A stretch of 64,000 nt of DNA. It comes from Candidatus Wirthbacteria bacterium (lineage in GTDB: Bacteria; Patescibacteriota; CG2-30-54-11). The stretch spans positions 74,599 to 138,598 of the forward strand of contig CAISZI010000053.1 in the NCBI GenBank assembly GCA_903889905.1, given 5' to 3'. The notes under the pieces were generated by a model. It was not told the DNA's origin. It saw nothing but the letters and a program-made list of their open reading frames with translations, and ran no database searches. Below are positions 1-64,000 of the stretch, piece after piece (within the stretch, counting starts at the first letter, position 1; each line of letters starts with the position of its first letter). The position numbers and the translations under genes are program-made.

Positions 1-181
1 ATAGAGCAGCCGCAGCCACAATAAATGGAACGAAGAGGACTTACAAAAAAAGAACGGGAGTCTAAGGCATGCAGGTCAATTGATCTATTATGAGCAGTTA
101 GAGACAGTTTTGTTGTTGGTATTCAGGGAAATTAGTCCAAAAGTAGCATTTTAAGATGAGTTGGGGTAATATTGGGTCCTT

Positions 182-3100
182 TTGTTTAAAAATGGAGCCA
201 ACATGGGTAAGGGTGGAAGCGAATTCGAATCAAGACGGATCGACTTTAAGTTGACGGACATTCAACGCATGGCACTCATACTTCATGACGCTCCTGGCTT
301 ATGTGAACTTATTAGGAATCAACTAGACGGTAGAAGTCGGATTAATTTAGGCGAGTATGACCCGGATGAATCTGACGATGCTTTTTTGATGGCTACAATT
401 GGAGTGCCACGCGTCGGAAGATCTCTTTACGTTGGCGGACATGTGGAAGATATGAGGCAACTACTCAATGCAGCACAGCAGTTTCTTGACACCCAAGCGC
501 CTGTCGATGCAGATGAGTCGATGGTCGAGATAGCGCCGTCTTCAGAGCTTGTCCAAATGATTGCAGATATCCACAATGAAAGTCCTGCATTGTTTCGTAT
601 GCTAGAGTTATATGTCCAAAACGGATGGATTAATGCTACGACGGTTGGGATTCCATTGAGTGTCCAGCCTGTCTTTGAACGTTTATTGGGGGTTGATATC
701 TGGTCACTGTTTGATGGCAGCGAGCAGGATTCGGTGCGAAGTCAGCTGGCAGCCGGGATCAAGGCATATAGGGCGAGTAATGCCAATTACGACATGGGAA
801 ATATAGCTGGCGAGCCTGCCAAGTCGCCGGGGAATACACTGGATAAGATTTCGGAAGATCGTGCCGCGTTTGTTGGGTTGGCAGATAGTGACCCTGACGT
901 TGTGCTGGCAATTCTACAACATCGCAATACATCGGCAATTCCGTTAGGTCGATTAAGTCCAGATGCGATGTCCACTCTGCAAGGCTTGTTTGGGGGAAAT
1001 TTTGATCAGACTTTACCCGGTTCTGTCTGGTGGGAGAAAATCAAACTGGATTATTTGCAAGAAGTTTTAGATGGTATCGATATTGTTGGATTGCGGAAAA
1101 GTATTCGGCGGAGTAAAGCTGAGGTTGATAAAACAACAAGTCTTGAAACATACCCGAGTAGTATAAGTGCCCAGCATGGTGAAATAAATCATGACACACA
1201 AAGAGTAGATTGCCTGACAGGAATGTTTCGAACCAACAAAGCAGCCTTTTGGGCAGTCGAGCATGGTTTGAGACCAGACAATCAGAACGAAATGAATTCG
1301 GCATCGATTGATAGCAGTGTTCAGACAAATTTGGTTGACGCTTTTGGCGGGCAATTCGGTGAGGGCAAATGGAAAGGATTTGATGTTAATGCTTTGAGGC
1401 ATGCCCTTGCTGATCATCAGGTCATTGGCATGATCAATCAAGATGCAAAGCAAACTCGAGATTTAAATAATTCTGGTCAAGGATCCCGTGGGCGAGGTGC
1501 CAATGGATTGTCACTTGAACAGGTTACTGGATTTGAGCTTGATAACGCCGAGACCGCACTGGCAGTCAAAACTGCACTTGAGCAGGCCGATGTGATGGGC
1601 AATGATATTCGAATTGAAGTTGCTAAAGCACTGAGTTATGACACGAGAAAATTGCTCATGAGGATTTTTGAGGCAGATGAAGTGAAGGCACTGGCAACGG
1701 GTGGTCCTAAGCATTGGTACGCCATTACCAATGCCAACTGGCATCGTGCGGGTCTTACTCTAGGCGTGAACGAGCTATGGTTAAATGCGGTGGCCAAAAC
1801 ACGTACATGGGATCCGGACGCCAATCCGGCAGCGATGAACGGCATTGATGATCCAGACAAAATCGAAGCAATGCGCAAACACTATCTGGAATGGAAAGGC
1901 AGGAAAGCGGCTGCAGAAAGCGGAAGGAGACCACATCGTGATGATGTCAGACAGCGAAACGATCTGCGTGCACAACAGAACTCACAAATAGAGAAAACTC
2001 CTGCCTGGGTGCGAGAGAGGAATGCCGAACATATCGCCGATAGAAACCGTCGAAAATTAGATGACGTCAAAATCACATCGACTGGTGGCCTGTCCGGAAC
2101 GACGGTCAGCGACAAGTCGGGCGTCCCGGAAATGTTTGAAATGTTTTTTGATGCCCAAGGGACATATCAACAAGTTTCCCCTGAGGTATTTCAACGTGTC
2201 GTCGAAGCCAAGATGGCCCGTGCCCAGATGCGAATCAATGCCGGATGGGATAAACAAAGTCTGCAGACTGTCAAGAATGAGTTGCTTCGGACTGGTCGGC
2301 ATGATTGTGCGTCGGTTCTGGAAGCCAATTTGCTGCGGCATAAATTGAAACTGGATCCCAAGGACTATGGAATCTCAGGCAAGATGATCGTCGACAAAAA
2401 GGCAGAACAGGTGGCCGAACCAACCGCCGGTGCAGCTACTTTGTCGAGTGCAGAAATAAAACCAGCGGGTATCGATGCGAGAGGATGGGAGGAGGCAAGA
2501 GTATACTTGGACCATGATGCAAAAAAGGGAAGTTGCCATGCTTTGTTCAATTCCCAATCTGAAGCTGAGAGCGCCGCCAAAATATTGGGGATGGGAAAAG
2601 CGGTAAATGGCACGCTCTATGCTCCTTATGGGGATTATGAAAGGTTGAAAGCCGGACTTGAAGAACAATTTCGGAAAGCATCAACCCCACAAGTATTAAC
2701 AACCAGTTCTGTTGAGTCTCGACCCGCCATTACAGAGCAAGCCGAGTTGCCAAGGTTGGATATCAGTATTTGGACAGGAATTCAATATCTGACTGTGGGC
2801 CGCGGTGAATTGACAACTACGACGATTCGTTTTAAATCTGAACAGGTAGCCCTACGCGTCCAATCTGCATTGGGCATGGGCACAGTGGATGGTAGAGATG
2901 TGTTTGTGGAGATTCGTCAACGACAGTCATTGGAACAAGCCGTCGTCAAACAACGGGAAGTCGCATTGTCCCTGTCGCAAAGTGTAGCTCAAGAGTCCCC
3001 TGCTCGAACTAAAGCTGCTCGTCCCGCTTCCTCTCAGGAACAAGCAACGGACCCCAAAGCGACGACTAATAATCAGCGCGATGCGATGTTTTATTCTATG

Positions 3101-3682
3101 GTGATGCAGGGGTTGCGCGGCGAGGGGACGTTTATTTGTGACAGGGATAGCTTTGAAGCAAGGGTTTTGCGCGCCGTCGTGGCGAATTTGAACAATGAAT
3201 TTAAGGTTCCCGGTATTACTTGGAAAGTGGATGATTCTGACTTGATCATCTTCACCACGAGCCGGCAGTCTGCTCTGTTTGAGCAATTTGAACGATTTTT
3301 AACACAAGAACTCAATGCGCAAGCGACGGCACAAAGTCATGAATCAGCTACTGCAGCCAGTCCAGTATCTGGTGTTGATCAACGCGCCAGCGAACGGCAA
3401 CAAAGAATGGACAACCACCAGGACACAACGCTCTGTGCGATGGTCACGGATGGCTTGGCAAACAAAAACCGTTTTAGCTGTGCTGCGGGCTCAGAAGTTG
3501 CCCGGGCCATTAAAAAGGCTTACCAAAAAGCTACCGCAGACTTTCGGCTTGGTCTGCATGTGATGGAAGAGGGAGAAGATATAGTGATTGAGAGTATAAG
3601 TGGGCAGATTGAGCAAATCGAAATTTTTGCAGCGTACCTTTTGGAGGAAATTACTGTGCTAAGGTTGGCAGGTGAGAAATAG
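182..3682 (+). CDS. Large hypothetical protein (1166 aa), acidic, no TM segment and no motif I can recognise
   Basis: 3.5-kb uninterrupted ORF. The antisense ORFs are all short. A rho-independent terminator follows immediately. No catalytic motifs recognised by eye. Confidence 0.65.
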   Translation: MFKNGANMGKGGSEFESRRIDFKLTDIQRMALILHDAPGLCELIRNQLDGRSRINLGEYDPDESDDAFLMATIGVPRVGRSLYVGGHVEDMRQLLNAAQQFLDTQAPVDADESMVEIAPSSELVQMIADIHNESPALFRMLELYVQNGWINATTVGIPLSVQPVFERLLGVDIWSLFDGSEQDSVRSQLAAGIKAYRASNANYDMGNIAGEPAKSPGNTLDKISEDRAAFVGLADSDPDVVLAILQHRNTSAIPLGRLSPDAMSTLQGLFGGNFDQTLPGSVWWEKIKLDYLQEVLDGIDIVGLRKSIRRSKAEVDKTTSLETYPSSISAQHGEINHDTQRVDCLTGMFRTNKAAFWAVEHGLRPDNQNEMNSASIDSSVQTNLVDAFGGQFGEGKWKGFDVNALRHALADHQVIGMINQDAKQTRDLNNSGQGSRGRGANGLSLEQVTGFELDNAETALAVKTALEQADVMGNDIRIEVAKALSYDTRKLLMRIFEADEVKALATGGPKHWYAITNANWHRAGLTLGVNELWLNAVAKTRTWDPDANPAAMNGIDDPDKIEAMRKHYLEWKGRKAAAESGRRPHRDDVRQRNDLRAQQNSQIEKTPAWVRERNAEHIADRNRRKLDDVKITSTGGLSGTTVSDKSGVPEMFEMFFDAQGTYQQVSPEVFQRVVEAKMARAQMRINAGWDKQSLQTVKNELLRTGRHDCASVLEANLLRHKLKLDPKDYGISGKMIVDKKAEQVAEPTAGAATLSSAEIKPAGIDARGWEEARVYLDHDAKKGSCHALFNSQSEAESAAKILGMGKAVNGTLYAPYGDYERLKAGLEEQFRKASTPQVLTTSSVESRPAITEQAELPRLDISIWTGIQYLTVGRGELTTTTIRFKSEQVALRVQSALGMGTVDGRDVFVEIRQRQSLEQAVVKQREVALSLSQSVAQESPARTKAARPASSQEQATDPKATTNNQRDAMFYSMVMQGLRGEGTFICDRDSFEARVLRAVVANLNNEFKVPGITWKVDDSDLIIFTTSRQSALFEQFERFLTQELNAQATAQSHESATAASPVSGVDQRASERQQRMDNHQDTTLCAMVTDGLANKNRFSCAAGSEVARAIKKAYQKATADFRLGLHVMEEGEDIVIESISGQIEQIEIFAAYLLEEITVLRLAGEK

Positions 3683-3700
3683 GCCGGCGAAATGGATATC

Positions 3701-3729
3701 AAAAAACCACCTATGGGGGTGGTTTTTTT
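3701..3729 (+). terminator. Rho-independent terminator of the 1166-aa gene
   Basis: A-run, stem ccacc/ggtgg with loop tatggg, then T7 (aaaaaaccacctatgggggtggttttttt). Confidence 0.75.
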
Positions 3730-3860
3730 GAGGTTGATGATTTGATGGCGGAGCCAGCCAAAGCAGAGAATGCGGGTAGGGGAGCCCTACTTCGTTTTTT
3801 GTCTTACCGGCGGAGCCATCCGTAGCTCGTCGCTTCATAGCCGACCCTCTCGAGCGAAGG

Positions 3861-3882
3861 ATGGTGGAGTTGAGGGGAGTCG
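3861..3882. repeat. 22-bp direct repeat (atggtggagttgaggggagtcg) identical to 13398..13419, i.e. the 3' end of tRNA-Ala. Distal att-like boundary of the island
   Basis: Exact 22/22 match to the antisense of the tRNA-Ala 3' acceptor/T-arm region. The flanking sequence does not fold as a tRNA. Confidence 0.8.
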
Positions 3883-4291
3883 TATACAAGTCCCTGCGAA
3901 GCGTTCTGACGGTGAGCAGCTGAACGCAGTAATGACGATGTTGCTACCTACTGATACCGCAGGCTCCCTTCCGATTCGCTGACGAATCTACAGGGATCGA
4001 AATGGATAAGTACCTCTAAACGCGATGACTTGTTAAGATGTACTTTATAAGTTTCACTAAGTTCGAAGACTCACTAAGTTCAGCTTTATGGTGGATATAG
4101 GGTAACAATACTTGAACTTTTTAGCAAGATGATGACTAGGTGGCAGCAGGTAAACCGTTGGAATGGCTTCATGACGGACTTTCTGGAGCACAACAGGGGA
4201 ACAGAAGGGCTTGTGATAGATAAGCTGCGTTTATAGAAGGGGGGCGGTGTGCTATGGTGGGCAGGGTACTCACATACTCAAAGGGGGCAAT

Positions 4292-4600
4292 ATGGACAAA
4301 TCAGACAAGGAAGAACTGAAAGCGGTAGTAGCGTACATCTATGCTCTGGTGAACAAGGTCGAAAGCAGTGATTCTCTTAGCAAAAGCCCGAGAATCAAGA
4401 AAGATATGGCAAATTTGGCAATTGCTTTACGCCATTTCGTTGATAGTGTCGAGAACGATAAAGCTAAACAGGCAGAAACAGGGGAGCAGTCAGAGCAAGG
4501 GCAACCTGCCAAGCTGAAGCCAGGTCAGGCGTATGATGAATGGGGAGAAGTGGTTCAACTATCATTAGCCCACAAGCAGACAGGTATTACGAACAAATAA
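4292..4600 (+). CDS. Small hypothetical protein (102 aa) inside the island
   Basis: ORF with RBS aaggggg 7 nt upstream of the ATG at 4292. The track ORF started at 4247. Confidence 0.5.
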   Translation: MDKSDKEELKAVVAYIYALVNKVESSDSLSKSPRIKKDMANLAIALRHFVDSVENDKAKQAETGEQSEQGQPAKLKPGQAYDEWGEVVQLSLAHKQTGITNK

Positions 4601-5122
4601 GCCCGAAGGCGCATGAACTTTAGGCAATGTTTAGTATTATTAACTATCTTTGAATGTTAGTAATTATTAACTATCTGTTGCAGGGATGAGGCACTAGGGG
4701 TGGGTGCTATTTCTGCGACAGCATTCTCTTTGCCCTATAGGCTCTTTTTTTGTATTAGTGCATTAGGCAAGAAAGGGGAAGGACATACGAGCAAAGGTTG
4801 GATGGGGGGTAGCATGTTCTGACGAGAAATGTCAAGGTTTTGCCCGCTACTCCCGCTGTGGAGGATACCTTTCTGTGTAATTAGGAGGAATAACGGATTT
4901 GTCCTCTTAATTGGGTATCAATATCGAGATGGGAGCAAAAAAACCGCAGTATTCGATTCCCTTGTTAGAATTGAGTAAGAGGAATAACCATACAGGACGC
5001 TCTCCGCGAAACATTGTTTATAATTATGAACTTGTCTGTTTGCTTAGTACAAAACAACTAAACTATAATGACTGAGTGTTTATGCCTGTAGCGTCTTGTA
5101 ATGCAATGAAAAAGGATGGAAT

Positions 5123-7027
5123 ATGACCACTTTTCCCAAAATGGACGGTACTTCATATAGCCCACAACAGGAGCTATTTGAGCTATTGCAGGCTCGTTTC
5201 CCCGATGTATTCACCGAGGGGAAAATAGACCCTATCAGGCTCAAGCGGTCTTTGGGTGAACAGGTCAATGTAGATAGCGAGCGCTATGGTTTGAATTGGG
5301 CAGGTAAAAGCGATTGTTACCGCCATATTCAGGAATCAACTACAGCGACCCTCAAACCAGTGCGAAAAGAGTCTGTAGACTTCGACACTACCCAGAACTT
5401 GTTCATCGAGGGAGACAATCTCGAAGTGCTCAAAGTGTTGCAGAAGTCCTACTATGGCAAGGTCAAAATGATTTATATTGACCCGCCATACAACACAGGA
5501 AGTGATAGTTTTATCTATCCAGACAGGTTCCAAGAGTCCCAAGACGATTATCTAAAGAGAATCGGTGAAAAAGACGAATCGGGTAATTTGATGCGAGATG
5601 GTATGTTTCAGAAAAATAGCCGAGATAATGGGCATTACCATTCCAATTGGCTATCAATGATGTACCCACGATTGTTTTTGGCGAGGAATCTATTGCGGGA
5701 AGATGGGGTTATCTTTGTCAGTATTGATAATAATGAAGTCCATAATTTACGGTTGGTAATGGATGAAATATTCGGGGCAGAGAATTTTATAGACTGCATT
5801 ATATGGAAAAAAAGGTATGGCGGTGGTTCAAAGGAAAAATATCTAGTGTCTTTACATGAATACATTTTATTTTATTCCAAAGATGTTAATCATTTAGACC
5901 CACTGTTTGTTCACCAAGACGAAGCAAATATCGCAAGATATTACAAATACAAAGATGAAAAATTTGAAACGAGAGGTCCCTATCGTACTCACCCATTGGA
6001 AGCGACAAAAAGCATGGGGGATAGGAAGAATTTGATTTATCCCATACCAGCACCAGACAAAACGTATATTAACCCTCAGCGTCAATGGCTTTGGAAGAAA
6101 GAAAGGGTAGAACAAGCATTAAAGAATAATGAGCTTGAGTTTATCAAAACCGACAAAGGATACTCAGTTCATACAAAACAGTATTGGCGTGATGAATCCG
6201 GTGAAGTAAGACAGAGTAAAATGTTTTCAATTATCGACAATGTTTATACTCAATCTGGTACAAATGAAATAATCGAGCTATTTGGGAATGCTCAAATTTT
6301 TTCTTTCCCAAAACCTACAGCACTTCTTAAACCCTTGATTCAGCTAACAACAGATTCGGTACAAGAGGAGATAGTTTTAGATTTTTTTGCCGGTTCAGGA
6401 ACCACTGCCCATGCGATTATTGCCCAGAACTATGAGGATGGTGGTAATAGAAAATACATTCTAGTGCAGCTTCCAGAGGCTTGCGCAGACGATAGCGAAG
6501 CATTTAAAAAAGGCTATAAAACCATTGCAGATGTTGCAAAAGAACGTATCAGGAGGGTTGGAAAAGAAATAGTAAAAAAGAAACAATCCAAACTAAATCT
6601 TGATGGAAAAAAGATTGATGTTGGATTCAAAGTGCTTGAATTGGAAGATAGTAATTTCAAGGTCTGGCGAGGGGATGTAGAGTCAGCTGAAGTTTTACTT
6701 GAGCAAATGGAAGCCTTTGTCGATAACACGAATCCTGATGCTATCAAAGAAAGCGTGCTTTATGAACTTATCTTGAAAAGTGGGCTAGATTTGAACGTGG
6801 CTGTTGAGAAAAGGGATATAGGGGGTAAGGCTGTATTTGTGTTGAATGGGGGTAAATTGGCGGTCTGCTTAGAAGATGAGCTCAACCAGGCGGTTGTCGA
6901 TGCTGTTGTCTCTATCAAGCCAGAAAAAGTGCTGTGCTTGGATAAGTCATTTGGTGGTAATGACCAGCTCAAGACTAATGCCATGCTTCAGATGGAACAG
7001 GCAAAGATAGACTTCAAGGTGGTGTAG
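5123..7027 (+). CDS. mod: Type III restriction-modification Mod subunit (beta-class N6-adenine DNA methyltransferase)
   Basis: Motif IV IYIDPPYN lies N-terminal to motif I LDFFAGSGTT. This is the beta-class order typical of Type III Mod. Size 634 aa. Confidence 0.85.
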   Translation: MTTFPKMDGTSYSPQQELFELLQARFPDVFTEGKIDPIRLKRSLGEQVNVDSERYGLNWAGKSDCYRHIQESTTATLKPVRKESVDFDTTQNLFIEGDNLEVLKVLQKSYYGKVKMIYIDPPYNTGSDSFIYPDRFQESQDDYLKRIGEKDESGNLMRDGMFQKNSRDNGHYHSNWLSMMYPRLFLARNLLREDGVIFVSIDNNEVHNLRLVMDEIFGAENFIDCIIWKKRYGGGSKEKYLVSLHEYILFYSKDVNHLDPLFVHQDEANIARYYKYKDEKFETRGPYRTHPLEATKSMGDRKNLIYPIPAPDKTYINPQRQWLWKKERVEQALKNNELEFIKTDKGYSVHTKQYWRDESGEVRQSKMFSIIDNVYTQSGTNEIIELFGNAQIFSFPKPTALLKPLIQLTTDSVQEEIVLDFFAGSGTTAHAIIAQNYEDGGNRKYILVQLPEACADDSEAFKKGYKTIADVAKERIRRVGKEIVKKKQSKLNLDGKKIDVGFKVLELEDSNFKVWRGDVESAEVLLEQMEAFVDNTNPDAIKESVLYELILKSGLDLNVAVEKRDIGGKAVFVLNGGKLAVCLEDELNQAVVDAVVSIKPEKVLCLDKSFGGNDQLKTNAMLQMEQAKIDFKVV

Positions 7028-7030
7028 TAT

Positions 7031-7816
7031 ATGCAAAAGAGTCCATACCTACAAAACTACTATCGTGAAATTGAATTTTCACTATGGAATCGAAAGATAA
7101 ACCATGCAGTCGCTTCTATCACAAGTCTAAAACGAGACAAGAGCAAGAAAAAGTATTTTATTGAGCTGTACTCAACATATCTTCAGCTGATTGAGATTTT
7201 TTGTATCAATGTGTTCGTAATCACTGAGAACGATTTGTGGAGCAACGTTTTTTTGAGTAACCGTCAACTAGCTGAAAAGATACAAAACAGATTTTATCAG
7301 GCTGAAAGTAGTCGTTTTGACAAGAAGTTCAGTACTTTTTTCCTAGAACATTGGGTATTTGGCGTTGAAGATAAGACTGCTATCCGAGACTTTGCTGGGA
7401 AAATAGAGTTGTATTTGGATATTATCAAAGAGAGCCTTTTTGATTATTCCGAAGATAAACATTTTCTGAATTCATACAAACACGGCTTTCGAGTTCAAGC
7501 GGGAGGGAAGAGTACTTTTGGGATAGGAATAGGTACATCTCAAGAAGTTCATAAATTAGGTGATTTCAACGCAAGTGTGACGTATTTTCACAAAAAAGAG
7601 GCGGTGATTTTCGAAAGGCAGATTTGTTTCAACTGGGAACGGATTTACCAAAAAACTTCATTTTTGTTGAATATGCTCCAAAACATCAAAACAGTGTATA
7701 CAGCAAAGTCGAAACAAGTAATAGACATCAATACATTGTTCATTGTTGACTCACAACAGTTTAACCAATTCAGTGGGTATTTTCGTACTAACACCCCAAT
7801 TTTCGAGATAAAATAG
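7031..7816 (+). CDS. Uncharacterised 261-aa protein inserted between mod and res
   Basis: ORF starts 4 nt after the mod stop and ends 1 nt before the res start. This suggests translational coupling in one operon. AT-richer than its neighbours. No known motif recognised. Confidence 0.6.
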   Translation: MQKSPYLQNYYREIEFSLWNRKINHAVASITSLKRDKSKKKYFIELYSTYLQLIEIFCINVFVITENDLWSNVFLSNRQLAEKIQNRFYQAESSRFDKKFSTFFLEHWVFGVEDKTAIRDFAGKIELYLDIIKESLFDYSEDKHFLNSYKHGFRVQAGGKSTFGIGIGTSQEVHKLGDFNASVTYFHKKEAVIFERQICFNWERIYQKTSFLLNMLQNIKTVYTAKSKQVIDINTLFIVDSQQFNQFSGYFRTNTPIFEIK

Positions 7817-7817
7817 A

Positions 7818-10520
7818 GTGGTAATGAAACTTCAATTCGATGCTAGCCAGCAATATCAGCTGGACGCCATCAATTCCATAGTAGACATTTTCAAAGGGCA
7901 GCCTTTGAGCAAGGGTGTTTTTGAGCTTGAGGTAAAGCGTCCTGACGACGAGCTTCAGCTGGGTGGCGAGTTTGTTGTGGGCAATAAGCTCATGCTCGAG
8001 CCGGATACCATCATTGCAAATCTTCATGAAATACAAACTCGGAATGAACTGACAATATCCGAAGTGGCAACTGGAGCAACATTTCCTGCAAGTTTTCCCT
8101 TGGATTTCAGCCGTCGTTTACAATATGGAATGAACTTTTCCATAGAAATGGAAACAGGAACAGGTAAAACCTATGTGTATCTGCGAACTATCCACGAGCT
8201 GTACCAGAAGTATGGTTTCAAAAAGTTTGTTATCGTCGTGCCTAGCATTGCCATCAGGGAAGGAGTGCTCAAGAATCTAGAGATAACAGCCGAGCACTTT
8301 GCCATGCTGTATGAAAACCCAGCACTTAATTTTGAGGTCTATGACCCCAAAAAGAGGAATCTGCTCAAAACCTTTGCTACCAACAACACCTTGCAGATTC
8401 TAGTGATAAACATTGATTCTTTTGCCAAATACAGCGACGAGAAAGCTGGCAAAAACATCATTTACCAAAACAGCGACTGGGGTATCCCGATTGAATACCT
8501 CAAGGCTGTCAGCCCTATCGTCATCGTCGATGAACCGCAAAACATGGAAACCGATATTCGCAAAAAGGCTATAGAGAATCTCAACCCGCTTTGCACTCTG
8601 CGATATTCGGCAACACACAAAAATCTGTACAACGTGGTGTATACCCTAGACCCTGTCAAAGCCTATGATTTGGGCTTGGTCAAAAAGATAGAGGTGGACT
8701 CCGTCATAACCGAGGATAACCACAATGCTGCCCTGATAGAAGTGGTTTCTTTTCAAACCACTTCAAAGTCAGTTAGTGCCAAGCTCAAAATTGAAGTTGT
8801 AGATTCGGAAAGCGTAGGGAAAAAAGCGGTAACAGTAAGGCTCGGTGACGACTTGTACCGACTTTCCAACCAGAGGGAAGTGTACAAAGATGGCTTTATA
8901 GTCAATGACATAGGCTTTCAGGCTAAATCCATTACGTTCAGCAATGGTCTAGTGTTGTATGAAGGGCAGTCTCAAGGGGGCATGACCGATGCGATAATGA
9001 AGTATCAGATTCGGAAAACCATCGAGAATCATGTTGAGAAGGAAGCCAAACTCAGAGGCAAGGGAATCAAAGTCTTGTCTCTATTCTTCATCGACCGTGT
9101 AGCGAACTATCGAGAATATACGGAGGGGAAGCCCAACAAAGGCAAGTTTGCCCTCTGGTTCGAGGAACTATACAAAGAAATAGCCCGAAACCCCAAATAT
9201 CAGGAATTGATGGTTCATTCTGCTGATTCGGTTCATAACGGATACTTTTCTCAAGACAAACAGGGTGGCTGGAAGGATACCAAGGGAACAACCCAGGCTG
9301 ATGATGATACCTACGCCATAATCATGAAAGAAAAAGAAAAACTGCTTTCGATGGAAGAACCTTTAAAGTTTATCTTTTCCCATTCCGCACTCAAAGAAGG
9401 CTGGGACAACCCTAATGTTTTTCAAATCTGTACCCTGAGAGAAATTACTTCAGAGGGGGAAAAGAGACAAACCATAGGACGTGGCTTGAGGCTTTCTGTA
9501 AATCAGGACGGAAAGCGGGTTTTTGATGAGAACATCAACATTCTTACCGTCATTGCCAATGATAGCTATGAGGACTTTGCCAAGTCATTGCAGACCGAAA
9601 TTGAGAGAGAATGTGGAGTCAGCTTTTCAGGCAGGGTAAGGGATAAGCGGAAAAGAAAGCAGATGCAATTGAGAAAGGGCTATCAGCTTGATGAAAATTT
9701 CATCAGCCTTTGGGATAGAATCAAGGTCAAAACCAGATTCCAGGTCAGCTATGATTCCAATGAGTTGATTCGACTGGTTGCCAACGAACTAAAGACGGCA
9801 GCGATAACTGCACCCAAAATCAAAAATATCAAGGTCAAGGTTGACCTAACCAGGCATGGTATCGATACAGGGGTAGTAACCGTCAATGAAAGGACGGAAA
9901 AGTTCAAGGGAAGCGTTCCTGACGTGCTAGGTGACATCCAAAACAAGACGAGGCTGACCAAGGACACGATTCTCAAGATTATCAAGGCTTCGGGTAGGCT
10001 GGCAGACATTTTCATCAACCCGCAGCAATTCATGGACATAACCTCCCATATCATCAACTCAACACTGACCAAGATGATGGTTGATGGTGTGAAGTACGAA
10101 AAAATAGCCAGTGAAGTATGGGAAATGCAACTATTCGAGAATCAGGAGCTGGAAAGCTATCTGGAGAATCTAGTAGAGGTCAAAAAGGTAGAGAAGACCC
10201 TATATAACTATGTACCAGTAGACCATCAAGTAGAGTCTGAGTTTGCCAAAGACCTGGATTCCAGAGAAGACGTGAAGTTCTATTTCAAGCTGCCCTCATG
10301 GTTCACTATCCAAACGCCACTAGGGACATACAATCCTGACTGGGCAATTGTGTTTGAAAAGGATAAAAGGGTTTATTTCGTGGCTGAAACCAAGTCAAAA
10401 GGACAAGAGCTCCGCCCATCAGAACAAATGAAGATTGACTGCGGGCGTAAGCACTTTGAGGAATTTGAAGATGTGACCTATATGGCACCTATCACAAAAG
10501 TCAGCGATATTGTGATTTGA
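7818..10520 (+). CDS. res: Type III restriction enzyme Res subunit (SF2 helicase plus C-terminal PD-(D/E)xK endonuclease)
   Basis: Walker A METGTGKTY. Motif II VIVDEPQN. C-terminal PDWAIV...FVAETK nuclease motif. The probable true start is the ATG at 7824. Confidence 0.85.
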   Translation: MVMKLQFDASQQYQLDAINSIVDIFKGQPLSKGVFELEVKRPDDELQLGGEFVVGNKLMLEPDTIIANLHEIQTRNELTISEVATGATFPASFPLDFSRRLQYGMNFSIEMETGTGKTYVYLRTIHELYQKYGFKKFVIVVPSIAIREGVLKNLEITAEHFAMLYENPALNFEVYDPKKRNLLKTFATNNTLQILVINIDSFAKYSDEKAGKNIIYQNSDWGIPIEYLKAVSPIVIVDEPQNMETDIRKKAIENLNPLCTLRYSATHKNLYNVVYTLDPVKAYDLGLVKKIEVDSVITEDNHNAALIEVVSFQTTSKSVSAKLKIEVVDSESVGKKAVTVRLGDDLYRLSNQREVYKDGFIVNDIGFQAKSITFSNGLVLYEGQSQGGMTDAIMKYQIRKTIENHVEKEAKLRGKGIKVLSLFFIDRVANYREYTEGKPNKGKFALWFEELYKEIARNPKYQELMVHSADSVHNGYFSQDKQGGWKDTKGTTQADDDTYAIIMKEKEKLLSMEEPLKFIFSHSALKEGWDNPNVFQICTLREITSEGEKRQTIGRGLRLSVNQDGKRVFDENINILTVIANDSYEDFAKSLQTEIERECGVSFSGRVRDKRKRKQMQLRKGYQLDENFISLWDRIKVKTRFQVSYDSNELIRLVANELKTAAITAPKIKNIKVKVDLTRHGIDTGVVTVNERTEKFKGSVPDVLGDIQNKTRLTKDTILKIIKASGRLADIFINPQQFMDITSHIINSTLTKMMVDGVKYEKIASEVWEMQLFENQELESYLENLVEVKKVEKTLYNYVPVDHQVESEFAKDLDSREDVKFYFKLPSWFTIQTPLGTYNPDWAIVFEKDKRVYFVAETKSKGQELRPSEQMKIDCGRKHFEEFEDVTYMAPITKVSDIVI

Positions 10521-10559
10521 ACAAAGTTCATAATGATTAACTTTTAGAGATAGAACTAT

Positions 10560-11498
10560 ATGAAAACAACGCTGGCACGACTAAATCGAGTAGAATTGCG
10601 TGAAGTATGGGAGCATGAAGCTCTTGATTTTACTCGCTGGCTTGCTCAGCAGGACAATCTTGATGCTTTAAGCGAAGAAATCGGTGTAGACATCAAATTG
10701 ATAAAAACAGAAGCGAACGTAGGAAAGTACAGCGTAGATATACTTGCCGAAGAAGAAGCATCAGGGAGAAAAATAATCATTGAAAATCAACTTGAGGATA
10801 CAAACCACGACCATCTTGGGAAAATCATTACTTATGCGTCTGGGTACGATGCGGAAATCATTATTTGGATAGTTCGTGATGTTCGTGATGAGCATCAGAA
10901 AGCAATTGAATGGTTAAACGAGCATACTGATGAAAATATAAGCTTTTTCCTTATTAAGATTGAACTTTGGCAGATACAAGGTTCTCCTCCCGCACCAAAA
11001 TTTGAAATCATGGTTAGCCCTAACGAATGGGCAAAAGCTATCAAAACTAGCCCGACAAATGGCGAGCTTACGAATACTAAACTTCAACAACTTGAATTCT
11101 GGAACAAATTTAAAAATTTTGTTCGAGAAAATGATGCCAGCATACGGCTTCAAACGCCACGTCCTCAACACTGGTACGATGTGAGCATGGGAAGCTCGGA
11201 AGCACATATTGCTCTTACAGTTAATACTCGCGAGAATCTTATCGGCTGCGAATTATACATAAGCCGAAACAAAGAACTATATAAATACCTTCTCGAGCGG
11301 AAAGATGAAATTGAACAGAACATCGGAGAGCATGCCGAATGGGTAGATGCAGCAGTTGCTTCAAGGATTAAACATTCCAAAACGGTATCCAGCGTGTTTC
11401 AACAAACTGAAGCAGCAGAATACTTCAAGTGGTTATACGACAAGACAGTTTTGTTTCAGAATGTATTTAGAAAGTACATTCAGGAATTCAAACAGTAG
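10560..11498 (+). CDS. DUF4268-like protein, putative PD-(D/E)xK nuclease-fold protein commonly found next to RM systems
   Basis: Pattern DILAEEE...IIIENQLEDTNHDHLGKIITY resembles the DUF4268 family as I remember it. Family assignment is from memory and not verified. Confidence 0.5.
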   Translation: MKTTLARLNRVELREVWEHEALDFTRWLAQQDNLDALSEEIGVDIKLIKTEANVGKYSVDILAEEEASGRKIIIENQLEDTNHDHLGKIITYASGYDAEIIIWIVRDVRDEHQKAIEWLNEHTDENISFFLIKIELWQIQGSPPAPKFEIMVSPNEWAKAIKTSPTNGELTNTKLQQLEFWNKFKNFVRENDASIRLQTPRPQHWYDVSMGSSEAHIALTVNTRENLIGCELYISRNKELYKYLLERKDEIEQNIGEHAEWVDAAVASRIKHSKTVSSVFQQTEAAEYFKWLYDKTVLFQNVFRKYIQEFKQ

Positions 11499-11770
11499 CA
11501 CCTAAAGGCTTTTCTGTAGAAATCTTATGGAATCAGGTTAGGCTGTCCGTATGTCTGGTATGTAGATGTGCCCTTTATGCTCTCTGAGAGCCGTTCTAAT
11601 ACCATTCACCACGGCTCGTCGAGGAGAAATATCAGAACCATCGCGATGCTGCGTGTCGTCCTGTACCATCCTGAAATGTATTGATAAACGTTGAACGATG
11701 ACCAAGATACGCCATCAGAGGTATAATGCTGTTGTCAGCAAGATAGCTCTTAAAGTGGGGGTCTATACCC

Positions 11771-13456
11771 ATGCCAAGTCAGAAACCCAACCTTCTTGAA
11801 ATACTACGAGAACAACAAGGGCATAATGCAATAAAGAAGGACGAGAAGGACTTCAAGTACATAATCTATGCTCGTAAATCGACAGACAGCAAGGAGCATC
11901 AAGAAAAGTCACTGCCTGACCAAGTAAAAGCCTGTAAACTGCTTGCTGATAGCAAAGAATTGCATTACTTGAAGTCAGAAATTATTGAAGAGAAGGAATC
12001 AGCAAGGGAGCCAGATATACGCCCGATGTTTCGACGTATGATGGATGACATCAAATCTGGCAAGCATGATGGCATCATTACATGGCATCCTGACAGGCTA
12101 GCACGCAATATGAAGGAGGCTGGTGAAATTATCGACCTGCTAGACAAGAAAATCATCCAAGACATCAAATTTGCAAGTGTAACCTTTGACAACGATTCAA
12201 ACGGCAAGATGATGCTAGGTATTTCTTTTGTCCTGTCGAAACAGTACTCCGACAAGCTAAGCACTGACATCAGGCGAGGGATTGAGAACAGGGTAGCAGA
12301 GGGGCAGTACCTGAGCAGAACCAAGCATGGATACTACAAGGACAGGTATAATTTTCTACGCCCTGATGGTAATAACTTTGCTTTGATGAAGCAGGCTTGG
12401 CAGATGCGGTTGAATGGGCAGAAAATTGAGGATATAGCTGCCTTTTTGAATAAACAAGGGTATCAGCAGGCAGGCGAGGCTGGTAAAACTCATACACCCT
12501 TTACATGGAATGTAAAGAAACTGGCAGAGCGCTTTCATGACACTATCTATGCTGGTGTGTTGAAATACGGAAAGGATTCAGTCAGCCTGATAGAGGAATA
12601 CGACTTTATTCCGATGGTTACTGAAGAAGAATTTTTAGCGATAAACAAGACGCAATATATAGGTAATCCCTTCCGGTCTCGGTATAAGGTGGGTTCCAGG
12701 AAACAGACGAGAGCTGATTTTCTTCGGAGGATGGTGTTTTGCAGCTCCTGCAAGAAACCGATGGCGACAGGCATTACTTCAAAGAAAGACCAAAAGGGCG
12801 ACGAGACAAATTATTTCTATTTCAGATGCGACAACAAGAAGTGCAAGCAAAAGGGTAAATCAGTCCGTGGTAAAGTCCTTGAAGATTTTGTCATTGATTT
12901 TTTGGACAAGAACAAGATAGCTTCAAAATCTATCTATGAAACGTACGTGCGAGATATGGAGAATCATCTACGCCAAGAGCAACAAGCAATTCTTGGGCAG
13001 GAGAAAACACTAGCCAAGAAGCTTGTACAGGCTAAGGAGCTTATGAAAAAGACCAAGGAGCTCATGCTAGACAACAAAGATGCTAGCCTAAGGGAAGAGC
13101 TTACTGGTGACTACAAACAGTATCAAGGGGAGGCTGAGGGCTTGGATGATGAGCTACAGGCTATCCAGAGGGTGAAAAAAGAGGGGAAAGATGAAATAAT
13201 GGACTACAAAACGTTTCTTGAACTTATCGAGAAAGTGCCCGAGATACTTAGACAAACGACCACTTTGAAGGGGAAGGATAGTATCATCAGAGAAATCTTC
13301 ATGAACTTTACAGTAGACCGCAGGAAAGTCTTGTCGTATAAGCTAAAACCGCCCTTTGATGGGTTCATCAAGAGCGGTTTCAACCAGACTTTCACCTATG
13401 GTGGAGTTGAGGGGAGTCGAACCCCTGACCTCTGCAATGCGAATGCAGCGCTCTAG
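11771..13456 (+). CDS. Large serine recombinase (resolvase N-terminal domain plus zinc-ribbon and coiled-coil C-terminal domain)
   Basis: YIIYARKSTDSKEHQ...DRLARN catalytic resolvase motifs. C-terminal Cys cluster CSSCKK...RCDNKKCKQKG. The ORF 3' end overlaps the antisense strand of tRNA-Ala. Confidence 0.85.
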   Translation: MPSQKPNLLEILREQQGHNAIKKDEKDFKYIIYARKSTDSKEHQEKSLPDQVKACKLLADSKELHYLKSEIIEEKESAREPDIRPMFRRMMDDIKSGKHDGIITWHPDRLARNMKEAGEIIDLLDKKIIQDIKFASVTFDNDSNGKMMLGISFVLSKQYSDKLSTDIRRGIENRVAEGQYLSRTKHGYYKDRYNFLRPDGNNFALMKQAWQMRLNGQKIEDIAAFLNKQGYQQAGEAGKTHTPFTWNVKKLAERFHDTIYAGVLKYGKDSVSLIEEYDFIPMVTEEEFLAINKTQYIGNPFRSRYKVGSRKQTRADFLRRMVFCSSCKKPMATGITSKKDQKGDETNYFYFRCDNKKCKQKGKSVRGKVLEDFVIDFLDKNKIASKSIYETYVRDMENHLRQEQQAILGQEKTLAKKLVQAKELMKKTKELMLDNKDASLREELTGDYKQYQGEAEGLDDELQAIQRVKKEGKDEIMDYKTFLELIEKVPEILRQTTTLKGKDSIIREIFMNFTVDRRKVLSYKLKPPFDGFIKSGFNQTFTYGGVEGSRTPDLCNANAAL

Positions 13457-13475
13457 CCAACTGAGCTACAACCCC
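13399..13475 (-). tRNA. tRNA-Ala(CGC), 77 nt including CCA
   Basis: Manual fold gives acceptor GGGGTTG/CAACTCC with a G3:U70 pair, D-arm GCTC/GAGC, anticodon loop TTCGCAT, T-arm AGGGG-TTCGACT-CCCCT, and discriminator A followed by CCA. Confidence 0.85.
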
Positions 13476-13654
13476 ATGAAGAAGCAGTGAGCATGGAGCA
13501 AGGAGTTATGAGAAGAAAGGTGCGAAGTTGGCTAGGGCCAACTGTCTAGGATCCCCCGAAGTGGAGACGCCTCGTCGAAACGGAGTGGGGAAGCTACAAC
13601 CCCATGAAGAAGCAGTGAGCATGGAGCAAGGAGTTATGAGAAGAAAGGTGCGAA
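13464..13654. repeat. Two perfect 63-bp direct repeats (13464..13526 and 13592..13654). Each contains the first 12 nt of tRNA-Ala plus 51 nt of its upstream region
   Basis: Exact duplication read directly. Spacing is 128 bp. Confidence 0.8.
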
Positions 13655-13835
13655 TGTGGCGGGCCAATTAAATGTACAGGTCGCAGTATATAAAGATTTG
13701 GGTTAGCCGTCCAGAGAAAGTAGTCATTCTGAGTGTAAACTTCTGAGGTGGAGCGAAGAATCCTTACTGCTAACGAACCAAATGGTGGGTTTGTACTGTC
13801 AGTGAGGATCCTTCACAAAGCTTCAGGATGACGGA

Positions 13836-14195
13836 TTAGTTTACCTCTTGGTCTGTTTCGACTTTTTTCTTGCGGGTCGTCTTCCACAGTTCTTCGAGCT
13901 GGTAGGTCTGACGCATGGCGGGTTGGAAGACGTGGACGATGACTTCACCGTAGTCCAAGATTACCCATTCGCCGGTCGCGATGCCTTCGGAGCGGAGCGG
14001 CGAGACTTTCTTTTTTTTCAGCCCCTCCACGATGTTATCGGCAATGGCCTGAACCTGGCGGTCCGACGTTCCTTCGCAGATGACAAAGTAGTCGGTCAGG
14101 CTGCTTTTTTTGGAAATATTGAGAGAGAGGATGTTTTCGGCTTTTTTGTCGTCAGCGAGGCCGATAATCAGTTCAACGAGTTTGGCGGTGGTCAT
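13836..14195 (-). CDS. rsfS: Ribosome silencing factor RsfS (Iojap)
   Basis: 119 aa with typical RsfS sequence (DYFVICEGTSDRQVQAIAD...VILDYGEVIVHVF). Confidence 0.85.
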   Translation of the reverse strand: MTTAKLVELIIGLADDKKAENILSLNISKKSSLTDYFVICEGTSDRQVQAIADNIVEGLKKKKVSPLRSEGIATGEWVILDYGEVIVHVFQPAMRQTYQLEELWKTTRKKKVETDQEVN

Positions 14196-14245
14196 GCGGT
14201 AAATCCTAAAATCTAATAACTAATTATCAAACTGGGGATTCGCAT

Positions 14246-15541
14246 TTACTCCCAATCAAAGGTCACATCGGCGATGGTCACCTGGTCACCAAACTCAATG
14301 CCCTGTTTGATAAGTTCCGGGTAGACACCGGCGGCTTTGAGGCGGTCGTGCATCCAGTGCAGGGCTTCGGGATTTTGCATGGGCGTTGTCAGCACGATCA
14401 TTTCGGGCCGTTTGCCATAAACGTAAAAATGGTGGCCGTCTTTCTGGACTTCAAAGTGTTTCGGATCTTCCAGCAGCGGATTGATAATGTGTTCGCTGCC
14501 AGTGATTTTGTCAAGTTTTTTGGGGATGGCTCTGAGGATGTCATTGATGCTTTGAAGCAATTGATCAATGTTGGTATGGGCGGCGGCCGAAATAAACTGC
14601 AGGGGTTCTGGCGTAAATTTGGCAATGCTGTTTTGGAGGATTTTGCTGGCCTGGATTTTGGCCAGATCCGCGGGCATGATAGCGTCGATTTTGTTGACCA
14701 CCACGATTTGCGGTTTGTCCAAAATGGCGGGATTGAATTCCTTGAGTTCGCGCATGATGGTGACGAAGTCGGATTTGAGTACTTTGGGATCGAGCCGACT
14801 GCCATCGAGGATATGAATCAGCACACGGGTGCGTTCAATGTGGCGCAGGAATTGGTGCCCGAGTCCTTTGCCTTGGCTTGCGCCTTCGATCAGCCCGGGC
14901 ATGTCTGCCACCACAAAATCCTGCTCCCGGAATTTGACGACGCCAAGGTTGGGGATAATGGTGGTAAAAGGATAGTCAGCGATTTTGGGGCGGGCATTGG
15001 AAATGGTGGCAATCAGCGTGGACTTGCCGGCATTGGGCAGACCGATCAGGCCTACATCCGCCACCAGTTTGAGCTCCAGCTCGACTTCAGCTTCTTCCGA
15101 GGGTTCACCCAGTTGGGCAAATTTGGGGGCCTGGTATTTTGAGGTTTTGAGCATCAGGTTGCCAATGCCACCCCGGCCGCCCTTGAGCGCGATGAACTCT
15201 TCGCCATCTTCGGTAAAATCAAAGACAGGCACAAATTCCTCATTAACGGCCATTTTGACCACGGTTCCCACTGGAACTGCGATGAAGGTATCTGAGCCGT
15301 TTTTGCCATGCATGTTCTGTTTGAGGCCCATGCCGCCATCTTCGGCTTTGAACATTTTGTCGTATTTGAACTGGATCAGGGTGTTGATCGCGGCGTTCGC
15401 CTTGAAAACGATGTTGCCGCCCTGGCCGCCGCTACCGCCATCCGGACCACCCATGGGCTCGAATTTGGCACGACGAAAGGATTGTGAACCATTGCCGCCT
15501 TTGCCAGCCGTAATCGTGATATAAGCCTGGTCATAAAACAT
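14246..15541 (-). CDS. obg: GTPase Obg/CgtA
   Basis: Gly-rich N-terminal Obg fold (GGNGSQSF...GGPDGGSGGQGG). G1 box GLIGLPNAGKST and G3 box DMPGLIEGA. Confidence 0.9.
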   Translation of the reverse strand: MFYDQAYITITAGKGGNGSQSFRRAKFEPMGGPDGGSGGQGGNIVFKANAAINTLIQFKYDKMFKAEDGGMGLKQNMHGKNGSDTFIAVPVGTVVKMAVNEEFVPVFDFTEDGEEFIALKGGRGGIGNLMLKTSKYQAPKFAQLGEPSEEAEVELELKLVADVGLIGLPNAGKSTLIATISNARPKIADYPFTTIIPNLGVVKFREQDFVVADMPGLIEGASQGKGLGHQFLRHIERTRVLIHILDGSRLDPKVLKSDFVTIMRELKEFNPAILDKPQIVVVNKIDAIMPADLAKIQASKILQNSIAKFTPEPLQFISAAAHTNIDQLLQSINDILRAIPKKLDKITGSEHIINPLLEDPKHFEVQKDGHHFYVYGKRPEMIVLTTPMQNPEALHWMHDRLKAAGVYPELIKQGIEFGDQVTIADVTFDWE

Positions 15542-15685
15542 GGGTTGCCTGCAAAACTAGAAGTGGACGTAGGGCTATTATACTAAGGGTTGGTGGTTTT
15601 GGCGAGGGAAGGGCAAACGGAAGATTTATCTCCATCAAACATTCAAAAAGTGTGAGTATGATGAAGACATAGAGATTGTGTGCCG

Positions 15686-15760
15686 ATGTCATCCTGAACT
15701 CGATTGAGGATCTGCATTTAAGTCAAAGGTGAGATTCCGGGTCAGGCCCGGAATGACATT
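15686..15760. repeat. ~75-80-bp palindromic element. The second copy is at 54146..54228, sharing a gtcatSctgaactcgatt terminal inverted repeat
   Basis: 18/19-nt identity between the left arms. In copy 2 the right arm is the reverse complement of the left arm (gaatcgagttcgggatgac). Confidence 0.6.
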
Positions 15761-15940
15761 AAGCGGTCCATCATGATAGATAATTGCAATTAATGTAGTG
15801 ATTATGTGACCGTCAAAGGGTTCAAAAATCCTCATCTTTGCCAAATGGCTAAAAATGAGGATGAGGGTAACGGGAACTATGAAATTGTAGAAAAATCAGA
15901 TTGGTGTTTTGGGGATGGGCGTAAGCATTACGCCCCTACG

Positions 15941-16381
15941 TTATTTGTCGAGGTACTTTTTGATCTTGTCGATGACTTCCCGGGGAGTGAGATCGGATTT
16001 GAGCAGATAGTCGACAGCGCCGAGGTTCATTCCGCCTTTGACCACAAATTCCTGGCCAAGGTTGCTGAGCAGAATGACGGGGATATTTTTGGTAATGGCT
16101 TCGCTTTTTAATTTTTTGAGCACTTCCAGGCCATCCATTTTGGGCAGCATGATGTCCAGCAGGATCAAATCCGGGTTTTCTTTTTGAGCTTTTTCCAATC
16201 CTTCCAGGCCATCCTGGGCCACCACCACGTCATATTCCTCAACAGCCAGTTTGGTCTGGTAAATGTCTGACAGGAAAAAATCATCTTCCACCAGCAGGAT
16301 ACGTGCCTTGGTATGGTCTGGCGTAAGATGTGGTGCCATGACGTCGTCCTGATGAAAAACTGGGTTAGTAGCTAGTTGCAT
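15941..16381 (-). CDS. Stand-alone response regulator receiver domain (CheY-like)
   Basis: ILLVEDD...DLILLDIMLPKMDG receiver motifs. No output domain and no adjacent histidine kinase. Confidence 0.75.
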   Translation of the reverse strand: MQLATNPVFHQDDVMAPHLTPDHTKARILLVEDDFFLSDIYQTKLAVEEYDVVVAQDGLEGLEKAQKENPDLILLDIMLPKMDGLEVLKKLKSEAITKNIPVILLSNLGQEFVVKGGMNLGAVDYLLKSDLTPREVIDKIKKYLDK

Positions 16382-16547
16382 GGTTGAAGCCTCCGGTTTG
16401 GTTTTTTGTTTTTAATACTTCACTAAATTATAACCTCGACTCCATGTTTGTGTCAATGTGCCTAAAGTCCTACTATTGATAAGTTGGATGAATATTGTTA
16501 TTTTAGCCTTTGTCTATCGTCTCATTTATAGCAAAGGGAGTGGATTT

Positions 16548-18563
16548 ATGTCCCTGTTTTCCACACTCGAGTCCAAGTATGTGCTGGGGATGGGAGTTGC
16601 GGCAGCGGTTGTGGCCATTGTCTACGGCGCCATGCTGATTGCCCGGATTTTGAAACAACCGCGCGGTAATGCCGAAATGATCCGCATTGCCGACGCCATC
16701 CAGGAAGGGTCGGAAGCTTACCTCAACCGCCAGTATAAAGTGGTGGGTGCCGTGGCGGTGGTGATGGTGTTTGTCCTTGGTTTTGGCATCAACTGGAAAA
16801 CAGCGATTGGGTTTTTGCTGGGCGCAGCGGCCTCAGCACTGGCTGGTTACATTGGGATGAATGTGGCAGTGCGTTCCAATTCGCGCACGGCCGAAGCCGC
16901 CCGTTCCGGGCTTGGCAGCGCTTTGACGCTGGCATTCCAGGGTGGCACAGTGACAGGACTGTTGGTGGTTGGACTGGGCATTCTGGTCGTCACAGGCTTT
17001 TTTGCCTTTACGGGTGACGTCAAAGCCTTGATTGGACTTGGCTTTGGTGCCAGCCTGATCTCGGTGTTCGCGCGCCTGGGTGGTGGTATTTATACCAAAG
17101 CTGCAGACGTGGGTACTGATATGGTAGGCAAAATTGAAGCTGGCATTCCCGAGGACGACGTGCGCAATCCTGGAGTCATTGCCGATAACGTGGGTGATAA
17201 CGTGGGTGACTGCGCCGGTATGGCCGCAGACCTGTTTGAAACTTATATTGTGACGGCTGTTGCCGCGATTTTGCTCGGTTCACTGGTGATCCCTGGTGTC
17301 GTTAACGCGCTGGTCTTCCCCATTGCCTTAGGTGCTGCCGCGATTGTGGCTTCCATCCTGGGCACCTTCTTTGTCCAGGTTGGCAAAGACAAGAACATCA
17401 TGAAAGCGCTCTATCAGGGATTGATTGCCGCGGCCGTGTTCGCCGCTGTGCTATTCTACCCGATCACGATGTGGATCATGAAGGGCAATGGCGTTTATAA
17501 CACCTGGAATCTGTATGTGTGCTCACTGGTGGGGATTGTGGTCACCGCCGCCATGGTGGTGATTACCGAATACTACACCTCGACCAAGTACGGTCCGGTT
17601 AAGGAAATTGCCTCCGCGTCCCAGTCCGGACATGGCACCAATATCATCAGTGGACTTGGCATCAGCATGAAGTCAACCTTGATGCCGGTGCTGGTGATCG
17701 TGGCTGCCATTTTCGTCTCGTTCCAGTTTGCCGGGCTCTATGGCATCGCGATCGCAGCCATGAGCATGCTCTCAATGTCGGGCATTATCGTGGCTATCGA
17801 TTCCTTTGGGCCAATTACTGACAATGCCGGTGGCATTGCCGAAATGGCAGGACTACCGGAAGAAACCCGTGAAGTGACCGACGCGTTGGATGCCGTGGGC
17901 AACACGACCAAAGCGGTGACCAAAGGTTATGCCATTGCATCAGCTGGACTGGCTGCTCTGGTGCTGTTTGCCTCATATTCGGAAGATTTGAAAGCCTCTG
18001 GTAAAACCGTTCTGTTTTTGATTTCGGATTATCGCGTCATCATCGGCCTGCTGATCGGTGGCGCCATTCCTTACTTCTTTGGTGCATTGTGTATGCAGGC
18101 TGTGGGCAAAGCAGCCATGAAGATTGTCGAAGAAATCCGTCGCCAGTTCCGCGAGATCAAAGGCATCATGCAGGGTACGGGTAAGCCAGACTATGCTGCC
18201 TGCGTGGATATCGTGACCAAAGCGGCGATCAAGGAAATGATCCTGCCGGCCATTATCCCGGTGCTGGCACCGATTGTTGTTGGCTTGTTGCTTGGACCAG
18301 AAGCCCTGGGTGGTTTGCTCGTGGGTACGATCATCACGGGTCTGTTTGTCGCCATTTCCATGACCACGGGCGGTGCTGCCTGGGACAATGCCAAGAAATA
18401 CATCGAAAAAGGTAACTACGGCGGCAAAGGTAGTCCTGCGCATCAGGCTGCTGTTACCGGTGACACGGTTGGCGATCCCTACAAAGATACCGCTGGGCCA
18501 GCTATCAACCCAATGATCAAGATTATCAATGTGGTGGCGCTGCTGATGATACGGTTCTTGTAA
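16548..18563 (+). CDS. hppA: Membrane-integral H+(or Na+)-translocating pyrophosphatase
   Basis: [20 protein letters not shown] and [19 protein letters not shown] signature motifs. Many TM segments. Start chosen at the ATG after RBS aagggag; the track ORF began at 16458. Confidence 0.85.
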
Positions 18564-18603
18564 GGCAAAGGTTTGTAAAGTTATGAAGTTCGAGAAGTTT
18601 AAG

Positions 18604-18651
18604 AAAATCCCCCTCGATCCCCTTTTACGTAAATGGGGAAGGGGGATTTTT
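18604..18651 (+). terminator. Rho-independent terminator after hppA
   Basis: aatccccct ... agggggatt stem followed by a T-run. Confidence 0.7.
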
Positions 18652-18737
18652 CATTAACAACGGAGATATATGAGGTTGGTCCATCTTCTGTTAAAATTAA
18701 TGCCTTGTTTAAATTACAAGCCAAAAGAGAGGTAGCA

Positions 18738-20270
18738 ATGGCATTCCCTCAGTCTGATTGTGAGAATACCAGTAATCAATTAGGGCATGAGCAAGAAAAT
18801 TTTGACGATCATGTTGTAATTTTAACGAAACAAGATTATCGCTACAACTTTGCTGATATGCAATCGATGGGAGCTCTGTTCGAGGTCGTAAACCGCCTTC
18901 TATCTGGTGTTCGTGAAGGTACCTTTGGAGCGATTCCGCATTTGGGTGCAGGAATTGTAGCCGGCGAATTAATGTCACTTGGATGTAATGTCCAGATATT
19001 AGACATCAGTGACCCTCGAGCGTTGGCAGTGGCTCAAGCAGCGGACTTGGTTGGTGTGTCGATGCTGGAAATCAGTGCTGATCATGTTATCGAAGACATA
19101 CTGCCACAACTAGACCTGTCGAAAACAATTGTTGGCGGCATTGGCGCAACAGTAATGGAAACAGAATTACATAGTGTTTTTCCTGATTTAGCGATTGTTT
19201 CTGGTGAATCTGAAGGACTCATGCGGCAGATACTGACAGATTTGCATGCTGGTCAATTACAGGGCCACTATAGACGAGATAAATCTGTCGATATGGCGGA
19301 GGCTACCCATGAACCTTATCTCGATGAGAGATTTTCATATCGTAATTTGTCCCCTTTTCGCCGTAGTTTCCTGAAGGTTCTAGAAGTAGGACGTGGATGT
19401 CCTTATGGTTGTAATTTTTGCATTACGCCTAACCTTGAGCTTAATAACTCCCATAAACCAATGGATGTGATTAAGGCTGAATTAGCAGCCATCAAAGAAC
19501 AAGCTGGTCCGAAAATAATCTTTTTCGTTGACCAAAATTTATGTACCTATCCCAAAGCTTATTTGCATCAGCTTTTTGATTACATTAATGATTTAGGACT
19601 TGCTTGGGTAGGTGAGGGAACAGTCCAGGATATTTTGGAGGATGAAGATCTGGTTAGTAAAATGGCGCGAAATTGTGCGTCGTTTCTCGTTGGATTGGAA
19701 GACATTAGCCATAATATACGTGGATCAGCTGCAAAAAATAAACTACATGAAGGTATCCTGTCAAAAGTAACAAAATTGCGAAAAATGGGTTTGCCCATCG
19801 TCTGGTCGATGGTGTTTGGGACTGATGAACAGGATCTCAGCGTATTCAAAGATACCGTCGATTTTGTCAAGGAAGCCGGGATAACGATAATTCCTCATAT
19901 TGAAACACCCCGTCGGGGTACTGTTCGCTATCGAAATTTAAATAAGGAAAATCGCTTGATCGAATGTCCTGCTGGAAAGCATGATCAAAAATATCATGTG
20001 ACCCATAAACCAGCGAATATGACTCCGGATGAACTTATGGGTGGATTTGCCTGGATGTATCAGCAAGTTTTTTCGGAACGAGCCATTGCGCAGCGGTTTT
20101 GGCAGAACTTGCAAATAGGAGGTATGAAATATGCGGCAGGACTATCTGTCTTGGAACTCGATGGCTGGATAACCAATGTCCGCCTGCATAAAATGTATCC
20201 CAAACTTTTGCAGGATGCCCGTGGTATAATAGAATCGAACAAAAACAGAAAGACCTCACTAGATTATTAG
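18738..20270 (+). CDS. B12-binding-domain radical SAM protein (class B), function unknown
   Basis: CPYGCNFC (CxxxCxxC) radical-SAM cluster motif follows an N-terminal Rossmann-like B12-binding region. Start placed at the ATG with RBS agagagg. Confidence 0.75.
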   Translation: MAFPQSDCENTSNQLGHEQENFDDHVVILTKQDYRYNFADMQSMGALFEVVNRLLSGVREGTFGAIPHLGAGIVAGELMSLGCNVQILDISDPRALAVAQAADLVGVSMLEISADHVIEDILPQLDLSKTIVGGIGATVMETELHSVFPDLAIVSGESEGLMRQILTDLHAGQLQGHYRRDKSVDMAEATHEPYLDERFSYRNLSPFRRSFLKVLEVGRGCPYGCNFCITPNLELNNSHKPMDVIKAELAAIKEQAGPKIIFFVDQNLCTYPKAYLHQLFDYINDLGLAWVGEGTVQDILEDEDLVSKMARNCASFLVGLEDISHNIRGSAAKNKLHEGILSKVTKLRKMGLPIVWSMVFGTDEQDLSVFKDTVDFVKEAGITIIPHIETPRRGTVRYRNLNKENRLIECPAGKHDQKYHVTHKPANMTPDELMGGFAWMYQQVFSERAIAQRFWQNLQIGGMKYAAGLSVLELDGWITNVRLHKMYPKLLQDARGIIESNKNRKTSLDY

Positions 20271-20285
20271 TTGAGGGCTTTTTTT

Positions 20286-21089
20286 ATGGGCGAAAACAAT
20301 CGTTTGAACATGTCCGAAGGTGAGTCTGGCAATTTGTCGACAACAGCTGATGTTGAATTTACTGATGCCGATGGTGGTTTGGATGAAGTTGTGGACAGAG
20401 TGGAAGCGGAATTATTACCGTCTACTGAACCATCCGGGCCGCAGCTGGGGCGAGAAGAATTGACAGTGTTGGTCAGCGATATCATCTCCAATCAACCCGC
20501 CGGCGAGAAAGTAATTAGTTTTCAAGAACTAATGCGCCATGCTAGAAGATGGTTATCGAGGCATCTGGCAAGTCAGAGCGGTATTGATACACTACAATCA
20601 TCTGACAAGCAACCTGACCAGGAACGACGGGGAACTAGGAGGATTGAAGGACCGAGCAAGTATGTGCTGCAATTTGTGCAAGATTTGAACCAACATGTCC
20701 ATGACTTCGAACACAAGATTGTCCCTGTTTGGTTGAAAATCAAAGACACTTTTTCACCAGCTGCGCTACAGGGACAGAGTGAAATGCTGGTTGCCCAGGC
20801 AATGACCCAGTTACGTGCAATGGTTATCTTTGAGTTAGACAACTTCAATACAGACACTAATTGGTTGGAACTTTTTGATCTCAAAGAACCCTTGATGGAC
20901 AGGATCTTGAATTCGATGCAGGCATGGGTTAGAACACAAATAGATAAAGAAGCAGCCAGTAAGGACCAACAGTCCGGAAGTCGCAGGCCGCAAGTTGCAG
21001 GTTTGTTTCGTGACAGCTGGAGTTTGGTGCGAGATGCCGTTCGCGATTCAAAATCAGCCTCTGTAAATCTTGGTAAAGCGACGGGATAA
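20286..21089 (+). CDS. Hypothetical acidic protein (267 aa)
   Basis: ORF directly downstream of the radical SAM gene. No motifs recognised. Confidence 0.5.
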   Translation: MGENNRLNMSEGESGNLSTTADVEFTDADGGLDEVVDRVEAELLPSTEPSGPQLGREELTVLVSDIISNQPAGEKVISFQELMRHARRWLSRHLASQSGIDTLQSSDKQPDQERRGTRRIEGPSKYVLQFVQDLNQHVHDFEHKIVPVWLKIKDTFSPAALQGQSEMLVAQAMTQLRAMVIFELDNFNTDTNWLELFDLKEPLMDRILNSMQAWVRTQIDKEAASKDQQSGSRRPQVAGLFRDSWSLVRDAVRDSKSASVNLGKATG

Positions 21090-21201
21090 AGTCCAGAGTA
21101 GTTATGTAATGATGTGGATTGTCTGCCTCTATGCAAGTTGAGGCAGTATTAGTACAATGTTTTCGTTGACCAAAAACGATAGGATTTACGCTCTCATAGC
21201 T

Positions 21202-21258
21202 TCCTCCTTCGCTTTGAAGCTTCCGCCGTCGCATGGCTAGGGCGGACAGGACGAAGGA
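21202..21258. repeat. ~57-bp conserved structured motif. The second copy is at 26525..26580. Outer stem tccttcg/cgaagga, inner hairpin with loop tcgcatggct
   Basis: About 80% identity. The inner stem is CCGCC/GGCGG in copy A and CCACC/GGTGG in copy B, a compensatory G:C to A:T change. Confidence 0.55.
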
Positions 21259-21306
21259 CAGGCAGTGGTTTTGTAGGTGTACCAGCTTGTAGGTGAAAGC
21301 ATCACG

Positions 21307-21360
21307 CCCTCATAGCTCAGTGGATAGAGCGGTGGTTTCCTAAACCATGCGCGCAGGTTT
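21307..21360 (+). pseudogene. Truncated copy of tRNA-Arg(CCT), 5' 54 nt only
   Basis: Identical to nt 1-54 of the complete tRNA-Arg at 21464. Diverges inside the T-loop into a 9-bp hairpin followed by TATAAT. Confidence 0.75.
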
Positions 21361-21390
21361 ATCCCGTTTGCAACGGGATACCCTATAATG
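21361..21390 (+). promoter_or_regulatory. Perfect 9-bp-stem hairpin (tatcccgtt-tgc-aacgggata) followed by a TATAAT -10-like box, upstream of tRNA-Arg
   Basis: Read directly. Candidate promoter or processing element for the tRNA. Confidence 0.4.
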
Positions 21391-21463
21391 GAAATGGCGA
21401 TTCCATCACAGGTTAGAGTGTAATTTAAGTTATTCAGTCGCACATTGAGATGATTGATTTACG

Positions 21464-21538
21464 CCCTCATAGCTCAGTGGATAGAGCGGTGGTTTCCTAA
21501 ACCATGCGCGCAGGTTCGATTCCTGCTGGGGGCGCCAA
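21464..21538 (+). tRNA. tRNA-Arg(CCT)
   Basis: Manual fold gives acceptor GCCCTCA/TGGGGGC, D-arm GCTC-AGTGGATA-GAGC, anticodon stem GTGGT/ACCAT with loop TTCCTAA, T-arm GCAGG-TTCGATT-CCTGC, and discriminator G followed by CCA. Confidence 0.85.
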
Positions 21539-21674
21539 ACTACGCCAAGGCTTCGTTTGGCAGGCCATAAAGTTGAAATCGGTGAGTCAACGAGCTTAGT
21601 GAAACTTATCCCTGAAAGCCTGTCATTAGGCTGGAAGGGATCCTTCGCGAATCATTTTTCTTCAAAGGTCCAAT

Positions 21675-22607
21675 ATGTGTGACGGTCTAAACGATCAACT
21701 TCCCGAAAGTGAATTAGAACGTAAGGCCAATGCACTTCTGGATTCTTTTGTGCCACTGGCGTTTAATTTGCCTAAATGGCGCGATGATCCAGAGATGATG
21801 CATTATGAAGTCAAGGCATTGGGAGCCGGAGGAGCTAAAGATGTTGCCACACAGGCAGATAAGCGGATGCAGGCGGCGGTCAAGAAGGCTGTTTTGGCGA
21901 TTGATCCCAAATTGATTTTCAAAGGTGAAGAAGCAGAAGACAAAATCGATTTGACGCAATTCGTTGTTGGTGAAGCTGCCGTCGCTGACCCCGTGGAAGG
22001 GACTAATAATTTTATCGCACGTATGGACGAGGATTGGGGATCGGTTTTGGCAATTGTGGACCTGGAAAACCAGGAACCTTTGATTGGAATTGTTGCTGTT
22101 CCAATGCAACGGAAAGTCTATCTTGGGATCAAGGGATTGGGGGCATGGGTTATCCAGTATGGTGAAAACAATCAGGAAATCAGCCGCAAGCCGATGGAGC
22201 AGGAGCCCGAAAGAAACGAATTTACCTATAATAACAGCCCTCATTTCGAGGCACCCAGGCAGCAACAAATTGATAGGTTTTGGGCTATGGGAAGAGCTGA
22301 GGAGAATGCAGATCAAGATCACGCCAACATGAGGTTAAGAAAACCAGTGACGATCGCGTATGACGGTCAATTAATGCGTTTTGTCGATCGGGAAAGTGGC
22401 GCTCTGGAAGCAGTGCAGTCACTTGGTACGATTTATTTCAAAACTGACGATGAAATGGCGGCTGTGGCTGTCATTTTGAAAGAACTAGGCGGTATGGTCA
22501 CGGATGGCGAAGGACGGCCATGGCATCCGGGTTTTAGTTCGATGATCTGCGCCCGGACTCCGGAAATCTGGGCTGTGTTGAAAGCTATTTATGATCAGAC
22601 AAAATAG
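21675..22607 (+). CDS. Inositol monophosphatase / CysQ-family phosphatase
   Basis: DPVEGTNNF metal-binding motif and WDxAA-like region, typical of IMPase-fold proteins. Confidence 0.65.
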   Translation: MCDGLNDQLPESELERKANALLDSFVPLAFNLPKWRDDPEMMHYEVKALGAGGAKDVATQADKRMQAAVKKAVLAIDPKLIFKGEEAEDKIDLTQFVVGEAAVADPVEGTNNFIARMDEDWGSVLAIVDLENQEPLIGIVAVPMQRKVYLGIKGLGAWVIQYGENNQEISRKPMEQEPERNEFTYNNSPHFEAPRQQQIDRFWAMGRAEENADQDHANMRLRKPVTIAYDGQLMRFVDRESGALEAVQSLGTIYFKTDDEMAAVAVILKELGGMVTDGEGRPWHPGFSSMICARTPEIWAVLKAIYDQTK

Positions 22608-22663
22608 GATGGTTTGATATTTGAGGTTTAACAAAACCTCGGCCATTAATACTAAGGAGTGAC

Positions 22664-23125
22664 ATGATTGATCCCTTGGTTGAAGCTTACAGCACTGAGC
22701 TTAAAGCGTTAAATATCGAACATACCATTTTGGAGCATCCGGCGCTGGTGGATGCTAGGGAAGTGCAAAAGTTATTCGGTTTGACTGTGGCGGATGCCTG
22801 CCCGACACTGATCATGAAAGCAGATGATCAGTTTGTGGCGATTGTTAAAAGAGGCGACTGCCGGCTGGACAACAAGAAAATCAAAGCCATTCTGAACACC
22901 TCAAGTTTGCGGATGGCGACCAAGGAAGAATTTGAGGAACTCACCAAACTCCCGATTGGAACAGCGCGGGTTTTGGTGCCAGGTGTCAAAACACTGTTGG
23001 ACCAAAAGCTGTTTGAAAAAGAATATTTGAACGGCGGAACTGGCAGCCTTACTTGTACTTTCAAATACAGGACTGAGGATTTGAAGAAACTTCCAAATAG
23101 TACTGTCGTTGACCTTGCGGAGTAA
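22664..23125 (+). CDS. YbaK/ProX-family aminoacyl-tRNA deacylase
   Basis: 153 aa. The sequence is characteristic of YbaK editing-domain proteins. Confidence 0.65.
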   Translation: MIDPLVEAYSTELKALNIEHTILEHPALVDAREVQKLFGLTVADACPTLIMKADDQFVAIVKRGDCRLDNKKIKAILNTSSLRMATKEEFEELTKLPIGTARVLVPGVKTLLDQKLFEKEYLNGGTGSLTCTFKYRTEDLKKLPNSTVVDLAE

Positions 23126-23128
23126 TTT

Positions 23129-23488
23129 GTGATTGCCACCCAAAATTCCCTCAAAATCAACCTTACCGCAATCCCGACCGAAACCGGGCATCATGAGACG
23201 GTGTTTAAAAAAGTGCTGATCAACAAACCACACGGTTTGGGTGAAATCCAGACCATGAACCATGTCTATCTCAAGTCCGGTATGGTGGTGGAACCGCATG
23301 TGCATGAGACGGACAAAGAGTTTTACCTCTTCTTGGACGGTAGTGGGGTGATGGTACTTGGCGAGGAGCGGTTTGAGGTTGGCATGGGTGACTTTGTCGA
23401 GATTCCGGTGGGGAAAACCCATTCCATTGATAATACTGGAATTAAGGATTTGGTTTTGATTTCATTACGTGTTCGTTTAGCAGATTAA
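23129..23488 (+). CDS. Cupin-domain protein
   Basis: PHVHETDKEFYLFLDGSG...FVEIPVGKTHS two-motif cupin signature. GTG start. Confidence 0.65.
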   Translation: MIATQNSLKINLTAIPTETGHHETVFKKVLINKPHGLGEIQTMNHVYLKSGMVVEPHVHETDKEFYLFLDGSGVMVLGEERFEVGMGDFVEIPVGKTHSIDNTGIKDLVLISLRVRLAD

Positions 23489-24187
23489 TTGGATTTAAAT
23501 ATGAACTTGCAAAATAAAGTCATTGTCCTCACCGGTGCCAGCAAAGGTTTGGGTCGTGAAATGGCGCTCCTGATGGCCAAAGCGGGTGCCAAGCTTGTCT
23601 TGAGCTCTCGTGCGCATGAGCATCTTAAATTGGTGGCGCAGGAAACCGGTGGGTTTGCGCTGCTGGCCGATGTCAGCAATGAACACGACGTGATGCGGCT
23701 GGCCGAAACGGCGGTGGAACATTTTGGGCGGATTGACGTGTGGATCAACAACGCCGGCATCTGGATTCCGCATGCCGAAATCGAGGTGCTGGATACGGCC
23801 AAAGTCCTGCAAATGATGCAGGTCAATGTCATGGGCACGATTTATGGTTCCAAGGCAGCCTATATCCAGATGAAACGCCAGGGCGGAAGCGGCACGATCG
23901 TCAACATTCTCTCGACGAGTGCGCTGGCGGGACGTCCTTTTTCGGCCGGTTATTGTGCCTCCAAGTGGGCGGTACGTGGGTTTACCGAATCGTTGCAGGC
24001 AGAAGCGAAGGGGACTGGCATTGACGTGGTGGCGGTGTATCCGGGCGGCATGCAAACGCATTTTTTTGATGAACAAAAACCTGCTGATTATGACACTTAC
24101 ATGAATCCAGCCGAGGTGGCTGGCAAAATCGTTCAACATCTGGAGGCCAAGGAGCTTGGTCTGGAGTTAATCCTCCGGCGGGGGTAG
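23489..24187 (+). CDS. Short-chain dehydrogenase/reductase (SDR)
   Basis: TGASKGLG cofactor motif and YCASKWAV catalytic YxxxK motif. Confidence 0.85.
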   Translation: MDLNMNLQNKVIVLTGASKGLGREMALLMAKAGAKLVLSSRAHEHLKLVAQETGGFALLADVSNEHDVMRLAETAVEHFGRIDVWINNAGIWIPHAEIEVLDTAKVLQMMQVNVMGTIYGSKAAYIQMKRQGGSGTIVNILSTSALAGRPFSAGYCASKWAVRGFTESLQAEAKGTGIDVVAVYPGGMQTHFFDEQKPADYDTYMNPAEVAGKIVQHLEAKELGLELILRRG

Positions 24188-24253
24188 ATTCTTCATCAAA
24201 TGTGCATGAAATACTGCTATCAATAGAGTGGTGGGAATTTTATCAATTGGGGA

Positions 24254-24496
24254 TTGTTTATGGCAAACAAAGACAAAAAGTTTTTGGCAGTGGGTCTGGC
24301 TGCTGTCGCGGTGGTGGTATTCGGGGTGATTGCCCTGACTTCACCCAAAAGCCCGTCGGCCAGCGATACTTTGGCCATGCAAACGGCGGCTGCCGCGAGC
24401 GGGAGTTCTGCGACAACGCCTTTTGCTAACATGGGTGCGGTGGATACCGGATCCTCTCCATCCATGTCGAGTAGCAGCTTGAGTGTGGGGAAGTAA
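24254..24496 (+). CDS. Small hypothetical secreted or membrane protein (Ala/Ser-rich)
   Basis: ORF with an N-terminal hydrophobic segment. Low complexity. Confidence 0.35.
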   Translation: MFMANKDKKFLAVGLAAVAVVVFGVIALTSPKSPSASDTLAMQTAAAASGSSATTPFANMGAVDTGSSPSMSSSSLSVGK

Positions 24497-24526
24497 TTTC
24501 CTAAAACTGTAACTGGAGTAAACCCG

Positions 24527-25432
24527 ATGAAAATCGCAGTCGTTGGCGCCGGCGGTGTGGGCGGTTTTTTTGCCGCTGCCATGTCTCGTGGCGGGCTGGA
24601 TGTGACGCTGGTGGCACGCGGAGAACATGGCGAAGTTATCAGCAAAAACGGCCTGCTGGTCAAAGATTGTGATGGTGATTTTGTCGCGCGACCTCGGGTT
24701 GTGGCGAGTTGTACCGACTTGGAAGCGATGGATGTGATTTTCCTGACCGTTAAATCTTATGATCTGGTTGCGGTTGCTGACAGCTTGCGCCGGGCAGTTA
24801 ATGCTAAGACGATAATCGTGACGCTGCAAAATGGTATCGATAATGCCGACATTGTCCACAAGGCATTGCCACAGGCGCAGGTTTGTCCTGGGGTTGCGTA
24901 CATTATCGGTGAAAAGTTGGCGGCGGGAATTGTCGGGAGCAGTGGCCAGCGGCGGATGATTTTTGGCGATGCGCACAAGCAAAATAATGCCAAATTGCGA
25001 GCACTCGCGGATCGTCTGCAACAGGCGGGAGTGAACGCGGTCTATGCCTCAGAGATCATGGCCGAAATCTGGTCCAAATTCATCCTGATTGTAGCCAGAG
25101 CTGGGATGACGTCGGTTTGTCGCAGTTCGATTGGCCGCATTGTTGACGACCCGCTGGCGCATGATTTGTATCTTCGTACTGCCCGCGAGGCGTTGCTTGT
25201 TGCACAAGCCATGGGTGTTGCGTTGGACGACAGTGTCCTCGATCTGGTGCTGAATATTGGCGTGAGGTCTGATCCGCATTCCAAATCTTCCATGCTGGTG
25301 GACATCGAACATGGCCGACCAACTGAAGTGGAAGGCATTCATGGCACGTTGGTCAGGTTGGCCAAAGAGCAAGGGATTGCCGTGCCGCTCAATGAAATGA
25401 TTTGTGCAGCAATCCGATTGGGGACGAAATAA
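24527..25432 (+). CDS. panE: 2-dehydropantoate 2-reductase (ketopantoate reductase)
   Basis: MKIAVVGAGGVGG NAD(P)-binding motif, VKSYD and LQNG motifs of the ApbA/PanE family. Confidence 0.8.
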   Translation: MKIAVVGAGGVGGFFAAAMSRGGLDVTLVARGEHGEVISKNGLLVKDCDGDFVARPRVVASCTDLEAMDVIFLTVKSYDLVAVADSLRRAVNAKTIIVTLQNGIDNADIVHKALPQAQVCPGVAYIIGEKLAAGIVGSSGQRRMIFGDAHKQNNAKLRALADRLQQAGVNAVYASEIMAEIWSKFILIVARAGMTSVCRSSIGRIVDDPLAHDLYLRTAREALLVAQAMGVALDDSVLDLVLNIGVRSDPHSKSSMLVDIEHGRPTEVEGIHGTLVRLAKEQGIAVPLNEMICAAIRLGTK

Positions 25433-25595
25433 AGCTTGCAACCCTTCATGAAACCTCCACAAAAACTTGATAAATGTTAATTAATTTATGGATGGGATGA
25501 TGCGTATGAGTATGCCGCGCTGGTTGTTTGCAGCGGTAAAAGCGAAGTGTTACAGTACTTGCACCTTAAAGTCACAAGCATAGGAGTATGGAAAA

Positions 25596-26501
25596 ATGAC
25601 GATCTACAATGATATCACCCAGAACAAACGCAATTCCTACCTGCTGATGGCCGTGTTCATGCTAGTGATCATGGCGATCGGGTGGGCGTTTGGGCAGGTC
25701 ATGGGTTCCACTGCGACGGGGATGACGATTGCTTTTGTGTTTGCATCGGTGTCGGCGTTGATCAGTTATTTTTATTCCGACAAGATTGCCTTAAGCATTT
25801 CACATGCCCAGGAAGTGGACTTGCAAAGCGACCGGGATTTGTTCCACCTCATGGAAAATCTCTGTATCGCGACCGGGTTGCCTATGCCCAAGCTCTACAT
25901 CATCAACGACAGTGCGCCCAATGCCTTTGCTACGGGCCGCGATCCCCAGCATGCCGCCATCTGTGTGACCACGGGGTTACTGCAGAAAATGGAAAAACGT
26001 GAACTCGAGGGAGTACTGGCGCATGAACTATCTCACGTCAAAAACTACGACACGCGCATGATGACTATGGTGGTTGTGCTGGTGGGTGTGGTGGCATTGC
26101 TTTCCGACTGGATGTTGCGGTTTACGATGTTTGGCGGGTCGCGTCGTCGGAGCAATCGTAATGGTGATGACGGGGGTGGATTGCAAGTTGTTTTTCTTTT
26201 GCTGGGAATTCTGCTGGCGATTCTGGCACCGATTATTGCGACCTTGATCAAGATGGCGATCTCGCGTCAGCGTGAATACCTGGCCGATGCCTCGGCTGCC
26301 CTGATCACGCGTTATCCCGAAGGTCTGGCGAGCGCACTGCAAAAAATTGGTGGAGACCCGGCGCCGCTCAAGGAAGCCAACAAGGCAACGTCGCATCTCT
26401 ATATCGCCAATCCGCTCAAGGACCACAAATCCTCGCTGAATAACCTGTTTGACACCCATCCACCCTTGGAGGACCGGATTGCACGGCTCAGGGCCATGTA
26501 A
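25596..26501 (+). CDS. htpX: Zinc metalloprotease HtpX (M48)
   Basis: HELSHV HExxH motif. TM segments. Typical HtpX layout. Confidence 0.85.
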   Translation: MTIYNDITQNKRNSYLLMAVFMLVIMAIGWAFGQVMGSTATGMTIAFVFASVSALISYFYSDKIALSISHAQEVDLQSDRDLFHLMENLCIATGLPMPKLYIINDSAPNAFATGRDPQHAAICVTTGLLQKMEKRELEGVLAHELSHVKNYDTRMMTMVVVLVGVVALLSDWMLRFTMFGGSRRRSNRNGDDGGGLQVVFLLLGILLAILAPIIATLIKMAISRQREYLADASAALITRYPEGLASALQKIGGDPAPLKEANKATSHLYIANPLKDHKSSLNNLFDTHPPLEDRIARLRAM

Positions 26502-26628
26502 GAGACGGAAACGAAGTTTATAATCCTCCTTCGCCCAGGCACTTCCACCTTCGCATGGCTTCGGTGGACAGGACGGAGGACTTAACGAAGGGAATCGAGT
26601 TTTAAAGTTATAAAGTGGGAAGAGGGGA

Positions 26629-27459
26629 ATGGGGAAGCGTGTTTTGGGGTTGGCACTACTGACGGTAGGGTTGTTTGCGGGTTGTTCGACGCAAGCGGAG
26701 AACAATCCCCGGAATTCTGCGACTGCAGTTGATCAGAGTGTAAATTCGACCACGGCCAAACCCAAACCAGCGGAAGTCTGGCGTTTCGTGGTATTGGGCG
26801 ATACGCATGGTGATACCGACCAATTTCCGGCGCTCTTGAAGCAAATTCAGGCCGACAAACCCGAATTCGTGATCGATGTCGGTGATTTGACCAAAGTGGG
26901 TGGAAGTGACGAGTTCAAAATTGCCAAAGCGCAGTTTGATGGTTTGGGTATACCTTATGACGCTGTTCCCGGCGATCACGATATTGTGACGGGCAAGGGG
27001 TTAAAGTATTTCACACCAGCGTTTGGTAAGGATTACCAGTCGTTCATGGCACATGGGTTGCAGTTTGTCCTGGTTGACAATGCTGACCTGATTCGCGGCA
27101 TGACAACTCAGCAGTGGACGTTTTTGGATCAGCTTCCCAGCAACCTGACGACCTTTGTCCTGCTGCACCATCCTCCCAGTCATCCGTTGTTCAAAATGCA
27201 TACCATGCAGGAAACCGCTCAAGGTGCCATCGATGAAAAACGGCTGCAGACTTGGATACTCAAGCACAACGTGAGACAAGTTGTGGCCGGTGAAATGCAC
27301 TTGTTTCAGCAATATGCGCTGGAGGGCGGGATTCCGCTCACGGTCGTGGGGGCTGCCGGAAAGTATGACAATCCGGGCGAAGACCAGTACGTGCTGGTGC
27401 AGTTTTACACTGACCAGACCTGGACTATCAAACAAAAAGTCCTGGGTCAGTCACCTTGA
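26629..27459 (+). CDS. Lipoprotein metallophosphoesterase (calcineurin-like)
   Basis: Lipobox LFAGC. LGDTHGD and GDHD phosphoesterase motifs. Confidence 0.75.
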   Translation: MGKRVLGLALLTVGLFAGCSTQAENNPRNSATAVDQSVNSTTAKPKPAEVWRFVVLGDTHGDTDQFPALLKQIQADKPEFVIDVGDLTKVGGSDEFKIAKAQFDGLGIPYDAVPGDHDIVTGKGLKYFTPAFGKDYQSFMAHGLQFVLVDNADLIRGMTTQQWTFLDQLPSNLTTFVLLHHPPSHPLFKMHTMQETAQGAIDEKRLQTWILKHNVRQVVAGEMHLFQQYALEGGIPLTVVGAAGKYDNPGEDQYVLVQFYTDQTWTIKQKVLGQSP

Positions 27460-27525
27460 AATAGCACTTTCACAAATTTTCGCGCACGCTATAATAGTTC
27501 CGCTTTATGTTTATTCTCGAGCCAC

Positions 27526-28329
27526 ATGACAGACACCCAAGTCACGACCAAGAAAGTTAACCGTACCGAAGCTCTGGCGAGCGCATTTGTGCTGAGCGCT
27601 GGTTTGGCGTTGTTCCTGAGTGCTGATAAACCACAGGTCGTGGTACTCGCTGCGGCTTTGCTGTTGTTGCCACTGATTGCCAGCCTGTGGGTGATGAAAG
27701 TGCCGATCCGTCGTTTTGCACTGAACAAACTGGAGGTATATGCGCTGCCGATTTTGCCGGTGCTGCTCTACGGGGCGATGCTTTTTTTCCTGCACGAGAT
27801 TCGGCTGATGCTGTTTGCCTGGGCCTGGGTCATTGCTGACATTCCGCTGTTTTATCTGATGTTCATCACCCAAAGTGCGCTGGAAAGATACCAGAGTCTG
27901 CCAACCCACGTCGGGCGTGTGGTCCTCAATATCCTGTCGTTGTTTACCGGCTACATGGGCTACAGTTTTTTATTTAATCAGGGTTTTCCGATTTGGCTGC
28001 TGATGGGATTGGTGTTTGGGTTCACGGCACTGATCGGTCTGCAGGCGATGTTGTGGTGGAACAGCGGCAATGTGAGGTATTCACTGTTTTATGCGGCATT
28101 TACGGCTTTTTGGCAAAGCGTGCTTGCTTTACTGCTGTGCTTGTGGCCGGTCGGTCACTTTGTGCTTGGGGTGATCATGTTGATTGGGCTTTACCTGCTG
28201 ATGGGCCTGATCCAGAATTACTTCAAGAAAACGCTCACCCGGTATGTCGTGATCGAGCACCTCGTTGTAACCATGATGATGTTAATATTTATTTTAAGTC
28301 AGGTTGTTTGGATACCACACTTTGATTAG
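27526..28329 (+). CDS. Polytopic membrane protein, unknown function
   Basis: Multiple hydrophobic helices. Confidence 0.55.
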   Translation: MTDTQVTTKKVNRTEALASAFVLSAGLALFLSADKPQVVVLAAALLLLPLIASLWVMKVPIRRFALNKLEVYALPILPVLLYGAMLFFLHEIRLMLFAWAWVIADIPLFYLMFITQSALERYQSLPTHVGRVVLNILSLFTGYMGYSFLFNQGFPIWLLMGLVFGFTALIGLQAMLWWNSGNVRYSLFYAAFTAFWQSVLALLLCLWPVGHFVLGVIMLIGLYLLMGLIQNYFKKTLTRYVVIEHLVVTMMMLIFILSQVVWIPHFD

Positions 28330-28351
28330 TGCTACATAAGGAGAAACCAAC

Positions 28352-29731
28352 ATGGATAATCCCAATCCCATTCCGTCTGTTCCGCCCGTTACCGTTCCCG
28401 TTAGCTCCCCGTTGCCTCCACTTTTTGCACCAGCGCCACCACTAACTGCCAAATCACGTCGCGGTCCTTCGCTTTTTGTTGTCGCTCTGCTCAGTATTGT
28501 CGTGGGTGGGGTAGCCGGTGTACTGGCCTCCGGGGCATTGCTTTTTTATGCCATGCAAAATCCCAATGTGATCAAAAAATTCCAGCCGATCAGTGACTTG
28601 CTGCAAACTGTCAATATCGCCCCCAGCAGCAAAAGTGTGTCGCAGGTGACTCTTCAGGAAGAATCCGATGTGACCAAGGTGGCCAAAGACGCCAATCCGG
28701 CGGTGGTCAGCATTGTCGGTACGATTCAGTCCACGACGCAATCTTTCTTTTTTAATCAGGGTTCGTCAGCGGGGCAGGAATCGGGTACCGGTTTCATTAT
28801 CGACAAAGCCAAGGGGCTGATTTTAACCAACCGGCATGTGGTGCAGGATACAGCCAGTTATCAGGTCATCACCAGTTCAGGTGATACCATTGCTTTGGAT
28901 GCCAAGAATATTTTCATTGATCCGGTCAATGACCTGGCCATTGTCAAAGTGACTTTCCCTGACCCGTCCAAGGTCAGCCAGCTCACACTGGGAGATTCGG
29001 TTGGCCTTGTCCCGGGCCAGAAAGTTATTGCCATTGGCAATGCGCTTGGCCAGTTCAGCAACACGGTCACGACCGGTGTGGTCAGCGCCCTGGGTCGCGA
29101 AGTTGACGTAAGCAGTACGCTTGGCCAGACGGGAGAGTCTCTGGTCAACATGGTGCAGACCGATGCCGCGATCAATCCCGGCAACAGTGGTGGCCCACTT
29201 TTGAATGTACTGGGCCAGGTGATTGGCATTAATACCGCCATTGCCGGTTCCGCTCAGAATATTGGCTTTGCTATTCCGATTGATGATGTCAAAGTGGCGC
29301 TGGAGAGCTATTTGCTCAATGGCACGATTATCCGTCCCTACCTGGGAGTTCAGTATGTGACCATAACCAAGGACCTTGCTTCGGTCAACAAATTGCCAGT
29401 GACCAACGGCGCCTATGTGAGCAGCGTGGTGAGTGGCGGACCTGCGGACAAGGCGGGAATCAAGGCAAGCGATATTGTCACCAAAATTAACGACAACACA
29501 TTGGACGAAACCAATAACCTGATTGCCATAATCCAAAAATTCCAGGTGGATGATGTGGTCTCTGTCACTTATCAGCATCCTGATGATCCCAATAGCAAGA
29601 CACCCATATACACCAGCAAAACCGTCAATGTGACGCTGCAAAAAAGGCAAGTAGCGTCGACAACCACACCAACCGTGACCCAGAAACAACAGCTTTCACC
29701 GCAGGATTTATTCAACTCTCTGCTGCCCTGA
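28352..29731 (+). CDS. HtrA/DegP-family serine protease with PDZ domain
   Basis: Catalytic triad context (TNRHVV, D, GNSGGPLLN). C-terminal PDZ-like region. N-terminal TM anchor. Confidence 0.85.
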   Translation: MDNPNPIPSVPPVTVPVSSPLPPLFAPAPPLTAKSRRGPSLFVVALLSIVVGGVAGVLASGALLFYAMQNPNVIKKFQPISDLLQTVNIAPSSKSVSQVTLQEESDVTKVAKDANPAVVSIVGTIQSTTQSFFFNQGSSAGQESGTGFIIDKAKGLILTNRHVVQDTASYQVITSSGDTIALDAKNIFIDPVNDLAIVKVTFPDPSKVSQLTLGDSVGLVPGQKVIAIGNALGQFSNTVTTGVVSALGREVDVSSTLGQTGESLVNMVQTDAAINPGNSGGPLLNVLGQVIGINTAIAGSAQNIGFAIPIDDVKVALESYLLNGTIIRPYLGVQYVTITKDLASVNKLPVTNGAYVSSVVSGGPADKAGIKASDIVTKINDNTLDETNNLIAIIQKFQVDDVVSVTYQHPDDPNSKTPIYTSKTVNVTLQKRQVASTTTPTVTQKQQLSPQDLFNSLLP

Positions 29732-29807
29732 TTGATTTTCTTTCAAGTCATCCCCACCCGCGGGATGACTTTTGGGTTTGGATGCTAAACTTACGATGAG
29801 GTTTGGG

Positions 29808-31001
29808 ATGAATGTCTTGGCAGGCAAGCATATTGCACTTGGGGTGACAAGTAGTATCGCCGTTTATCGGGCTTGCGACATGGTTCGGTTGCTGCGTTCG
29901 GCTGGTGCCGAAGTCCACGTGGTGCTGACACGGCATGCGACGGAGATGATTTCACCCAAATTGTTTGCTTCCCTAAGTGGGCAAACTGTGGCGGTGGATG
30001 ATTTTGGGACGGGTGCGTCGTATAAACACCTGGACTTATCCAAAAGTGACCTGCTGCTGGTGTTGCCAGCGACCGCCAATTTTATTGGCAAGGCTGCCGG
30101 GGGCATTGCCGACGATCTGCTGAGTACCACTTACCTCGCCACCAATCCCAAACGGGTCATGATCGCACCAGCCATGAATACCCGTATGTGGGAGCATCCT
30201 GCGCTGCAACGCAACCTTAAACAGCTTGCAGCCATGGGCAGTCAGCTGCTGATGCCTGAAAACGGCAACCTGGCCTGCGGTGATGTGGGTATGGGACGGT
30301 TGATCAATCTGGGTGAGGCCATGGACGCAGTGGAATACTACTTTACGCCACATGACATGCGTGGGCTTAAGGTTTTGGTCACGGCTGGCCCGACCAAAGA
30401 AGCGATCGATCCGGTCCGGTTTATTTCCAATCATGCTTCCGGTCGCATGGGTATTGCCCTTGCCAAAAATGCCTGGTTGCGCGGTGCCGAAGTGGAACTT
30501 ATCAGCGGACCAACCGAACGCAAAGCGCCCTTGGGAGTGAAAGTAACAAAAGTAGTGACGGCAATCGACATGCACGCGGCAGTTTTGGCCAAAATTGATG
30601 TGGCAGATGTGTTTATTTCCTCTGCGGCAGTCAGTGACTTCCGGCCTGAGGCGGCCTCTGTCACCAAACTCAAGCGCGGCAAAACGAAAACCATGGAACT
30701 TAAATTGATCCTAAATCCAGATATTCTAGCGGATGTGGGTAACCGCCGCAACGCAACCCAGACAATCATCGGCTTTGCACTGGAATCCACTTTGGATACC
30801 GTGGAAGCCAAACGCAAATTAAAGGCGAAGCGTGCGGATTTAATTGTGCTGAATACGACCAAGGCGCTAGCCAGCAAACGCAATCAAGTGATACTGGTTG
30901 GCGAAGATAGCGTTGAAGACTTGCCTGAGATGTTCAAAGAACAAGTGGCCGATAGAATTCTTGATCGTATCGTTGCACTGAGAAAGGCGGGCAAACGTTG
31001 A
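29808..31001 (+). CDS. coaBC: Bifunctional phosphopantothenoylcysteine decarboxylase / phosphopantothenate-cysteine ligase
   Basis: N-terminal flavoprotein domain (HIALGVTSSIAVYRA) and C-terminal CoaB domain. Confidence 0.85.
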   Translation: MNVLAGKHIALGVTSSIAVYRACDMVRLLRSAGAEVHVVLTRHATEMISPKLFASLSGQTVAVDDFGTGASYKHLDLSKSDLLLVLPATANFIGKAAGGIADDLLSTTYLATNPKRVMIAPAMNTRMWEHPALQRNLKQLAAMGSQLLMPENGNLACGDVGMGRLINLGEAMDAVEYYFTPHDMRGLKVLVTAGPTKEAIDPVRFISNHASGRMGIALAKNAWLRGAEVELISGPTERKAPLGVKVTKVVTAIDMHAAVLAKIDVADVFISSAAVSDFRPEAASVTKLKRGKTKTMELKLILNPDILADVGNRRNATQTIIGFALESTLDTVEAKRKLKAKRADLIVLNTTKALASKRNQVILVGEDSVEDLPEMFKEQVADRILDRIVALRKAGKR

Positions 31002-31822
31002 AACGGCTGGGTATTGATTTTGGCGCGAGTGTGATGGATGTGGCTTTGGAGGATGATGGAGAGATCGTACAGACCTGGTATTTCCCGAGTGGCACGTTTG
31101 CCTGTTCGGATGCTGGTCTGAAGCTGCTGCTCGTTGAGCTGAATCTGGGCAGACTGGATGAAGTGGTTGCCACGGGTGGACGCAGTGCTTTTTTGGCGGA
31201 CGCAGTCGCTGCCACGCCGTTGCGAAAGATTGGCGAAATTACGGCAATCGCCAGCGGTATCCGTAAGCTGGCAAATTATGCAAAGCCCATGCTGGGCGTG
31301 TGCATGGGAACTGGTACGGCGATGATTTATGACGATGGCAAACAGTCAACTTTTTTGGGTGGTTCTGCGGTGGGCGGAGGAACATTACTTGGATTGGGGA
31401 AACTGCTCCTGGGCACAGAGGATTATGACAAGATAGCCGCTTTGGCCAGATTGGGTCACGCCGATCAGATTGATTTAACGATTGCTGATATTGTCGGCAG
31501 CAGCATTGGGAAACTTGCGGGTGATGTGGTCGCGTCGCATTTTGGCAAAGTATTGAAAAAAGCGGATAATGCGCGTGCGGACATTGCCGCCGGGCTTATC
31601 CATCTGATCGCGGAAACGGTTGCACTGATTGCCATGGGGCAGGCCAGACAGTTTGGTCTGGATGAAGCAATGGTGGTGGGTCGATTGAGTGAAAACAAGC
31701 AAATGCAAACCATGATCATGCGTTCCGGACGTGATCACGATTTCCGTTTTGTATTGATAGCGCAAGCAAGTCTGGCGACGGTCATTGGAGCCTTGGCAGA
31801 TAGGCATTCCAATGGTGATTAG
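30998..31822 (+). CDS. Pantothenate kinase, type II-like (acetate/sugar-kinase fold)
   Basis: LGIDFGAS phosphate-1 motif and GGSAVGGGTLLGLG motif resemble type II PanK (CoaW-like). TTG start overlaps the coaBC stop. Context is CoA biosynthesis. Confidence 0.55.
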   Translation: MKRLGIDFGASVMDVALEDDGEIVQTWYFPSGTFACSDAGLKLLLVELNLGRLDEVVATGGRSAFLADAVAATPLRKIGEITAIASGIRKLANYAKPMLGVCMGTGTAMIYDDGKQSTFLGGSAVGGGTLLGLGKLLLGTEDYDKIAALARLGHADQIDLTIADIVGSSIGKLAGDVVASHFGKVLKKADNARADIAAGLIHLIAETVALIAMGQARQFGLDEAMVVGRLSENKQMQTMIMRSGRDHDFRFVLIAQASLATVIGALADRHSNGD

Positions 31823-31830
31823 CCGCAAAT

Positions 31831-32199
31831 TTGAAGGGAGACATGGTGGTCATTTTTGTTGCACACGCGTCAGCTTTTGATTTTCAGCACGAATTGTACT
31901 TGCCTCTGCAACACACGTTCAGTATGCATGAACTGATCTTGCCGCATGTGGACAAAACTGAACCTGTAAATACCAATGCAGCGATCCGCCGTTCAGATCT
32001 GGTGTTGGCCGAAGTTACTTTTCCATCGACTGGAGTGGGAATTGAATTGGGATGGGCCAATATGCTGGACAAGCCAATCATTGCACTCTGTCGTCATGAT
32101 GCCAAGCTGTCCTCTTCACTGACGCTGATTGTCGGGCAGGTGATCCATTATCGTGACGCCAGGGATATGATCAGTCAATTACAGCAGGTAATACACTAA
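31831..32199 (+). CDS. Hypothetical protein, possibly nucleoside 2-deoxyribosyltransferase-like
   Basis: 122-aa ORF inserted between the pantothenate kinase and panB. Weak resemblance only. Confidence 0.4.
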   Translation: MKGDMVVIFVAHASAFDFQHELYLPLQHTFSMHELILPHVDKTEPVNTNAAIRRSDLVLAEVTFPSTGVGIELGWANMLDKPIIALCRHDAKLSSSLTLIVGQVIHYRDARDMISQLQQVIH

Positions 32200-32200
32200 C

Positions 32201-32977
32201 ATGGCGACTGTTTCGGACATTCAGGCCCTCAAGGGCAAACGTAAAATTGTTGCACTAACCTGTTATGATTACACCTTTGCCAAAATTTTAAATACTTTAG
32301 ACGTTGACGTCGTGTTGGTAGGGGACAGTATTGGCATGGTTTTGTTTGGGGAGAAAAATACGCACGCCGTCACGGTGCAGAAAATAGCCGCCCACACTGC
32401 GGCGGTGGCCAAAGGGTATACGCGCGGGCTGCTGGTGGCGGATATGCCACATCAGTCTTATCAGAATCCAGAGGCGGCGCTGGAAAATGCGCAAAAAATG
32501 ATCGTTGCCGGGGCCCAGGCCGTGAAATTGGAAGGTGGCCGGGAAATGTTGCCGCAAATTCAATATTTAATTGAAAATGGCATCGCCGTGGTTGGTCATC
32601 TTGGGCACTTGCCGCAAACGGCCGAGAAAATCAGGGTTCAGGGAAGGGATGAAGTGGGATTCATGCAGCTCAAGGCTGACGCTTTGGCATTAGCAAAGAC
32701 CGGGGTGAGCATGATTGTCCTGGAGCTTATGCCCACCGCTTTGGCGGGTGGAATTTCCCGGTCACTTTCGATACCGACCATCGGCATTGGCGCGGGAGTA
32801 GAAACTGACGGGCAGATTCTGGTTCTGCAGGATATGCTGGGACTTTATGATGATTTTTCCCCAAAATTTCTCAAAAGATTCGGAAATTTAAAAAAAGAGG
32901 TTGAAAACTCGGTAAAATCCTATATAACTGAGGTGACAGAAAAAATATACCCGGACGCGGACCACAGTTATTCCTAA
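32201..32977 (+). CDS. panB: 3-methyl-2-oxobutanoate hydroxymethyltransferase
   Basis: KIVALTCYDYTFAKIL...VGDSIGMV PanB signature. Confidence 0.9.
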   Translation: MATVSDIQALKGKRKIVALTCYDYTFAKILNTLDVDVVLVGDSIGMVLFGEKNTHAVTVQKIAAHTAAVAKGYTRGLLVADMPHQSYQNPEAALENAQKMIVAGAQAVKLEGGREMLPQIQYLIENGIAVVGHLGHLPQTAEKIRVQGRDEVGFMQLKADALALAKTGVSMIVLELMPTALAGGISRSLSIPTIGIGAGVETDGQILVLQDMLGLYDDFSPKFLKRFGNLKKEVENSVKSYITEVTEKIYPDADHSYS

Positions 32978-32989
32978 CCTGGAGGCGAT

Positions 32990-33841
32990 ATGCTGGTAAT
33001 TGGCGAAGCTACGCAGCTGCGGGAAATGATTAGTTATTGGCGCAAAGAAGGTGACAGTATCGGATTGGTGCCGACCATGGGTTTTCTGCATGAAGGCCAC
33101 CTCAGCCTCGTCAGTGCAGCCCGCAAACAAAACAAAAAAGTCATCGTCAGCATCTTTGTTAACCCACTACAATTCGGGCCTAATGAAGATTTTGACACCT
33201 ATCCCCGCAATGCCGAACGTGATGTTGAGCTACTGGACAAGGCTGGCTGTGATGTAATTTTTATGCCAGACGCCAGGACGTTTTATGGAAATTCATTTCA
33301 ATCGCACGTGGAAGTAGAAAATTTATCCAAAATTTTAATTGGTGAGTTCCGGCCTGGACATTTTCGCGGCGTCACCACGGTTTGTGCCAAATTATTCAAT
33401 ATCGTCATGCCGGATCGGGTGTATTTTGGCCAAAAAGATTTTCAGCAGGTCGCGGTGATCAGGCAGATGGTGCATGATTTGAACTTTCCGCTGGAAATCA
33501 ACATGCTGCCGATCGTACGTGAGCCTTCGGGACTGGCCATGAGTTCGCGGAATGCACTGCTCACTTCTGAACAAAAACAGCAAGCAACGGCACTTTCGGC
33601 TGCGGTGAAAACTGGCAACGAAACGTTTGAGAATGGCGTGCATGATGCACGACTGATCGAAGCGGCTGCGCGTAAGGTGATCGAACAACATGCGCCTGGT
33701 TTTACCATCGCCTATGTCGTGGTGGTGGATGCCAAAACGCTTTCACTGGTTTTGGACAAAGCCAAAGACAGCGATGTGCTGCTGGTGGAAGCCTATGCTG
33801 ACAAGGTTCGCTTGTATGACAATATTGTGCTGTCCAATTAG
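32990..33841 (+). CDS. panC: Pantoate-beta-alanine ligase
   Basis: VPTMGFLHEGHLSLV HIGH-like motif of PanC. Confidence 0.9.
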   Translation: MLVIGEATQLREMISYWRKEGDSIGLVPTMGFLHEGHLSLVSAARKQNKKVIVSIFVNPLQFGPNEDFDTYPRNAERDVELLDKAGCDVIFMPDARTFYGNSFQSHVEVENLSKILIGEFRPGHFRGVTTVCAKLFNIVMPDRVYFGQKDFQQVAVIRQMVHDLNFPLEINMLPIVREPSGLAMSSRNALLTSEQKQQATALSAAVKTGNETFENGVHDARLIEAAARKVIEQHAPGFTIAYVVVVDAKTLSLVLDKAKDSDVLLVEAYADKVRLYDNIVLSN

Positions 33842-34476
33842 TCGTCCGTGAAGTTGATTTCACGCAGCTGTTGCAAATGCACGGTTGAGATTTCACCTTG
33901 CCGCAGCAGCGTAAACGGCGTTGTGGTGAGATCAATGACGGTAGAGGCTGTGCCAGATCCCAGTTTGTGATCAATGGCCAGGTCAACTTGTTCCAGGAAT
34001 TCAGGATCGATCTGGTTGTATGATTGGGGTGGCTCAGCACCTTTGAAGTTGGCGCTGCTGGCGACAACGGGATTCTTGTTGAGTTCGATCAGTTGCAGGG
34101 TGAGGGCGTGGTTGGGCAGCCGAATACCGATCTTGGGTCTGTCGCCACAGATCAGGTCTAGCCCGATATTGTATTGGCTGTCTTGTCGGCGATGCAATAG
34201 GATCGTCAGCGCGCCGGGCCAGAACTTGAGCAGGATTTTTTCGGCTTCGGGGGATAATTTTTGGTCCGACAGGTATTGAATCTGGTCAATCGAGGAAATC
34301 AGCACGGCGGTTGGCATGTCATCGGAGCGACGCTTGACTTCATACAGCTTGCGAATCGCAAAAGGTGAGGCCAGTGACGCACCAATGCCATAGACAGTGT
34401 CGGTAGGGAAAACCACCACGCCATTGTTTTGTAAGTGATAGGCGCCGTTTAAAGCTAATGCTTTGAGTGTGCTCAT
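33838..34476 (-). CDS. tsaC: L-threonylcarbamoyladenylate synthase (YrdC/Sua5 family)
   Basis: VVFPTDTVYGIGA signature. Confidence 0.85.
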   Translation of the reverse strand: MSTLKALALNGAYHLQNNGVVVFPTDTVYGIGASLASPFAIRKLYEVKRRSDDMPTAVLISSIDQIQYLSDQKLSPEAEKILLKFWPGALTILLHRRQDSQYNIGLDLICGDRPKIGIRLPNHALTLQLIELNKNPVVASSANFKGAEPPQSYNQIDPEFLEQVDLAIDHKLGSGTASTVIDLTTTPFTLLRQGEISTVHLQQLREINFTDD

Positions 34477-34488
34477 ATTGGTTCTTTT

Positions 34489-35511
34489 TTAGGCGTGAAC
34501 AACCACAATGCCGGGGTTGGAGAGCAGCATGGGAAATTCGATATTGCTGCTGGGCATGTACTGCAGGATGATGGTGCGCAGTTTTTCGAGTTGATAGGGG
34601 GCAACTTCCATGATCATGGCGCCGCCTTTGAGCAGATATTGCGGGGTTTGGGCCAGCAGCTTGCGATACGCGTCCAGTCCGTCTGCGCCAGCGGTGAAGC
34701 AGCGTTTGGGTTCAAAGGCAGTGATTTCAGGTTCCAGTTTGTCATAGACACTGTCGGGAATGTAGGGCAAATTGGCGACAATAATGTTAACCGGGTAAGG
34801 CATGGGTGAAAGCAGGTCGCCGTGCAGAAAAGCCACGTGTTGATCAAGTTTGAGCAGTCTGGCGTTAATCTTGGCAATTTCCAGCGCTTCTGTGGCCAGA
34901 TCCGTGGCATAGATTTTAATGTAATTGGCGTTTTTGGCAATGGCCAGAGCGATGTTGCCGCAACCCGTGCCAACGTCGACAAGCGCACAACTTTTATCGA
35001 CATTTTGCCCTTGTTTGATCGTCTGAATGGCGAGATCAACGATGGTTTCGGTTTCTGGTCGAGGGATCATAACGCGATTGTCCACCATAAAACTCATGCC
35101 GTAGAATTCCTTGTTACCGGCAATGTATGCCAGGGGTTCGCGTTTCATGCGGCGAGCCAGCAGGATTTGGAATTTGGTGTAGTCGGCTTCGGTAATTTTT
35201 TCGGTCCACTTTTTGACCAGTTGTTCTTTGGTGAGGCCAAGGCAGGACATGAGCAGCACTTCGGCGTCAAGGCGCGAGGTCTTGATACCAGCCTGGGCGA
35301 GCAGGATGGCGCTTTGGGCAACGACATTGGCCATCACCATCTGGCCAAGGTTGGTGACCTGTTTGATTTTGTCGTCCAGGTGATTTTCTTCCTGTGCTTT
35401 TTCGATCAGTGTCCAGTGGCCTTGGTCGTCTCTAACCAGTTCGGGTTTGGGAGCATTGTTTTGTTTTTGTTTGGGATCTGCTTCGGTGCGGATCTCGTTG
35501 ATGAAACTCAT
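34489..35511 (-). CDS. prmC: Release-factor glutamine N5-methyltransferase (HemK) with N-terminal extension
   Basis: IVANLPYIP (NPPY) motif and DVGTGCGNIA SAM-binding motif. Adjacent to prfA. Confidence 0.85.
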   Translation of the reverse strand: MSFINEIRTEADPKQKQNNAPKPELVRDDQGHWTLIEKAQEENHLDDKIKQVTNLGQMVMANVVAQSAILLAQAGIKTSRLDAEVLLMSCLGLTKEQLVKKWTEKITEADYTKFQILLARRMKREPLAYIAGNKEFYGMSFMVDNRVMIPRPETETIVDLAIQTIKQGQNVDKSCALVDVGTGCGNIALAIAKNANYIKIYATDLATEALEIAKINARLLKLDQHVAFLHGDLLSPMPYPVNIIVANLPYIPDSVYDKLEPEITAFEPKRCFTAGADGLDAYRKLLAQTPQYLLKGGAMIMEVAPYQLEKLRTIILQYMPSSNIEFPMLLSNPGIVVVHA

Positions 35512-36596
35512 TTGTTGCCTCCTGACTGACTGAGTAATTCGGTCTGTTCCGCCACAATCAAGGGGTCGATGACACGGTCAAGGTTACCGGAGAGAAAATC
35601 CGGCATATTGGAAACGCTGAGGTGGATGCGATGGTCGGTAATCCTGTCCTGGGGAAAATTGTAGGTGCGGATTTTTTCACTACGGTCACCGGAACCAACC
35701 AGGCTATGGCGTTCGGAGCTGCGTTCCTGCTGCATTTTTTGTTGTTCCAGATCATAGAGTCTGGAGCGCAGGATACTCAGTGCTTTGGCTTTGTTTTTGA
35801 GCTGGGACCGTTCGTCCTGGCAGTTGACCACCAGTCCGGTGGGGATATGCGTCATACGTACAGCTGAGTCAGTGGTGTTGACGCCCTGTCCGCCATGGCC
35901 GCCAGCGCGGAAAACGTCGATTTTGAGGTCACCGGGATCAATGTGCAGGTCCAGTTCTTCGGCTTCGGGCATGACCAGTACAGTAGCCGTGGAAGTGTGA
36001 ATGCGACCGCTGGATTCAGTTACAGGCACGCGTTGGACGCGGTGCACGCCACTTTCGTATTTGAGCCGGCTGAACGCGCCCTGGCCATAAATGGCCACGA
36101 CTGCTTCCTTGATTCCACCCACACCATTTTCGCTTTGGGAGAGGATTTCGGAGCGCCAGACGCGGATATCGGCGTATTTCATGTAAGCGCGCATCAATTC
36201 CATGGCAAAGAGCCCGGCTTCGTCGCCGCCGGTGCCTGCCCGGACTTCGATGATCACGTTTTTGTCGTTGCGTACGTCTTTGGGCAGGAGCATGACTTTG
36301 AGCTCTTCTTCCAGCTGGAGCTGTTTGGCTTTGAGTTCTTCGAGTTCGGTTTTGGCCATGGCCTGCAATTCGGTGTCGGATTCAGTGTTGATCACGTCGA
36401 GCGCGCCTTCGATGTCGCTCAGGACGCGTTTGTAATAGGTAATTTTTTCGGCCATGGGGCGCAGGTCCGAGAGTTCGCTGCCGAGTTTTTGGATTTTGCC
36501 AATGTCGCCCATGGTTGAGGGTTCAGCGAGTTCGAGCTGGACGTCGTTGTAGCGGGTCAGGATGGTTTGCAGTTTGTCGAACATGGGGTGAATCAT
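35508..36596 (-). CDS. prfA: Peptide chain release factor 1
   Basis: GGQGVN (GGQ) motif and RVPVTE (RF1-type PxT) motif. Confidence 0.9.
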   Translation of the reverse strand: MIHPMFDKLQTILTRYNDVQLELAEPSTMGDIGKIQKLGSELSDLRPMAEKITYYKRVLSDIEGALDVINTESDTELQAMAKTELEELKAKQLQLEEELKVMLLPKDVRNDKNVIIEVRAGTGGDEAGLFAMELMRAYMKYADIRVWRSEILSQSENGVGGIKEAVVAIYGQGAFSRLKYESGVHRVQRVPVTESSGRIHTSTATVLVMPEAEELDLHIDPGDLKIDVFRAGGHGGQGVNTTDSAVRMTHIPTGLVVNCQDERSQLKNKAKALSILRSRLYDLEQQKMQQERSSERHSLVGSGDRSEKIRTYNFPQDRITDHRIHLSVSNMPDFLSGNLDRVIDPLIVAEQTELLSQSGGNK

Positions 36597-36671
36597 TAAT
36601 AAGTTGAAACAAGCATAAGTGGAAGGTTGTAGTTCGTCAATCGTTTGCGGCGCTAGAGCGATGTTTTGTAT

Positions 36672-36712
36672 AAAAAAACTGCCCTCCTATAGAGTCAGGA
36701 GAAGCAGTTTTT
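36672..36712 (-). terminator. Bidirectional rho-independent terminator downstream of rpmE
   Basis: aaaaaactgc-cctcct...aggag-gcagttttt. A-run and T-run flank a GC-rich hairpin. Confidence 0.7.
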
Positions 36713-36733
36713 AATGAATTCAAGAGGAGTCCG

Positions 36734-37132
36734 CTAGGCTTGCGGTGGAGCATCGCTAACTTCGGCGACGTCTTTGATAACGACTTTTTTGGGGCCTTTT
36801 TTGATGGCGTCAGCCTGCAGTTGTTCCTTGATGCGTTTGAGCAGCTCTTCGCTGGATTCTTCTTTGTGCTCTTCCTTGGCGGCGGTCACTTTTTTGACCA
36901 CTTTTTTGGGGGATTTCTCAGCGATTTTTTTGGCAGAGTCGATTTTCTTCTGGAAACGGTCTACCTGGCCGGCGGTATCCACGAGAACTTGTTTGCCCGT
37001 GAAAAAAGGATGGCATTTGTTACAAAGTTCGGTATGGATCTCGGGTTGCGTGCCCATGGTGATGACGGTATTGCCGCAGGAACCACAGACGATTTTGGTT
37101 TCCATGTATTTGGGATGAATGTCTTTCTTCAT
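36734..37132 (-). CDS. rpmE: 50S ribosomal protein L31 with ~60-aa Lys/Glu-rich C-terminal extension
   Basis: N-terminal MKKDIHPKY...CGSCGN...CNKCHPFFTGKQ is canonical L31 (Zn-ribbon form). Total 132 aa. Confidence 0.85.
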   Translation of the reverse strand: MKKDIHPKYMETKIVCGSCGNTVITMGTQPEIHTELCNKCHPFFTGKQVLVDTAGQVDRFQKKIDSAKKIAEKSPKKVVKKVTAAKEEHKEESSEELLKRIKEQLQADAIKKGPKKVVIKDVAEVSDAPPQA

Positions 37133-37343
37133 GTTATTCTCGGGCTTAATTTAGGACAAGCGGAGAGATTATAGCACAAGGGTTTGGGGAAAAGCTAGAA
37201 GATTTGAGGTGTTGCCATAAGGTGTTTTTGGTAGGGGATCTCCTTTTCCTTAATAATTAAGCAAAAAGTGGTATAATAATTAACTAATCAATAGTCAGTA
37301 GTCAGTCAAAACAGTAAAACTTAAATATATTGGAGGTAAAAGA

Positions 37344-38474
37344 ATGGGTTTCATGGACAAATTGACAGGTATTGCTGAAAGAATTGATGATACGTTAAAC
37401 GGAGGGTTGAATAAACTTGAGAGCGCTGTCGAGGAGCTTAATGCTGTTGTCGATGTCGTTGCAACGGCAGCTGAAGAGCGTATTAATAAAGTTCGCAAGA
37501 AAGTCCGCATACTAACCCGGGGCGAAAGGGAAATGAAGGAGCATCGTGCTGAAATCGAGGCCAAAATGTCTGCAATTTCAATAGCACAAGGTCAAAAAGG
37601 ACTGTATACCAGTGAAATTGCAACCATTGTGCAGCAATCGACTGATCTGGCCATAAGCCAGTTGGGAAGGTTTAATGCTCTGCAGGCAAACAGCACAGAG
37701 CAACTGGATGAGCTTTATGACGAGATAGTAAGGAATGTAACTGAATACGTGGTTCCGCCCGAGGTAAGACTCCGCCAACACGGAGCGGTGATGAGAGATA
37801 CAGTTGCTGCAATGGCTCAGCAAACCAAAGGTCAAAGGCTAGCTACCCGTGGAGATCAGGAGTCTGCTCGTAAAGCAGATGCCTATAAACAAGGAACAAT
37901 TGATTGGCAAAATGATGCCCGTGCTGCGGTGGAAAATTCTGAGTTTGTTATGGCTTTTTGGCAACAAGCCAAGCGCGAATTGATACGTGATCCTTTGATG
38001 AGCAAGACAATTAGCCAATTAAGGCAATCACATCCTGATTATAACCCCGAGAGCAATGCTTTGATGACAGCTGCCATGACAGCCGCAGCCAGTATCGAGT
38101 TCAACGTAACTGCCAATGAAGATCAGGTGAACATTCGTGCTAATTATAAATCGGGAGAATATTATCGGGAGATACTGTGGAAGCAGTTTGAAATCAAACT
38201 GCAAGAAGATGTGCAACGTGAGCGTGTTCGACGGATTGGAGAAAGTGGAGTGCCTGCTGCGCTTGTGCAGTATGCGATTGATGCTGCTGCGGCCAGAGAA
38301 ATCTATTCCCAATTTAATACCCAATCAAAAGCGCTTTGGAATCGGTTTGTTGATTTTTCTAGGGATCAAAATTTGCCAGTAGCGCAGCGTCCATATGCTC
38401 TTGAAATGTACGATTTAAACTTGACGAATGCCACCAGAGCCGATGCCATGCGATGGATTCTAAACAATCAATAA
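37344..38474 (+). CDS. Hypothetical coiled-coil protein
   Basis: 376-aa ORF. Heptad-like charged sequence. No motif recognised. Confidence 0.55.
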   Translation: MGFMDKLTGIAERIDDTLNGGLNKLESAVEELNAVVDVVATAAEERINKVRKKVRILTRGEREMKEHRAEIEAKMSAISIAQGQKGLYTSEIATIVQQSTDLAISQLGRFNALQANSTEQLDELYDEIVRNVTEYVVPPEVRLRQHGAVMRDTVAAMAQQTKGQRLATRGDQESARKADAYKQGTIDWQNDARAAVENSEFVMAFWQQAKRELIRDPLMSKTISQLRQSHPDYNPESNALMTAAMTAAASIEFNVTANEDQVNIRANYKSGEYYREILWKQFEIKLQEDVQRERVRRIGESGVPAALVQYAIDAAAAREIYSQFNTQSKALWNRFVDFSRDQNLPVAQRPYALEMYDLNLTNATRADAMRWILNNQ

Positions 38475-38543
38475 TGACGGTATGCTGGGAGCTGGACAGC
38501 TTGATGTATAGTAGATAAGTCTCGCTCCTAAGATGAAATATTC

Positions 38544-39509
38544 ATGCAGAATTTTTGGTCACTGTTAACTAAACCATTTTCAATACTTGCCCCGGTTGAT
38601 GGCTACACCGACCCTGCTTACCGTGCGCTGGTGGCTGAAATTGCCAAGCCCGATGTCCTGGTCACGGAGTTTGTCTCGGCCGATGGACTTTGTTCCGTGG
38701 GCAAAGAGCATTTGTTGCAAATTTTGCGCTTCACTGAAGCTGAACGGCCGATCGTCGCGCAGTTGTTTGGTGCGCATCCAGACAATATGGAGCGCGCGGC
38801 GGCATTGGTGGCGGAACTGGGGTTTGACGGCATTGATCTCAACATGGGCTGTCCTGAGCGGATCATCGTGACCCAGGGTGCGGGCGCGGATTTAATCCGT
38901 CAGCCAGGGCTTGCGGTCAAGCTGATCAAGGCAACGATCCGCGGCGCTGCAGGACTTCCGGTTAGCGTCAAGACGCGTATTGGTTTCGGCCAGAATGAAG
39001 TCAGCACCTGGATTCCGTCATTGCTGGAGACTGGGATAACTGCCCTGACTTTGCATGGTCGCACGCGAACGGCCATGTACAGCGGCACGGCAGATTGGAA
39101 TGCGATTGCGGAGGCTGCCAAGCTTGCGCGTGAGGCGGGAGTGTTGGTTATTGGCAACGGCGACGTCAGCAGTCTTGAGGATGGCCGAGTCAGAGCAAGA
39201 CAGTATGGTACGGATGGGTTTATGGTTGCACGCGGGGCATTGGGGAATCCGTATTGCTTTGCTGAAGCTTTTGCTTCAACGCAACCTGACCTTGGGCTTA
39301 AGCTCAAGGCTATGACGCGCCACCTGGAACTGTTTGCAAGGCACCTTGCCGACGCCCGTAGCTTTGTCACCATGCGTAAGCATTTTGTGTATTATCTGCG
39401 CGGGTATGACAATACCAAGGATTTGAAGATGGCGCTGATGCTGGCGACAACCGCTGCCGACGTTGAGCGGCTGGTGCAGGATTTTGCGAAGCATAGAGGA
39501 ATTTGGTAA
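38544..39509 (+). CDS. dus: tRNA-dihydrouridine synthase
   Basis: DLNMGCP catalytic cysteine motif and FMN-binding TIM-barrel pattern. Confidence 0.85.
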   Translation: MQNFWSLLTKPFSILAPVDGYTDPAYRALVAEIAKPDVLVTEFVSADGLCSVGKEHLLQILRFTEAERPIVAQLFGAHPDNMERAAALVAELGFDGIDLNMGCPERIIVTQGAGADLIRQPGLAVKLIKATIRGAAGLPVSVKTRIGFGQNEVSTWIPSLLETGITALTLHGRTRTAMYSGTADWNAIAEAAKLAREAGVLVIGNGDVSSLEDGRVRARQYGTDGFMVARGALGNPYCFAEAFASTQPDLGLKLKAMTRHLELFARHLADARSFVTMRKHFVYYLRGYDNTKDLKMALMLATTAADVERLVQDFAKHRGIW

Positions 39510-39535
39510 GGTGGGCACATATAGGGGAGAAGATC

Positions 39536-40474
39536 ATGGATAAACGCAATATTATTATCATTGGTTCGGGACCAGCTGGACTGACCGCTGCGATTTATGC
39601 GGCGCGGGCGAGTCTTGCTCCATTGCTGTTTGCCGGTGTGGAGTTTGGTGGACAGCTGATGACGACCACGGAGATTGAGAATTTTCCCGGTTTTCCCGAA
39701 GGCATTCAGGGGCCGGATTTGATGATGAACATGGTCAAACAGGCGGAACGTTTTGGCACTGAAATTCGTTTCGAAAACGTCACCGCGGTGGATTTTGGTG
39801 AAATGCAAAATTTCAAAGTCTATGTTGGTGATACTGAATATACGGCCAAAAGTGTGATCGTGGCGACCGGTGCGCGGCCGCGGTTGCTTGACCTTCCTTC
39901 TGAACACCGGTTGTGGGGCAAAGGGGTGACTTCCTGCGCCACTTGCGATGGCCCGTTTTACCGGGGCAAAGTGGTGGCGGTGATTGGCGGCGGCGACAGC
40001 GCCATGGAAGAAGCGACGTTTTTGACCCGGTTTGCCAGCAAGGTTTATCTGATTCACAGGCGTGATGAATTCCGGGCCAGCAAAATCATGGTGCAAAAAG
40101 TTAAAGCTAACGCCAAGATTGAAATCATTTTGCATGCCGAAGTACTGGAAATCCTGGGTGAACCCAAAGTAAGCGGGGTAAAACTGTTGAACAAACAAAT
40201 CCAGACCGAATCAACCCTCAACCTGGATGGCGTGTTCATGGCGATTGGCCACATCCCGGTGACGAATTATCTGGTGAACAAAGCTGGTCAGCCGCAACTT
40301 GAAATTTTGCCCAGTGGTTACATCCATACCCGCGATCAGATTTATGCCAGTGTCGAGGGTGTATTTGTGGCGGGTGACGTGCAGGATAGCCATTTTCGTC
40401 AGGCGATCACCGCAGCAGGGACTGGCGCCATGACGGCGCTGGAAGCCGAAAAGTGGCTCGTAGAAAACAGTTGA
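39536..40474 (+). CDS. trxB: Thioredoxin reductase
   Basis: GSGPAGLTAAIYAARA FAD motif. CATCDG redox-active disulfide. GGGDSAMEEA NADPH motif. Start at the ATG after RBS ggggaga. Confidence 0.9.
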   Translation: MDKRNIIIIGSGPAGLTAAIYAARASLAPLLFAGVEFGGQLMTTTEIENFPGFPEGIQGPDLMMNMVKQAERFGTEIRFENVTAVDFGEMQNFKVYVGDTEYTAKSVIVATGARPRLLDLPSEHRLWGKGVTSCATCDGPFYRGKVVAVIGGGDSAMEEATFLTRFASKVYLIHRRDEFRASKIMVQKVKANAKIEIILHAEVLEILGEPKVSGVKLLNKQIQTESTLNLDGVFMAIGHIPVTNYLVNKAGQPQLEILPSGYIHTRDQIYASVEGVFVAGDVQDSHFRQAITAAGTGAMTALEAEKWLVENS

Positions 40475-40568
40475 GTAGTCCATGTTGGTTGTACCCCTTT
40501 AAAGCTATTTTGCTGCAAAGGACGTAACTAAAGTAATCGAGTTTTTATAAGTTATTGAGCTGCACGCA

Positions 40569-41000
40569 TTGGAACGGCACGGCATCATTCCTTCGTCATT
40601 TCTTTACCTGCAACAGGACGAGAAAATTTTACTCTTGCGACGTCGCAATACGGGATTTGCCGATGGCCAGTACAGTCTGATTGCCGGGCACGTTGACGCG
40701 GGGGAATCATTTGTGACGGCAATGGTGCGAGAAGCCCGTGAGGAAGCTGGCATCACCGTGGCTGCCGGGGATCTGGAATTGGTGCATGTGATGAATCTAT
40801 TGTCGGGAGGAAGCGAACGACTGCACATGATTTTCAGGCCCAGGCAGTGGGAAGGTGTGCCGACGAATCGTGAACCTGATAAATGCGACCAGATGGGTTG
40901 GTATTCATTGCAGCAAATGCCGGACAATCTCATTCCCTATATCCGATTTTCCATCGAGGCGATCGGACGTGGCCAGATTTATAGTGAGTGGGGTTGGTAA
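40569..41000 (+). CDS. NUDIX hydrolase
   Basis: Nudix box GHVDAGESFVTAMVREAREEAGI. Confidence 0.85.
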   Translation: MERHGIIPSSFLYLQQDEKILLLRRRNTGFADGQYSLIAGHVDAGESFVTAMVREAREEAGITVAAGDLELVHVMNLLSGGSERLHMIFRPRQWEGVPTNREPDKCDQMGWYSLQQMPDNLIPYIRFSIEAIGRGQIYSEWGW

Positions 41001-41071
41001 ATTCAGGCATCCGGGTTTATAATTAGCTCTATTCGTGGTAAACTTTAAAACTAAGAGAAATGACATAGGAG

Positions 41072-41923
41072 TTGAAAATGGCGGAAATACCTGTCTTGCC
41101 CAATGTTGAAAATACGCTAGCTCCACAGGATGCCGTTACGACCGGATCATTGCGCCAGGTAATGCGCAGTTTGCCCAATGATGTCAGTTTTGGCAAGCCC
41201 AGCCGTCGCGGTTCTTTGCTCGGTTCCATTGTCAAAAATGCATTGGTATTGATCGTATTGATACTGCTTACCATCACGGCGCTCTATTGGCAAACGATTG
41301 TCAATGAAATTAATTACCGCCTGATCCAGAAAAACAAACCCGCACCGGCGGTTGAAACATCCACGCCAAACGGCTTGTTTGCCGGTAATCAGACGTCGTA
41401 TCAGGCGCAGGACTCCCACCTCAGCGCTGATCAGCCGATCATTCCGCAGGATAACCGCCTGGTGATCAGTAAAATTGGCGTCAATGCGCCGATCGTGGAC
41501 ATCCCGACCTATAATGACGCCGATGTGCTCAAGTCGATTCAACAGGGCGCCGGTCGCTACGCCGACACGGGCATCCCGGGGCAGCCTGGCAATGTGGTTC
41601 TGACCGGGCATAGTTCGTACTGGTGGTGGGATCCGGGCAAATACAAGTTCATTTTTCAGCATCTCGAAGATCTGCAGGTGGGTGACATCATTACCATTTA
41701 CTACAATCAGGTCAAATACGACTACAAAGTCAGCAACAAACAGGTGGTCAAACCATCCGGGCCACATGTGGACGCGATTTTTGATCAGGCGGCTTATCAG
41801 GACAATCCGATCCTTCGTATCCTTACCTGCACACCGGTTGGTACCGCCTTGAACCGGTTGGTGGTCACCGCCGAACAAATCAGTCCAACGCCCAAGAAAG
41901 CAGCCGCCACTATCACGCATTAA
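41072..41923 (+). CDS. Sortase-family transpeptidase
   Basis: N-terminal TM anchor. VLTGHS and LRILTCTP (TLxTC) active-site motifs. Confidence 0.75.
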   Translation: MKMAEIPVLPNVENTLAPQDAVTTGSLRQVMRSLPNDVSFGKPSRRGSLLGSIVKNALVLIVLILLTITALYWQTIVNEINYRLIQKNKPAPAVETSTPNGLFAGNQTSYQAQDSHLSADQPIIPQDNRLVISKIGVNAPIVDIPTYNDADVLKSIQQGAGRYADTGIPGQPGNVVLTGHSSYWWWDPGKYKFIFQHLEDLQVGDIITIYYNQVKYDYKVSNKQVVKPSGPHVDAIFDQAAYQDNPILRILTCTPVGTALNRLVVTAEQISPTPKKAAATITH

Positions 41924-41964
41924 AGTCCCCCTAAAGCCATTTTTTTCTTTAAGTCAGCACCAAA

Positions 41965-42633
41965 ATGAAAATCAAACCCCATCAATTGCAAAAAAAATAT
42001 CTCGACGATAGCCTGGTTCTAAGTGTAACCGGCATGTCCAATGTTGGTAAAAGCTTCTGGTCCAAACGGCTCAGGGAACTTGGCTTTACGTTTTTCAGCT
42101 GTGACGACTGGATTGAGGCCAACCTGGCCGAGGAACTGGTCAAAATCGGTTATGGTGGGATCGAAGACATGGCCAGATGGCTCGGGCAGCCTTATGACAA
42201 ACAGTACCAGCAAACGCAGCAGGCTTATCTGGAATGGGAAGAACAGTCGTTGTACCATGTCTTTGCGCACATTGCTGAAAATGGCGGGAACTGGGTGATT
42301 GATACGACCGGGAGTATGGTGCATCTGCCAGTCATCAGCCAGGAGAAGCTCAAGGCCAATTCGGTGGTGGTTTGCCTGGATGCGGGCGAGGATATGGTGG
42401 ACCAGATGTACGAAAAGTTTTTGTCTTATCCCAAGCCTGTGGTGTGGGCAGACCTGTTTGAACATGTCAAAGGCGAGAAATACCGCGATTCCCTGCGCCG
42501 CAGCTATCCAAAATTACTCCGCTACCGTTCGCAAAAATACCGGGAGATCGCCGACGTGTTGATCCCGCGTGACCGTATACCCTTTGACAGTTCGGTGGAG
42601 GAGTTTTTTGAATTGCTCAAGGAAAATCTATGA
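41965..42633 (+). CDS. P-loop NTPase/kinase-like hypothetical protein
   Basis: Walker A TGMSNVGKS. Confidence 0.55.
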   Translation: MKIKPHQLQKKYLDDSLVLSVTGMSNVGKSFWSKRLRELGFTFFSCDDWIEANLAEELVKIGYGGIEDMARWLGQPYDKQYQQTQQAYLEWEEQSLYHVFAHIAENGGNWVIDTTGSMVHLPVISQEKLKANSVVVCLDAGEDMVDQMYEKFLSYPKPVVWADLFEHVKGEKYRDSLRRSYPKLLRYRSQKYREIADVLIPRDRIPFDSSVEEFFELLKENL

Positions 42634-43925
42634 AATATTATTCCACCAATCGGCGCTGCCCTGCGGTGGATTTGAAAACCGCTGTTTTGCAAGGATTGGC
42701 GCCCGACGGTGGGCTGTATATGCCTGAACAGTTGTTAGTTTTGCGGCGTGAGTTTTGGACAAACTGGAAAGAAAAATCTTTTGCCGAACTTAGCCTGGAG
42801 GTTCTTACCCCCTGGCTAGGAGACTCCGTCCCTGGTGATGAACTCGGTATCATGGTGGAAGATGCGTTTAACTTTGATGTGCCTTTGTGCCAAATCGAAG
42901 AGCGGGTGAACGTACTGGAATTGTTTGGCGGGCCGACGTGTGCCTTCAAAGATTTCGCGGCGCGGTTGATGGCACGCCTGGTGCGGTATTTTGTGCAGCA
43001 AGAAAATCATCGACTGACAATTCTTGTGGCGACCTCCGGTGATACCGGCAGTGCTGTGGCCAGTGGATTTCTGGGTGTTCCCGATATCGACGTGGTCATC
43101 CTTTATCCGCGTGGCAAGGTCAGCGACATCCAGGAACGTCAGCTGTGTGGTATGGGTGGGAATGTGGCGGCGCTCAGGGTTGAGGGCACGTTCGACGACT
43201 GCCAGGCACTGGTCAAACAAGCCTTTGTAGATCAGGAAATTCAAGCCAAACGGCCGCTCGGTTCCGCCAATTCGATCAATATCGCGCGGTTGTTGCCACA
43301 AATGTGTTACTACTTTTGGGCCATGGCTCGTCTTGGAGGCAAGCAACCGGTGGTGGTATCCGTCCCGAGTGGGAATTTTGGTAATTTAACCGCCGGACTG
43401 ATGGCGCAACGCATGGGATTACCGGTTGATCGTTTTGTGGCTGCGACAAATAACAATGATGCCGTGCCGCGCTTCTTGATGACTGGCGAGTACAAGCCAT
43501 TGCCTTCCAAGGCAACTATTTCCAATGCCATGGACGTAGGCAATCCCAGCAATTTTGTGCGTATGCTGGAATTATTTGATCATGACGCCAAAGCAATGGC
43601 CAAAGTTCTTAGTGGGTATAGCTTTTCGGACGACGCCACACAATCTGCGATCGGTGACGTGTTTGGCCGCAGCGGTTATGTCCTGGACCCGCATGGCGCT
43701 GTGGGGTATCTCGGCCTTAAAACCGAACTCCAGAAGCGGCCTGATACGGTCGGTATTTTCCTGGAAACCGCACATCCCGCCAAATTCGCGGCAGTGGTGG
43801 AACCCTGTATTGGGCAAGCAGTGGAAGCGCCAGCACGTCTGGCGCAATATCTTGAACTGGAACCAAAGTCGACGTCGTTGGCCAATGATTTTCAGGCATT
43901 AAAAACGTTTCTTTTGTCTTCTTAA
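42630..43925 (+). CDS. thrC: Threonine synthase
   Basis: N-terminal APDGGLYMPE and the PLP-lysine region FKDFAAR. Confidence 0.85.
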   Translation: MKYYSTNRRCPAVDLKTAVLQGLAPDGGLYMPEQLLVLRREFWTNWKEKSFAELSLEVLTPWLGDSVPGDELGIMVEDAFNFDVPLCQIEERVNVLELFGGPTCAFKDFAARLMARLVRYFVQQENHRLTILVATSGDTGSAVASGFLGVPDIDVVILYPRGKVSDIQERQLCGMGGNVAALRVEGTFDDCQALVKQAFVDQEIQAKRPLGSANSINIARLLPQMCYYFWAMARLGGKQPVVVSVPSGNFGNLTAGLMAQRMGLPVDRFVAATNNNDAVPRFLMTGEYKPLPSKATISNAMDVGNPSNFVRMLELFDHDAKAMAKVLSGYSFSDDATQSAIGDVFGRSGYVLDPHGAVGYLGLKTELQKRPDTVGIFLETAHPAKFAAVVEPCIGQAVEAPARLAQYLELEPKSTSLANDFQALKTFLLSS

Positions 43926-43936
43926 AGTGAAACCAA

Positions 43937-44806
43937 ATGATCATCCCTACCAAACAGCTCAAATCCGGTTTTGCCATGCCTGTCTATGGTCTCGGGACTT
44001 GGCGTATGGGTGGAGACATGACCCGCAATCCGGCCAATGATGACGCGGCAGATGTGAAAGCAATCAAAATGGCAATTGAGCACGGTGTGACCCATATCGA
44101 TACTGCCGAACGCTATGCCGAAGGCCACGCCGAGGAGCTGGTGGGTGAAGCGATTCGTGGTCAAGAGCGCCAAAATCTATTTTTGGTATCCAAGGTCGGT
44201 AGCACCCATTTGGCTTACGACGACCTTTTGCAGTCTTGTCAGGCGAGCTTGAAGAGGCTTGGTACGGATTACCTGGATCTTTATCTGATTCATTCCGCCA
44301 ATGAAGACATTCCACTAACCGAGACGATGCGCGCCATGGACAAGCTGGTCGAAGATGGGCTGATTCGCCATATCGGGGTGAGCAACTTTACGGCTGAACG
44401 CATGATCCGGGCGCAGGAAGTGTGCCGGCACAAAATTGTCGCCACCCAGGTGCATTACAACTTGATGGTGCGAGAGGTAGAACGTAAACATCTGCTTGAG
44501 TACTGCCAGAGCAACGACATCATGTTGATTGCCTGGCGACCGGTCCAAAAAGGGATGCTGTCCGAAACCAAGGATATGTTTCTGCTGGACATCTGCCGTC
44601 GTTATGCCAAAACGCCAGCACAAGTTGCCATTAACTGGCTGATTTCCCAACCCAATGTCGTGACCCTGGCCAAGACAGGATCCGCGCAGCATCTGAACGA
44701 AAACCTTGGTTGCCTGGGTTGGCAATTATCGACTGATGATATTGAACGACTGCGGTGGGATTATGTTCCACAGCTGGATGAGTCTGATGCGGTGACATTG
44801 AAGTAA
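43937..44806 (+). CDS. Aldo/keto reductase
   Basis: AKR signature (LGTWRMGG...DTAERYA...LDLYLIHS). Confidence 0.85.
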   Translation: MIIPTKQLKSGFAMPVYGLGTWRMGGDMTRNPANDDAADVKAIKMAIEHGVTHIDTAERYAEGHAEELVGEAIRGQERQNLFLVSKVGSTHLAYDDLLQSCQASLKRLGTDYLDLYLIHSANEDIPLTETMRAMDKLVEDGLIRHIGVSNFTAERMIRAQEVCRHKIVATQVHYNLMVREVERKHLLEYCQSNDIMLIAWRPVQKGMLSETKDMFLLDICRRYAKTPAQVAINWLISQPNVVTLAKTGSAQHLNENLGCLGWQLSTDDIERLRWDYVPQLDESDAVTLK

Positions 44807-44861
44807 AAAAAACACCTCGGAGGGGAGGTGTTCTGGGAAATTGATTTGAGAGAGTTATAGG

Positions 44862-45512
44862 TTAGTTAACAGCAATTGGCTCACTTAAAAAGACACTGAA
44901 TGAGTTGGGTGTCTGATTTTTGTTGACGCCGGTATAGTAATAAATGATGAGAAATTGTTTTTTGTGGTTGATCTCACGAACAAAACTAGACAGATCACCT
45001 TCGGCTCCGCCTGCCGACATATTTTGATTCCAACCATGCAGTACCAACATTCCAGAGGATGCGTCTGTTAAAATATTTTCAAGGTTGATTGCAAATTTAA
45101 CGTCATCGGCTATGAGTGCATTATCAGATTGAATGCGGTAGGTTTTGATCGAATATCCGGATAAATTGACATTCTTTGTCAGGCCATTTGGCAAATTATA
45201 TTGCCAGGCTTCAATGCTGTTCCTGGTTTTAGGTGTCCACTTGATCGGAGCAGTCCAGGATTCAATCAGAGCCAGTGGATCGGAGGCCAAAATGGGATCA
45301 TTAATCGGTCCGCTGATCGGGTGAAGGACGGGCTGGAGATTGGCCGTTACCTGGGGTGATTCCAAGGCAATGGCACTTTCGGTGTTGTTGATGATGACAA
45401 TGACCAAAAAAAGGCCGACGCATGCGATAAATAAGTCGACTGCGAGCAGCATCCAGAAATTGACTTTCGTTTTGGGTTTGGAGGGGGCTGGAGAGGGGAT
45501 GGGAGATGCCAT
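44862..45512 (-). CDS. Hypothetical membrane-anchored extracytoplasmic protein
   Basis: N-terminal TM helix. No motifs. Confidence 0.5.
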   Translation of the reverse strand: MASPIPSPAPSKPKTKVNFWMLLAVDLFIACVGLFLVIVIINNTESAIALESPQVTANLQPVLHPISGPINDPILASDPLALIESWTAPIKWTPKTRNSIEAWQYNLPNGLTKNVNLSGYSIKTYRIQSDNALIADDVKFAINLENILTDASSGMLVLHGWNQNMSAGGAEGDLSSFVREINHKKQFLIIYYYTGVNKNQTPNSFSVFLSEPIAVN

Positions 45513-45592
45513 GGGGATTCCTTGGGGATTCCTTGGGGGTCAAAATAAGGATTGCGTTAGTTGTTTTCGACAATTTGGATTATTACCTGCTC

Positions 45593-45762
45593 CGTCCTGA
45601 GGACAGGACTGCAGGGTTAAGTAGGACTAAGCTCACAAGCTTTGTTGAGTCATTTGTCCCATTCCGTCCTGAGGACAGGACGACAGGGTTAAGTAGGACT
45701 AAGCTCACAAGCTTTGTTGAGTCATTTGTCCCATTCCGTCCTGAGGACAGGACTACAGGGAC
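45593..45762. repeat. 72-bp tandem repeat, about 2.4 copies, with 'ggacaggac' core. Directly abuts tRNA-Pro
   Basis: Unit starts at 45593, 45665 and 45737. Differences between units are limited to a few bases. Confidence 0.8.
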
Positions 45763-45801
45763 AAATTCCGACTAGGCTCGAAGACTTGCCAAGTCGTCAT
45801 T

Positions 45802-45877
45802 TGGTCGGGGCGACAGGATTCGAACCTGCGGCCTCATGGTCCCAAACCACGCGCGCTACCAACTGCGCTACGCCCCG
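45802..45877 (-). tRNA. tRNA-Pro(TGG)
   Basis: Manual fold gives acceptor CGGGGCG/CGCCCCG, anticodon loop TTTGGGA, T-loop TTCGAAT, and discriminator A followed by CCA. Confidence 0.8.
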
Positions 45878-45987
45878 TTAACGATCGTGTGAGCATTGAG
45901 CTTGGAGTAAAAGGAAAGCGGCAATCTCACGGGAAGTGATAATACAGGGTTTTAAAGTGTTTGAGTAGTAGTTATTTGGATTGTGGT

Positions 45988-46016
45988 TTGACACCGCAGG
46001 GGTCTTTCCCTATAAT
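45988..46016 (+). promoter_or_regulatory. Consensus sigma70-type promoter for rpmH
   Basis: TTGACA, then a 17-nt spacer, then TATAAT. Lies 39 nt upstream of the rpmH ATG. Confidence 0.7.
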
Positions 46017-46054
46017 CTCGGTGTTATTTGCCGATTTATATTAGGGAATGCGAT

Positions 46055-46201
46055 ATGAAGCGCACCTACCAGCCCAACAACCGTAAACACTACAAAACAC
46101 ATGGTTTTAGAGCGCGCATGAAAACTCTTGCCGGTCGCATGGTGATCAAGCGCCGCAACATCCGCGGCCGCAAACGCGTCACGGTTTCTGACGACAAATA
46201 G
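46055..46201 (+). CDS. rpmH: 50S ribosomal protein L34
   Basis: [22 protein letters not shown]... canonical L34. Below the ORF-track size cut-off, so found by manual translation. Confidence 0.9.
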
Positions 46202-46212
46202 GCAGTTAAGAA

Positions 46213-46554
46213 ATGTTGCCTTCCGCTTACCGTCTGCATCGGGAGCAGGATATCAATCGACTTTACAAGCGAGCATTGGTCAAAGGGGATGGCGAACTGG
46301 TTATGTACAGCGCCCCCAACCGATTGCGCCAAAGCCGTTTTGTCATTGTCACACCCAAAAAAGTGGGCAAGGCACATGACCGTAACCGCCTCAAGCGTAT
46401 GCTCAAAGCCAGCATTTTGCTGCAGCTGAGGCAAATCGTCAATGGATATGATATAGTGGTGCACGTTAAACCGCAAAGGCTCGACAAGCACCGCCAGGAA
46501 ATGGACGTGCAACTTCGTCAATTATTACAACGCAGTAACCTTTGGACATCTTGA
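46213..46554 (+). CDS. rnpA: RNase P protein component
   Basis: Basic 113-aa protein immediately after rpmH. Sequence is typical RnpA. Confidence 0.85.
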
Positions 46555-46805
46555 AACAAATCTTACAAAGTGTTTTGAGTATTCCCAAATGGATTCTGCT
46601 GGGAGTGATCAAGCTGTATCGCAGTATTCCATTTCGGGGAGCCTTGTCGCAGTGCAAATACACGCCCACCTGTTCGGAATACACCTATGATGCCATTGCA
46701 CGCTTTGGGGCGATCAGGGGCGGATACATGGGGGCCAAACGTATCTTGCGATGCAATCCCATGAGCCGTGGCGGGTACGATCCAGTGCCGGAATCAAAAA
46801 AGTAG
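46542..46805 (+). CDS. yidD: Membrane protein insertion efficiency factor YidD
   Basis: [17 protein letters not shown]...RILRCNP signature. Confidence 0.9.
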
Positions 46806-46830
46806 CTTATTCATTGACGAGACTATCATC

Positions 46831-47589
46831 ATGGCAACTATCGGCAACCTGTTTCATACGATTTTTTACCAGCCAATTCTCAACATCATGGTGCTGTGTT
46901 ATCACCTGATCCCGCTCAAGAACTTTGGCTTTGCGATCATTGCCATTACGGTGCTGTCGCGCTTCATCCTCTGGCCGCTGACCAAAAAAGGCATTGATTC
47001 GCAGAAGAAAATGACGGCAATCCAGCCCAAACTCAGTGAGCTGCAAAAAAAATACGCCAAAGACAAAGATCGGCTCTACCAGGAAACGATGGCACTTTAC
47101 AAGGAAGCCAAGATCAACCCGGCGTCAGGCTGTTTGCCATTGTTACTGCAATTTCCCTTCTACATTGCCATCTATCAGGCTCTGGGCACTGGGCTCAAAG
47201 CTGACAATCTGGCCAAATTGAACGCCGATTTGTACACGTTTATTCCCAAGCTGACCGAAATCAAAACCATGTTCCTGTGGTTTGACATGACCAAGCATGA
47301 CCCGATCATGTTGCTGCCTGTCCTGGTGGCTGCGACGCAGTTTTTGCAAGCCAAACTAACCATGGGCAAAGCCTCGGGGCCAGCTGCGGATGCCGCCAAA
47401 CAAAGCATGCTGATCATGCCGGTGGTGTTTTTGATCATTGGTTTGCAACTTCCATCGGGGCTCAATTTTTATATTTTTCTGTCCAATTTGCTGGCGATTT
47501 TTCAACAGGTTGGCCCCAAAGACTTCTTCCGTTTTGCATGGCTGACTTCGGTCTTTAAAAAGGAAGCCAAAAATGGCAATAAAGCTTAG
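46831..47589 (+). CDS. yidC: Membrane protein insertase YidC (short form)
   Basis: Multi-TM protein with YidC C-terminal core motifs (PLLLQFPFYIAIYQAL). Start uncertain; the track ORF began at 46768. Confidence 0.8.
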   Translation: MATIGNLFHTIFYQPILNIMVLCYHLIPLKNFGFAIIAITVLSRFILWPLTKKGIDSQKKMTAIQPKLSELQKKYAKDKDRLYQETMALYKEAKINPASGCLPLLLQFPFYIAIYQALGTGLKADNLAKLNADLYTFIPKLTEIKTMFLWFDMTKHDPIMLLPVLVAATQFLQAKLTMGKASGPAADAAKQSMLIMPVVFLIIGLQLPSGLNFYIFLSNLLAIFQQVGPKDFFRFAWLTSVFKKEAKNGNKA

Positions 47590-48034
47590 TTATGTCAACG
47601 TCTGCAAAGAGATCGTTGCTGACCTGCTGACCAAACTTGGGATTGAGGCCGAAACCAGCATCCGGGCCAATGACGAGATGATTTTCGTGGAAATTGAAGG
47701 CGGCAACAGCAAGGATTTGATCGGCTACCGGGGGGATACCCTGGCTTCGCTGCAAACGATTTTGAGTATGCTGCTGAGCAAACAAGTCAGTGAACGGATT
47801 TATGTGGCTGTCGACGTCAACGGCTATCGTGATCACCGTGAACAGGCGCTTACGGCCATGGCCAAACGTGCCGCCGAGGAAGTTATGCTGAGCCTTAAAC
47901 CGATTACTTTAGACAGCATGTTGCCCTACGAACGCCGCATTGTGCATCTGGTTTTGCAGGGCTTCCCCGAAGTCATGAGCGAGTCCGAAGGCGAAGAACC
48001 TGATCGCAAGATCGTGATCAAACCAACCGTTTAA
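47573..48034 (+). CDS. jag: Jag/KhpB RNA-binding protein (KH plus R3H)
   Basis: Conserved position after yidC. R3H-like C-terminal region. Confidence 0.75.
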   Translation: MAIKLSYVNVCKEIVADLLTKLGIEAETSIRANDEMIFVEIEGGNSKDLIGYRGDTLASLQTILSMLLSKQVSERIYVAVDVNGYRDHREQALTAMAKRAAEEVMLSLKPITLDSMLPYERRIVHLVLQGFPEVMSESEGEEPDRKIVIKPTV

Positions 48035-48051
48035 ATTGTCAGGAGTCAGCC

Positions 48052-48240
48052 ATGTCTCAACTCAACGATGCGATTGCTGATTACTGCATTAATCATCGGG
48101 TTGAAGGAACAAAAGTTGTTGGGGAATTAGAAAAGGGCGGACAAAAGAAAACTCTCGGTACTTTTGCGTCGAAGAAGGAAGCTGAAGCCGCCTTGAGCGA
48201 GTATTGGGCTGAGAAAAATGATTTTGAAAGTAGATATTAA
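48052..48240 (+). CDS. Small hypothetical protein (62 aa)
   Basis: ORF only. Confidence 0.35.
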   Translation: MSQLNDAIADYCINHRVEGTKVVGELEKGGQKKTLGTFASKKEAEAALSEYWAEKNDFESRY

Positions 48241-48376
48241 CCAAATTCGTAAAATTGTTGGTGTGCAGAGTAAAAGTTACCGTTGATTTGATAAAGCAAA
48301 GGGGATCGGACAGGGGTTCAGTCCTTTTTTTTGTTGGGTGGACAGAAATTTGGGTTCGTTGGTATAATGACTGCCT

Positions 48377-49111
48377 TTGACAATTAATCACTGGCTTAAA
48401 AGAATGAAAAGAATCTTGGTTACGGGAAATCGTGGAGATGACAGTTACAATGCTTTTGGATTGGTAAAAATGCAAATCTTGAGTGCAATGGGCATAATAG
48501 TGCCAAGAGACGCTAAATTTGCATTGGATTTCAGCACAATCTCAAAAAAAATTGAATTTATTGAAGCCGACAATCCCGAGGCGGCTATTGAGCTTTGGCA
48601 AAAATATAGATACTTCGATCAAGTTGTCGTCGTGAATGGGTTTGAACAAGTTGGTAAATTGCAGGCCATGTTTGAGGAGCTTGCTGCCGCTGACAAAACA
48701 GTAATCTGGGGAGAAATCTTGTTTCTTGGTGATGATGAGGACACACTGCAAGAAATGAAATTTATTGCTGACAATATAGCCGATAGCTCGATTATCCCAA
48801 ACGGTGGTATCGAGTGGATGAGAGAAATTGTGCCTTGGGTAAATGGGGACTTTGACCAAAGCAAACCGTCACTTGATATGACTTATTCCAAGCTAATAAA
48901 TCCTGGATCTTTGCATGTCGTAGAAATTAATGTTCAAGGGAAACCGCCATTTGTTGTGATGGGTAAGAATTTAAAGACACAGAAGGAAGTAGAGTTAGGT
49001 CGATTTGTCAGCCAGTTTGCTGCTGAGTGGGCAATTGAGCGAAAAGATGTCAGGCAAAGCATTGAGGAAGATTCATTGGAATATTGGCATGACTATGGTT
49101 TCGACCTGTAG
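48377..49111 (+). CDS. Hypothetical protein (244 aa)
   Basis: ORF. No motifs recognised. Confidence 0.5.
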   Translation: MTINHWLKRMKRILVTGNRGDDSYNAFGLVKMQILSAMGIIVPRDAKFALDFSTISKKIEFIEADNPEAAIELWQKYRYFDQVVVVNGFEQVGKLQAMFEELAAADKTVIWGEILFLGDDEDTLQEMKFIADNIADSSIIPNGGIEWMREIVPWVNGDFDQSKPSLDMTYSKLINPGSLHVVEINVQGKPPFVVMGKNLKTQKEVELGRFVSQFAAEWAIERKDVRQSIEEDSLEYWHDYGFDL

Positions 49112-49207
49112 AAATTATTGACTTTTAATTTCATCCGCCATACACTGAATTGGCTAATCCCGACTTAAACAATCGGAATTAGCCAGTTTTGTTATTAGGA
49201 GCGTCGC

Positions 49208-49600
49208 ATGAAGGTGTCATCGGCTGAAGAATACGCCATTCGGGCCATGAGTTTTTTGGCACGGGAATATGGCAACAACAAAGCTTTTTCGCTCAACCAG
49301 ATCAGTGAGCAGGAAAAGCTGCCATTGCCATTTTTGGAACAGATTTTTCGGCAGCTCAAGCTCAAAAAATTGGTCCTCGCACGACGCGGTGTGAGTGGCG
49401 GGTATGTGCTGGCGCGGGATCCGGCGGAAGTGTCATCGCTTGAGGTGATTGAGGCGGTGAGCGGGCCGGTGATGCTGCACCAGTGCAAGGATATGAAATT
49501 TTGTAAACCCGATGGGTGCGATGTCTCGCCACTGTGGCTGCGGCTCACGGCGTCGGTGCGGGAGGTGATGCGGGAGACGAAACTGAGGGATATTGCGTGA
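49208..49600 (+). CDS. Rrf2-family transcriptional regulator (IscR/SufR-like), lacks the Cys cluster ligands
   Basis: N-terminal wHTH domain typical of Rrf2. Immediately upstream of the suf operon. Confidence 0.8.
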   Translation: MKVSSAEEYAIRAMSFLAREYGNNKAFSLNQISEQEKLPLPFLEQIFRQLKLKKLVLARRGVSGGYVLARDPAEVSSLEVIEAVSGPVMLHQCKDMKFCKPDGCDVSPLWLRLTASVREVMRETKLRDIA

Positions 49601-49729
49601 GGGGAGAACTCCCTCCAACCTCCTCCTTTGGTAAAGGGGGAGGCGAGAAGTGATGTTTCATACCCTCTTGTAAAGGGGGCGCAGGGGGATTCGGGTGCGA
49701 ACTAATGAGAATATATCTGGATTGGTAAT

Positions 49730-51157
49730 ATGTCAGATACAACAGAATTCAGTCAAGATAAATCCCCTTTCCAGATCGACCGGTCGCGATTTGACCATGT
49801 CAATCAGGAACATTTGGCGTACAAGGCGCCGCTGGGATTGAGTGAAGAGCTGGTGCGGGATATTTCCAAAACCAAAGGTGAACCGGAATGGATGCTGGAG
49901 AAGCGGCTGGAGGGATTGCGGACATTCAACGCCATGCCGATCCCAACCTGGGGGCCGGATTTGAGCGATTTGGATTTGTCACAATTACACTTGTTTATGC
50001 GGCCCAAGGCCAAACAAAATGCCCGCAAGTGGGAAGATGTGCCCGAGGACATCCGTGGGACGTTTGATAAACTGGGCATTCCCGAAGCTGAGAAAAAGGC
50101 GCTGGCCGGTGTGGGTGCGCAGTACGAATCCGAAGTGGTGTATCACAATTTAAAAAAAGAATGGGAAGATCAGGGCGTGGTGTTTATGGACTGTGATGAA
50201 GGCCTGCGGACACATCCGGAAATGTTCCAGAAATACTTTATGACGAGCTGTATCCCGATTAATTTGCATAAATTTACGGCTTTGCACGCGGCTCTGTGGA
50301 GCGGCGGTACGTTTATTTATATTCCGCCCAAGGTCAAACTCGAGATTCCGCTGCAGGCGTATTTTCGCATGAACGCCAAACAGGGCGGGCAGTTTGAGCA
50401 TACGCTGATTATTGTGGACGAAGGCGCGGAGCTGCATTATATCGAAGGTTGCAGCGCGCCGCAGTACTTGTCCAATTCGCTGCACGCCGGCGGTGTGGAA
50501 ATCCATGTCATGAAAGGCGCCCGGGCGCGCTACTCCAGTATCGAAAACTGGTCCAAAAATACCTACAACCTCAACACCAAACGTGCTGTGGTCGCGGAAA
50601 GTGGCGTGATCGAATGGGTCAACGGCAACCTGGGTTCCAAAACGACCATGCTTTACCCGTGTTCCATTCTGATCGGAGATCGTTCGCGGTCGGATTATAT
50701 CGGCATTGCCTATGCCGGGGCAGGCCAAAATCAGGATACGGGCGCCAAGGTGATCCATGTGGGCAAAAACACCAGTTCCACCATCCAGGCCAAATCGATT
50801 TCGGCTTATGGCGGTATCACTACTTACCGTGGGCAACTCAGTGTCAAAAAAGGTGCGGTCAATGCCAAATCCAGCGTGCGTTGTGACGCCTTGATGATGG
50901 ACGACAAATCCAAATCCAACACCTATCCGTACATGGATATTCACCAGCCCAAAATTGACATCGCGCATGAAGCCACAGTGGGCAAGATTGGCTCGGAACA
51001 GATTTTTTACCTGATGAGCAGGGGACTGAGCGAAGATGAAGCGACCAAAATGATCGTCTCGGGCTTTATTGAACCGGTGGTGAAAGAGTTGCCGCTGGAA
51101 TACGCGGTGGAACTCAATCGTTTGATTGAATTAGAAATGGAAGGAAGCCTGGGTTGA
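49730..51157 (+). CDS. sufB: Fe-S cluster assembly protein SufB
   Basis: 475 aa, highly conserved SufB sequence. Confidence 0.9.
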   Translation: MSDTTEFSQDKSPFQIDRSRFDHVNQEHLAYKAPLGLSEELVRDISKTKGEPEWMLEKRLEGLRTFNAMPIPTWGPDLSDLDLSQLHLFMRPKAKQNARKWEDVPEDIRGTFDKLGIPEAEKKALAGVGAQYESEVVYHNLKKEWEDQGVVFMDCDEGLRTHPEMFQKYFMTSCIPINLHKFTALHAALWSGGTFIYIPPKVKLEIPLQAYFRMNAKQGGQFEHTLIIVDEGAELHYIEGCSAPQYLSNSLHAGGVEIHVMKGARARYSSIENWSKNTYNLNTKRAVVAESGVIEWVNGNLGSKTTMLYPCSILIGDRSRSDYIGIAYAGAGQNQDTGAKVIHVGKNTSSTIQAKSISAYGGITTYRGQLSVKKGAVNAKSSVRCDALMMDDKSKSNTYPYMDIHQPKIDIAHEATVGKIGSEQIFYLMSRGLSEDEATKMIVSGFIEPVVKELPLEYAVELNRLIELEMEGSLG

Positions 51158-52359
51158 TGGAACTTTTTGCCACACACTTGGCGGCTTTGCAAAAAATCAC
51201 TGAACCAGATTTTCTGGTCGGGTTTCGTTTGGAGTCATTGGCGCGCTTGCAACAATCGTCGCCGGTTAACTTCCGCCAGGGACTGAATATCGCGGTGGAA
51301 CCGAAGGACTGGGATTTGGGAGCGCTGCTGGACGGCCTGGGACAGAGCGAGGTTGACGTCAACTTACCGGAAGTCGGCGGTGTGCAAGTCAGTCATTTTA
51401 AACTCTGGCAAATAAAACAGCCTGAAACTTTATATCAACTTTGGCAACGCTTCCAGGATCCCTTTTGGGCCAGAGAAAGCGACAAGGAACAGCTTTGGTG
51501 GATGCAGCAGACATTTGTTGATGAAATTGTTTACGTCCACATCGACCGGCGGGTGGCCTCAGACGAACCGATTGTGATCAAACACAAAGTTCAAGCTGCG
51601 CCACTGCGGACCGCTTTTTGGATCGAGGCGGAAGCCATGAGCCAGGTGTCGGTGGTGATTGAGAAGTCTGGCAAATCGCAAGGGTTGATTATGGATGACA
51701 TCCGCGTTTTGGCAGACGACGAGGCGACATTGGATCTGTCCACGATCCAGGATTATGCATTGCGAGATACGCTCATCGTCCAGTTCCGCCAGGCACGCAT
51801 TGGCCAAAACGCGCATGTTGGCCTGACTGATGTGGTCATGGGCGGCAGTTTCGTAAAATCTTCGCAGGTTACCAGTTTGGGAAAACCCGGCGCCTCTGCG
51901 TTGAACACCGTTTTGTACCTGGGCGAACAGGAGCAGCGGTTTGATCTGTTTACCGGATCGCGCCATCTGGCGCCCAATACCGTGTCGAATATTTATACCA
52001 AAGGCGTAGTCAACCACCAGGCCAAGGCCCTTAGCCGTGGCATGATCCAGATTGCCGCAGCGGCTGGTGGCTCCAATGGTTACGAAAAACAGGATGCACT
52101 GATGATCGGTTCCGCCTGCGAAGCCGACGCCATTCCGATGCTCCAGATCGATAACCACGACGTCAAATGCAGTCACGGTTCCACCATCGGCCAGCTCGAT
52201 AGCGACAAAATGTATTACCTCCAGTCGCGTGGACTTGATGCCACGTCAGCACAACAAATGGTGGTGCAGGGGTATTTTGAACCGCTGCTGCAGGAAGTGG
52301 CAGACAGCCGCATGCGAACCTTGGTACATAAAAAAGTAAAAAAGGTGACCCGGCCATGA
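51154..52359 (+). CDS. sufD: Fe-S cluster assembly protein SufD
   Basis: SufB/D-fold C-terminal region. Its start overlaps the sufB stop. Confidence 0.8.
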   Translation: MMELFATHLAALQKITEPDFLVGFRLESLARLQQSSPVNFRQGLNIAVEPKDWDLGALLDGLGQSEVDVNLPEVGGVQVSHFKLWQIKQPETLYQLWQRFQDPFWARESDKEQLWWMQQTFVDEIVYVHIDRRVASDEPIVIKHKVQAAPLRTAFWIEAEAMSQVSVVIEKSGKSQGLIMDDIRVLADDEATLDLSTIQDYALRDTLIVQFRQARIGQNAHVGLTDVVMGGSFVKSSQVTSLGKPGASALNTVLYLGEQEQRFDLFTGSRHLAPNTVSNIYTKGVVNHQAKALSRGMIQIAAAAGGSNGYEKQDALMIGSACEADAIPMLQIDNHDVKCSHGSTIGQLDSDKMYYLQSRGLDATSAQQMVVQGYFEPLLQEVADSRMRTLVHKKVKKVTRP

Positions 52360-53582
52360 CCATGGATAATCAGCAGGCGCATCTGCTCAAATCTGACTTT
52401 CCGATTTTGAATACTGCATACAAGGGCCGCAAGGTCGTTTACCTCGATAGTGGCGCCACGTCCCAAAAGCCCCAGGTTGTGATCGACGCCATCAACCAGT
52501 ATTACCGCTTGGAAAACGCCAATATCCATCGCGGTATTTATCGCCTCAGCGAAACTGCCACCCGTATCTGGAGCGAGGCGCATGAGGTGGTGGCCAGGTT
52601 GATCGGGGCCAAGGCAGAGGAAGTTATTTTTACCCGCAATACCACCGAAGCCTTGAATCTTTTGTCTTATACCTTGTTACCACTTTTGCAGGGCCGTACG
52701 GAGATTGTGGCGGGAGCTATGGAGCATCACGCCAACCTCGTTCCCTGGCAGCAAATGGCCAAACGGCACGGGTTGACGCTCAAAATCATCCCCATGCTCG
52801 CCGATTTCACGCTGGATATGACTGCCGCGCAACAATTGATCGGATCCAAGACGGCGATCGTTGCGATTGGCCATGTGTCCAATGCGCTGGGGACTATTCA
52901 TGACGTTCACAAACTGTTTGCCTGGGCCAAAGCCTTGGGCGCTTTGACGGTGTTGGACGCCGCCCAGAGCGCGCCACATCTGAACCTTGATGTGGGTAAA
53001 ATTGGGGCTGATTTTGCCGCCTTGAGTGCGCACAAAATGCTGGGACCAACCGGCCTTGGCTTTTTGTATGGCCGCCGTGACTTGCTGGAACAAATGCAGC
53101 CGTGGCAGTTTGGTGGCGACATGATCGCGGAAGTCAGTTACGATGATGCCAAGTGGAATGAACTGCCAATGAAGTTTGAGGCGGGCACACCCCATATTGC
53201 GGGAGCGGCCGGGATTGTGGCTGCAATTGGCTATTTGAAGTCGGTTGGCCTGGAGGCGATTGGTGCCTGGGAGAAGGAATTGTTGAAATACGCGATTGCT
53301 GAGCTTGGCGATGTGCCAGGTATTAAATTATATTCAGCTGGCGAGCAGCGTTCGGCTGGCATCCTTTCTTTTACTTTGGCGACCGTACATCCCCATGACC
53401 TGGCGTCGCTGCTGAGCGATGATGAGATTTGCGTGCGGGCCGGGCATCATTGTGCCATGCCGCTGATGGGCAGGCTTGGGGTAAGCGCCACAGCGCGGGC
53501 GAGTTTTTATTTGTATAATACGTTTGAAGATGTGGACATGCTTAAAGTTGGGTTGATCAAGGCGGTGGAGTTGTTTGGGTGA
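52356..53582 (+). CDS. sufS: Cysteine desulfurase SufS
   Basis: Class II aminotransferase fold. PLP Lys context SAHKMLGPTG. Active-site Cys loop RAGHHCA. Confidence 0.9.
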   Translation: MTMDNQQAHLLKSDFPILNTAYKGRKVVYLDSGATSQKPQVVIDAINQYYRLENANIHRGIYRLSETATRIWSEAHEVVARLIGAKAEEVIFTRNTTEALNLLSYTLLPLLQGRTEIVAGAMEHHANLVPWQQMAKRHGLTLKIIPMLADFTLDMTAAQQLIGSKTAIVAIGHVSNALGTIHDVHKLFAWAKALGALTVLDAAQSAPHLNLDVGKIGADFAALSAHKMLGPTGLGFLYGRRDLLEQMQPWQFGGDMIAEVSYDDAKWNELPMKFEAGTPHIAGAAGIVAAIGYLKSVGLEAIGAWEKELLKYAIAELGDVPGIKLYSAGEQRSAGILSFTLATVHPHDLASLLSDDEICVRAGHHCAMPLMGRLGVSATARASFYLYNTFEDVDMLKVGLIKAVELFG

Positions 53583-53675
53583 GGAGAAATAACGCCCCCT
53601 ACCCCCTCTTATTTTAAGAGGGGGTAAGAATTGGACATGTCCCTCCTTTTTAAAGGAGGCTAGGAGGATTTTCTC

Positions 53676-54059
53676 ATGGACGACGTGCTTTCGCGGCAGA
53701 TGTATCAGGAAAATATTCTGGAGCATTACAAAAAGCCCCAGAATTTTGGGCATTTGGCCAAACCAACGCACTTGTATCACAGTCACAATCCTCTTTGCGG
53801 TGATGATCTGACGATTGAGATTGCGGTTGTCGATGGAAAAGTTTCAGATGTACGTTTTAGCGGTGTGGGTTGTGCGATTTCGGTAGCATCGGCATCGATG
53901 TTGACTGATGAGATCAAGGGCAAGTCTGTGGAAGCAGTAATGCAAATGACTAAGGATGACGTGCTTGAGCTTCTGCAGATTCCGATTGGGCCGGTACGGC
54001 TCAAATGTGCGTTGTTGAGTTTGGAGACGGTGCAGAAGGCGGTGGGGGGAGGAGAGTAA
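53676..54059 (+). CDS. sufU: SUF system Fe-S scaffold/sulfur-transfer protein SufU (NifU-like)
   Basis: Three conserved Cys (CGDDL, GCAIS, C at C-terminus). Confidence 0.85.
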   Translation: MDDVLSRQMYQENILEHYKKPQNFGHLAKPTHLYHSHNPLCGDDLTIEIAVVDGKVSDVRFSGVGCAISVASASMLTDEIKGKSVEAVMQMTKDDVLELLQIPIGPVRLKCALLSLETVQKAVGGGE

Positions 54060-54251
54060 CGCCCCCTGCCCCCTCTTATGCACAGCACGTCGATGACTCC
54101 AGCCCTAAGTGGGGGTGGGAAAGATTGTGCCTCTCATTAACATTGATGTCATGCTGAACTCGATTCAGCATCTAATCTTTTCTGAAAAAAGTTTAAATCA
54201 GATCCCGAATCGAGTTCGGGATGACATCCAGGATATTAATCAGGACAAAAA

Positions 54252-54995
54252 ATGTCATTTATTGAAATCCGTGACCTGCATGCCGAGATCGATGGCAAAG
54301 AAATTATTAAGGGCATCAACCTCAAACTCGAACAAGGCAAAGTGAACGCGCTGATGGGCCCCAATGGCAGTGGCAAAAGTACGCTGTCGAATGTGCTGAT
54401 GGGTAGCCCGGAATATCTGGTCACCCAGGGCACAATTCTGTTTGACGGCCAGGACATCACAGCGCTGGAACCCGATGCACGGGCACGGCTTGGTATCTTT
54501 TTGTCCTTCCAGTACCCAAGCGAAATTCCCGGCGTGACGATCAGCAATTTTATGCGCACAGCCATGAACGCGGTGCGTGTTGACGAGAAAAAGCTATCGT
54601 TGGTGGATTTCCGCAAACAACTGACCGACACCATGAAACTGCTCCATATGGACCCGGACATGATGAGCCGCTATCTCAACGAAGGCTTTAGCGGTGGTGA
54701 GAAAAAGCGCGCCGAAATTTTACAACTCCTGATGCTCAATCCGAAATTTGCCATTCTGGACGAGACGGACTCCGGGCTGGATGTCGATGCTTTAAGGGTT
54801 GTTGCCGAAGGTGTGAATCACTTTTTGAACAAGGACAAGTGCGTGCTGATCATCACGCACTACAAACGTATCCTGGAATACATCAAACCTGACCATGTAT
54901 TTATTATGACCGATGGCAAAATCGCCATGGAAGGCGAAGGCGACCTGGTGGACAAGCTTGAGGACCAGGGGTATGGGTGGATTACGGAAGCGTAG
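54252..54995 (+). CDS. sufC: Fe-S cluster assembly ATPase SufC
   Basis: Walker A GPNGSGKST, ABC signature LNEGFSGGEKKR, Walker B ILDETDSGLD. Confidence 0.9.
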   Translation: MSFIEIRDLHAEIDGKEIIKGINLKLEQGKVNALMGPNGSGKSTLSNVLMGSPEYLVTQGTILFDGQDITALEPDARARLGIFLSFQYPSEIPGVTISNFMRTAMNAVRVDEKKLSLVDFRKQLTDTMKLLHMDPDMMSRYLNEGFSGGEKKRAEILQLLMLNPKFAILDETDSGLDVDALRVVAEGVNHFLNKDKCVLIITHYKRILEYIKPDHVFIMTDGKIAMEGEGDLVDKLEDQGYGWITEA

Positions 54996-55022
54996 GGAAT
55001 TAAAGTTAACGCGTAAAGATAG

Positions 55023-55048
55023 AGACGGACCAGGGGGTCCGTTTTTTG
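55023..55048 (+). terminator. Rho-independent terminator after sufC
   Basis: gacggacc-aggg-ggtccg followed by T6. Confidence 0.75.
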
Positions 55049-55434
55049 ATTGTCATATCCCGAAGTGGCAGCCCTTGCGGCTGGCAGATTGGGCAAATTC
55101 GGGAGGGCGACCGCAAGGGGCGCCCCTACGGGCCCTGACGGAAACTGTCATTCCATGGTACAATTATTATTCTCCATGCTTCATGGGCAATACGCTTGCT
55201 CAGGTGGAAATTGGAGAAAAGCACCTTAACTTTCCGGATAGACCAACAAATCCAGAGCGAAGGCATCAGCTGCGTCAAATGTGGCGGGTTGATGGCTTCG
55301 CTTTGGTGTGGGACTCAAGTCTCATGAGGGCCAAGGCAAAGATAGCAAAATCGGTTCTCCCAGCTGGGAGAACTGAAATCGTTGGTGACGGCTGTGTGGG
55401 CCGCACCATAAGGAGGTGGAAAATAGAAGGAAAA

Positions 55435-55575
55435 ATGCCCCGAATAGTGTCGGGGTTAATCCTCAGCGTTTTTTGCGCCGGAAGTTTTGTTGTCGCGGTT
55501 GCGACAACTCCAGGCGCAGCTGTTGTTGGGATGATTTTTGCCGTTTGGGCGACCCTTGTATTCAAGGGAGACTAA
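55435..55575 (+). CDS. Small hydrophobic protein (46 aa). Alternatively a longer ORF from 55183
   Basis: RBS aaggagg/gaagg upstream of the ATG at 55435. Single TM helix. Weak evidence. Confidence 0.35.
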   Translation: MPRIVSGLILSVFCAGSFVVAVATTPGAAVVGMIFAVWATLVFKGD

Positions 55576-55669
55576 CCGGCAAAAATCAGGGGCTCCCTCG
55601 CCCCAAAAGTCGAAACCCTTTTCCCCGGGGTTTGTCGGGGTGGTCTATTCGCAGAGTAAAGTTTCGGTC

Positions 55670-55709
55670 GGGGCCTGAATGCAGCAATGCATTCAGGCCC
55701 CTTTTTTTT
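55670..55709 (+). terminator. Rho-independent terminator
   Basis: ggggcctgaatgca-gcaa-tgcattcaggcccc followed by T8. Confidence 0.75.
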
Positions 55710-55770
55710 GTTCCAAAAAGGACGCGGGTGTCTACCCAGCGTCCTTCTGTTTTGAGATGGCTAAGATAAA

Positions 55771-57285
55771 TTAGCGACTACTTGCCTGATAAGTTGTACT
55801 GGCGACGGGTTTGCCAGTTTGGTCAATGACTTTGATGCTAAGGCCGCCGGTTTTGGGTAGCAGATGCTTAGCCACCGTGATGACTTCATAGGGATTGGTC
55901 GCCACTTGCGTCACCATGTCGGCGCGGAGTGGAGTGGTGAGCTCGACTTTGACTGTGAGCGTGGTGCCATGCAGGTCGGTTTCGGTGGTCTGGATGCGAT
56001 AGCCGCCGGTGGCCTGACGGCCTTGCAGCAGCAGCAGGACAAGATTGGTATTGAAATCGGTGGGTTGGAGGAAGTTGATGAGCGGATTCACGGTCGCACT
56101 GGTTGGATTGTCATTCAGCACCTGAACGGCAGGTGTGCCAAGGTTGTAATCAAAGGGTGAATGGGCACCATAACGTAGGCTGGTGAACTTGATCGCGTCT
56201 GGCGAAGGGGGTGGTTTGATCGGTGTGTCGTTGCTGTTTGCGGCAGGCTGAGTCGGGCTCGACGAAACGTAGGCATTTAACCGTTGCAGCGTGATATTGC
56301 CAAGTCCGGCGTGCAGCGTGAGGTCGAGCTGGTTTTTGGCATTGGTATAATTGCTGGTTTCATAGTCGCCATTGGGTTGTTTTTTGAGGTCAGAGGGCAG
56401 GGACAAACTGGTCAAGCCACCCTGGTAATGCAATCTAACCGCCAGCTCCTGCGGCAGGTTGAGGGTCAAGCTGGCGGCACCCAGGCTGATCGCGGCGGTG
56501 ATTTTGCCGGATTTGAGACCAAACTGGATGTCGGTGGTGGCGGCCCCCATGCTGACGTTGAGTGTTTGCAGGTTGAGGTCATGTAAATCAAGGTGATTGG
56601 TGGACGCACCGGTTTTGAGGGTCAGGTCCAGCGGCAGCGTCTGGTTTATGTTCAGCATCCAGTTGAGGTTGCCTGAGATAAGTGGCAAGACATTCGTAAG
56701 CGATAGTGGATCGGCAGAGGCGTTGATGCTGGTGGTGGAGCCTTCGGTCACGTTGATGGTTGGCAAGGCAAAGGTGCTGGAAGTCTCGCTCACGTCGGCT
56801 GTCACCATGGTTTGGGTGCCTGCCATGGTCAGCGTTCCCATGCCAAACTCCACATTGGCAGTGATTGCCTTGGCCGCATCGGGTAGCGCGTGTTCGACGT
56901 GGTTGGTGACCAGGGTATTGTCCTGAGGGAGACCGCTATCGTTCAACGTCACATGATCGGCAAACACCCGGAGGGGGCCGTTTTGCCAGTACTGAGTGGG
57001 ACTGAGCATTTGATTGGCTGCCACGCCTACACCGGCATAGATCAACAGTAACGACAGCAGGAGCCATGATCCCAGCGTCCTCAGGCTGGTACCGCGGGTG
57101 ATCAGGTTGAGTCCGATGGCCAGAAAGACCACGGGCCAGAACAGGACTGCGGAGAGCAGGTACGTGGCGTTGAGCACGTTGAAATTGATGAGCAGGAAGA
57201 GGATACCAATTGTTATCAGGCTGATGCCGGTGATAATTTTGTGGCGAGGCATTTGTTTTGCTCCAGTTAATAGCGGTTGACCCAA
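55771..57285 (-). CDS. Membrane-anchored protein with DUF4097 ('toastrack')-like repeats and a C-terminal PrcB-like domain
   Basis: N-terminal TM helices. Thr/Leu-rich beta-repeat region. C-terminal VLLLLQGRQATGGYRIQ motif resembles PrcB_C as I remember it. Not verified. Confidence 0.6.
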   Translation of the reverse strand: MGQPLLTGAKQMPRHKIITGISLITIGILFLLINFNVLNATYLLSAVLFWPVVFLAIGLNLITRGTSLRTLGSWLLLSLLLIYAGVGVAANQMLSPTQYWQNGPLRVFADHVTLNDSGLPQDNTLVTNHVEHALPDAAKAITANVEFGMGTLTMAGTQTMVTADVSETSSTFALPTINVTEGSTTSINASADPLSLTNVLPLISGNLNWMLNINQTLPLDLTLKTGASTNHLDLHDLNLQTLNVSMGAATTDIQFGLKSGKITAAISLGAASLTLNLPQELAVRLHYQGGLTSLSLPSDLKKQPNGDYETSNYTNAKNQLDLTLHAGLGNITLQRLNAYVSSSPTQPAANSNDTPIKPPPSPDAIKFTSLRYGAHSPFDYNLGTPAVQVLNDNPTSATVNPLINFLQPTDFNTNLVLLLLQGRQATGGYRIQTTETDLHGTTLTVKVELTTPLRADMVTQVATNPYEVITVAKHLLPKTGGLSIKVIDQTGKPVASTTYQASSR

Positions 57286-57354
57286 AAATCAACAGCAAAA
57301 GAGTAAAACAAATAGCACGGAGAATCAATATAACCAGAAATTGTGCACTACAGA

Positions 57355-58650
57355 TTAGAGTTTGTCATGGTCCTGATAAAATCTGGCCAGTTTGGCCACG
57401 GAATATCCATAAAACGTGCTGCGGTTGTATCCCCAACAGGCGGGAATGATGTGGTATTGAGTGCTGTGTGCCTCAAACAGGCTTAAGTCCGGCGTTTCAC
57501 CAGACCAGAACACCGGCCAGTTGGTCGTTTGCGTGGCATAGAGGTTGTCGATTGTCTGCAAGTAGTTGCGAACACCCAGCGACGACACCCATAAATGCAC
57601 CGCAATGCCGGCAATGCCATCGTAGGTGTCGTAGGTGTTGAAATCGTTGGGAAGCAGGAATTTGTGTTCAAACAGGGAAATCGTACCGGGACAGAAATTG
57701 CCCCAGCCCTGGCAATTGGTCGGAGATACCATGGACAGGCCCTGTTTGGACTCAATCGTGGCCACGGCCATCAGCACATAGCGGGAAACGCCATAAACAT
57801 GTTCGACGTATTCATACATCGGCGCCATGTGCGCGGGTATTTTCATAATCACAAAACCACCTTCAATGCGTTCTACTCTGCCATTGCTGTCAGTCCAGGG
57901 GATTGCCGTTGGGGCGTAAAGCGGAGAAAGGGATTTGTGCACCACATTGTCGAGCCAGGTTTCGTCTGGGCGATGTTGTTTGAAGTAGTCCGAGGATGCG
58001 ACGTCTTTGTTGTCCATTGCCGCCACTTCAGGCATGGCGCTGTCGGCAAAGGTATTAAAATGTTCTAGTGGTGGGGGTGGTAAGGATACCGGTTGCGCTG
58101 CGGAGATCTGTTGCTTTTCCGTTTTGGCGACGAACAAAGAAAATTGTGTCATTCCGTTCGTAATGATTTGGGCCACTGTCGGTTCGGTGGTAAAGCTGTC
58201 GAAGGTCATAAGCGAGCGCGTATTGTCAGCGGTGGGCGAGGCATGCACCAGGAATGGTGGTGCCAGGAAGGTCAGGATGGCCACGAGCAGGGCACTGTAG
58301 GCAAGTTTGGGCGCCAGCTGTAAATAGTGGTAAATAAAATGCAGTTCGCGATTCAATTCAAGCGTGGAGCGTTTGAGCTTATTGGCAAGGCGGCGGATGG
58401 GCACGGCTTCCCAGCAATGATGCACCGGATAGCCAGCCCGGTGATACCAGGCGTTTAGTTTGGGTTGAGTCAAACACAGGACTTGCGGCAGACGGCGCAG
58501 ATTGAGCACCTGTGAACCGTCGTTGCGGGTGTGACGTGCAAGATCCACAAGTCGTGGTCGCGGGCAATAGGTACGCGCAAAAATACCCCCCAGGCTTTGT
58601 GGGGCGTAGAGGTTTTTGGTGTTGGTATTAAATTGGATGTGCAGACCCAT
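57355..58650 (-). CDS. Hypothetical membrane protein, possibly a cell-wall hydrolase
   Basis: TM segment. C-terminal Trp/Tyr-rich domain. VATIESKQG is weakly reminiscent of a lytic transglycosylase motif. Confidence 0.5.
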   Translation of the reverse strand: MGLHIQFNTNTKNLYAPQSLGGIFARTYCPRPRLVDLARHTRNDGSQVLNLRRLPQVLCLTQPKLNAWYHRAGYPVHHCWEAVPIRRLANKLKRSTLELNRELHFIYHYLQLAPKLAYSALLVAILTFLAPPFLVHASPTADNTRSLMTFDSFTTEPTVAQIITNGMTQFSLFVAKTEKQQISAAQPVSLPPPPLEHFNTFADSAMPEVAAMDNKDVASSDYFKQHRPDETWLDNVVHKSLSPLYAPTAIPWTDSNGRVERIEGGFVIMKIPAHMAPMYEYVEHVYGVSRYVLMAVATIESKQGLSMVSPTNCQGWGNFCPGTISLFEHKFLLPNDFNTYDTYDGIAGIAVHLWVSSLGVRNYLQTIDNLYATQTTNWPVFWSGETPDLSLFEAHSTQYHIIPACWGYNRSTFYGYSVAKLARFYQDHDKL

Positions 58651-59042
58651 GTTTTGTGGTTCGATTTACGATTTTGGTAAATCATAATATTATACCATAA
58701 ATGTCTGCTTTGTGAAGCTAATGGCAATGCGCCAGTTTTGTCTTTATCTTTGCTCCAAAAGGTTTTCTCGAGGCCTGGCCTGTTTGATAAGACATATTCT
58801 GGTATTCGATAAATATTCGTGTTTCAAAACATACACGAAGAGCAAAGCCTTTTATTACCTTTTATTTGCAATGCTTTTAGAAGGTGTGGACATTATTGAT
58901 CGATTTATTGATGGGTAATTGAATGGCAGTCTGAGTATGCATGTCTGACCTTCGTCGCGGTGAATTGATTGATTGGTTTGGGGAAGGAATAGGTTTGCGT
59001 TCGTGGTCTCAACCAGCTACAATCCGGATCAAGGAGGAGGCT

Positions 59043-59996
59043 ATGCTCAGAAGCACGGACAAGCACAAAACAAGCGCGTGGATCGGTTTGGGATTATTGA
59101 TCGGAGCTGTGGTCCTGCGTCTGGTGATGATGCCGTGGCTGACACGTATCCCGAGTCAGTTCAGCCGGACAGTCAATTTGAGCGGCGATGTGACTTTGTT
59201 TGATCTGATCGCGGCCAAGCATTACCCGATCAACGCCACTGTCAAGGTGGAAGCGATTGGGTCAGATGGTAACAATGTCAAAATTCATGAAACCGTCAGT
59301 TTTAACTCGTTGTTCAGTTCTCAGTCGCTATTGCTCAAAGAAGCGGTTGACACGTTATTGAATCAAGCAGCGATCAAGAATGAATACTGGAGCAAGCTGG
59401 GACTACTACTTGGGACGGACACGGTCGACAAGACGTTCTGGGTCGATGGTTTGAAGGCAACCTATATCTCACCGGCCGAAGCCAATCAGGATTATTGGAC
59501 GCTGCCACCTGGGCAGGCCCATAAGTCCAGTTATGCTATTTACGATGGTATTTCCAACTCGACCACACAGTTGAGTTTTGCCGGCAGTGAAAAAGTTGAC
59601 CGTATTAATACCTATGCCTACAAAGCAACGTTTGGTACCTATGGACTGGGCAGTGTCTCGATTCCCCAGGCCAGGCAAAGCGTTAGTCTAAATGCTGACG
59701 GTGAGCTAAAACTCAACGTGGAAGAACTCAGCAGTTATCCGGTAAGTGCCAGTCTGGCCATCAATCTCTACGCTCAGGTTGGCGGCCTCAAGGTCAATGT
59801 GCTGCGTGTCGACTTTGCCACGCCAGCGAGCACCATCAAAGCGCAAGCCGAGACTGCCTGGTGGGCAGCCGTGGGGATGGTTCTAGGCAACTGGATTCTG
59901 CCGATTGGCTTATTAATCGCCGGGTTGTTTCTGTTAATGCGTTCACGCCGCAAAACAACGATCCACCCATCTCGAAAAAGGTTCCACAAGGCTTAG
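59043..59996 (+). CDS. Hypothetical membrane protein with N- and C-terminal TM segments
   Basis: Strong RBS aggagg before the ATG at 59043; the track ORF began at 58941. C-terminal hydrophobic helix plus RSRRK. Confidence 0.6.
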   Translation: MLRSTDKHKTSAWIGLGLLIGAVVLRLVMMPWLTRIPSQFSRTVNLSGDVTLFDLIAAKHYPINATVKVEAIGSDGNNVKIHETVSFNSLFSSQSLLLKEAVDTLLNQAAIKNEYWSKLGLLLGTDTVDKTFWVDGLKATYISPAEANQDYWTLPPGQAHKSSYAIYDGISNSTTQLSFAGSEKVDRINTYAYKATFGTYGLGSVSIPQARQSVSLNADGELKLNVEELSSYPVSASLAINLYAQVGGLKVNVLRVDFATPASTIKAQAETAWWAAVGMVLGNWILPIGLLIAGLFLLMRSRRKTTIHPSRKRFHKA

Positions 59997-60063
59997 GCAC
60001 GAAAATCAGGCGATTTCGTGTTTTGCTTGAGAGCGCCGGTGATGGGATCGATTGTCTGATGGA

Positions 60064-60096
60064 GTCTCGACAAAAGCCTTTTGGTCGAGACTTTTT
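60064..60096 (+). terminator. Rho-independent terminator
   Basis: gtctcgacaaaag-cc-ttttggtcgagac followed by T5. Confidence 0.75.
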
Positions 60097-60808
60097 GTTG
60101 TTTGCCTGTCTTTTCTACTGTCGCAGCAACCTTTGTGGCCTGTTGCTGAATTCGTATTATGTTGTGGTGCGGTCTGCCATTGACTAAGCCTTATCAAGCA
60201 GTTGTTGTGCAAAGATAAAATGATGCAAAAACGTGTGATGTGATGGTTGTTGGCACGGGTTTGACGTTGTCCTTGGCATGCACCAAACGGCTTAATAACT
60301 GCGCTTGGTTTTCGTCTCTTATTGGTTAAAATGGCAGTTTGAGAAGCTGCTGAAAGGCTTACTTTTTAAACAGGAATATTTTGTCTAAGCCTCTCAAAAT
60401 GATTGAAAATGCTATATAAACAAAGGCTTAGACACCAAAAATAGCGTTGACTTTTGTTCTAAAAATGCTACACTGCGAGTGCTTTTCCAAACCCTTCACA
60501 GAAACCAAGTTTAAGCTTGCAATCAAACGACGAACCAAGGCCAGGGTGAGAGGAAAAGTTTTAAATCAAAACATCCCAACATTTGCCCGCGAGTTCAGTT
60601 AAGGCAGGCAGGCAAATGGTTGGGAAAAGCTATGCAGGAAAACCAAGCATGAGCGCAAAGTTATATATAAGTATCTTAAGAGAAGAAACAGGGGATTTGA
60701 CAAAAGATCAAAATGCGGTACAATCAGGAGATTTATTCGGTATGAATAAATTAAAAAATCCAGCCCCAGAATGTTAAAACAAAAACCAAAAGCCAAACAG
60801 TGGCCAGC

Positions 60809-63800
60809 AATGGCTGTTGTTGCAAAGCACCAGAATCCCCCCTCCCGGAGCGGGCAAGGGAGAGCTGGTGCTTTGGCGTCTGGATTTAAGCGCCTTTTGG
60901 GTAGTTTTAACTTTTGGAAAAAAACATTTGCGACCGTTTCGATTTTTTTCTACGTTTTTGGACTGGTGCCTTGGGATCAGCTGAATTTTGCCCATGCCGC
61001 CGTAGCACAGACAATCAACTACCAGGGGCGCCTGGCGGACTCAAATGGCAATTTGCTGGGAGGAACCACCGGTATCCCCTATTGTTTTTACTTTGCCGTG
61101 TATGACGACGCTTTGTCCGGCAATCGCGTTTGGCCATCGGCTGGCAGTTACGAAGTTCAGGATGGCGTGCAGGTTACCAATGGCGTGTTTAACCTGCAAA
61201 TTGGTGCGCAGATCGCTAACGGCTTTGATCCCAGCAACTGGGTGGGCGGGATGGCCTGGGATGAACGGGGCAATGCGTTATATCTCCAGATCTCCGTCGG
61301 CTCCAACGGCTGTACCGCCATGGAAGACCTTGCCCCACGTGAAAAAATAACGTCCGTTGGCATGGCGATGGATTCCGGACGGCTCGGGGGCAAGACCGAA
61401 GCCCAATTCGCCACGCTTGCCGAAAACGAAACCATTACCGGCAACTGGACATTTAACGGGACCATCAATCAGCAAAAGGATTCAACCACCGCGCTCACCG
61501 TCGGCAATGGAACCAATAACACGCTGATTGTGGACACGACCAATCACAAAGTATCGATTTCGGATGGGACCAATAGCGAACTTTTGGTGGATGGATCGAC
61601 CAAGACCGTTACAGCTGGCGCGGCAGTTGATCGCACCACCGTTAACGTTTTTGGCAACCTGAACCTCAAAGGCAAGACGGACCTGATTACCACCAACACC
61701 GCGACGGCAAATTCCGTGTTTGTCTACGACACGACGGCAGACAGTGACAATGGCAGCTGGCGACAGGGCAATCTGGCCAAAACAACGACCTGGTTCAACG
61801 AAGGCCTGAATACCTCGACTCGCGGCGCCACGCAGGCCTTCCCCACCAAAGCTACGATTGTCGCAGCCAATGACCACGTGCTGATTTATGATGCACAGAA
61901 CAATGCACTTTGGATGCAGTTTGATATGGGCGCCAACTTTGCCCTGGGCGCTGGCGTCAACAATTTTCCAATTTCGGTGTTTGCTCAGGATGGCAAAATT
62001 TACGTCGGCACAACCGGGAGTGCGGCGAGTGGCCTTTATGTCATCGACTTTGTGCACGACCGCATCACCCGCTACGACAGCACGGATGCGCGTGATTTTT
62101 TCCGTCATCTCGTTGACCGTAACGATGGCGGTGGTCTTGCCTATACGAATACTGGCAAAGCTTCCCTCGCGATCGTGAGCAACAAGGTCAACAATGTGCA
62201 GGTCAAAACCATCAACGGTAAGCAATTTGTGGTGCTGGCCACTGACAGCGGCGTGTCGGTGATCAACACCACGGATGGCTTTGTGAATAATTATGCGAAC
62301 GTCGCTAATGACGATTACAATGCCGCGCAGCTCACCAGTGCCGGCAATTTGTATGCCGTGAATGAAACGCAGGCACAACTGGAACTCTGGACCAATGCGC
62401 AAAACGATCTCGCCAGTCGCATTGGCGTTTCCCCGAATTTTGTCTGGACCAATGCCACCACGCCAGCGCTGGTCAATACTGGCGCAGCACCCTCGATCGT
62501 GGTTGGCTCCAATCAGTTGCTTGTCCTGGAACATGCCTCAGCCGTGGATGATACGTCCGATCGCATCTACCTCGGCCTGGGGTCAGGATTGACCGAAATT
62601 GATGACAAAGCCATGGATCACACCAGCGGTGCGGTCAAATATCTAAGCAGCGCCTCGATTTCCGAAATCATGTCCGGCGATGTGCGGCTGATGGTGCCGA
62701 TGACCAACAGCGCTGCCAATACGACCGTGACCGACCTCTCGGCCAAACGCAATACACTCGCTTCGAATAACAATACCAGCACACAGGCGCTTGCCGGCGG
62801 CATTCGTGGTAACGGGTTTGTCTTCAACGGCACGTCGGATTACATTACCCTGACGCATAACGCCAATGTCGATTTTGGTGCCAACAGCGATCAGGGTATC
62901 AGCGTGTGGGCCAAGGTCGGCGACACGGTGGGCGGGGCCATGCAGCTGGTGGATGCTTATAACAGCGGGGCTTCGACTGGCTTCCAGGTTTATATCGACA
63001 CCAATGGCCATGTTGTTTATCAAATCGGCGACGGCACGCTGACCCCATCTGTAACCGGCAATGTCGCGGTGGATGACAGCAGCTGGCACCACATTGTCGC
63101 GGTGAGAAGTCGCGCGGCCAAACAATTACAAATCTGGATTGACGGCGTGCTCGACAACAGCGCTACCGATACCACCACCGCGTCGCTCGCCACGTCTGCT
63201 AATTTGCGCATTGGTGCACAGAATGCACCCGGCCGGTACGTAAGTGGTGACATGGACGAACTGATGATCACGGCCGGACTGATGGATGGTGGCTTGATCA
63301 AAAAGATTCATGATACAGGACATGCTGCGAGCCAGGCGCATGGCGGTGCCAATTTCCAGCATTTGATTGGTGCCGGCGCCAGTTCGACAACCGTGGACAC
63401 CGTTACGGCAGTGGCCATGGACCAAAGCCGCAACAATCTCTATATCGGCACCAACGACGTCACCACCAATAGCGGGGGCGTGAGCGTTCTCGGCGTTAAT
63501 TCTGACTCGATTGTCGATGGGTATAACAGTGTCAACAACATCAAGCACGATGACTACGCCACGGCTTTTGATGCCAACGACGTTACTTCCATTGCTATCC
63601 TTGGCGACCCCTGCCTGAGTAACACCGGTTCAGGTTCGCGCTGCAACAACAGCGGCACCCTGGCGGTTGTGGGAACCAATGACGTCAGTGCCCGCGTCTG
63701 GGTGGAACGCAATGATTATGATGTTTACGAATCTTTGAGTTCCGCGACATCCTCCAACCTGGTCAAAAACACGATTACGGCCACCTCCATGTTCCGGGTA

Positions 63801-64000
63801 TACGATCCTACTTCAGCCAGTCGCCAGGATGTCTCGAGCACGGATGGCAACGTCATGATTTCTCCGATTTTTCAGATTGATTCTTCTGGTGCTACCGGCA
63901 ACGTGAGCGGCACGGCGTTTGCCAATGTGTCCATGGCCGACATGCTGCAGGACCCCAGTTTTGAAAAAGACGCGGGCACGGGAATTGCAGCCTACTGGGA
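60809..64000 (+). CDS. Very large secreted/surface protein with a LamG/concanavalin-A-like lectin domain. 5' part only, continues beyond the window
   Basis: Manual translation from the ATG at 60809 is open to the window end (>1060 codons). It is absent from the ORF track, presumably because no stop codon occurs in the window. N-terminal signal/TM segment. Thr/Asn/Gly-rich repeats. LamG-like segment GNGFVFNGTSDYITL...SWHHIVAV...LQIWIDGVL...DMDELMI. Confidence 0.75.

Follow-up and report, generated by a model that had tools for sequence, protein, structure and literature searches.

A segment of the 64,000-nucleotide stretch of Candidatus Wirthbacteria DNA that we analyzed (here called the window), from 3861 to 13419, is very probably a mobile element that was put into the 3' end of a tRNA-Ala(CGC) gene by its own large serine recombinase (LSR), with a likely cut at a GT dinucleotide. 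We infer the exact crossover, the present-day activity, and the excision ability of the element. Judged from sequence, the recombinase is a member of a large clade, mostly from Patescibacteria, of which we found no description in the literature searched. The features of the segment are collected in Table 1.

Table 1. Features of the element and its borders in the window
Feature	Position	Strand	Evidence or remark
attL core, orphan 22-bp copy of tRNA-Ala 3' end	3861..3882		Exact repeat
Likely crossover dinucleotide GT in attL	3864..3865	+	attL/attR pair comparison; partner 13401-13402 in attR
P' arm of element	3866..3982	+	First 17 bp identical to tRNA acceptor/T-stem
Small ORF	4292..4600	+	102 aa from ATG; 117 aa from GTG 4247
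Mod, Type III RM methyltransferase	5123..7027	+	Pfam N6_N4_Mtase 1e-37; PADLOC MTase_III 2.9e-198
261-aa gene between mod and res	7031..7816	+	HEPN-like helical N-terminal part, beta-rich C-terminal part
Res, Type III RM restriction subunit	7818..10520	+	Pfam ResIII and RE_endonuc; PADLOC REase_III 3.5e-293
DUF4268 protein, PADLOC PDC-S11 candidate defense gene	10560..11498	+	Pfam DUF4268 1.3e-28; PADLOC PDC-S11 4.9e-120
Sigma-70-like promoter match upstream of LSR gene	11698..11727	+	ATGACC-18-TATAAT, 10/12; consensus match only
LSR, 561 aa as integrated	11771..13456	+	Resolvase, Recombinase, Zn_ribbon_recom domains
attR core, repeat copy forming 3' end of intact tRNA	13398..13419		Exact repeat
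tRNA-Ala(CGC), integration target, attB at its 3' end	13399..13475	-	ARAGORN; Rfam tRNA 69.4 bits

The borders are marked by a perfect 22-bp repeat, ATGGTGGAGTTGAGGGGAGTCG, present in exactly two copies in the 64-kb window, where it is labeled family D4 in the repeat listing. There are 9,515 bp between the copies, and the distance from repeat to repeat (3861-13419) is 9,537 bp. Such a repeat is not expected by chance (0 in 100 shuffles). No third copy was found in the window, even with 3 mismatches, and with only two copies the sequence does not represent a dispersed repeat family, the alternative that the earlier note had named as fatal to its reading. The right copy consists of CCA, the discriminator, the 3' strand of the acceptor stem, the T stem, part of the T loop, and one flanking base; it belongs to an intact tRNA gene in which the G3:U70 pair can be read directly. 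The left copy has host DNA on its left and the element on its right. The earlier note had placed both copies, 9.5 kb apart, correctly, but its wording could be taken to put the intact tRNA at 3861, when the gene actually lies at the right border. A hairpin followed by a T-run, read in the sequence near 3696-3724, is probably the original terminator of the tRNA and now lies 9.5 kb from it; no minus-strand terminator match was found within the recombinase gene.

The block is compositionally foreign. Its GC content is 41.8%, against 49.9% in the rest of the window and 47.9 to 52.1% in host windows of the same size, and its tetranucleotide distance is threefold the highest host value. Two relatives (L097 and L099) keep the host backbone Response_reg-Obg-RsfS-tRNA-Ala(CGC), and neither carries recombinase or RM genes 3' of the tRNA. 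The earlier note had proposed to look for an empty tRNA-Ala site in related genomes; the only such "empty sites" available are in these two distant relatives, with Obg proteins 54 to 57% identical. No close relative of the source genome was found in the collections searched and no same-species empty site in public contigs, nor did the tRNA 3' half or the attP junction, the latter expected in a circular form, have a match in the scanned metagenome and viral contigs. With the unique perfect repeat, the foreign composition, and the absence of the block from the two relatives, the earlier claim of an integrative island at the tRNA-Ala 3' end stands.

Domain searches bore out the gene content described before (a Type III RM operon with an embedded gene, a DUF4268 protein, a small ORF, and a recombinase), and the PADLOC matches to MTase_III, REase_III, and PDC-S11 agree with its description as a defense island. 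Mod and Res are encoded together on one strand, as in Type III RM systems; Res also matches NCBIfam PRK15483 (2.2e-98), under the cut-off of that model. The 261-aa gene between them, putatively HEPN-like, is separated from its neighbors by gaps of 3 nt and 1 nt. The PDC-S11 model PDLC04911 is matched over its full length (residues 1-309 of 312), which makes the DUF4268 protein a candidate for a defense function. The predicted genes support an anti-phage or defense role for the cargo as a whole, with a Type III RM system carrying an embedded HEPN-like gene beside PDC-S11/DUF4268, and the RM-embedded gene is a second, smaller lead for defense-system biology. No replication, transfer, or virion genes occur in the element. 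The small ORF has no Pfam, NCBIfam, PADLOC, or meaningful PHROG match; its position alone makes it a candidate for a regulator or directionality factor. No recognizable directionality factor was found among the small ORFs of the island with Pfam, PHROGs, PADLOC, or NCBIfam. The recombination directionality factors (RDFs) on which excision by serine integrases depends are diverse small proteins, often missed by profile searches. In the relatives from Patescibacteria, unlike in the island of the window, an HTH_17 or TerS-like ORF adjoins the recombinase.

By its domains and predicted fold, the island recombinase is a canonical LSR. The catalytic domain (PF00239, 1.3e-25, residues 31-180) contains the serine nucleophile within a YxRKS motif. 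A family alignment of 40 sequences shows no variation at Y33, R35, K36, and S37, nor at C324, C327, C353, and C358. The C-terminal domains PF07508 (4.7e-07) and PF13408 (4.1e-07) both score over their gathering thresholds. An AlphaFold model contains catalytic, recombinase, and zinc-ribbon domains and a coiled coil, predicted as long helices at 386-434 and 438-471, with a disordered tail at 534-561. Its best Foldseek matches in the PDB are full-length serine integrase-att complexes (9y66, 9dxh, 9rah, and 4kis; E values of 1e-19 to 1e-10), with 12 to 20% identity in the structural alignments. Scores against the NCBIfam XisF and CcrB models are far under the cut-offs. No tyrosine recombinase ORF or remnant was found in 3883-13397. 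The earlier note was right to see here a large serine recombinase and not a tyrosine integrase, and its remark that such an enzyme is unusual at a tRNA 3' end is in line with Mageeney et al. 2020 (PMC7192596).

What the earlier note overlooked is that the LSR ORF passes through the repeat and spans the att site. The frame reads on into the tRNA gene, which is encoded on the opposite strand, and ends there at a TAG stop (13454-13456), so that the last 19 codons and the stop overlap that gene. In the computed sequence of an excised circle, the frame continues into the P' arm, where it reads IQVPAKRSDGEQLNAVMTMLLPTDTAGSLPIR from 3883 and stops at TGA 3980-3982; an ORF at 3770-3982 shares this frame. 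After the residues ...GGVEGSR, the tail would thus be 33 aa long in the free form (reconstructed circle), and it is 11 aa long as integrated.

We propose that attP of the circular form would lie inside the 3' end of the recombinase gene and consist of a P arm ending in ...cagactttcacctatg, then GT, and then a P' arm beginning with ggagttgaggggagtcgtatacaag... The recombinase would pair this site with an attB made of the tRNA trailer, GT, and the acceptor/T-arm of the tRNA. A 2-bp staggered cut, typical of serine recombinases, would most likely fall at the GT, after which the half-sites would be swapped. The tRNA body would remain host-derived and intact, with its 3' trailer alone replaced. Because the ORF has no stop before the crossover, the protein of the free form (582 aa) would end in sequence encoded by P' DNA, and that of the integrated form (561 aa) in sequence antisense to the tRNA.

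A survey of 80 homologous loci from other genomes, drawn from a one-genome-per-species collection and almost all from Patescibacteria, shows that this layout is a family property. The homologue ORF terminates inside a convergent tRNA or tmRNA gene in 69 of the 80 loci, and five more, at contig ends or masked, have tRNA-like tails. The targets in the 69 loci are tRNAs for Pro (35), Leu (8), Glu (7), Val (6), Gly (4), and others; the overlap is also found in L003, L005, L008 (tmRNA), and two viral contigs (L090 and L091). In the window and in all 69 overlap loci, no stop codon precedes the crossover in the ORF, leaving attP inside the integrase gene. Of the 70 tRNA-overlap loci, 57 have the discriminator at a third codon position, and 66 have GT as the dinucleotide there. 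The nearest neighbor in recombinase similarity uses the same tRNA type in 44 of 55 cases, and target identity thus tracks recombinase similarity. No relative is more than about 47 to 49% identical to the LSR of the window, which alone among the sampled homologues uses tRNA-Ala.

Comparison of the junctions points to the GT, the complement of tRNA A73-C74, as the likely crossover, since it is the only never-palindromic dinucleotide common to all attL/attR pairs of the related elements. The identity between attL and attR stretches to the right of GT in L077, L013, L066, and the window, stretches to the left in L063 and L079, and is limited to GTCG in L002, L003, and L005. The long 22-bp core is atypical for the clade, in which many relatives share only GT or GTCG (2-4 bp). 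Of 12 tRNA arms, 11 have the T-loop GAAC at +17, and 6 of 12 element arms and 4 of 6 attP-like loci have a GAAC at +22. In serine integrases, the motif of the zinc-ribbon domain is shifted by 5 bp between attB and attP (Rutherford et al. 2013, PMC3783163), and the 5-bp GAAC offset of many element arms appears to match this geometry. The host-side B arm, the tRNA trailer, varies between hosts, which is odd for an attB that binds a dimer.

For the same element and recombinase, the crossover might instead have been in the T loop, where the repeat has its right end (around 13417-13419), as it is in tyrosine-integrase islands of the T-loop class. In that case the final 20 nt of the tRNA would come from the element, and the displaced host copy would be the orphan at 3861-3882. 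The 17 bp of P'/B' identity in the window would fit this as well; in the window, L077, L013, and L066 the identity block stops immediately short of the T-loop GAAC, the T arm is a natural inverted repeat able to seat a dimer, and the window's own P' arm has no GAAC at +22. We nevertheless consider a T-loop crossover improbable. In L002, L003, L005, L063, L079, L028, and L057, the tRNA-side identity does not extend past GT(CG), which excludes a T-loop crossover for them. All members of the family, the window included, have the same reading frame and the same placement of GT with respect to the tRNA, and a conserved enzyme is expected to keep the spacing between its cut and its recognition motifs. 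A less remote alternative, though still unlikely in our view, is that the LSR did insert the island but that the island is now an immobile remnant, its directionality factor lost or its LSR silenced by antisense read-through from the tRNA. The lack of an RDF-like ORF in the island and of a circular junction or empty site in public contigs would fit, as would the distance of the tRNA from its probable terminator, with no terminator match within the LSR gene to stop read-through. Against decay stand repeat copies that are still identical (22/22), an intact LSR ORF with all family-invariant residues, a composition that has not been ameliorated, and the ease with which profile searches miss RDFs.

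Two further readings deny the LSR its role. Islands at tRNA 3' ends with long direct repeats classically come from tyrosine integrases, and use of t(m)RNA genes by serine integrases was unreported in 2020 (PMC7192596); a different enzyme, such as a tyrosine integrase since lost, could then have delivered the island, with the LSR as passenger cargo or an unrelated resolvase or invertase. This is highly improbable: besides the lack of any tyrosine recombinase remnant between the repeats, the LSR ORF physically spans the junction, and homologues, in which this reading would predict no LSR-tRNA overlap, show it in most loci, mostly in the same frame and at many tRNAs. The other reading, an ancestral gene block beside the tRNA with a repeat arisen by chance or slippage, can appeal to the absence of a same-species empty site from the available data, but the repeat has no expected chance matches, GC drops by 8 points with an outlying tetranucleotide profile, and relatives with the same backbone lack the block. 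We strongly disfavor it and give it almost no credence.

Targeting of tRNA genes has been regarded as characteristic of tyrosine integrases. For large serine integrases, use of a t(m)RNA gene "has not been reported previously" according to the TIGER survey, which adds that such use would have to be proven (PMC7192596). Read together at the sequence level, the window and 69 of the 80 homologous loci show a coherent serine-integrase lineage targeting t(m)RNA genes, whose probable cut position, mostly fixed frame relation, and att geometry agree with the structural model of serine integrases. Insertion at the tRNA 3' end by our preferred route, through the element's own LSR, may be how small cargo or defense islands enter genomes of Patescibacteria and their relatives. 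The clade also offers a natural series of related serine integrases that differ in target, with targets that are predictable and highly conserved (Pro, Leu, Glu, Val, Gly, and Ala tRNAs and tmRNA), useful for the study and re-engineering of integrase specificity. More tentatively, and with slightly more doubt than conviction, we suggest that the island belongs to a very large LSR clade, centered on Patescibacteria, that uses the near-universal acceptor/T-arm of t(m)RNA genes as its B' half-site and cuts at A73-C74, leaving the tRNA undamaged, and that attP lies inside the integrase gene, so that the C-terminal tail, and possibly expression through antisense tRNA read-through, would report whether the element is free or integrated. 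If so, switching between tRNA species would be a natural, evolvable retargeting of a serine integrase. It also raises the question of whether tail swap or antisense tRNA transcription acts as a switch for an integrase gene that spans its own attP.

The island LSR shares its domain order and predicted fold with the phiC31, Bxb1, A118/LI, SPbeta SprA, and TP901-1 integrases. As in LSRs of phages and ICEs, the zinc ribbon has an inserted coiled coil and the att sites are short, and in many relatives of the island LSR the distal motif likewise lies 5 bp further out in attP than in attB. These phage and ICE enzymes are known to insert into protein-coding genes or intergenic DNA and to have attP next to int, outside the gene; the island LSR, in contrast, targets a tRNA/tmRNA 3' end and its ORF crosses the crossover point. 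The Ccr recombinases of SCCmec, also LSRs, place a cargo island at the very 3' end of a conserved housekeeping gene and leave that gene active. Cargo insertion at the 3' end of a conserved gene is shared, but their target is the protein gene rlmH, not a tRNA, and the island LSR has weak similarity to the CcrA/B/C models (69 bits against a cut-off of 900). The small serine recombinases of the phiRSM type use a tRNA gene 3' end as attB. This group is mentioned in PMC7192596. They resemble our case in placing a serine recombinase at a tRNA 3' end; however, they are resolvase-like "S-Core" proteins without Recombinase and zinc-ribbon domains, whereas the island protein is a full LSR. Tycheposons are small elements beside tRNA genes with adaptive or defense cargo, and in the parts of their description available to us a large serine recombinase is given for 27 of 937, with no mention there of the att geometry or ORF-spanning attP of the island (Hackl et al., bioRxiv 10.1101/2020.12.28.424599). 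As described in those parts, they differ from the island in being from marine cyanobacteria, mostly driven by tyrosine recombinases, and in many cases equipped with replication genes. Tyrosine-integrase islands at tRNA/tmRNA genes (P4-like, Islander, and the sublocation classes of Williams 2002) share with the island an intact tRNA with an orphan 3' repeat, an integrase gene beside the tRNA, foreign composition, and cargo. As in Islander, the intact tRNA gene lies at one end of the island and a direct repeat, the displaced 3' fragment, at the opposite end, but its sole recombinase is of the serine family, and because it has no tyrosine integrase ORF it falls outside the classical tRNA-island class despite the like architecture. 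It also differs in its likely 2-bp site at A73-C74, in place of a 7-bp overlap in the anticodon or T loop, and in that no long identity block is required, as relatives of the island LSR share 2-4 bp. Myxococcus phage Mx8 Int and Sulfolobus SSV1 Int are tyrosine recombinases with attP inside their own gene. There, integration changes or splits the integrase ORF, so that the C termini differ between the free and integrated forms; the island has the same layout, with the crossover within the integrase ORF, but not the tyrosine chemistry, and the swap would be limited to a short tail with predicted disorder.

The 22-mer ATGGTGGAGTTGAGGGGAGTCG has two exact copies in the window, and no extra copy was found across these 64 kb with up to three mismatches tolerated, none being expected from shuffled sequence. 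Because an intact tRNA-Ala(CGC) was placed over the right copy by ARAGORN and Rfam, this copy is the antisense tRNA 3′ end. It is the complement of the CCA end, the discriminator, the acceptor 3′ strand, the T stem, and five T-loop bases, with one flanking base added, while the left copy is an orphan. The earlier note had located both copies correctly, although its wording was ambiguous as to which one belongs to the intact tRNA, and its alternative of a dispersed repeat family found no support in the window.

Features of the island, its att sites, and the adjoining host backbone (window positions)
Feature	Position	Strand	Description
22-bp repeat, left copy (attL core)	3861-3882		
Small ORF	4247/4292-4600	+	No family match
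Mod	5123-7027	+	PADLOC Type III pair with Res, 2.9e-198
261-aa ORF	7031-7816	+	Between Mod and Res
Res	7818-10520	+	PADLOC Type III pair with Mod, 3.5e-293
DUF4268 protein	10560-11498	+	PADLOC candidate defence gene PDC-S11, 4.9e-120
Recombinase, 561 aa	11771-13456	+	Resolvase, Recombinase, and Zn_ribbon_recom domains
22-bp repeat, right copy (attR core)	13398-13419		
tRNA-Ala(CGC), intact	13399-13475	-	ARAGORN and Rfam
RsfS	13836-14195	-	Followed by tRNA-Ala(CGC)
Obg	14246-15541	-	
Response_reg	15941-16381	-	
Putative attB junction (island-free)			Reconstructed, ttcatagccgaccctctcgagcgaaggatgGTggagttgaggggagtcgaacccctgacctc
Putative attP junction (circular form)			Reconstructed, agagcggtttcaaccagactttcacctatgGTggagttgaggggagtcgtatacaagtccct

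Between the repeats lie 9,515 bp, in which every gene is on the plus strand. The gene content read earlier from the sequence, a Type III RM operon with an embedded gene, a DUF4268 protein, a small ORF, and a recombinase, was found again, with PADLOC recognizing both the Type III system and PDC-S11. The recombinase had been called a large serine recombinase (LSR) rather than a tyrosine integrase; it carries all three LSR domains, and a tyrosine recombinase ORF was sought in the island and is absent. When we ran the GC comparison that the earlier note had proposed, the island was at 41.8% versus 49.9% in the rest of the window and 47.9 to 52.1% in host windows of the same length. Its tetranucleotide distance to the host profile is 0.030 versus a host maximum of 0.0099.

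The 261-aa protein belongs to a small HEPN-like family with 35 homologues, located inside or beside RM operons, Type III in the window and Type I in the comparison locus L100 (homologues at L100 10001-10786 and L101 10001-10831), and it may act as an accessory to RM or as an abortive-infection module. Short tandem repeats at 4049-4081 and 4626-4676 (16 nt and 24 nt, two units each) flank the small ORF in the non-coding left part, and a regulator or directionality factor may bind there.

The nearest relatives by Obg share 54 to 60% identity, and the next tier, at 44 to 48%, mixes Gracilibacteria, Peregrinibacteria, and Abawacabacteria with Chloroflexota. Two comparison loci have the same backbone, Response_reg-Obg-RsfS-tRNA-Ala(CGC) in L097 and the same order with two genes between RsfS and the tRNA in L099, and their tRNA-Ala is nearly identical to that of the window. 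The tRNA is followed on its 3′ side by housekeeping genes in L097 and by methyltransferases and ORFs without family matches in L099, with no recombinase or RM genes there in either. By gene order, both appear to be empty sites, at large evolutionary distance only. No close relative came from an Obg scan of the genome collection or from a recombinase scan of viral contigs. Neither the tRNA 3′ half nor the reconstructed attP junction had an exact match in the metagenome and viral contigs scanned, which yielded neither a same-species empty site nor a circular form.

Several other features of the window were noted. A 69-nt direct repeat (13464-13532 and 13592-13660, 97% identical, spacing 128, with a 59-nt spacer at 13533-13591) duplicates 12 nt at the very 5′ end of tRNA-Ala together with 57 nt upstream; it could reflect a duplicated promoter, or a footprint left by another element. 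A 1,166-aa ORF without any Pfam or NCBIfam match flanks the island at 182-3682. A low-GC stretch at 18500-21100 (about 0.42 versus 0.50) contains a gene for a radical-SAM/B12-binding protein (18633-20270) and an ORF of 272 aa without Pfam match, with tRNA-Arg(CCT) downstream at 21463-21537.

Homologues of the recombinase at 40 to 49% identity are abundant and labelled mostly Patescibacteria. In all loci fetched first, the 3′ end of the homologue overlaps a convergent tRNA-Pro, tRNA-Val, or tmRNA, and almost throughout a 40-sequence alignment the C termini are antisense-tRNA translations (SR-GxxN* or ...RTxDL..N.AL*). A profile scan in which each species was represented by one genome gave at least 600 pattern matches, 535 of them confirmed by tblastn. 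Among the best 80 of these at least 535 confirmed loci, 69 have an ORF that stops within a convergent tRNA or tmRNA; five more are cut by contig ends or masked and have the same tRNA-like tails, and six have no tRNA. With the window included (n = 70), the targets are Pro (35), Leu (8), Glu (7), Val (6), Gly (4), Asp, Arg, and Met (2 each), and tmRNA, Tyr, Ile, and Ala (1 each), Ala being that of the window alone. The dinucleotide opposite C74-A73 is GT in 66 of these 70 loci, and the third codon base is the discriminator in 57. In 44 of 55 comparisons, a recombinase and its nearest neighbour have the same tRNA type as target, which would be expected of an enzyme-determined specificity. Two IMG/VR contigs have the same LSR-tRNA arrangement, with tRNA-Gly.

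Other elements of the family are 3 to 11 kb long with unrelated small cargoes, including MmeI-type RM with SocA/Panacea, a diversity-generating retroelement, an SMC-like ATPase, and SNase and NYN nucleases; tblastn of the island cargo proteins against all fetched loci found no common cargo. A small HTH_17 or TerS-like ORF, which may be a directionality factor, often adjoins the recombinase on the opposite strand in these elements, and none was found among the island ORFs. A tmRNA-integrated element has a diversity-generating-retroelement-like pair of reverse transcriptase and bAvd (L008 6404-7800). The six homologues without tRNA end in attP-like P-GT-P′ junctions, P and P′ being the element-side arms (L033 11634, L048 11574, L049 9280, L058 11642, L067 11519, and L083 11616). 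L033, L048, L067, and L083 are inside contigs of 78 to 320 kb, L058 lies at a contig end (90 kb), and the contig of L049 is 10.6 kb long; possible explanations are free-form copies, nesting within other elements, and insertion at non-tRNA targets. The window itself has an unoccupied tRNA-Pro(TGG) at 45802-45877 (...catttGGTCGGGGCGACAGGATTCGAACC...), of the target type commonest in the family.

A first search found no long direct repeats in the homologue loci, and the idea it raised, that the window repeat is unrelated to the recombinase, was dropped once blastn of the left ends of the homologue loci L002, L003, and L005 gave a GTCG core. By pairwise blastn and alignment, these elements of 3.6 to 4.2 kb share left ends starting GTCGAGA... 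and right junctions of the form ...CTCTA / GTCGGGG(tRNA), and therefore attL and attR are identical over GTCG only. Further attL/attR pairs came from a repeat search in the 80 loci. In L077, L013, L066, and likewise the window, identity begins at GT and extends 15 to 17 bp into the acceptor and T stem, the 22-bp repeat being 3 + 2 + 17 around GT; in L063 and L079 it extends leftwards and finishes at GTCG. One pair, in L032, was rejected as a second tRNA-Pro gene. Every pair shares GT and the next two bases, which leaves three candidate dinucleotides. A serine integrase needs an asymmetric crossover, and GT is the only one that stays non-palindromic whichever the tRNA, with TA, CG, and GC seen at the other two positions; we therefore infer from these alignments that the crossover is at GT, at 13401-13402 and 3864-3865.

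Counting outward from GT, the universal T-loop GAAC is at +17 to +20 in 11 of 12 tRNA arms. A GAAC is seen at +22 to +25 in four of the six tRNA-less loci and in 6 of the 12 element arms, one more of which has it at +23. This is exactly the 5-bp shift proposed by Rutherford et al. (PMC3783163), in which the zinc-ribbon-domain motif of serine integrases is 5 bp further out in attP than in attB. The P′ arm of the window itself lacks GAAC at +22, and the P′ arms of the window, L077, L013, and L066 follow the tRNA sequence as far as the point of the expected GAAC and diverge there. For this subgroup, these two features leave a minority alternative, in which the same recombinase crosses over in the T loop, at the right end of the 22-bp repeat; we regard it as improbable.

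Two candidate binding sites were discarded: TTTCG at -11 to -7 of the P arm, for weak conservation over 66 loci confounded by coding constraint, and a symmetric P-arm partner of the +22 GAAC, whose centre 2 bp left of GT is incompatible with the L003, L002, and L077 junctions. A remnant resembling a tRNA-Pro 3′ end (L002, about 7350-7375) lies some 45 bp beyond the left end of that element, and over about 30 bp the host-side attL arms of L063 (233-262) and L079 (7561-7590) resemble the P arm next to the recombinase, which suggests that remnants are left of insertions, earlier or in tandem, at the same tRNA.

The junction falls within the recombinase gene. The ORF has no stop before the repeat (...FTY-GGVEGS-RTPDLCNANAAL) and ends with TAG at 13454-13456, 58 nt into the tRNA gene on the opposite strand. 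On paper circularization, its frame continues past the repeat through 3883-3982 (IQVPAKRSDGEQLNAVMTMLLPTDTAGSLPIR) to a stop, and therefore the free form would have 582 aa and the integrated form 561 aa. An AlphaFold model (40 homologues) shows canonical catalytic and recombinase domains, a zinc ribbon, and a coiled coil, with the tRNA-encoded tail (residues 534-561) disordered. Its best PDB matches include serine integrase-att complexes of full length, as well as PhiC31 integrase and the C-terminal domain of LI integrase. Phmmer with the 73 residues upstream of the crossover matched only C-terminal parts of the same recombinase family. The free-form extension is kept in L002, L003, and L005, with about equal numbers of synonymous and non-synonymous changes, and might be a real domain; no homologue of the window's own extension was found.

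The evidence best supports an integrative cargo element driven by its serine integrase. The attB would be the 3′ end of tRNA-Ala, and the attP would be embedded in the integrase gene. Integration would spare the tRNA body and swap its trailer, parting the tRNA from its apparent original terminator, a hairpin and T-run read directly in the sequence near 3696-3724. Because no minus-strand terminator match was found within the recombinase gene, tRNA read-through antisense to the recombinase could occur, which is speculation. The repeat-bounded gene block noted at tRNA-Ala is real, and the repeat, the intact tRNA, the composition, and the relatives' backbone support its interpretation as an integrative island, leaving the notion of no insertion at all the least credible of the alternatives. 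Delivery by a tyrosine integrase that has since been lost is scarcely more plausible; the recombinase present is of the serine type. The island may instead be an immobilised remnant, a state compatible with the proposed LSR origin, and this is unlikely but the most serious of the rivals.

We found no literature on tRNA-targeting large serine integrases in Patescibacteria, or on the GT crossover or ORF-spanning attP of this clade, in a search that left most subscription journals outside its scope. Of the 297 S-Int islands of Mageeney et al. 2020 (PMC7192596), 14 were at t(m)RNA genes, a use they described as unreported before and needing proof, and Hackl et al. give a large serine recombinase for 27 of 937 tRNA-linked elements. 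Judged by its domains and modelled fold, the recombinase falls within both the sequence and the structural definitions of a large serine recombinase. The island is a new member of a lineage of LSRs whose targets are the 3′ ends of tRNA and tmRNA genes and whose attP lies within the ORF of the integrase. It has the architecture of classical tRNA islands but lacks their defining tyrosine integrase. In Mx8 and SSV1, attP is likewise inside int, but the recombinase family differs, and phiRSM also uses a serine recombinase at a tRNA, whereas its enzyme is a small resolvase-like protein.

Follow-up and report, generated by a model that had tools for sequence, protein, structure and literature searches.

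The window analysed here, a stretch of 64,000 nucleotides, carries a Type III restriction-modification (RM) operon in which a third gene, called X below, lies between the methyltransferase gene mod and the restriction gene res. The three genes are co-directional and arranged head to tail, with a spacer of 3 nt between mod and X and of 7 nt between X and res. They form part of the cargo of an island, whose features are listed below.

3861..3882, forward strand: distal att repeat of 22 nt, ATGGTGGAGTTGAGGGGAGTCG, marking where the island begins on the left and repeating 13398-13419 perfectly in direct orientation
4247..4600, forward strand: small open reading frame at the left end of the island, 117 aa (from GTG 4247) or 102 aa (from ATG 4292), no Pfam family
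5123..7027, forward strand: mod, full-length Type III methyltransferase Mod (PF01555, E 1e-37; PADLOC MTase_III PDLC03634, E 2.9e-198)
7016..7022, forward strand: Shine-Dalgarno-like AAGGTGG, read from the sequence, within the 3' end of mod and 8 nt 5' of the X start
7031..7816, forward strand: gene X, 261 aa, predicted stand-alone HEPN-like protein of an undescribed family (homologues, AlphaFold2 model)
7824..10520, forward strand: res, Type III restriction subunit Res (PF04851, PF19778, PADLOC REase_III, E 3.5e-293)
10560..11498, forward strand: DUF4268 / PADLOC PDC-S11 protein, a candidate defence gene (PF14088, E 1.3e-28; PDLC04911, E 4.9e-120)
11771..13456, forward strand: large serine recombinase (Resolvase, Recombinase and Zn_ribbon_recom domains)
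13399..13475, reverse strand: tRNA-Ala(CGC) (ARAGORN; Rfam tRNA, 69.4 bits)

The locus is an island of about 9.5 kb integrated at the tRNA-Ala gene. The last 21-22 nt of this tRNA, its 3' end, form the proximal att repeat (13398-13419) and recur perfectly at 3861-3882, a coincidence that, by our own estimate, would be expected about 6e-6 times by chance within 14.5 kb. The 9.5 kb between the repeats have a GC content of 0.42, against 0.48 and 0.50 in the flanks. The cargo consists of the small open reading frame, which is absent from the other X loci, followed by mod, X, res, the DUF4268/PDC-S11 gene, starting 39 nt after res, and the serine recombinase gene, which overlaps the tRNA-Ala gene and ends inside it. 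The recombinase is presumably the integrase of the island, and it has been proposed that recombinases of the serine type mark defence cargo (bioRxiv 10.1101/2025.10.07.681051).

Within the operon, the mod stop codon (TAG 7025-7027) is followed by the 3-nt spacer TAT and the X start codon ATG 7031, and X ends with TAG 7814-7816. An earlier, sequence-only reading of this DNA had X starting just after the mod stop, which holds, and res starting 1 nt after X. The first in-frame start codon of res is indeed GTG 7818, behind a 1-nt spacer, but the start is most likely ATG 7824, since homologous Res N-termini begin there (MKLQFDA in locus L004, MKLHFED in L066). X is richer in AT than the other genes of the operon, as had been remarked: its GC content is 0.355, against 0.403 in mod, 0.438 in res and 0.50 in the chromosomal DNA on the right. 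A pattern scan, which is weak evidence, found neither promoter-like nor terminator-like sites on the forward strand within 7000-7830. The gene arrangement makes it probable that X is co-transcribed with mod and res, in agreement with the co-expression proposed earlier. Tight spacing alone is a weak sign of functional coupling, because most of the homologues come from compact genomes of CPR bacteria.

Gene X is a real, conserved and full-length gene and no chance open reading frame. This follows from its 35 homologues, which are 28-44% identical with E-values down to 7e-65, from the 88 clusters that an exhaustive profile search recovered among 1.84 billion representative proteins, and from the confident fold of its model. 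Its two neighbours are equally intact. The PADLOC MTase_III model, 621 positions long, is matched by Mod from 7 to 617, and the alignment of Mod with its counterpart in the CPR locus L004 reaches the last residue, with both the N- and C-termini conserved. The centre of mod (5723-6322) is AT-rich, with a GC content of 0.34-0.36, diverges from the L004 counterpart and is read as the target-recognition region. Res carries helicase and C-terminal PD-(D/E)xK endonuclease (RE_endonuc) domains, matches its model from residue 1 and aligns with the L004 Res over the full length. X itself has no match to any Mod or Res domain model in Pfam, NCBIfam or PADLOC. A frameshifted or fused piece of Mod or Res, the outcome that would have undone the sequence-only reading, was therefore rejected, because both proteins are complete and align end to end with their homologues. 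The window and L004 share 64% identity in Res, 46% in Mod and 44% in X, and the mod-X-res module was therefore inherited or transferred as a unit.

The family of X, judged by these searches and those that follow, is small, rare and unnamed. Its full-length members all measure about 250-300 aa and stand alone, none being fused to another domain. The named sources are mostly CPR/Patescibacteria, including Peregrinibacteria/Peribacteria, Gracilibacteria, Saccharibacteria, Gottesmanbacteria and Beckwithbacteria, and the gene also occurs in single genomes of Bdellovibrionales and Gammaproteobacteria. No homologue was found on IMG/VR viral contigs, INPHARED phages or PLSDB plasmids, and a megablast of the locus against plasmids and Escherichia coli genomes returned nothing useful. 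In single-sequence scans X matched no family of Pfam, NCBIfam or PADLOC, which bears out the earlier impression of a protein with no recognisable motif. Alignments of up to 71 relatives gave no recurring family in Pfam, PADLOC or PHROGs, and the X profile gave only noise against PDB sequences. Two candidate paralogues, a 263-aa gene of the Type I locus L003 and the DUF5677 protein that neighbours X in some loci, were discarded at an hhalign probability below 1% each.

Structure prediction was more informative about the protein. An AlphaFold2 model built on a 32-sequence alignment reached a pLDDT of 91.6 and a pTM of 0.89. It contains the predicted helices H1 (17-32), H2 (36-66, bearing Q52 and E55), H3 (121-151) and H4 (202-224), and a predicted C-terminal strand at 250-259. 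H3 ends in the sequence L146-N147-S-Y-K150-H151-G-F-R154. Two inserts are predicted, a helical one between H2 and H3 (69-109) and a five-strand beta-sheet (155-200) that directly follows the H3 motif. Foldseek gave nothing significant for the model against the PDB and the BFVD viral structures; the predicted two-part architecture thus seems to be without a close solved relative, and it is the helical core alone that resembles a known fold. The structural matches align 116-125 residues at 3.2-3.4 A each, and 11 of the 14 top ones are HEPN or HEPN-like proteins by our own reading of the entries. Among these HEPN or HEPN-like matches are the C-domain of kanamycin nucleotidyltransferase, AbiA, TTHA0636, an integron-cassette HEPN protein, AF0298 and Roquin; further down come Csm6, Csx1, RnlA, AbiV and sacsin. 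For scale, a review calls AbiB, AbiJ and AbiV HEPN proteins from superpositions of about 118 residues at 2.9 A (PMC13064643).

The conserved residues of the family gather at the end of H3 and in H2. E55, N147, K150, H151 and R154 are invariant or near-invariant (at least 90%) in all four alignments. In the alignment of 71 sequences, E55, K150 and H151 are invariant, and Y50, Q52, Y139, L146, N147, R154 and F200 are conserved in at least 90%. When the most distant branch is included, in which the motif reads RDEYNAYKHSFR, N147, K150, H151 and R154 are invariant and E55 is kept in at least 90%. An alignment based on P0128, a protein of the distant branch, has invariant equivalents of Q52, E55, N147, K150, H151 and R154. 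[quoted passage not shown] The main branch has Leu at position 146 and the distant branch has Tyr; Arg never occurs there.

A published survey of the HEPN superfamily gives the features with which these predictions can be compared (PMC3710099). [quoted passage not shown] A conserved acidic residue, where there is one, belongs to helix 2 and lies close to the motif. Insertions that separate helix 2 from helix 3 are characteristic of HEPN proteins, and in Csx1 a beta-hairpin comes right after the motif (PMC3710099). X fits the motif-position points of this survey except for the motif Arg. E55, in the predicted helix 36-66, stands where the acidic residue is expected and is invariant in three of the four alignments and present in at least 90% in the fourth. 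H151 and N147 are in register and the Arg is missing at 146. The N-x3-H register of X is identical to that of GLRNRLVHEY and GLRNIAVHDY of solved HEPN toxins, motif fragments that were recovered from PDB HEPN toxins with a made-up DUF86-like consensus. At the level of sequence, neither X nor up to 71 of its relatives matched a HEPN family with HMMER in Pfam, NCBIfam, PADLOC, PHROGs or the PDB sequences. The missing Arg lowers the case for HEPN membership and does not exclude it, because some accepted HEPN families, Parep1/8 and c2405, also lack this residue. The survey mentions accepted families that have the His without the Arg, for which compensation by other basic residues has been proposed (PMC3710099). 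From the fold and the position of the motif, we consider it quite likely that the core of X, a predicted bundle of four helices, is derived from a HEPN domain. On the same grounds, E55 together with N147, K150, H151 and R154 would form a HEPN-type site, in which the place of the absent canonical Arg may be taken by K150 or R154.

The genomic settings of the family speak to its role. About 50 distinct X loci were gathered from genomes and metagenomes, their open reading frames were called and the neighbours were clustered. X is nearly always co-directional with its neighbours, with gaps commonly of -17 to +11 nt. It is embedded in an RM operon in 11 of the loci (three of Type III, seven of Type I and one Type II-like), and about three quarters of the loci have no RM gene in the stretch examined. 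The contexts are as follows.

Type III RM: mod-X-res in the window; mod-(TIR-like-8xMP)-X-res-serine recombinase in L004 and L005
Type I RM: hsdR-hsdM-hsdS-X in L003, L009, L011 and L018; hsdM-DUF3800-X-hsdS in L035; hsdM-X in L038; hsd genes nearby in L037
Type II-like RM: a methylase and an Mrr_cat nuclease, then X, in L063
Helicase-nuclease: giant SF1 helicase(-nuclease) genes upstream of X in L010 and L041
Cap15-like: a Cap15-like receptor gene upstream of X in L015, L037, L039 and L053
DUF5677: a DUF5677 gene downstream of X in seven loci
Other contexts: TPR proteins and an MBL-fold protein in several loci
Recombinases: serine or tyrosine recombinases near X in about a dozen loci
No defence flavour: copper oxidases and a permease around X in L007

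Given these varied operon contexts, X is a portable module of many kinds of defence operon and no part of one enzyme. The concern that its homologues might be unlinked to RM systems falls away, as many of them are RM-linked. X occupies a variable RM cassette slot and is not a component specific to Type III systems, to which only three of the roughly 50 loci belong.

That the mod-res junction is such a slot can be seen in other bacteria. A tblastn search with Res against the PLSDB plasmids found 286 matching records, of which the 13 best annotated, 42-54% identical, were inspected. The two genes, described as normally adjacent in the sequence-only reading, are adjacent in seven of these 13 relatives, and in the other six another gene stands between them. 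The slot gene encodes a PDDEXK nuclease in Chryseobacterium, a DUF262 protein in Rhizobium, a split DUF262/DUF1524, GmrSD-like protein in Acinetobacter, a RhuM-family protein in Thiodictyon and a 565-aa unknown protein in a planctomycete, and is a 56-aa open reading frame in Monoglobus. In most cases it overlaps res start-to-stop. Two cassettes fill the slot of the CPR loci L004 and L005, first the TIR-like and 8xMP genes and then X. The slot thus holds X, other genes or nothing, in the manner of a variable accessory cassette. RM systems are known to carry accessory toxin-like genes (PMC12707154), and an accessory-gene slot has been described for Type I loci, where the Rlo ('R-linked ORF') genes of Campylobacter (cited in PMC4619093) offer a parallel. 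A literature description of a mod-res slot for Type III systems was not found, which is absence of evidence only.

Considering the fold, the position of the motif and the contexts, we propose that X is a portable back-up effector, HEPN-like, toxic and largely autonomous, a reading that as a whole seems to us about evenly poised between right and wrong. X would travel as a promoterless cassette inside defence operons. Here it would fill the variable slot of a Type III RM system that is itself the cargo of a recombinase-driven island, and it would be expressed from the RM promoter. The protein would be toxic, most simply as a metal-independent RNase, and would provide a second line of defence that resembles abortive infection. 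It would work largely alone and would not belong to the Type III enzyme as a subunit. The beta-sheet insert after the motif is a candidate lid or sensor, which is speculation. Among the functions suggested before, an abortive-infection-type effector fits best, because of the HEPN-like fold and the defence-operon contexts. Several points speak against this proposal: position 146 does not carry the canonical Arg, no HEPN family was matched by sequence profile, some HEPN domains, as in AbiA, are non-catalytic, about three quarters of the loci show no RM gene in the stretch examined, and L007 lies among copper-oxidase and permease genes. Nor is an antitoxin, non-coding RNA or ATPase partner evident that would restrain a toxin. 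A search for an antitoxin RNA met only the 3-nt spacer upstream of X, and it found no tandem repeats and no Rfam family besides the tRNA; the repeats of an antitoxin RNA that are the hallmark of AbiD/F and AbiV as type III toxin-antitoxin systems are thus missing at X.

A rival reading makes X a guardian in the manner of PrrC, which would be kept inactive by contact with Res or Mod and released as a toxin once a phage anti-restriction factor had disabled the enzyme. The tight spacers on either side of X are compatible with this, as are the juxtaposition of X and res, kept in the window and in L004/L005 despite diverged Mod, X and the rest of the slot, and the seven Type I loci in which X comes directly after hsdS or between hsdM and hsdS. 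There is also the precedent of PrrC in EcoprrI, together with a general proposal for RM-linked HEPN genes (PMC3710099, PMC12707154). We nevertheless regard a guardian of this kind as unlikely: X also sits in RM-free operons (the helicase-nuclease, Cap15-like, TPR and DUF5677 contexts), the three RM types with which it pairs are unrelated, which speaks against a specific protein interface, and it lacks an ATPase or other PrrC-like sensing domain. This range of partners, and the loci with no RM system at all, lead us to prefer an autonomous effector over the PrrC-like guard. A bolder version, in which X would found a new family of HEPN-derived enzymes with a re-wired and sheet-gated site (N-x2-K-H-x2-R with the Glu of helix 2) and would be a portable guardian of Type I, II and III RM systems that fires on their neutralisation, appears distinctly improbable. 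No restraining partner would be needed if X were instead a non-catalytic HEPN-like adaptor which, by dimerising or by binding a nucleotide or a nucleic acid, modulates or scaffolds the neighbouring defence enzymes. The canonical catalytic Arg is missing, and in nucleotidyltransferases and in AbiA the HEPN domain serves for binding or dimerisation without catalysis; that of AbiA only dimerises (PMC13064643). On the other hand, the near-invariance of H151, K150, R154, N147 and E55 across 17-44% identity resembles an active site, and the varied partner systems make a single shared regulatory target hard to picture. An adaptor is a serious rival but seems improbable.

The island setting raises another question, namely whether X serves the mobile element and not its host. 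As a selfish addiction or anti-defence cassette it would stabilise the island or counter something else, and its place on an integrative island with a serine recombinase, the frequency of recombinases near its homologues and the patchy phyletic spread of the family would agree with this. Anti-defence genes would be expected on phages, viral contigs and plasmids, where X was not found, and its neighbours are defence genes and not genes of transfer or replication, which leaves the idea highly improbable. The view that X is a dedicated component of the Type III enzyme, such as the specificity or regulatory subunit considered by the sequence-only reading, or else a frameshifted piece of Mod or Res, has in its favour only where X lies, between mod and res, and how tightly the genes are spaced. 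Mod and Res are each complete, and X matches no model of either; close Type III relatives lack X or carry unrelated genes in the slot; and most X homologues lie outside Type III loci, in Type I, Type II-like and RM-free settings. We therefore regard it as having next to no chance of being correct.

Among known systems, one of the closest parallels to the proposed effector is PrrC of the Type Ic system EcoprrI, with RloC, in which a HEPN-type gene likewise lies between RM genes and is co-expressed with them (PMC3710099, PMC12707154). PrrC is generally taken as the model for an effector that backs up restriction and is coupled to it, and it is the paradigm of at least 16 HEPN clades that are embedded in RM operons (PMC3710099, PMC12707154). 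The two proteins differ in several respects. PrrC has an N-terminal ABC-ATPase, the canonical Rx4-6H motif and a Type I locus, whereas X is a single 261-aa domain with a beta insert, without the Arg and with no detectable sequence similarity to PrrC, and occurs in Type I, II and III as well as non-RM operons. Neither the model nor any search indicated a PrrC/RloC-type ABC-ATPase domain in X, whose family members measure 250-300 aa. The HepT/HEPN toxins of the type VII MNT-HEPN systems (PDB 7ae2, 5yep, 8xdj; HI0074, 1jog) are a second point of comparison. Unlike them, X has no adjoining MNT gene, and its motif reads L/Y-N-x2-K-H-x2-R where theirs reads R-N-x3-H-x-Y. It is also twice as long, with the predicted helical insert and five-strand sheet, and there is no match at the level of sequence. 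The HEPN abortive-infection proteins AbiV, AbiJ, AbiB and AbiD/F share the format of X, as stand-alone proteins of about 200-350 aa, some of them in RM operons and in part recognised as HEPN only by superposition of structures. For the interchange of unrelated genes at a fixed position of an RM operon, X is comparable to the RhuM, DUF262 and PDDEXK slot genes and to the Rlo genes of Campylobacter jejuni Type I loci; all of these belong to other protein families than X.

Toxin-like accessory genes in RM operons have been known since PrrC and the 2013 HEPN survey (PMC3710099), and the case of X extends this principle and does not overturn it. What is new is an unnamed family with an altered motif and a predicted beta insert, its occurrence inside a Type III operon, and the mod-res slot of Type III systems. 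If X is an effector, it would be a new compact (about 260 aa) single-gene anti-phage candidate, which current defence finders miss because no model of Pfam, NCBIfam, PADLOC or PHROGs detects the family. Were X truly a portable guardian that fires on RM neutralisation, Type III systems would gain their first described guard of this kind. The altered motif, with no canonical Arg, an invariant Lys-His pair and a downstream Arg, offers a test of the limits within which a HEPN site can be rebuilt. The mod-res junction of this Type III subfamily behaves as a cassette slot, like that of the Rlo genes, and scanning it could therefore be a cheap way to find further accessory defence genes.

The family also bears on defence and gene exchange in the little-studied CPR (Patescibacteria), because most of its members come from CPR metagenome-assembled genomes. 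The host of the window belongs to an unsampled lineage, in which all proteins checked are singletons at 90% identity, and it is bacterial, with RF1, PrmC, ObgE, DusB and CoaBC present.

A low-GC island of 9.5 kb is bounded by a perfect direct repeat of the 3' end of tRNA-Ala. Besides the complete restriction-modification locus, which includes X, the 261-aa gene between mod and res, the island encodes a DUF4268 protein (PDC-S11) and a large serine recombinase. These features, and two further genes of the window, are as follows.

3861-3882 and 13398-13419: perfect 22-nt direct repeat, a copy of the tRNA-Ala 3' end
13399-13475, minus strand: tRNA-Ala
11771-13456, plus strand: large serine recombinase ORF
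10560-11498, plus strand: gene for a DUF4268 protein that matches PDC-S11, a candidate defence family of PADLOC, at E 4.9e-120
182-3682, plus strand: ORF of 1166 aa that flanks the island on its left
49730-51157: SufB

The recombinase ORF crosses the att repeat and overlaps the tRNA gene, which lies on the opposite strand, so that the last ~19 codons of the ORF are tRNA-derived and would be altered by excision. Around the same tRNA, a second direct repeat of 69 nt (97% identical, 13464-13532 and 13592-13660) is present, the first copy of which begins inside the tRNA-Ala 5' end and extends upstream of the gene. This repeat may have been left behind by another integration, or it may represent a duplication of the tRNA leader.

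Within the island, the centre of mod (5723-6322) has a GC content of 0.34-0.36, being as AT-rich as X, while the mod termini have 0.44-0.47. The AT-rich centre coincides with divergence from the Mod of L004, a Type III locus of the CPR bacteria, which suggests module swapping within mod. The DUF4268 gene follows res after 39 nt and is absent from all other loci of X homologues; its domain is reported to occur fused to GmrSD-type enzymes (PMC4619093).

In some of those other loci, X is accompanied by the following genes.

L004 2588-3478 and L005 868-1758 (CPR Type III loci): TIR and 8xMP gene pair, between mod and X
L015 6429-11237, also L037, L039, L053 and L043: recurrent CPR operon with X
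L003 11299-13208 and L011 11273-13191 (Gracilibacteria Type I loci): AAA_21/RloB gene pair, an OLD/PARIS-like ATPase plus Toprim

The first pair encodes a 132-aa TIR protein, which is ThsB-like, and a 162-aa octameric membrane protein, "8xMP"; it looks like a two-gene TIR-plus-membrane-effector cassette within the Type III operon. The recurrent operon encodes, in order, a 300-aa unknown protein, a Cap15-like cyclic-dinucleotide-receptor protein (208 aa), X, a 556-aa unknown protein and DUF5677, and may be a CBASS-like system. DUF5677, a defence candidate put to test in bioRxiv 10.1101/2025.10.07.681051, directly follows X in four further loci. The AAA_21/RloB pair lies ~2.5 kb downstream of X, making these regions multi-system defence islands.

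Among the 13 best annotated plasmid relatives of this Type III system (of 286 records), five share the order helicase-related protein, DUF4391, Mod and Res, and two more carry an SNF2-related gene ahead of Mod, in addition to the cassette slot at the mod-res junction. These orders suggest larger Type III-derived systems.

Outside the island, the 1166-aa ORF is repetitive and low-complexity in appearance, and matched zero NCBIfam families. Annotation places the closest named relatives of SufB (~70-76% identity) in the DPANN archaea, namely Woesearchaeota, Pacearchaeota and Nanoarchaeota, whereas the host is a bacterium (RF1, PrmC, ObgE); this affinity points to inter-domain transfer or mis-binning.

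Follow-up and report, generated by a model that had tools for sequence, protein, structure and literature searches.

Hairpin-split 5' fragments upstream of tRNA-Arg(CCT) and tRNA-Ala(CGC), possible scars of small insertions in a deep-branching bacterium

Partial 5' copies at two tRNA genes of the window

The window, a stretch of 64,000 nt, derives from a poorly sampled, deep-branching bacterium. For its Obg protein, four uncultured relatives were found at 54-60% identity, followed by Chloroflexota and CPR bacteria at 49% or less; the best non-self match of the inositol-monophosphatase-family protein (IMPase) encoded near tRNA-Arg is 49% identical, and a search of genome contigs with this gene found no close relatives. 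Three tRNA genes were identified in the window by ARAGORN, namely tRNA-Arg(CCT), tRNA-Ala(CGC) at 13399-13475 (minus strand) and tRNA-Pro(UGG) at 45802-45877 (minus strand). The tRNA-Arg gene has genes for Obg, a response regulator, an H+-pyrophosphatase, a radical-SAM protein and a hypothetical protein on one side, and for the IMPase, a YbaK-like editing domain protein, an SDR, PanE and an M48 peptidase on the other. These neighbours are ordinary chromosomal or housekeeping genes, and no integrase or recombinase gene adjoins the partial copies of tRNA-Arg that lie upstream of it. The features of this locus, all on the plus strand, are as follows.

21183-21201 (+): copy 1, first piece; seven upstream bases (gatttac) and gene positions 1-12 with C3>T (-7..+12), 18/19 identical to 21456-21474
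21202-21262 (+): hairpin element X, 61 nt, inserted after gene position 12 of copy 1; long hairpin fold, -24 kcal/mol
21263-21268 (+): CAGTGG, gene positions 13-18, copy 1 resuming past the insert (read from the sequence)
21269-21303 (+): 35-nt spacer between copy 1 and copy 2; no significant similarity to the intact gene's present upstream region (9/20)
21304-21359 (+): copy 2; two upstream bases and gene positions 1-54 (-2..+54), ending inside the T loop, 56/56 identical to 21461-21516
21360-21397 (+): 38-nt insert in copy 2, a hairpin and TATAAT (fold, scans)
21398-21404 (+): CGATTCC, gene positions 55-61, copy 2 resuming past the insert; best local match of 21360-21455 against the rest of the gene
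21405-21462 (+): present upstream region of the live gene, 58 nt, ending in gatttac, the last seven bases being repeated at 21183-21189
21463-21537 (+): intact tRNA-Arg(CCT) (ARAGORN; Rfam tRNA 65.7 bits)
21538-21612 (+): trailer, with the hairpin ACTACGCCAAGGCTTCGTTTGGCA and a motif common to other tRNA 3' flanks; 21565-21609 is 84% identical to 4047-4091 (minus strand), near an island end

Both dead copies are thus arranged head-to-tail within 280 bp upstream of tRNA-Arg(CCT), in the order copy 1 (-7..+18, split after +12), a 35-nt spacer, copy 2 (-2..+61, split after +54), a 58-nt spacer and the live gene. The split falls in the D stem in copy 1 and in the T loop in copy 2. The initial annotation had reported three 5' starts of this tRNA, that of the intact gene included, and all three were recovered (21183-21201, 21304-21359 and 21463-21537), as was the 19-nt length of the first copy with its 7 nt of upstream context, in which a single mismatch was noted (18/19). 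The second copy had been given as a 54-nt fragment running into a perfect hairpin and TATAAT at 21307-21390; every one of these elements is present, and only the boundaries needed revision, as the identical block comprises 56 nt including two upstream bases and the tRNA part therefore starts at 21306. What had escaped notice is that the fragments are interrupted by hairpins and then resume, and that the unusual point is the duplication of the 5' rather than the 3' part of the gene.

The 5' copies of tRNA-Arg(CCT) are a real feature of the locus and not a chance match. In shuffled sequence, a match such as copy 1 is expected 0.01 times per window, and for the three resumptions in the window (CAGTGG, CGATTCC and, at tRNA-Ala, CAGTTGGC) we estimate from k-mer frequencies a joint chance of roughly 1e-7 or less. 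The identity blocks -2..+54 and -7..+12 both represent the 5' part of the gene and end at a point inside it, as would a duplicated attachment site located in a 5' half. Copy 2 scored 27.4 bits against the Rfam tRNA model, under the gathering score of 29 and covering model positions 7-64 only; it was not called as a tRNA by ARAGORN, and does not make up the complete cloverleaf, with acceptor 3' strand and T arm, of a functional tRNA. In a simple tandem duplication (P-Q-Q-R) the units are homologous over their whole length, and copy 2 departs from this layout, with 56 of 157 nt matching and flanks without significant similarity. Upstream of the 56-nt block, similarity to the region upstream of the live gene is not significant (9/20, p about 0.06), and the idea that this context is a diverged duplicate was dropped. 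The filler after each fragment was likewise considered as a decayed gene remainder or trailer and rejected, local alignments being no better than shuffles except for the short resumptions.

The intervals between the repeats at tRNA-Arg are 103-254 nt long and contain no credible ORF. Hairpin element X has a paralog at 26524-26581, matching 21202-21259 at 79% over 58 nt, in an unrelated intergenic region just past the M48 peptidase gene, and the change in the stem of the paralog is compensatory (CCGCC/GGCGG to CCACC/GGTGG). A weaker X-like sequence was seen past the ancestral tRNA-Ala 3' end, at about 3800-3860. The hairpin of the copy-2 insert (21360-21380) consists of a perfect 9-bp stem and a 3-nt loop (-12.5 kcal/mol, z = -3.3), with TATAAT 3' of it at 21384-21389. 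A consensus scan found no sigma-70-like -35 partner for this TATAAT and lends no support to the hairpin and TATAAT as a promoter or terminator. The copy-2 hairpin junction had no match in metagenome or viral collections, and a 28-mer of the tRNA had none in viral contigs. Searches against Rfam 15 returned tRNA matches only, both in 19000-24000 and in 13 related loci, so that the inserts were not assigned to known RNA families or ribozymes.

A comparable unit lies upstream of tRNA-Ala(CGC), whose 3' end is occupied by an island.

13476-13667 (-): 5' partial duplicate of tRNA-Ala(CGC), a 78-nt repeat at 95% identity (12-mer search)
3861-13419: island of about 9.5 kb at the tRNA-Ala(CGC) 3' end, low in GC (0.38-0.44), bounded by a 22-nt direct repeat (3861-3882 = 13398-13419)

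The first piece of the 5' unit (13667-13592) comprises about 64-66 nt of upstream context followed by GGGGTTGTAGCT, which corresponds to gene positions 1-12. It is interrupted by a 47-nt insert (13591-13545), after which the gene resumes with CAGTTGGC (positions 13-20, 13544-13537), and then come the upstream context again and the gene itself. The break is located after position 12 with TCC next, the same pair of features as in copy 1 of tRNA-Arg. Apart from its 47-nt insert, the unit has the structure of a simple tandem duplication. The bodies of the three units in the window, two at tRNA-Arg and one at tRNA-Ala, are unrelated in sequence to one another.

The 22-nt repeat that bounds the island equals the tRNA-Ala 3' end. 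Island genes encode a DNA methylase, a type III Res helicase-endonuclease, a DUF4268 protein and a 561-aa large serine recombinase (11771-13456), the ORF of which overlaps tRNA-Ala at its end on the opposite strand. This recombinase, tied to the tRNA-Ala 3' end, is the sole one among the scanned ORFs, and no tyrosine integrase was detected in Pfam scans of ORFs at 182-13456, 14246-28329 and 42630-49600.

Distribution of 5' fragments in other genomes

The initial annotation had proposed comparing this locus with related genomes. Locus L021, from a distant relative (Obg 57% identical), retains the order tRNA-Arg / response regulator-Obg-RsfS / tRNA-Ala and, further on, M48-metallophosphatase-DUF5656-protease-CoaBC, so that both tRNAs occur in the same gene neighbourhood as in the window; neither 5' nor 3' fragments are present at its tRNA-Arg or tRNA-Ala. 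In addition, no 5' fragments were found in another relative, L023, or at 20 Chloroflexota tRNA-Arg loci. The tRNA-Arg anticodon/T region is common to 20 Chloroflexota/Dehalococcoidia MAGs, in a single copy each and with synteny in none. In L021 the tRNA-Arg gene lies 140 nt from the response-regulator gene (L021 8850-9225), and in the window the two are separated by a 5-kb block (16382-21182) in addition to the fragments, a block that has no counterpart at this place in L021 and encodes the H+-pyrophosphatase, a B12/radical-SAM protein and a 272-aa hypothetical protein. This block was considered as cargo of a 5'-type element and rejected, because the surroundings of the response-regulator gene contain no tRNA-Arg fragment. 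Downstream of tRNA-Arg, too, the window and L021 have different genes, both flanks of this tRNA being variable. The tRNA-Ala(CGC) and tRNA-Arg(CCT) genes are on opposite strands in the window (8 kb apart) and in L021 (2.8 kb apart); in four Dehalococcoidia MAGs (L001, L017, L019, L020) they are neighbours on one strand, separated by 150-260 nt.

A third relative, L024 (GCA_035340955.1; Obg 56% identical), has a tRNA-Ala gene identical to that of the window (77/77) with three tandem 5' units upstream, each consisting of GGGGTTGTAG(C/G)T, an insert of about 75 nt, CAGTTGG and about 27 AT-rich nt. Of the 31 tRNA genes of the window and the first 25 loci, only three have their first 12 nt copied upstream, namely tRNA-Arg and tRNA-Ala of the window and tRNA-Ala of L024. 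On the 3' side, L024 (2383-2838) and L025 (2441-2877) carry tandem arrays of at least three copies of a 171-nt non-coding unit, each starting with atttgTTAGTGAGTC and ending in 17 nt that repeat the tRNA-Ala 3' end. Of the three 5' units in L024, two have inserts that likewise open with TTAGTGAGTC, and the insert of the remaining one opens with TAATGAGTTC.

Strain-level presence and absence was observed in one species of the human gut. In otherwise near-identical contigs of this species, a discrete 160-nt block is present in L070 (1664-1823) and L056 and absent in L042, L122 and L065. It consists of a direct repeat of tRNA-Ala(CGC) positions 1-20 (plus one base) and a 140-nt non-coding body, which is unrelated to the neighbouring spacer and ends with the reverse complement of gene positions 19-28. 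Short-range 5' fragments can thus come or go with an insertion of foreign DNA, and copying of the upstream neighbour is not required. Polymorphism among strains was seen in the gut species only, the tRNA-Arg comparison relying on the distant L021. A similarly laid-out body follows position 20 of a different tRNA-Ala in L032, its core being identical at about 24 of 30 positions and the alignment of the whole bodies only borderline significant. The gut species also shows an insertion of about 230 nt at the 3' end of tRNA-Ala(CGC) (L070 about 1945-2145), independently present or absent among strains, the body of which opens with the reverse complement of the tRNA T arm.

A metagenome scan for pairs of tRNA-Ala-type starts 107-137 nt apart yielded at least 120 loci, and in at least 47 pattern matches the upstream copy is a fragment rather than a gene. 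Several forms recur. In the first (L050, L135 and L049, and L107 at tRNA-Asp), gene positions 1-12 are followed by a TCCGYC...GRCGGA multi-hairpin and the gene then resumes; L050, L135 and L107 break at one common position, AGCT|TCCGYC, before resuming. The second form (L026, L044, L083, L139, L045) comprises gene positions 1-19/20, a co-varying hairpin, an A-rich stretch and the D arm in reverse complement. In the third (L104, L073), the fragment extends from position 1 to about 54, is truncated in the T arm and occurs in arrays of four to five. A tRNA-Arg(CCT) example was provided by L034. Resumption of the gene past a hairpin, as in copy 1, was thus encountered at tRNA-Ala of the window and in L024, L050, L135 and L107. 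Nearly every fragment among the matches listed has a stable hairpin directly after it, and the intervening bodies measure 38-190 nt. Rfam contained no match to any of the surveyed bodies, and the 145 loci listed include no long element of the 5' type that carries an integrase.

Origin of the fragments

It is plausible, and this is the reading that we tentatively prefer, that the fragments in the window were left by small insertions, one after another, into the 5' half of a tRNA gene, each of which re-formed an intact gene downstream. At tRNA-Arg, two such events would have followed one another; each would have brought in or duplicated the 5' part of the gene and thereby restored a complete gene downstream, and the old 5' part would have been left behind as a fragment together with its old upstream context. 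The current 100 bp upstream of the live gene, with the hairpin and TATAAT, would then stem from the latest insertion. Copy 2, the one nearest the gene, is probably the younger because it is identical at 56/56 positions, against 18/19 for the far copy, and the start of its identity at -2, without similarity further upstream, is what one would expect of a process that needs to restore nothing but the tRNA part. More speculatively, a small circle that carried a hairpin-split 5' fragment and crossed over within positions 1-12 would yield exactly this layout. We infer that the window fragments arose in the manner of the gut insertion, and the order of events and targeting to a fixed position are put forward in the same sense. 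Judged by comparison of sequences, the insertions appear not to be ancestral, as the syntenic L021 and the 20 Chloroflexota tRNA-Arg loci are without fragments.

Repeated recombination at this tRNA, either illegitimate or site-specific, had been suggested in the initial annotation. Its recurrent nature is supported by the lack of fragments in the syntenic L021, by the recurrence at tRNA-Ala and in another relative, and by the gut polymorphism. As to the choice between the two mechanisms, the identical break points at Ala, Arg and Asp genes (after position 12, then TCC) favour targeting, but no recombinase was found. Several observations speak against insertion, in that no recombinase gene adjoins the fragments, the bodies are only 38-190 nt long, and arrays of the L104 type resemble tandem duplicates of a whole gene with its flank followed by a common deletion.

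The strongest competing explanation, which we regard as possible but on the whole unlikely, is that slippage or unequal crossing-over at microhomology duplicated the promoter-proximal region with the start of the gene, and that the copies then decayed and received REP-like hairpins, gene conversion keeping the tRNA pieces identical. The tRNA-Ala block speaks for it and counts against insertion, since about 64-66 nt of context is duplicated at 95% identity and the microhomology TTGGC, found in the D loop as well as upstream, marks the bounds; this unit fits a slippage duplication followed by insertion of a hairpin. Similarly, 16 nt of context is duplicated in L107, the array units of L104 and L073 are near-identical as unequal crossing-over predicts, and hairpin X has its second copy at an unrelated site (26524-26581). 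Copy 2 of tRNA-Arg is difficult to accommodate, however, as neither of its flanks is homologous to those of the live gene, and a plain tandem duplication would need 0% divergence within 56 nt beside complete divergence outside. Also counting against slippage, the body of the gut polymorphism is 140 nt of foreign sequence and not a duplicated neighbour, and the break points fall at exactly the same position, after position 12 with TCC next, in Ala, Arg and Asp genes of several genomes. If slippage and decay were all that is involved, the fragments would be ordinary genome debris.

It is improbable that the partial copies are instead functional leaders, that is, structured RNA modules combining tRNA 5' sequence and hairpins, through which the downstream tRNA would be regulated at the level of transcription, termination or maturation. 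Some of the metagenomic loci do speak for such a role: in L026, L044, L083, L139 and L045 the inner hairpin is kept via compensatory changes at four pairs, and the D-arm reverse complement in these same five loci tracks each genome's own tRNA; L050 and L135 keep their multi-hairpin body with changed stems, and a stable hairpin follows at once after nearly every fragment. However, the presence or absence of units among strains of one species argues against an essential role, and units are absent from L021, L023 and the 20 Chloroflexota loci. The bodies of the three units in the window are unrelated in sequence, no Rfam family was matched, and the region in the window gave no consensus for a promoter or terminator. 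The initial annotation had offered an unusual promoter-leader duplication as an alternative, a view that finds no support in L021 and the 20 Chloroflexota loci, where the structure is absent, or in a TATAAT without a -35 partner. Finally, a wrong path through strain variants in metagenome assembly, which might be suspected since a single metagenome-derived contig is all that is known of the genome and the exact 56-nt repeat exceeds a common k-mer of 55 by one base, is very unlikely to have produced the arrangement, as junctions can be assembled only if some molecule contained them, the same architecture occurs in independent NCBI, JGI and ENA assemblies, and the tRNA-Ala repeat has diverged (95%) and is therefore not a k-mer artefact.

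Relation to known tRNA-associated elements

tRNA genes are textbook landing sites of mobile DNA, which almost always uses their 3' end, the gene keeping its own promoter. The classical tRNA/tmRNA 3'-end islands, with their tandem accretion and cis-mobilizable (CIME-like) remnants, resemble the arrays described here in that direct repeats of a partial tRNA gene are stacked by successive events, and the remnants are likewise non-autonomous and without a recombinase. The classical kind itself is represented by the window island (3861-13419) and the 171-nt units of L024 and L025, and tRNA-targeted recombination is active in this lineage, as seen from the serine-recombinase island and these 3' mini-elements. 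Classical islands duplicate the 3' part of the tRNA and leave fragments downstream, whereas the present arrays are a mirror image, with the 5' part duplicated and the fragments upstream. At tRNA-Arg, where the repeats represent positions 1-12 and 1-54 and lie upstream, there is neither a 3' repeat downstream nor a recombinase between repeats. A simple attL/attR model, moreover, does not predict that a hairpin splits the fragment and that the gene continues beyond it.

Like dispersed palindromic repeats of the REP/MITE type, hairpin X recurs in an unrelated intergenic region, its stem there showing a compensatory change, but neither a target duplication nor a terminal inverted repeat was recognised. 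REP-like elements are not known to occupy a fixed position inside tRNA-derived sequence.

A close counterpart is found in Archaea. For the pTN3-like tyrosine integrases of Thermococcales, attB is described as the 5' half of a tRNA gene, and integration parts the gene from its promoter (PMC8371274; PMC5495485). As reported in these two papers, the duplicated block is the tRNA 5' part and the intact gene is re-formed on the far side of the element, much like the layout observed here. Those elements are presented as archaeal plasmids or viruses of kilobases that encode the integrase and have attP in its gene, whereas in the present case the host is bacterial, the DNA is non-coding and 38-190 nt long, no integrase is nearby and the fragments are split by hairpins. 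One of the two papers (PMC8371274, citing Williams 2002) describes use of the tRNA 5' half as seldom encountered in bacteria. Partial non-canonical tRNA genes have been catalogued by van der Gulik et al. 2023 (PMC9897764), in whose account truncated copies near an intact one are attributed to integration of foreign DNA. That account notes how easily partial tRNAs are mis-scored by tRNA finders (PMC9897764), in line with the 27.4 bits of copy 2. The examples that it gives flank elements of 9-23 kb, and short-range hairpin-split 5' fragments do not figure in the part of the catalogue considered (PMC9897764). The fragments at tRNA-Arg are best filed as tRNA-associated insertion scars of a 5'-side, miniature and hairpin-split type.

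A broader proposition, which we consider doubtful at present, is that bacteria harbour widespread, undescribed miniature elements without coding capacity, which insert into the tRNA 5' half (D arm, T loop) at fixed positions, regenerate the gene by supplying its 5' part and leave tandem hairpin-split 5' fragments upstream. Such elements would still be mobile in some populations, for example in human-gut strains, and tRNA-Arg and tRNA-Ala of the window would represent fossil arrays. A recurrent process on the 5' side would give tRNA genes a new promoter and leader time after time, its decoy fragments would be misread by tRNA finders and island finders, and a new targeting mechanism would be indicated, which could be a trans-acting recombinase or a repair pathway. 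The polymorphism among gut strains is a tractable system for direct study of these questions.

Two further sequence features of the window were recorded. Palindromic stretches, detected by self-comparison as self-inverted matches of 26-89 nt, are located at 54145-54228, 55351-55376 and 55670-55701. The trailer hairpin of tRNA-Arg is 90% identical to the tRNA-Asp trailer in L107, and the motif GA[GA]CTTAGTnnnACTTA in the trailer region occurs in three places: downstream of tRNA-Arg (21565-21612), at 4047-4091 (minus strand), within the tRNA-Ala island and about 165 nt from its distal end, as well as at 45591-45760 (minus strand). In the last of these, downstream of tRNA-Pro, it lies in a 72-nt tandem repeat of 2.4 copies. 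The motif may be a marker of a family of 3' mini-elements or a common trailer.

Follow-up and report, generated by a model that had tools for sequence, protein, structure and literature searches.

c1 and c2, two 57-nt hairpin modules lying 5.3 kb apart in a 64,000-nucleotide stretch of Candidatus Wirthbacteria DNA (the window), are genuine members of a small family of hairpin repeats. The stems of this family covary, and in several phyla its hairpins are associated with the ends of tRNA or tmRNA genes and with a gene for a GIY-YIG nuclease. We lean towards reading c1 and c2 as solo modules, similar to REP or MITE elements, of a GIY-YIG cassette system associated with tRNA ends; taken alone, the two copies are an ordinary dispersed hairpin repeat.

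Anatomy of the two modules

Both copies of ~57 nt that were reported in a sequence-only reading of this DNA are present, with c2 beginning at position 26524 and not at 26525 as given there (Table 1). The two modules have the same length, and each of them contains both stems, with one hairpin nested in the junction between the loop and the 3' arm of another. Both units end in terminal inverted repeats of 6-7 nt. The compensatory change described for the inner stem is real: a G:C pair in c1 is replaced by A:T in c2 through a double substitution that keeps the pairing (TCCGCC/GGCGGA vs TCCACC/GGTGGA). The outer stem is also common to both copies, but the arms tccttcg/cgaagga assigned to it fit c2 only in an alternative register with one U:G pair (TCCTTCG/CGGAGGA), the other register being TCCTCC/GGAGGA. 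As for the inner loop, the reported sequence TCGCATGGCT is indeed common to c1 and c2 but forms only the core of a 13-nt loop, (G/T)TCGCATGGCT(AG/TC). The first loop-like stretch of both modules reads TTCGC-N6-(G/A)CTTC.

Table 1. Family hairpins and tRNA-Arg sequences in the window, with the matches of covariance model R2 (rank; position; score)
Feature	Position	Strand	Sequence or content	R2 match
c1, 57-nt composite hairpin module	21202..21258	+	first loop unit TTCGCTTTGAAGCTTC	rank 3; 21219-21250; 22.3 bits, E 0.003
c1 outer arms	21205-21211 / 21252-21258	+	TCCTTCG / CGAAGGA	
c1 inner hairpin	21222-21246		TCCGCC (21222-21227) / loop GTCGCATGGCTAG / GGCGGA (21241-21246), then tail CAGGAC	
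c2, 57-nt composite hairpin module	26524..26580	+		rank 2; 26541-26572; 28.9 bits, E 7e-5
c2 outer arms	26524-26529 / 26575-26580	+	TCCTCC / GGAGGA	
c2 inner hairpin	26544-26568		TCCACC (26544-26549) / loop TTCGCATGGCTTC / GGTGGA (26563-26568), then tail CAGGAC	
c3, simple family hairpin	21534..21564	+	GCCAAAC / TACGCCAAGGCTTC / GTTTGGC / AGG	rank 1; 21532-21564; 29.4 bits, E 5e-5
c4, family hairpin	3816..3864	-	CCATCC / TTCGC...37-nt loop...GCTAC / GGATGG	rank 4; 3812-3867, - strand; 20.7 bits, E 0.008
First partial tRNA-Arg copy	21183..21201	+	7 nt upstream flank + tRNA nt 1-12 (GATTTACGCTCTCATAGCT)	
Second partial tRNA-Arg copy	21306..21359	+	tRNA nt 1-54; 27.4-bit tRNA match	
Intact tRNA-Arg(CCT)	21463..21537	+	c3 starts on its CCA end	

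A 34-nt degenerate pattern matches c1 and c2 alone in the window (0.00 matches expected from 100 shuffles), and no third close copy was found there by nhmmer or blastn. The folding energy of both modules is only modestly better than that of shuffled sequences on either strand (z -1.8 to -3.3). Because this energy signal is marginal, the support for their structure comes from covariation and not from energy.

Two other candidate identities were tried and rejected. A mini-ORF on the minus strand (MRR[WR]K...EGG) has no Shine-Dalgarno sequence before its ATG, has differing ends and is not conserved in the related loci L001 and L012. An integron attC site (RYYYAAC ... GTTRRRY) would need a GTTRRRY partner, which is missing at c1 and c2, and no integrase gene is adjacent.

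Hairpin family in the window

The family hairpin c3 was first met as a weak match of a model built around c1 and c2, directly after tRNA-Arg(CCT). Its 5' arm includes the CCA end of this tRNA, and its stem is wholly different from those of c1 and c2 and fully paired. A structural pattern devised after c3 was known (5-bp stem, loop CGC-N2-5-GCT, tail CA[AG]G) matches exactly c1, c2 and c3 in the window, where 0.04 matches are expected. The fourth member, c4, begins with the CCA of a tRNA-Ala 3' fragment of 25 nt (3862-3886), where an island of ~9.5 kb that is integrated in tRNA-Ala has its far end; an element-like remnant, CGAAGTAGGGCTCC, lies beyond c4 with no gene.

Covariance model R2 was built from 13 hairpins of other genomes only, with no window sequences, and the window was scanned unfiltered. 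Its top four matches are c3, c2, c1 and c4 (Table 1), and the next one reaches 13.4 bits. A covariance-model search of the kind suggested in the sequence-only reading hence recovers c1 and c2 together with two hairpins at tRNA CCA ends, which is the placement seen at the training loci. The further copies that had been proposed as worth seeking are present, both within the window (c3 and c4) and, as relatives, elsewhere. Members of the family have a stem of 5-7 bp of free but compensated sequence, conserved loop ends of the form TTCGC...GCT(A/T)C and, in most cases, a CAGG tail. Four family units occur in the 64 kb of the window.

No U-tract follows c1, c2, c3 or c4, no T-run lies within 8 nt of the stems of c1-c3, and a terminator consensus scan listed no site at c1, c2 or c3. 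The earlier proposal of a conserved terminator or processing element accordingly fails for a canonical intrinsic terminator, while a looser function as a 3'-end or processing hairpin is kept among the alternatives weighed below.

Relatives in other genomes

Exact-pattern scans for the loop and the 3' arm detected at least 13 metagenome loci and at least 20 genome loci. The genome pattern has 18 specified bases and was run over 1.2e12 positions, for which ~17 chance matches are expected against the at least 20 found, so that most single matches mean nothing. A strict genome pattern ending in ...GGACAGGAC gave no match. We retained only matches that were present in several copies or whose identity extended into the flanks past the pattern, and set aside L016 (nusB), L033 (potA) and L002/3/8/13 as coding or chance matches.

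Among the retained loci, L012 is 29/31 identical to c2. L001, which comes from another sample, has the same nested architecture as c1 and c2 and also carries the 16-mer ACTACGCCAAGGCTTC, present in the window at the tRNA-Arg end. L031 contains GCGAAGGCTGTCCGCC-GTAGCCATGCGA beside tRNA-Ala and has 16 nt in common with the element that precedes the GIY-YIG gene of L035, described below. L009, L010 and L005 were also retained; at L005 an insertion of ~134 nt that contains the module interrupts an IS6/IS240 transposase ORF, whose two pieces correspond to profile positions 2-98 and 102-138. Five copies occur in an Akkermansiaceae MAG, where the module is found with either of two left contexts and either of two right contexts. 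L012 and L019 are the only loci with tyrosine recombinase genes upstream of the motif.

When applied to 39 loci, R2 matches every relative judged to be true except L001 and L009, which have bulged stems, and it finds a second site in L010. The only locus judged to be a chance match that R2 recognizes is L033, where a strong match lies inside the potA coding region as a look-alike in frame. In other genomes the module is seen in both orientations relative to neighbour genes; the seven solo copies with a clear context (c1, c2, L001, L005, L009, L012 and L019) all have the orientation of the upstream gene. Searches for the DNA motif in plasmids and phages (blastn) and in viral contigs returned nothing.

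Covariation of the stems

In a set of 18 distinct hairpins, partly selected by eye, with arms cut at the loop borders by the analyst and bulged members left out, standard pairs fill 93.5% of the cells for the six pairs next to the loop, compared with 65.4% in shuffles (0/500 shuffles as high). Cells changed on both sides number 31 against 9.1 expected, with double changes in five of the six pairs, and control registers slid along the arms are 34-63% paired. Selection to keep the hairpin, proposed earlier from the single pair of copies, holds and is much stronger once the relatives are added. That proposal had named RNA structure as the object of selection. G:U occurs in one of 108 cells, with no asymmetry between G:U and A:C that would mark a transcribed strand, and the data therefore do not distinguish RNA from DNA as the selected form.

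On folding, the loop ends produce an internal loop, UUC/UUC, and a GC mini-helix. At L057 a forward and an inverted unit together make one 24-bp hairpin (z -6.0), a REPIN-like arrangement.

Genomic context of c1 and c2

Three tandem partial or complete copies of tRNA-Arg surround c1. Positions 21183-21201 are identical to 21456-21474 at 18/19 nt, and c1 starts at the next base. c1 is followed by CAG (21259-21261), similar to tRNA nt 13-15, and by GCAGTGGTTT (21262-21271), similar to tRNA nt 25-34. This arrangement reads as a clean 57-nt insertion of c1 between nt 12 and 13 of a decaying tandem tRNA-Arg copy, a reading that rests on 12 nt and on the 9/10 match of GCAGTGGTTT; with a chance probability of ~0.05 for the tRNA-like tail, which we infer from this resemblance, the tail match is only suggestive. 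No target-site duplication is visible at c1, whose two flanks are tRNA nt 12 and nt 13. The second partial copy is followed by an unrelated hairpin of 9 bp (TATCCCGTT/AACGGGATA). The ORF upstream of c1 is an ORFan, as a search for its homologues returned the query itself only.

c2 adjoins no tRNA and lies between a gene for an HtpX-type M48 protease (22 nt past its stop) and a metallophosphoesterase gene (48 nt before its start codon), which is followed by a DUF5656 gene. The earlier placement of both copies just downstream of plus-strand genes is too simple for c1, which is inside a decayed partial tRNA copy. In the two nearest relatives fetched, L014 and L035 (HtpX identity of 67% and 66%), DUF5656 follows HtpX after 11-12 nt with no c2 between them. 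A role of c2 as a conserved cis-regulator of HtpX was rejected because of this absence. A 7-nt direct repeat, AACGAAG, surrounds c2 at offsets of 7 and 3 nt from its ends, possibly by chance. Insertion-like contexts are seen in the transposase ORF of L005, for c1 in the tRNA-Arg copy and for c2 at the junction that lacks it in L014 and L035; the alternative flanks in the Akkermansiaceae MAG and the differing cassette number among Imperialibacter strains, described below, are further signs of this kind.

tRNA and tmRNA ends and the small GIY-YIG nuclease

Homologues of an 80-aa protein encoded at L035 and their contigs gave seven independent loci, a small number, and in 7/7 of them a GIY-YIG gene of ~80 aa follows a same-strand tRNA or tmRNA gene at a distance of 100-250 nt and is bracketed by family hairpins. 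The upstream gene is tRNA-Arg CCT in L035, tRNA-Arg TCG in L038, tRNA-Met in L039, tRNA-Gly in L040, tmRNA in both L047 (Saccharibacteria) and L057 (Bryobacteraceae), and tRNA-Pro in L058/59 (Imperialibacter). The organism of L035 is related to that of the window and shares its H+-PPase/HtpX neighbourhood, and its cassette stands at the same tRNA-Arg(CCT). Three family hairpins lie within the 680 nt that follow this tRNA, and two of them flank the 80-aa GIY-YIG ORF; the hairpin upstream of this ORF provides its GGAGGA Shine-Dalgarno sequence.

A hairpin starting on the CCA end was found in five of the seven loci, with a 3' arm that varies so as to pair with the bases after CCA (CCATAC/GTATGG, CCAGGC/GCCTGG, CCACGC/GCGTGG, CCATCCTAC/GTAGGATTGG and CCATCC/GGCTGG). 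The loop of this hairpin has the form TTCGCC...GGCT(T/A)C, and in L040, L047 and L057 it is TTCGCCAAGGCTTC, 1 nt away from the loop of c3. An inverted unit precedes the GIY-YIG ORF, for example GCCCTCC-ATAGCCTCGTGCGAC-GGAGGGC, with a loop of the type reverse complementary to the c1 loop GTCGCATGGCTAG. In three loci the 3' arm of this inverted unit is the Shine-Dalgarno sequence, which explains a recurrent G.A (T.C) mismatch at the centre of the stem; the same mismatch occurs in the Akkermansiaceae and L005 copies.

The number of hairpin-flanked cassettes at one and the same tRNA-Pro differs between Imperialibacter strains (one or two), and a family hairpin followed by a T-run in this genus looks like a working terminator. 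The nuclease profile most resembles UPF0213 proteins and SLX1, a structure-specific nuclease. Neither tblastn nor a six-frame profile search revealed a GIY-YIG gene or its remnant in the 64-kb window, and no relatives of the nuclease were found in viral contigs. No description of the arrangement of tRNA or tmRNA, hairpin and GIY-YIG gene was found in Rfam or in the searched literature, including that on COG2827/UPF0213.

Proposed origin and alternative explanations

At the tRNA and tmRNA loci one unit forms a hairpin that takes in the CCA end, and an inverted unit just before the GIY-YIG gene often carries or masks its Shine-Dalgarno sequence. Under the reading that we favour, the hairpins would serve in cis in a small mobile cassette system with tRNA ends as its docking sites. 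c1 and c2 would then have inserted elsewhere as non-autonomous derivatives, comparable to REP or MITE elements, with their outer arms acting as terminal inverted repeats of 6-7 nt. On this view the compensatory changes are explained by the hairpin itself being the thing recognised or needed. Mobility of c1 and c2, like any role of the nuclease on the hairpins, is what we infer from these arrangements. A transcribed hairpin probably also forms a barrier at the 3' end or masks the ribosome-binding site.

We offer more tentatively, as a possibility that we rather doubt, that the cassettes represent an undescribed class of minimal mobile elements. An SLX1-related GIY-YIG nuclease of ~80 aa, consisting of the catalytic domain only, would recognise a hairpin with conserved loop ends, much as RAYT does REP, and in such distant phyla as Saccharibacteria, Acidobacteriota and Bacteroidota would dock its cassette exactly at the CCA ends of tRNA and tmRNA genes, whose promoters it would borrow; it would also spread non-autonomous solo hairpins such as c1 and c2 around the genome. 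If this link holds, a tRNA or tmRNA end, a CCA-pairing hairpin, a hairpin at the ribosome-binding site and a minimal GIY-YIG nuclease would make up a compact and very widespread selfish module. It would explain the recurrent 'ghost' hairpins in the intergenic DNA of uncultured bacteria and the near-identical hairpin loops in unrelated phyla, and would supply uncharacterised nucleases of the UPF0213/COG2827 type with a natural partner and substrate. For annotation, these sites would count as repeats and not as genes for sRNAs or as terminators.

The main rival, which we regard as unlikely although much of the evidence on orientation suits it, is an RNA element that serves the host at 3' ends, whether as a terminator lacking a U-tract, a barrier to 3' exonucleases or a 3'-processing signal of tRNA and tmRNA that pairs with CCA; c1 and c2 would then mark the ends of upstream transcripts. 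All forward units right after a tRNA or tmRNA are in the sense orientation (c3, c4, L037, two in L038, L039, L040, L047 and L057), the arm pairing with CCA+N3-5 covaries with the bases past CCA, and the Imperialibacter hairpin with its T-run resembles a functioning terminator. The co-orientation of the seven solo copies with their flanking genes fits a role at the RNA level at least as well as neutral insertion. However, c1-c4 have no U-tract, units of opposite orientation occupy fixed places (before the GIY-YIG start, and all three in L035), c2 is missing from the orthologous junction, and insertions lie within a transposase ORF and a tRNA copy. The lack of the G:U asymmetry expected for a transcribed strand also speaks against this rival. 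Accounts in terms of a mobile repeat and of an RNA 3' end are not exclusive and would be mutually compatible, as REPs do both. Even less probable, in our estimate, is that c1 and c2 are static scars left from former GIY-YIG cassettes or from duplication and recombination of tRNA-Arg, being unable to move on their own and with no present function. Such an origin would suit the position of c1 among the tandem tRNA-Arg copies, the resemblance of the minus strands of c1 and c2, including GCGAAGGAGGA, to the element before the GIY-YIG gene with no ORF following, and the gene-less remnant CGAAGTAGGGCTCC past c4. Decay would not be expected, however, to leave two copies 5.3 kb apart with the same length of 57 nt, both stems and a compensatory change; moreover, the nested architecture recurs in L001, from another sample, and c2 is not adjacent to any tRNA.

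Very improbable is a stand-alone structured RNA, either a small regulatory RNA or a self-cleaving ribozyme such as an HDV-like one, even though a conserved loop, variable stems and several copies per genome are also features of small ribozymes. No known RNA family was matched in Rfam, at gathering thresholds or at E<=10, by c1, c2 and eight related loci, including the HDV-like, hammerhead, twister, pistol and hatchet ribozymes. No promoter or terminator framing the c1/c2 unit was found, its placement is not conserved and both orientations occur in other genomes, and the free-standing small RNA suggested by the sequence-only reading was abandoned on these grounds. The HDV idea arose because AUGGCUAGGGCGGA resembles AUGGCUAAGGGA, the J4/2-P2 segment of HDV, and because a text search with the loop sequence matched a paper on the HDV ribozyme, but the match in that paper is an engineered P4 oligonucleotide. 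The HDV fold, a nested double pseudoknot of P1, P1.1, P2, P3 and P4 with the catalytic C in J4/2, requires P3, L3, the 3' strand of P1 and P4 between the strands of P2, where 13-19 nt are available here; threading fails for want of sequence, and the candidate was rejected.

Comparison with known systems

The REP/REPIN-RAYT systems of Enterobacteria and Pseudomonas also consist of short extragenic imperfect palindromes kept by compensatory change, and the inner hairpins described here are 25 nt long and intergenic. REPs likewise occur singly, as inverted doublets that form long hairpins (here in L057) and as mosaics, are tied to one small nuclease-type gene flanked by repeats, and as RNA can stabilise or end upstream transcripts. 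Several properties set the present family apart. c1-c4 lack a GTAG/CTAC or CGTC tag beside their stems, with CTAC found only inside some loops, and the associated gene is of the GIY-YIG type (SLX1/UPF0213-like), whereas RAYT is a Y1 (IS200-like) transposase. The hairpin family is strongly tied to the CCA end of tRNA and tmRNA, and its loop ends are conserved across phyla, in contrast to the lineage-specific REPs. Tens to hundreds of REPs are found per genome, compared with the 4 units in 64 kb seen here.

The MITEs and other small palindromic insertions (Correia, RUP and Rickettsia palindromic elements) resemble the 57-nt unit in its terminal inverted repeats of 6-7 nt and its hairpin fold. 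Like these insertions, the units are found in intergenic DNA, in a tRNA pseudo-copy and in a transposase ORF, with an in-frame coding look-alike at L033. Unlike MITEs, c1 and c2 have no clear target-site duplication, no transposase or autonomous IS with matching ends was seen, the blastn searches of plasmids and phages were empty, and the conserved part is the loop and the hairpin geometry instead of the termini.

Intrinsic (Rho-independent) terminators are also GC-rich stem-loops just past genes, and the T-run in Imperialibacter adds to the likeness. They differ in the U-tract that c1-c4 lack, in loops that are usually of 3-8 nt compared with 13-37 nt here, and in that the loop sequence of the hairpin family is conserved across phyla.

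Free-standing GIY-YIG homing endonuclease genes, such as segB in the tRNA gene cluster of phage T4 (PMC2330249), offer a parallel for a small GIY-YIG gene among or beside tRNA genes. Seg proteins are ~200 aa long with an added DNA-binding domain, whereas the proteins described here have ~80 aa and the catalytic domain only. Seg genes belong to phages and have no conserved flanking hairpin repeats, in contrast to the present loci, which are in bacterial chromosomes with no relatives in viral contigs. In common with the cassettes, GIY-YIG homing genes vary in presence and copy number between strains, and their start region lies within a hairpin able to mask the ribosome-binding site.

Genomic context of the hairpin modules in the window

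Features annotated in the window around the modules and at other tRNA genes
Feature	Position	Strand	Remark
tRNA-Ala(CGC)	13399-13475	-	
Copy of the tRNA-Ala 3' end, 25 nt	3862-3886	-	
Large serine recombinase gene	11771-13456		Overlaps tRNA-Ala(CGC); between the tRNA and its 25-nt 3' copy
DNA methylase	5123-7027		Between tRNA-Ala(CGC) and its 25-nt 3' copy
Type III restriction Res-like helicase/endonuclease	7818-10520		Between tRNA-Ala(CGC) and its 25-nt 3' copy
272-aa ORF upstream of c1	20271-21089		
tRNA-Pro	45802-45877	-	

The tRNA-Arg(CCT) gene at c1, the first of the two 57-nt composite hairpin modules of the window, occurs in three tandem copies (21183-21537) with spacings of 116 and 157 nt: nucleotides 1-12 with the upstream flank, broken by c1; nucleotides 1-54; and the intact gene. 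Such a tandem arrangement suggests that local duplication or recombination occurred repeatedly at this locus. The ORF located upstream of c1 is classified as an ORFan, since it carries no Pfam domain and matched only itself, with no other homologue, among 5.8 billion clustered proteins.

At the second module, c2, the HtpX and DUF5656 genes are separated in the window by c2 and a metallophosphoesterase gene (26629-27459), and they are neighbors with a gap of 11-12 nt in two relatives (L014 and L035). No motif remnant was found after the inserted metallophosphoesterase gene.

Two other tRNA loci were also noted. tRNA-Ala(CGC) appears to hold an integrated island of ~9.5 kb (3862-13475). A short way 3' of tRNA-Pro lies a 72-nt tandem repeat (45591-45760; 2.4 copies, 96% matches), every unit of which contains GGACAGGAC, a 9-mer identical to the tail of c1 and c2 that sits here in the tight hairpin CTGTCC-TCA-GGACGG. 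A small hairpin, CCAA-ATGACGAC-TTGG-CAAG, begins at the CCA end of the same tRNA; its layout is that of the hairpin family, although its loop differs from the family loop.

Related loci in other genomes and metagenomes

With the covariance model built from 13 hairpins of other genomes, a match of 30 bits was obtained at positions 5811-5842 of a Planctomycetia MAG locus (L033), in frame within the coding region of a potA-like ABC ATPase. This match is either due to chance or a palindromic in-frame insertion of the Rickettsia RPE type.

The module of L012 lies ~40 nt past the end of an integron-integrase-like gene, and that of L019 146 nt past a gene for an 829-aa tyrosine recombinase. Downstream of the module, L019 (5880-6080) and two further Akkermansiaceae MAG loci (L020 and L023) share a ~200-nt repeat with no match in Rfam, which has long compensated stems, e.g. 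GCAGGGGGA...TCCCCCTGC, and differing inner sequence. On a marine contig (L005, 223-2032 and 2617-2750), an IS6/IS240 transposase gene that is interrupted by a ~134-nt hairpin-module insertion has a group II intron as its neighbor, for which Rfam gave matches to D1-D4 and to domain V on the - strand.

The tRNA-Pro locus differs between two Imperialibacter assemblies (L058, 693-1490; L059, 1069-1560), one having two tandem cassettes of the GIY-YIG nuclease gene, whereas the other has one cassette and a partial leader. The same hairpin with a T-run borders each of these cassettes.
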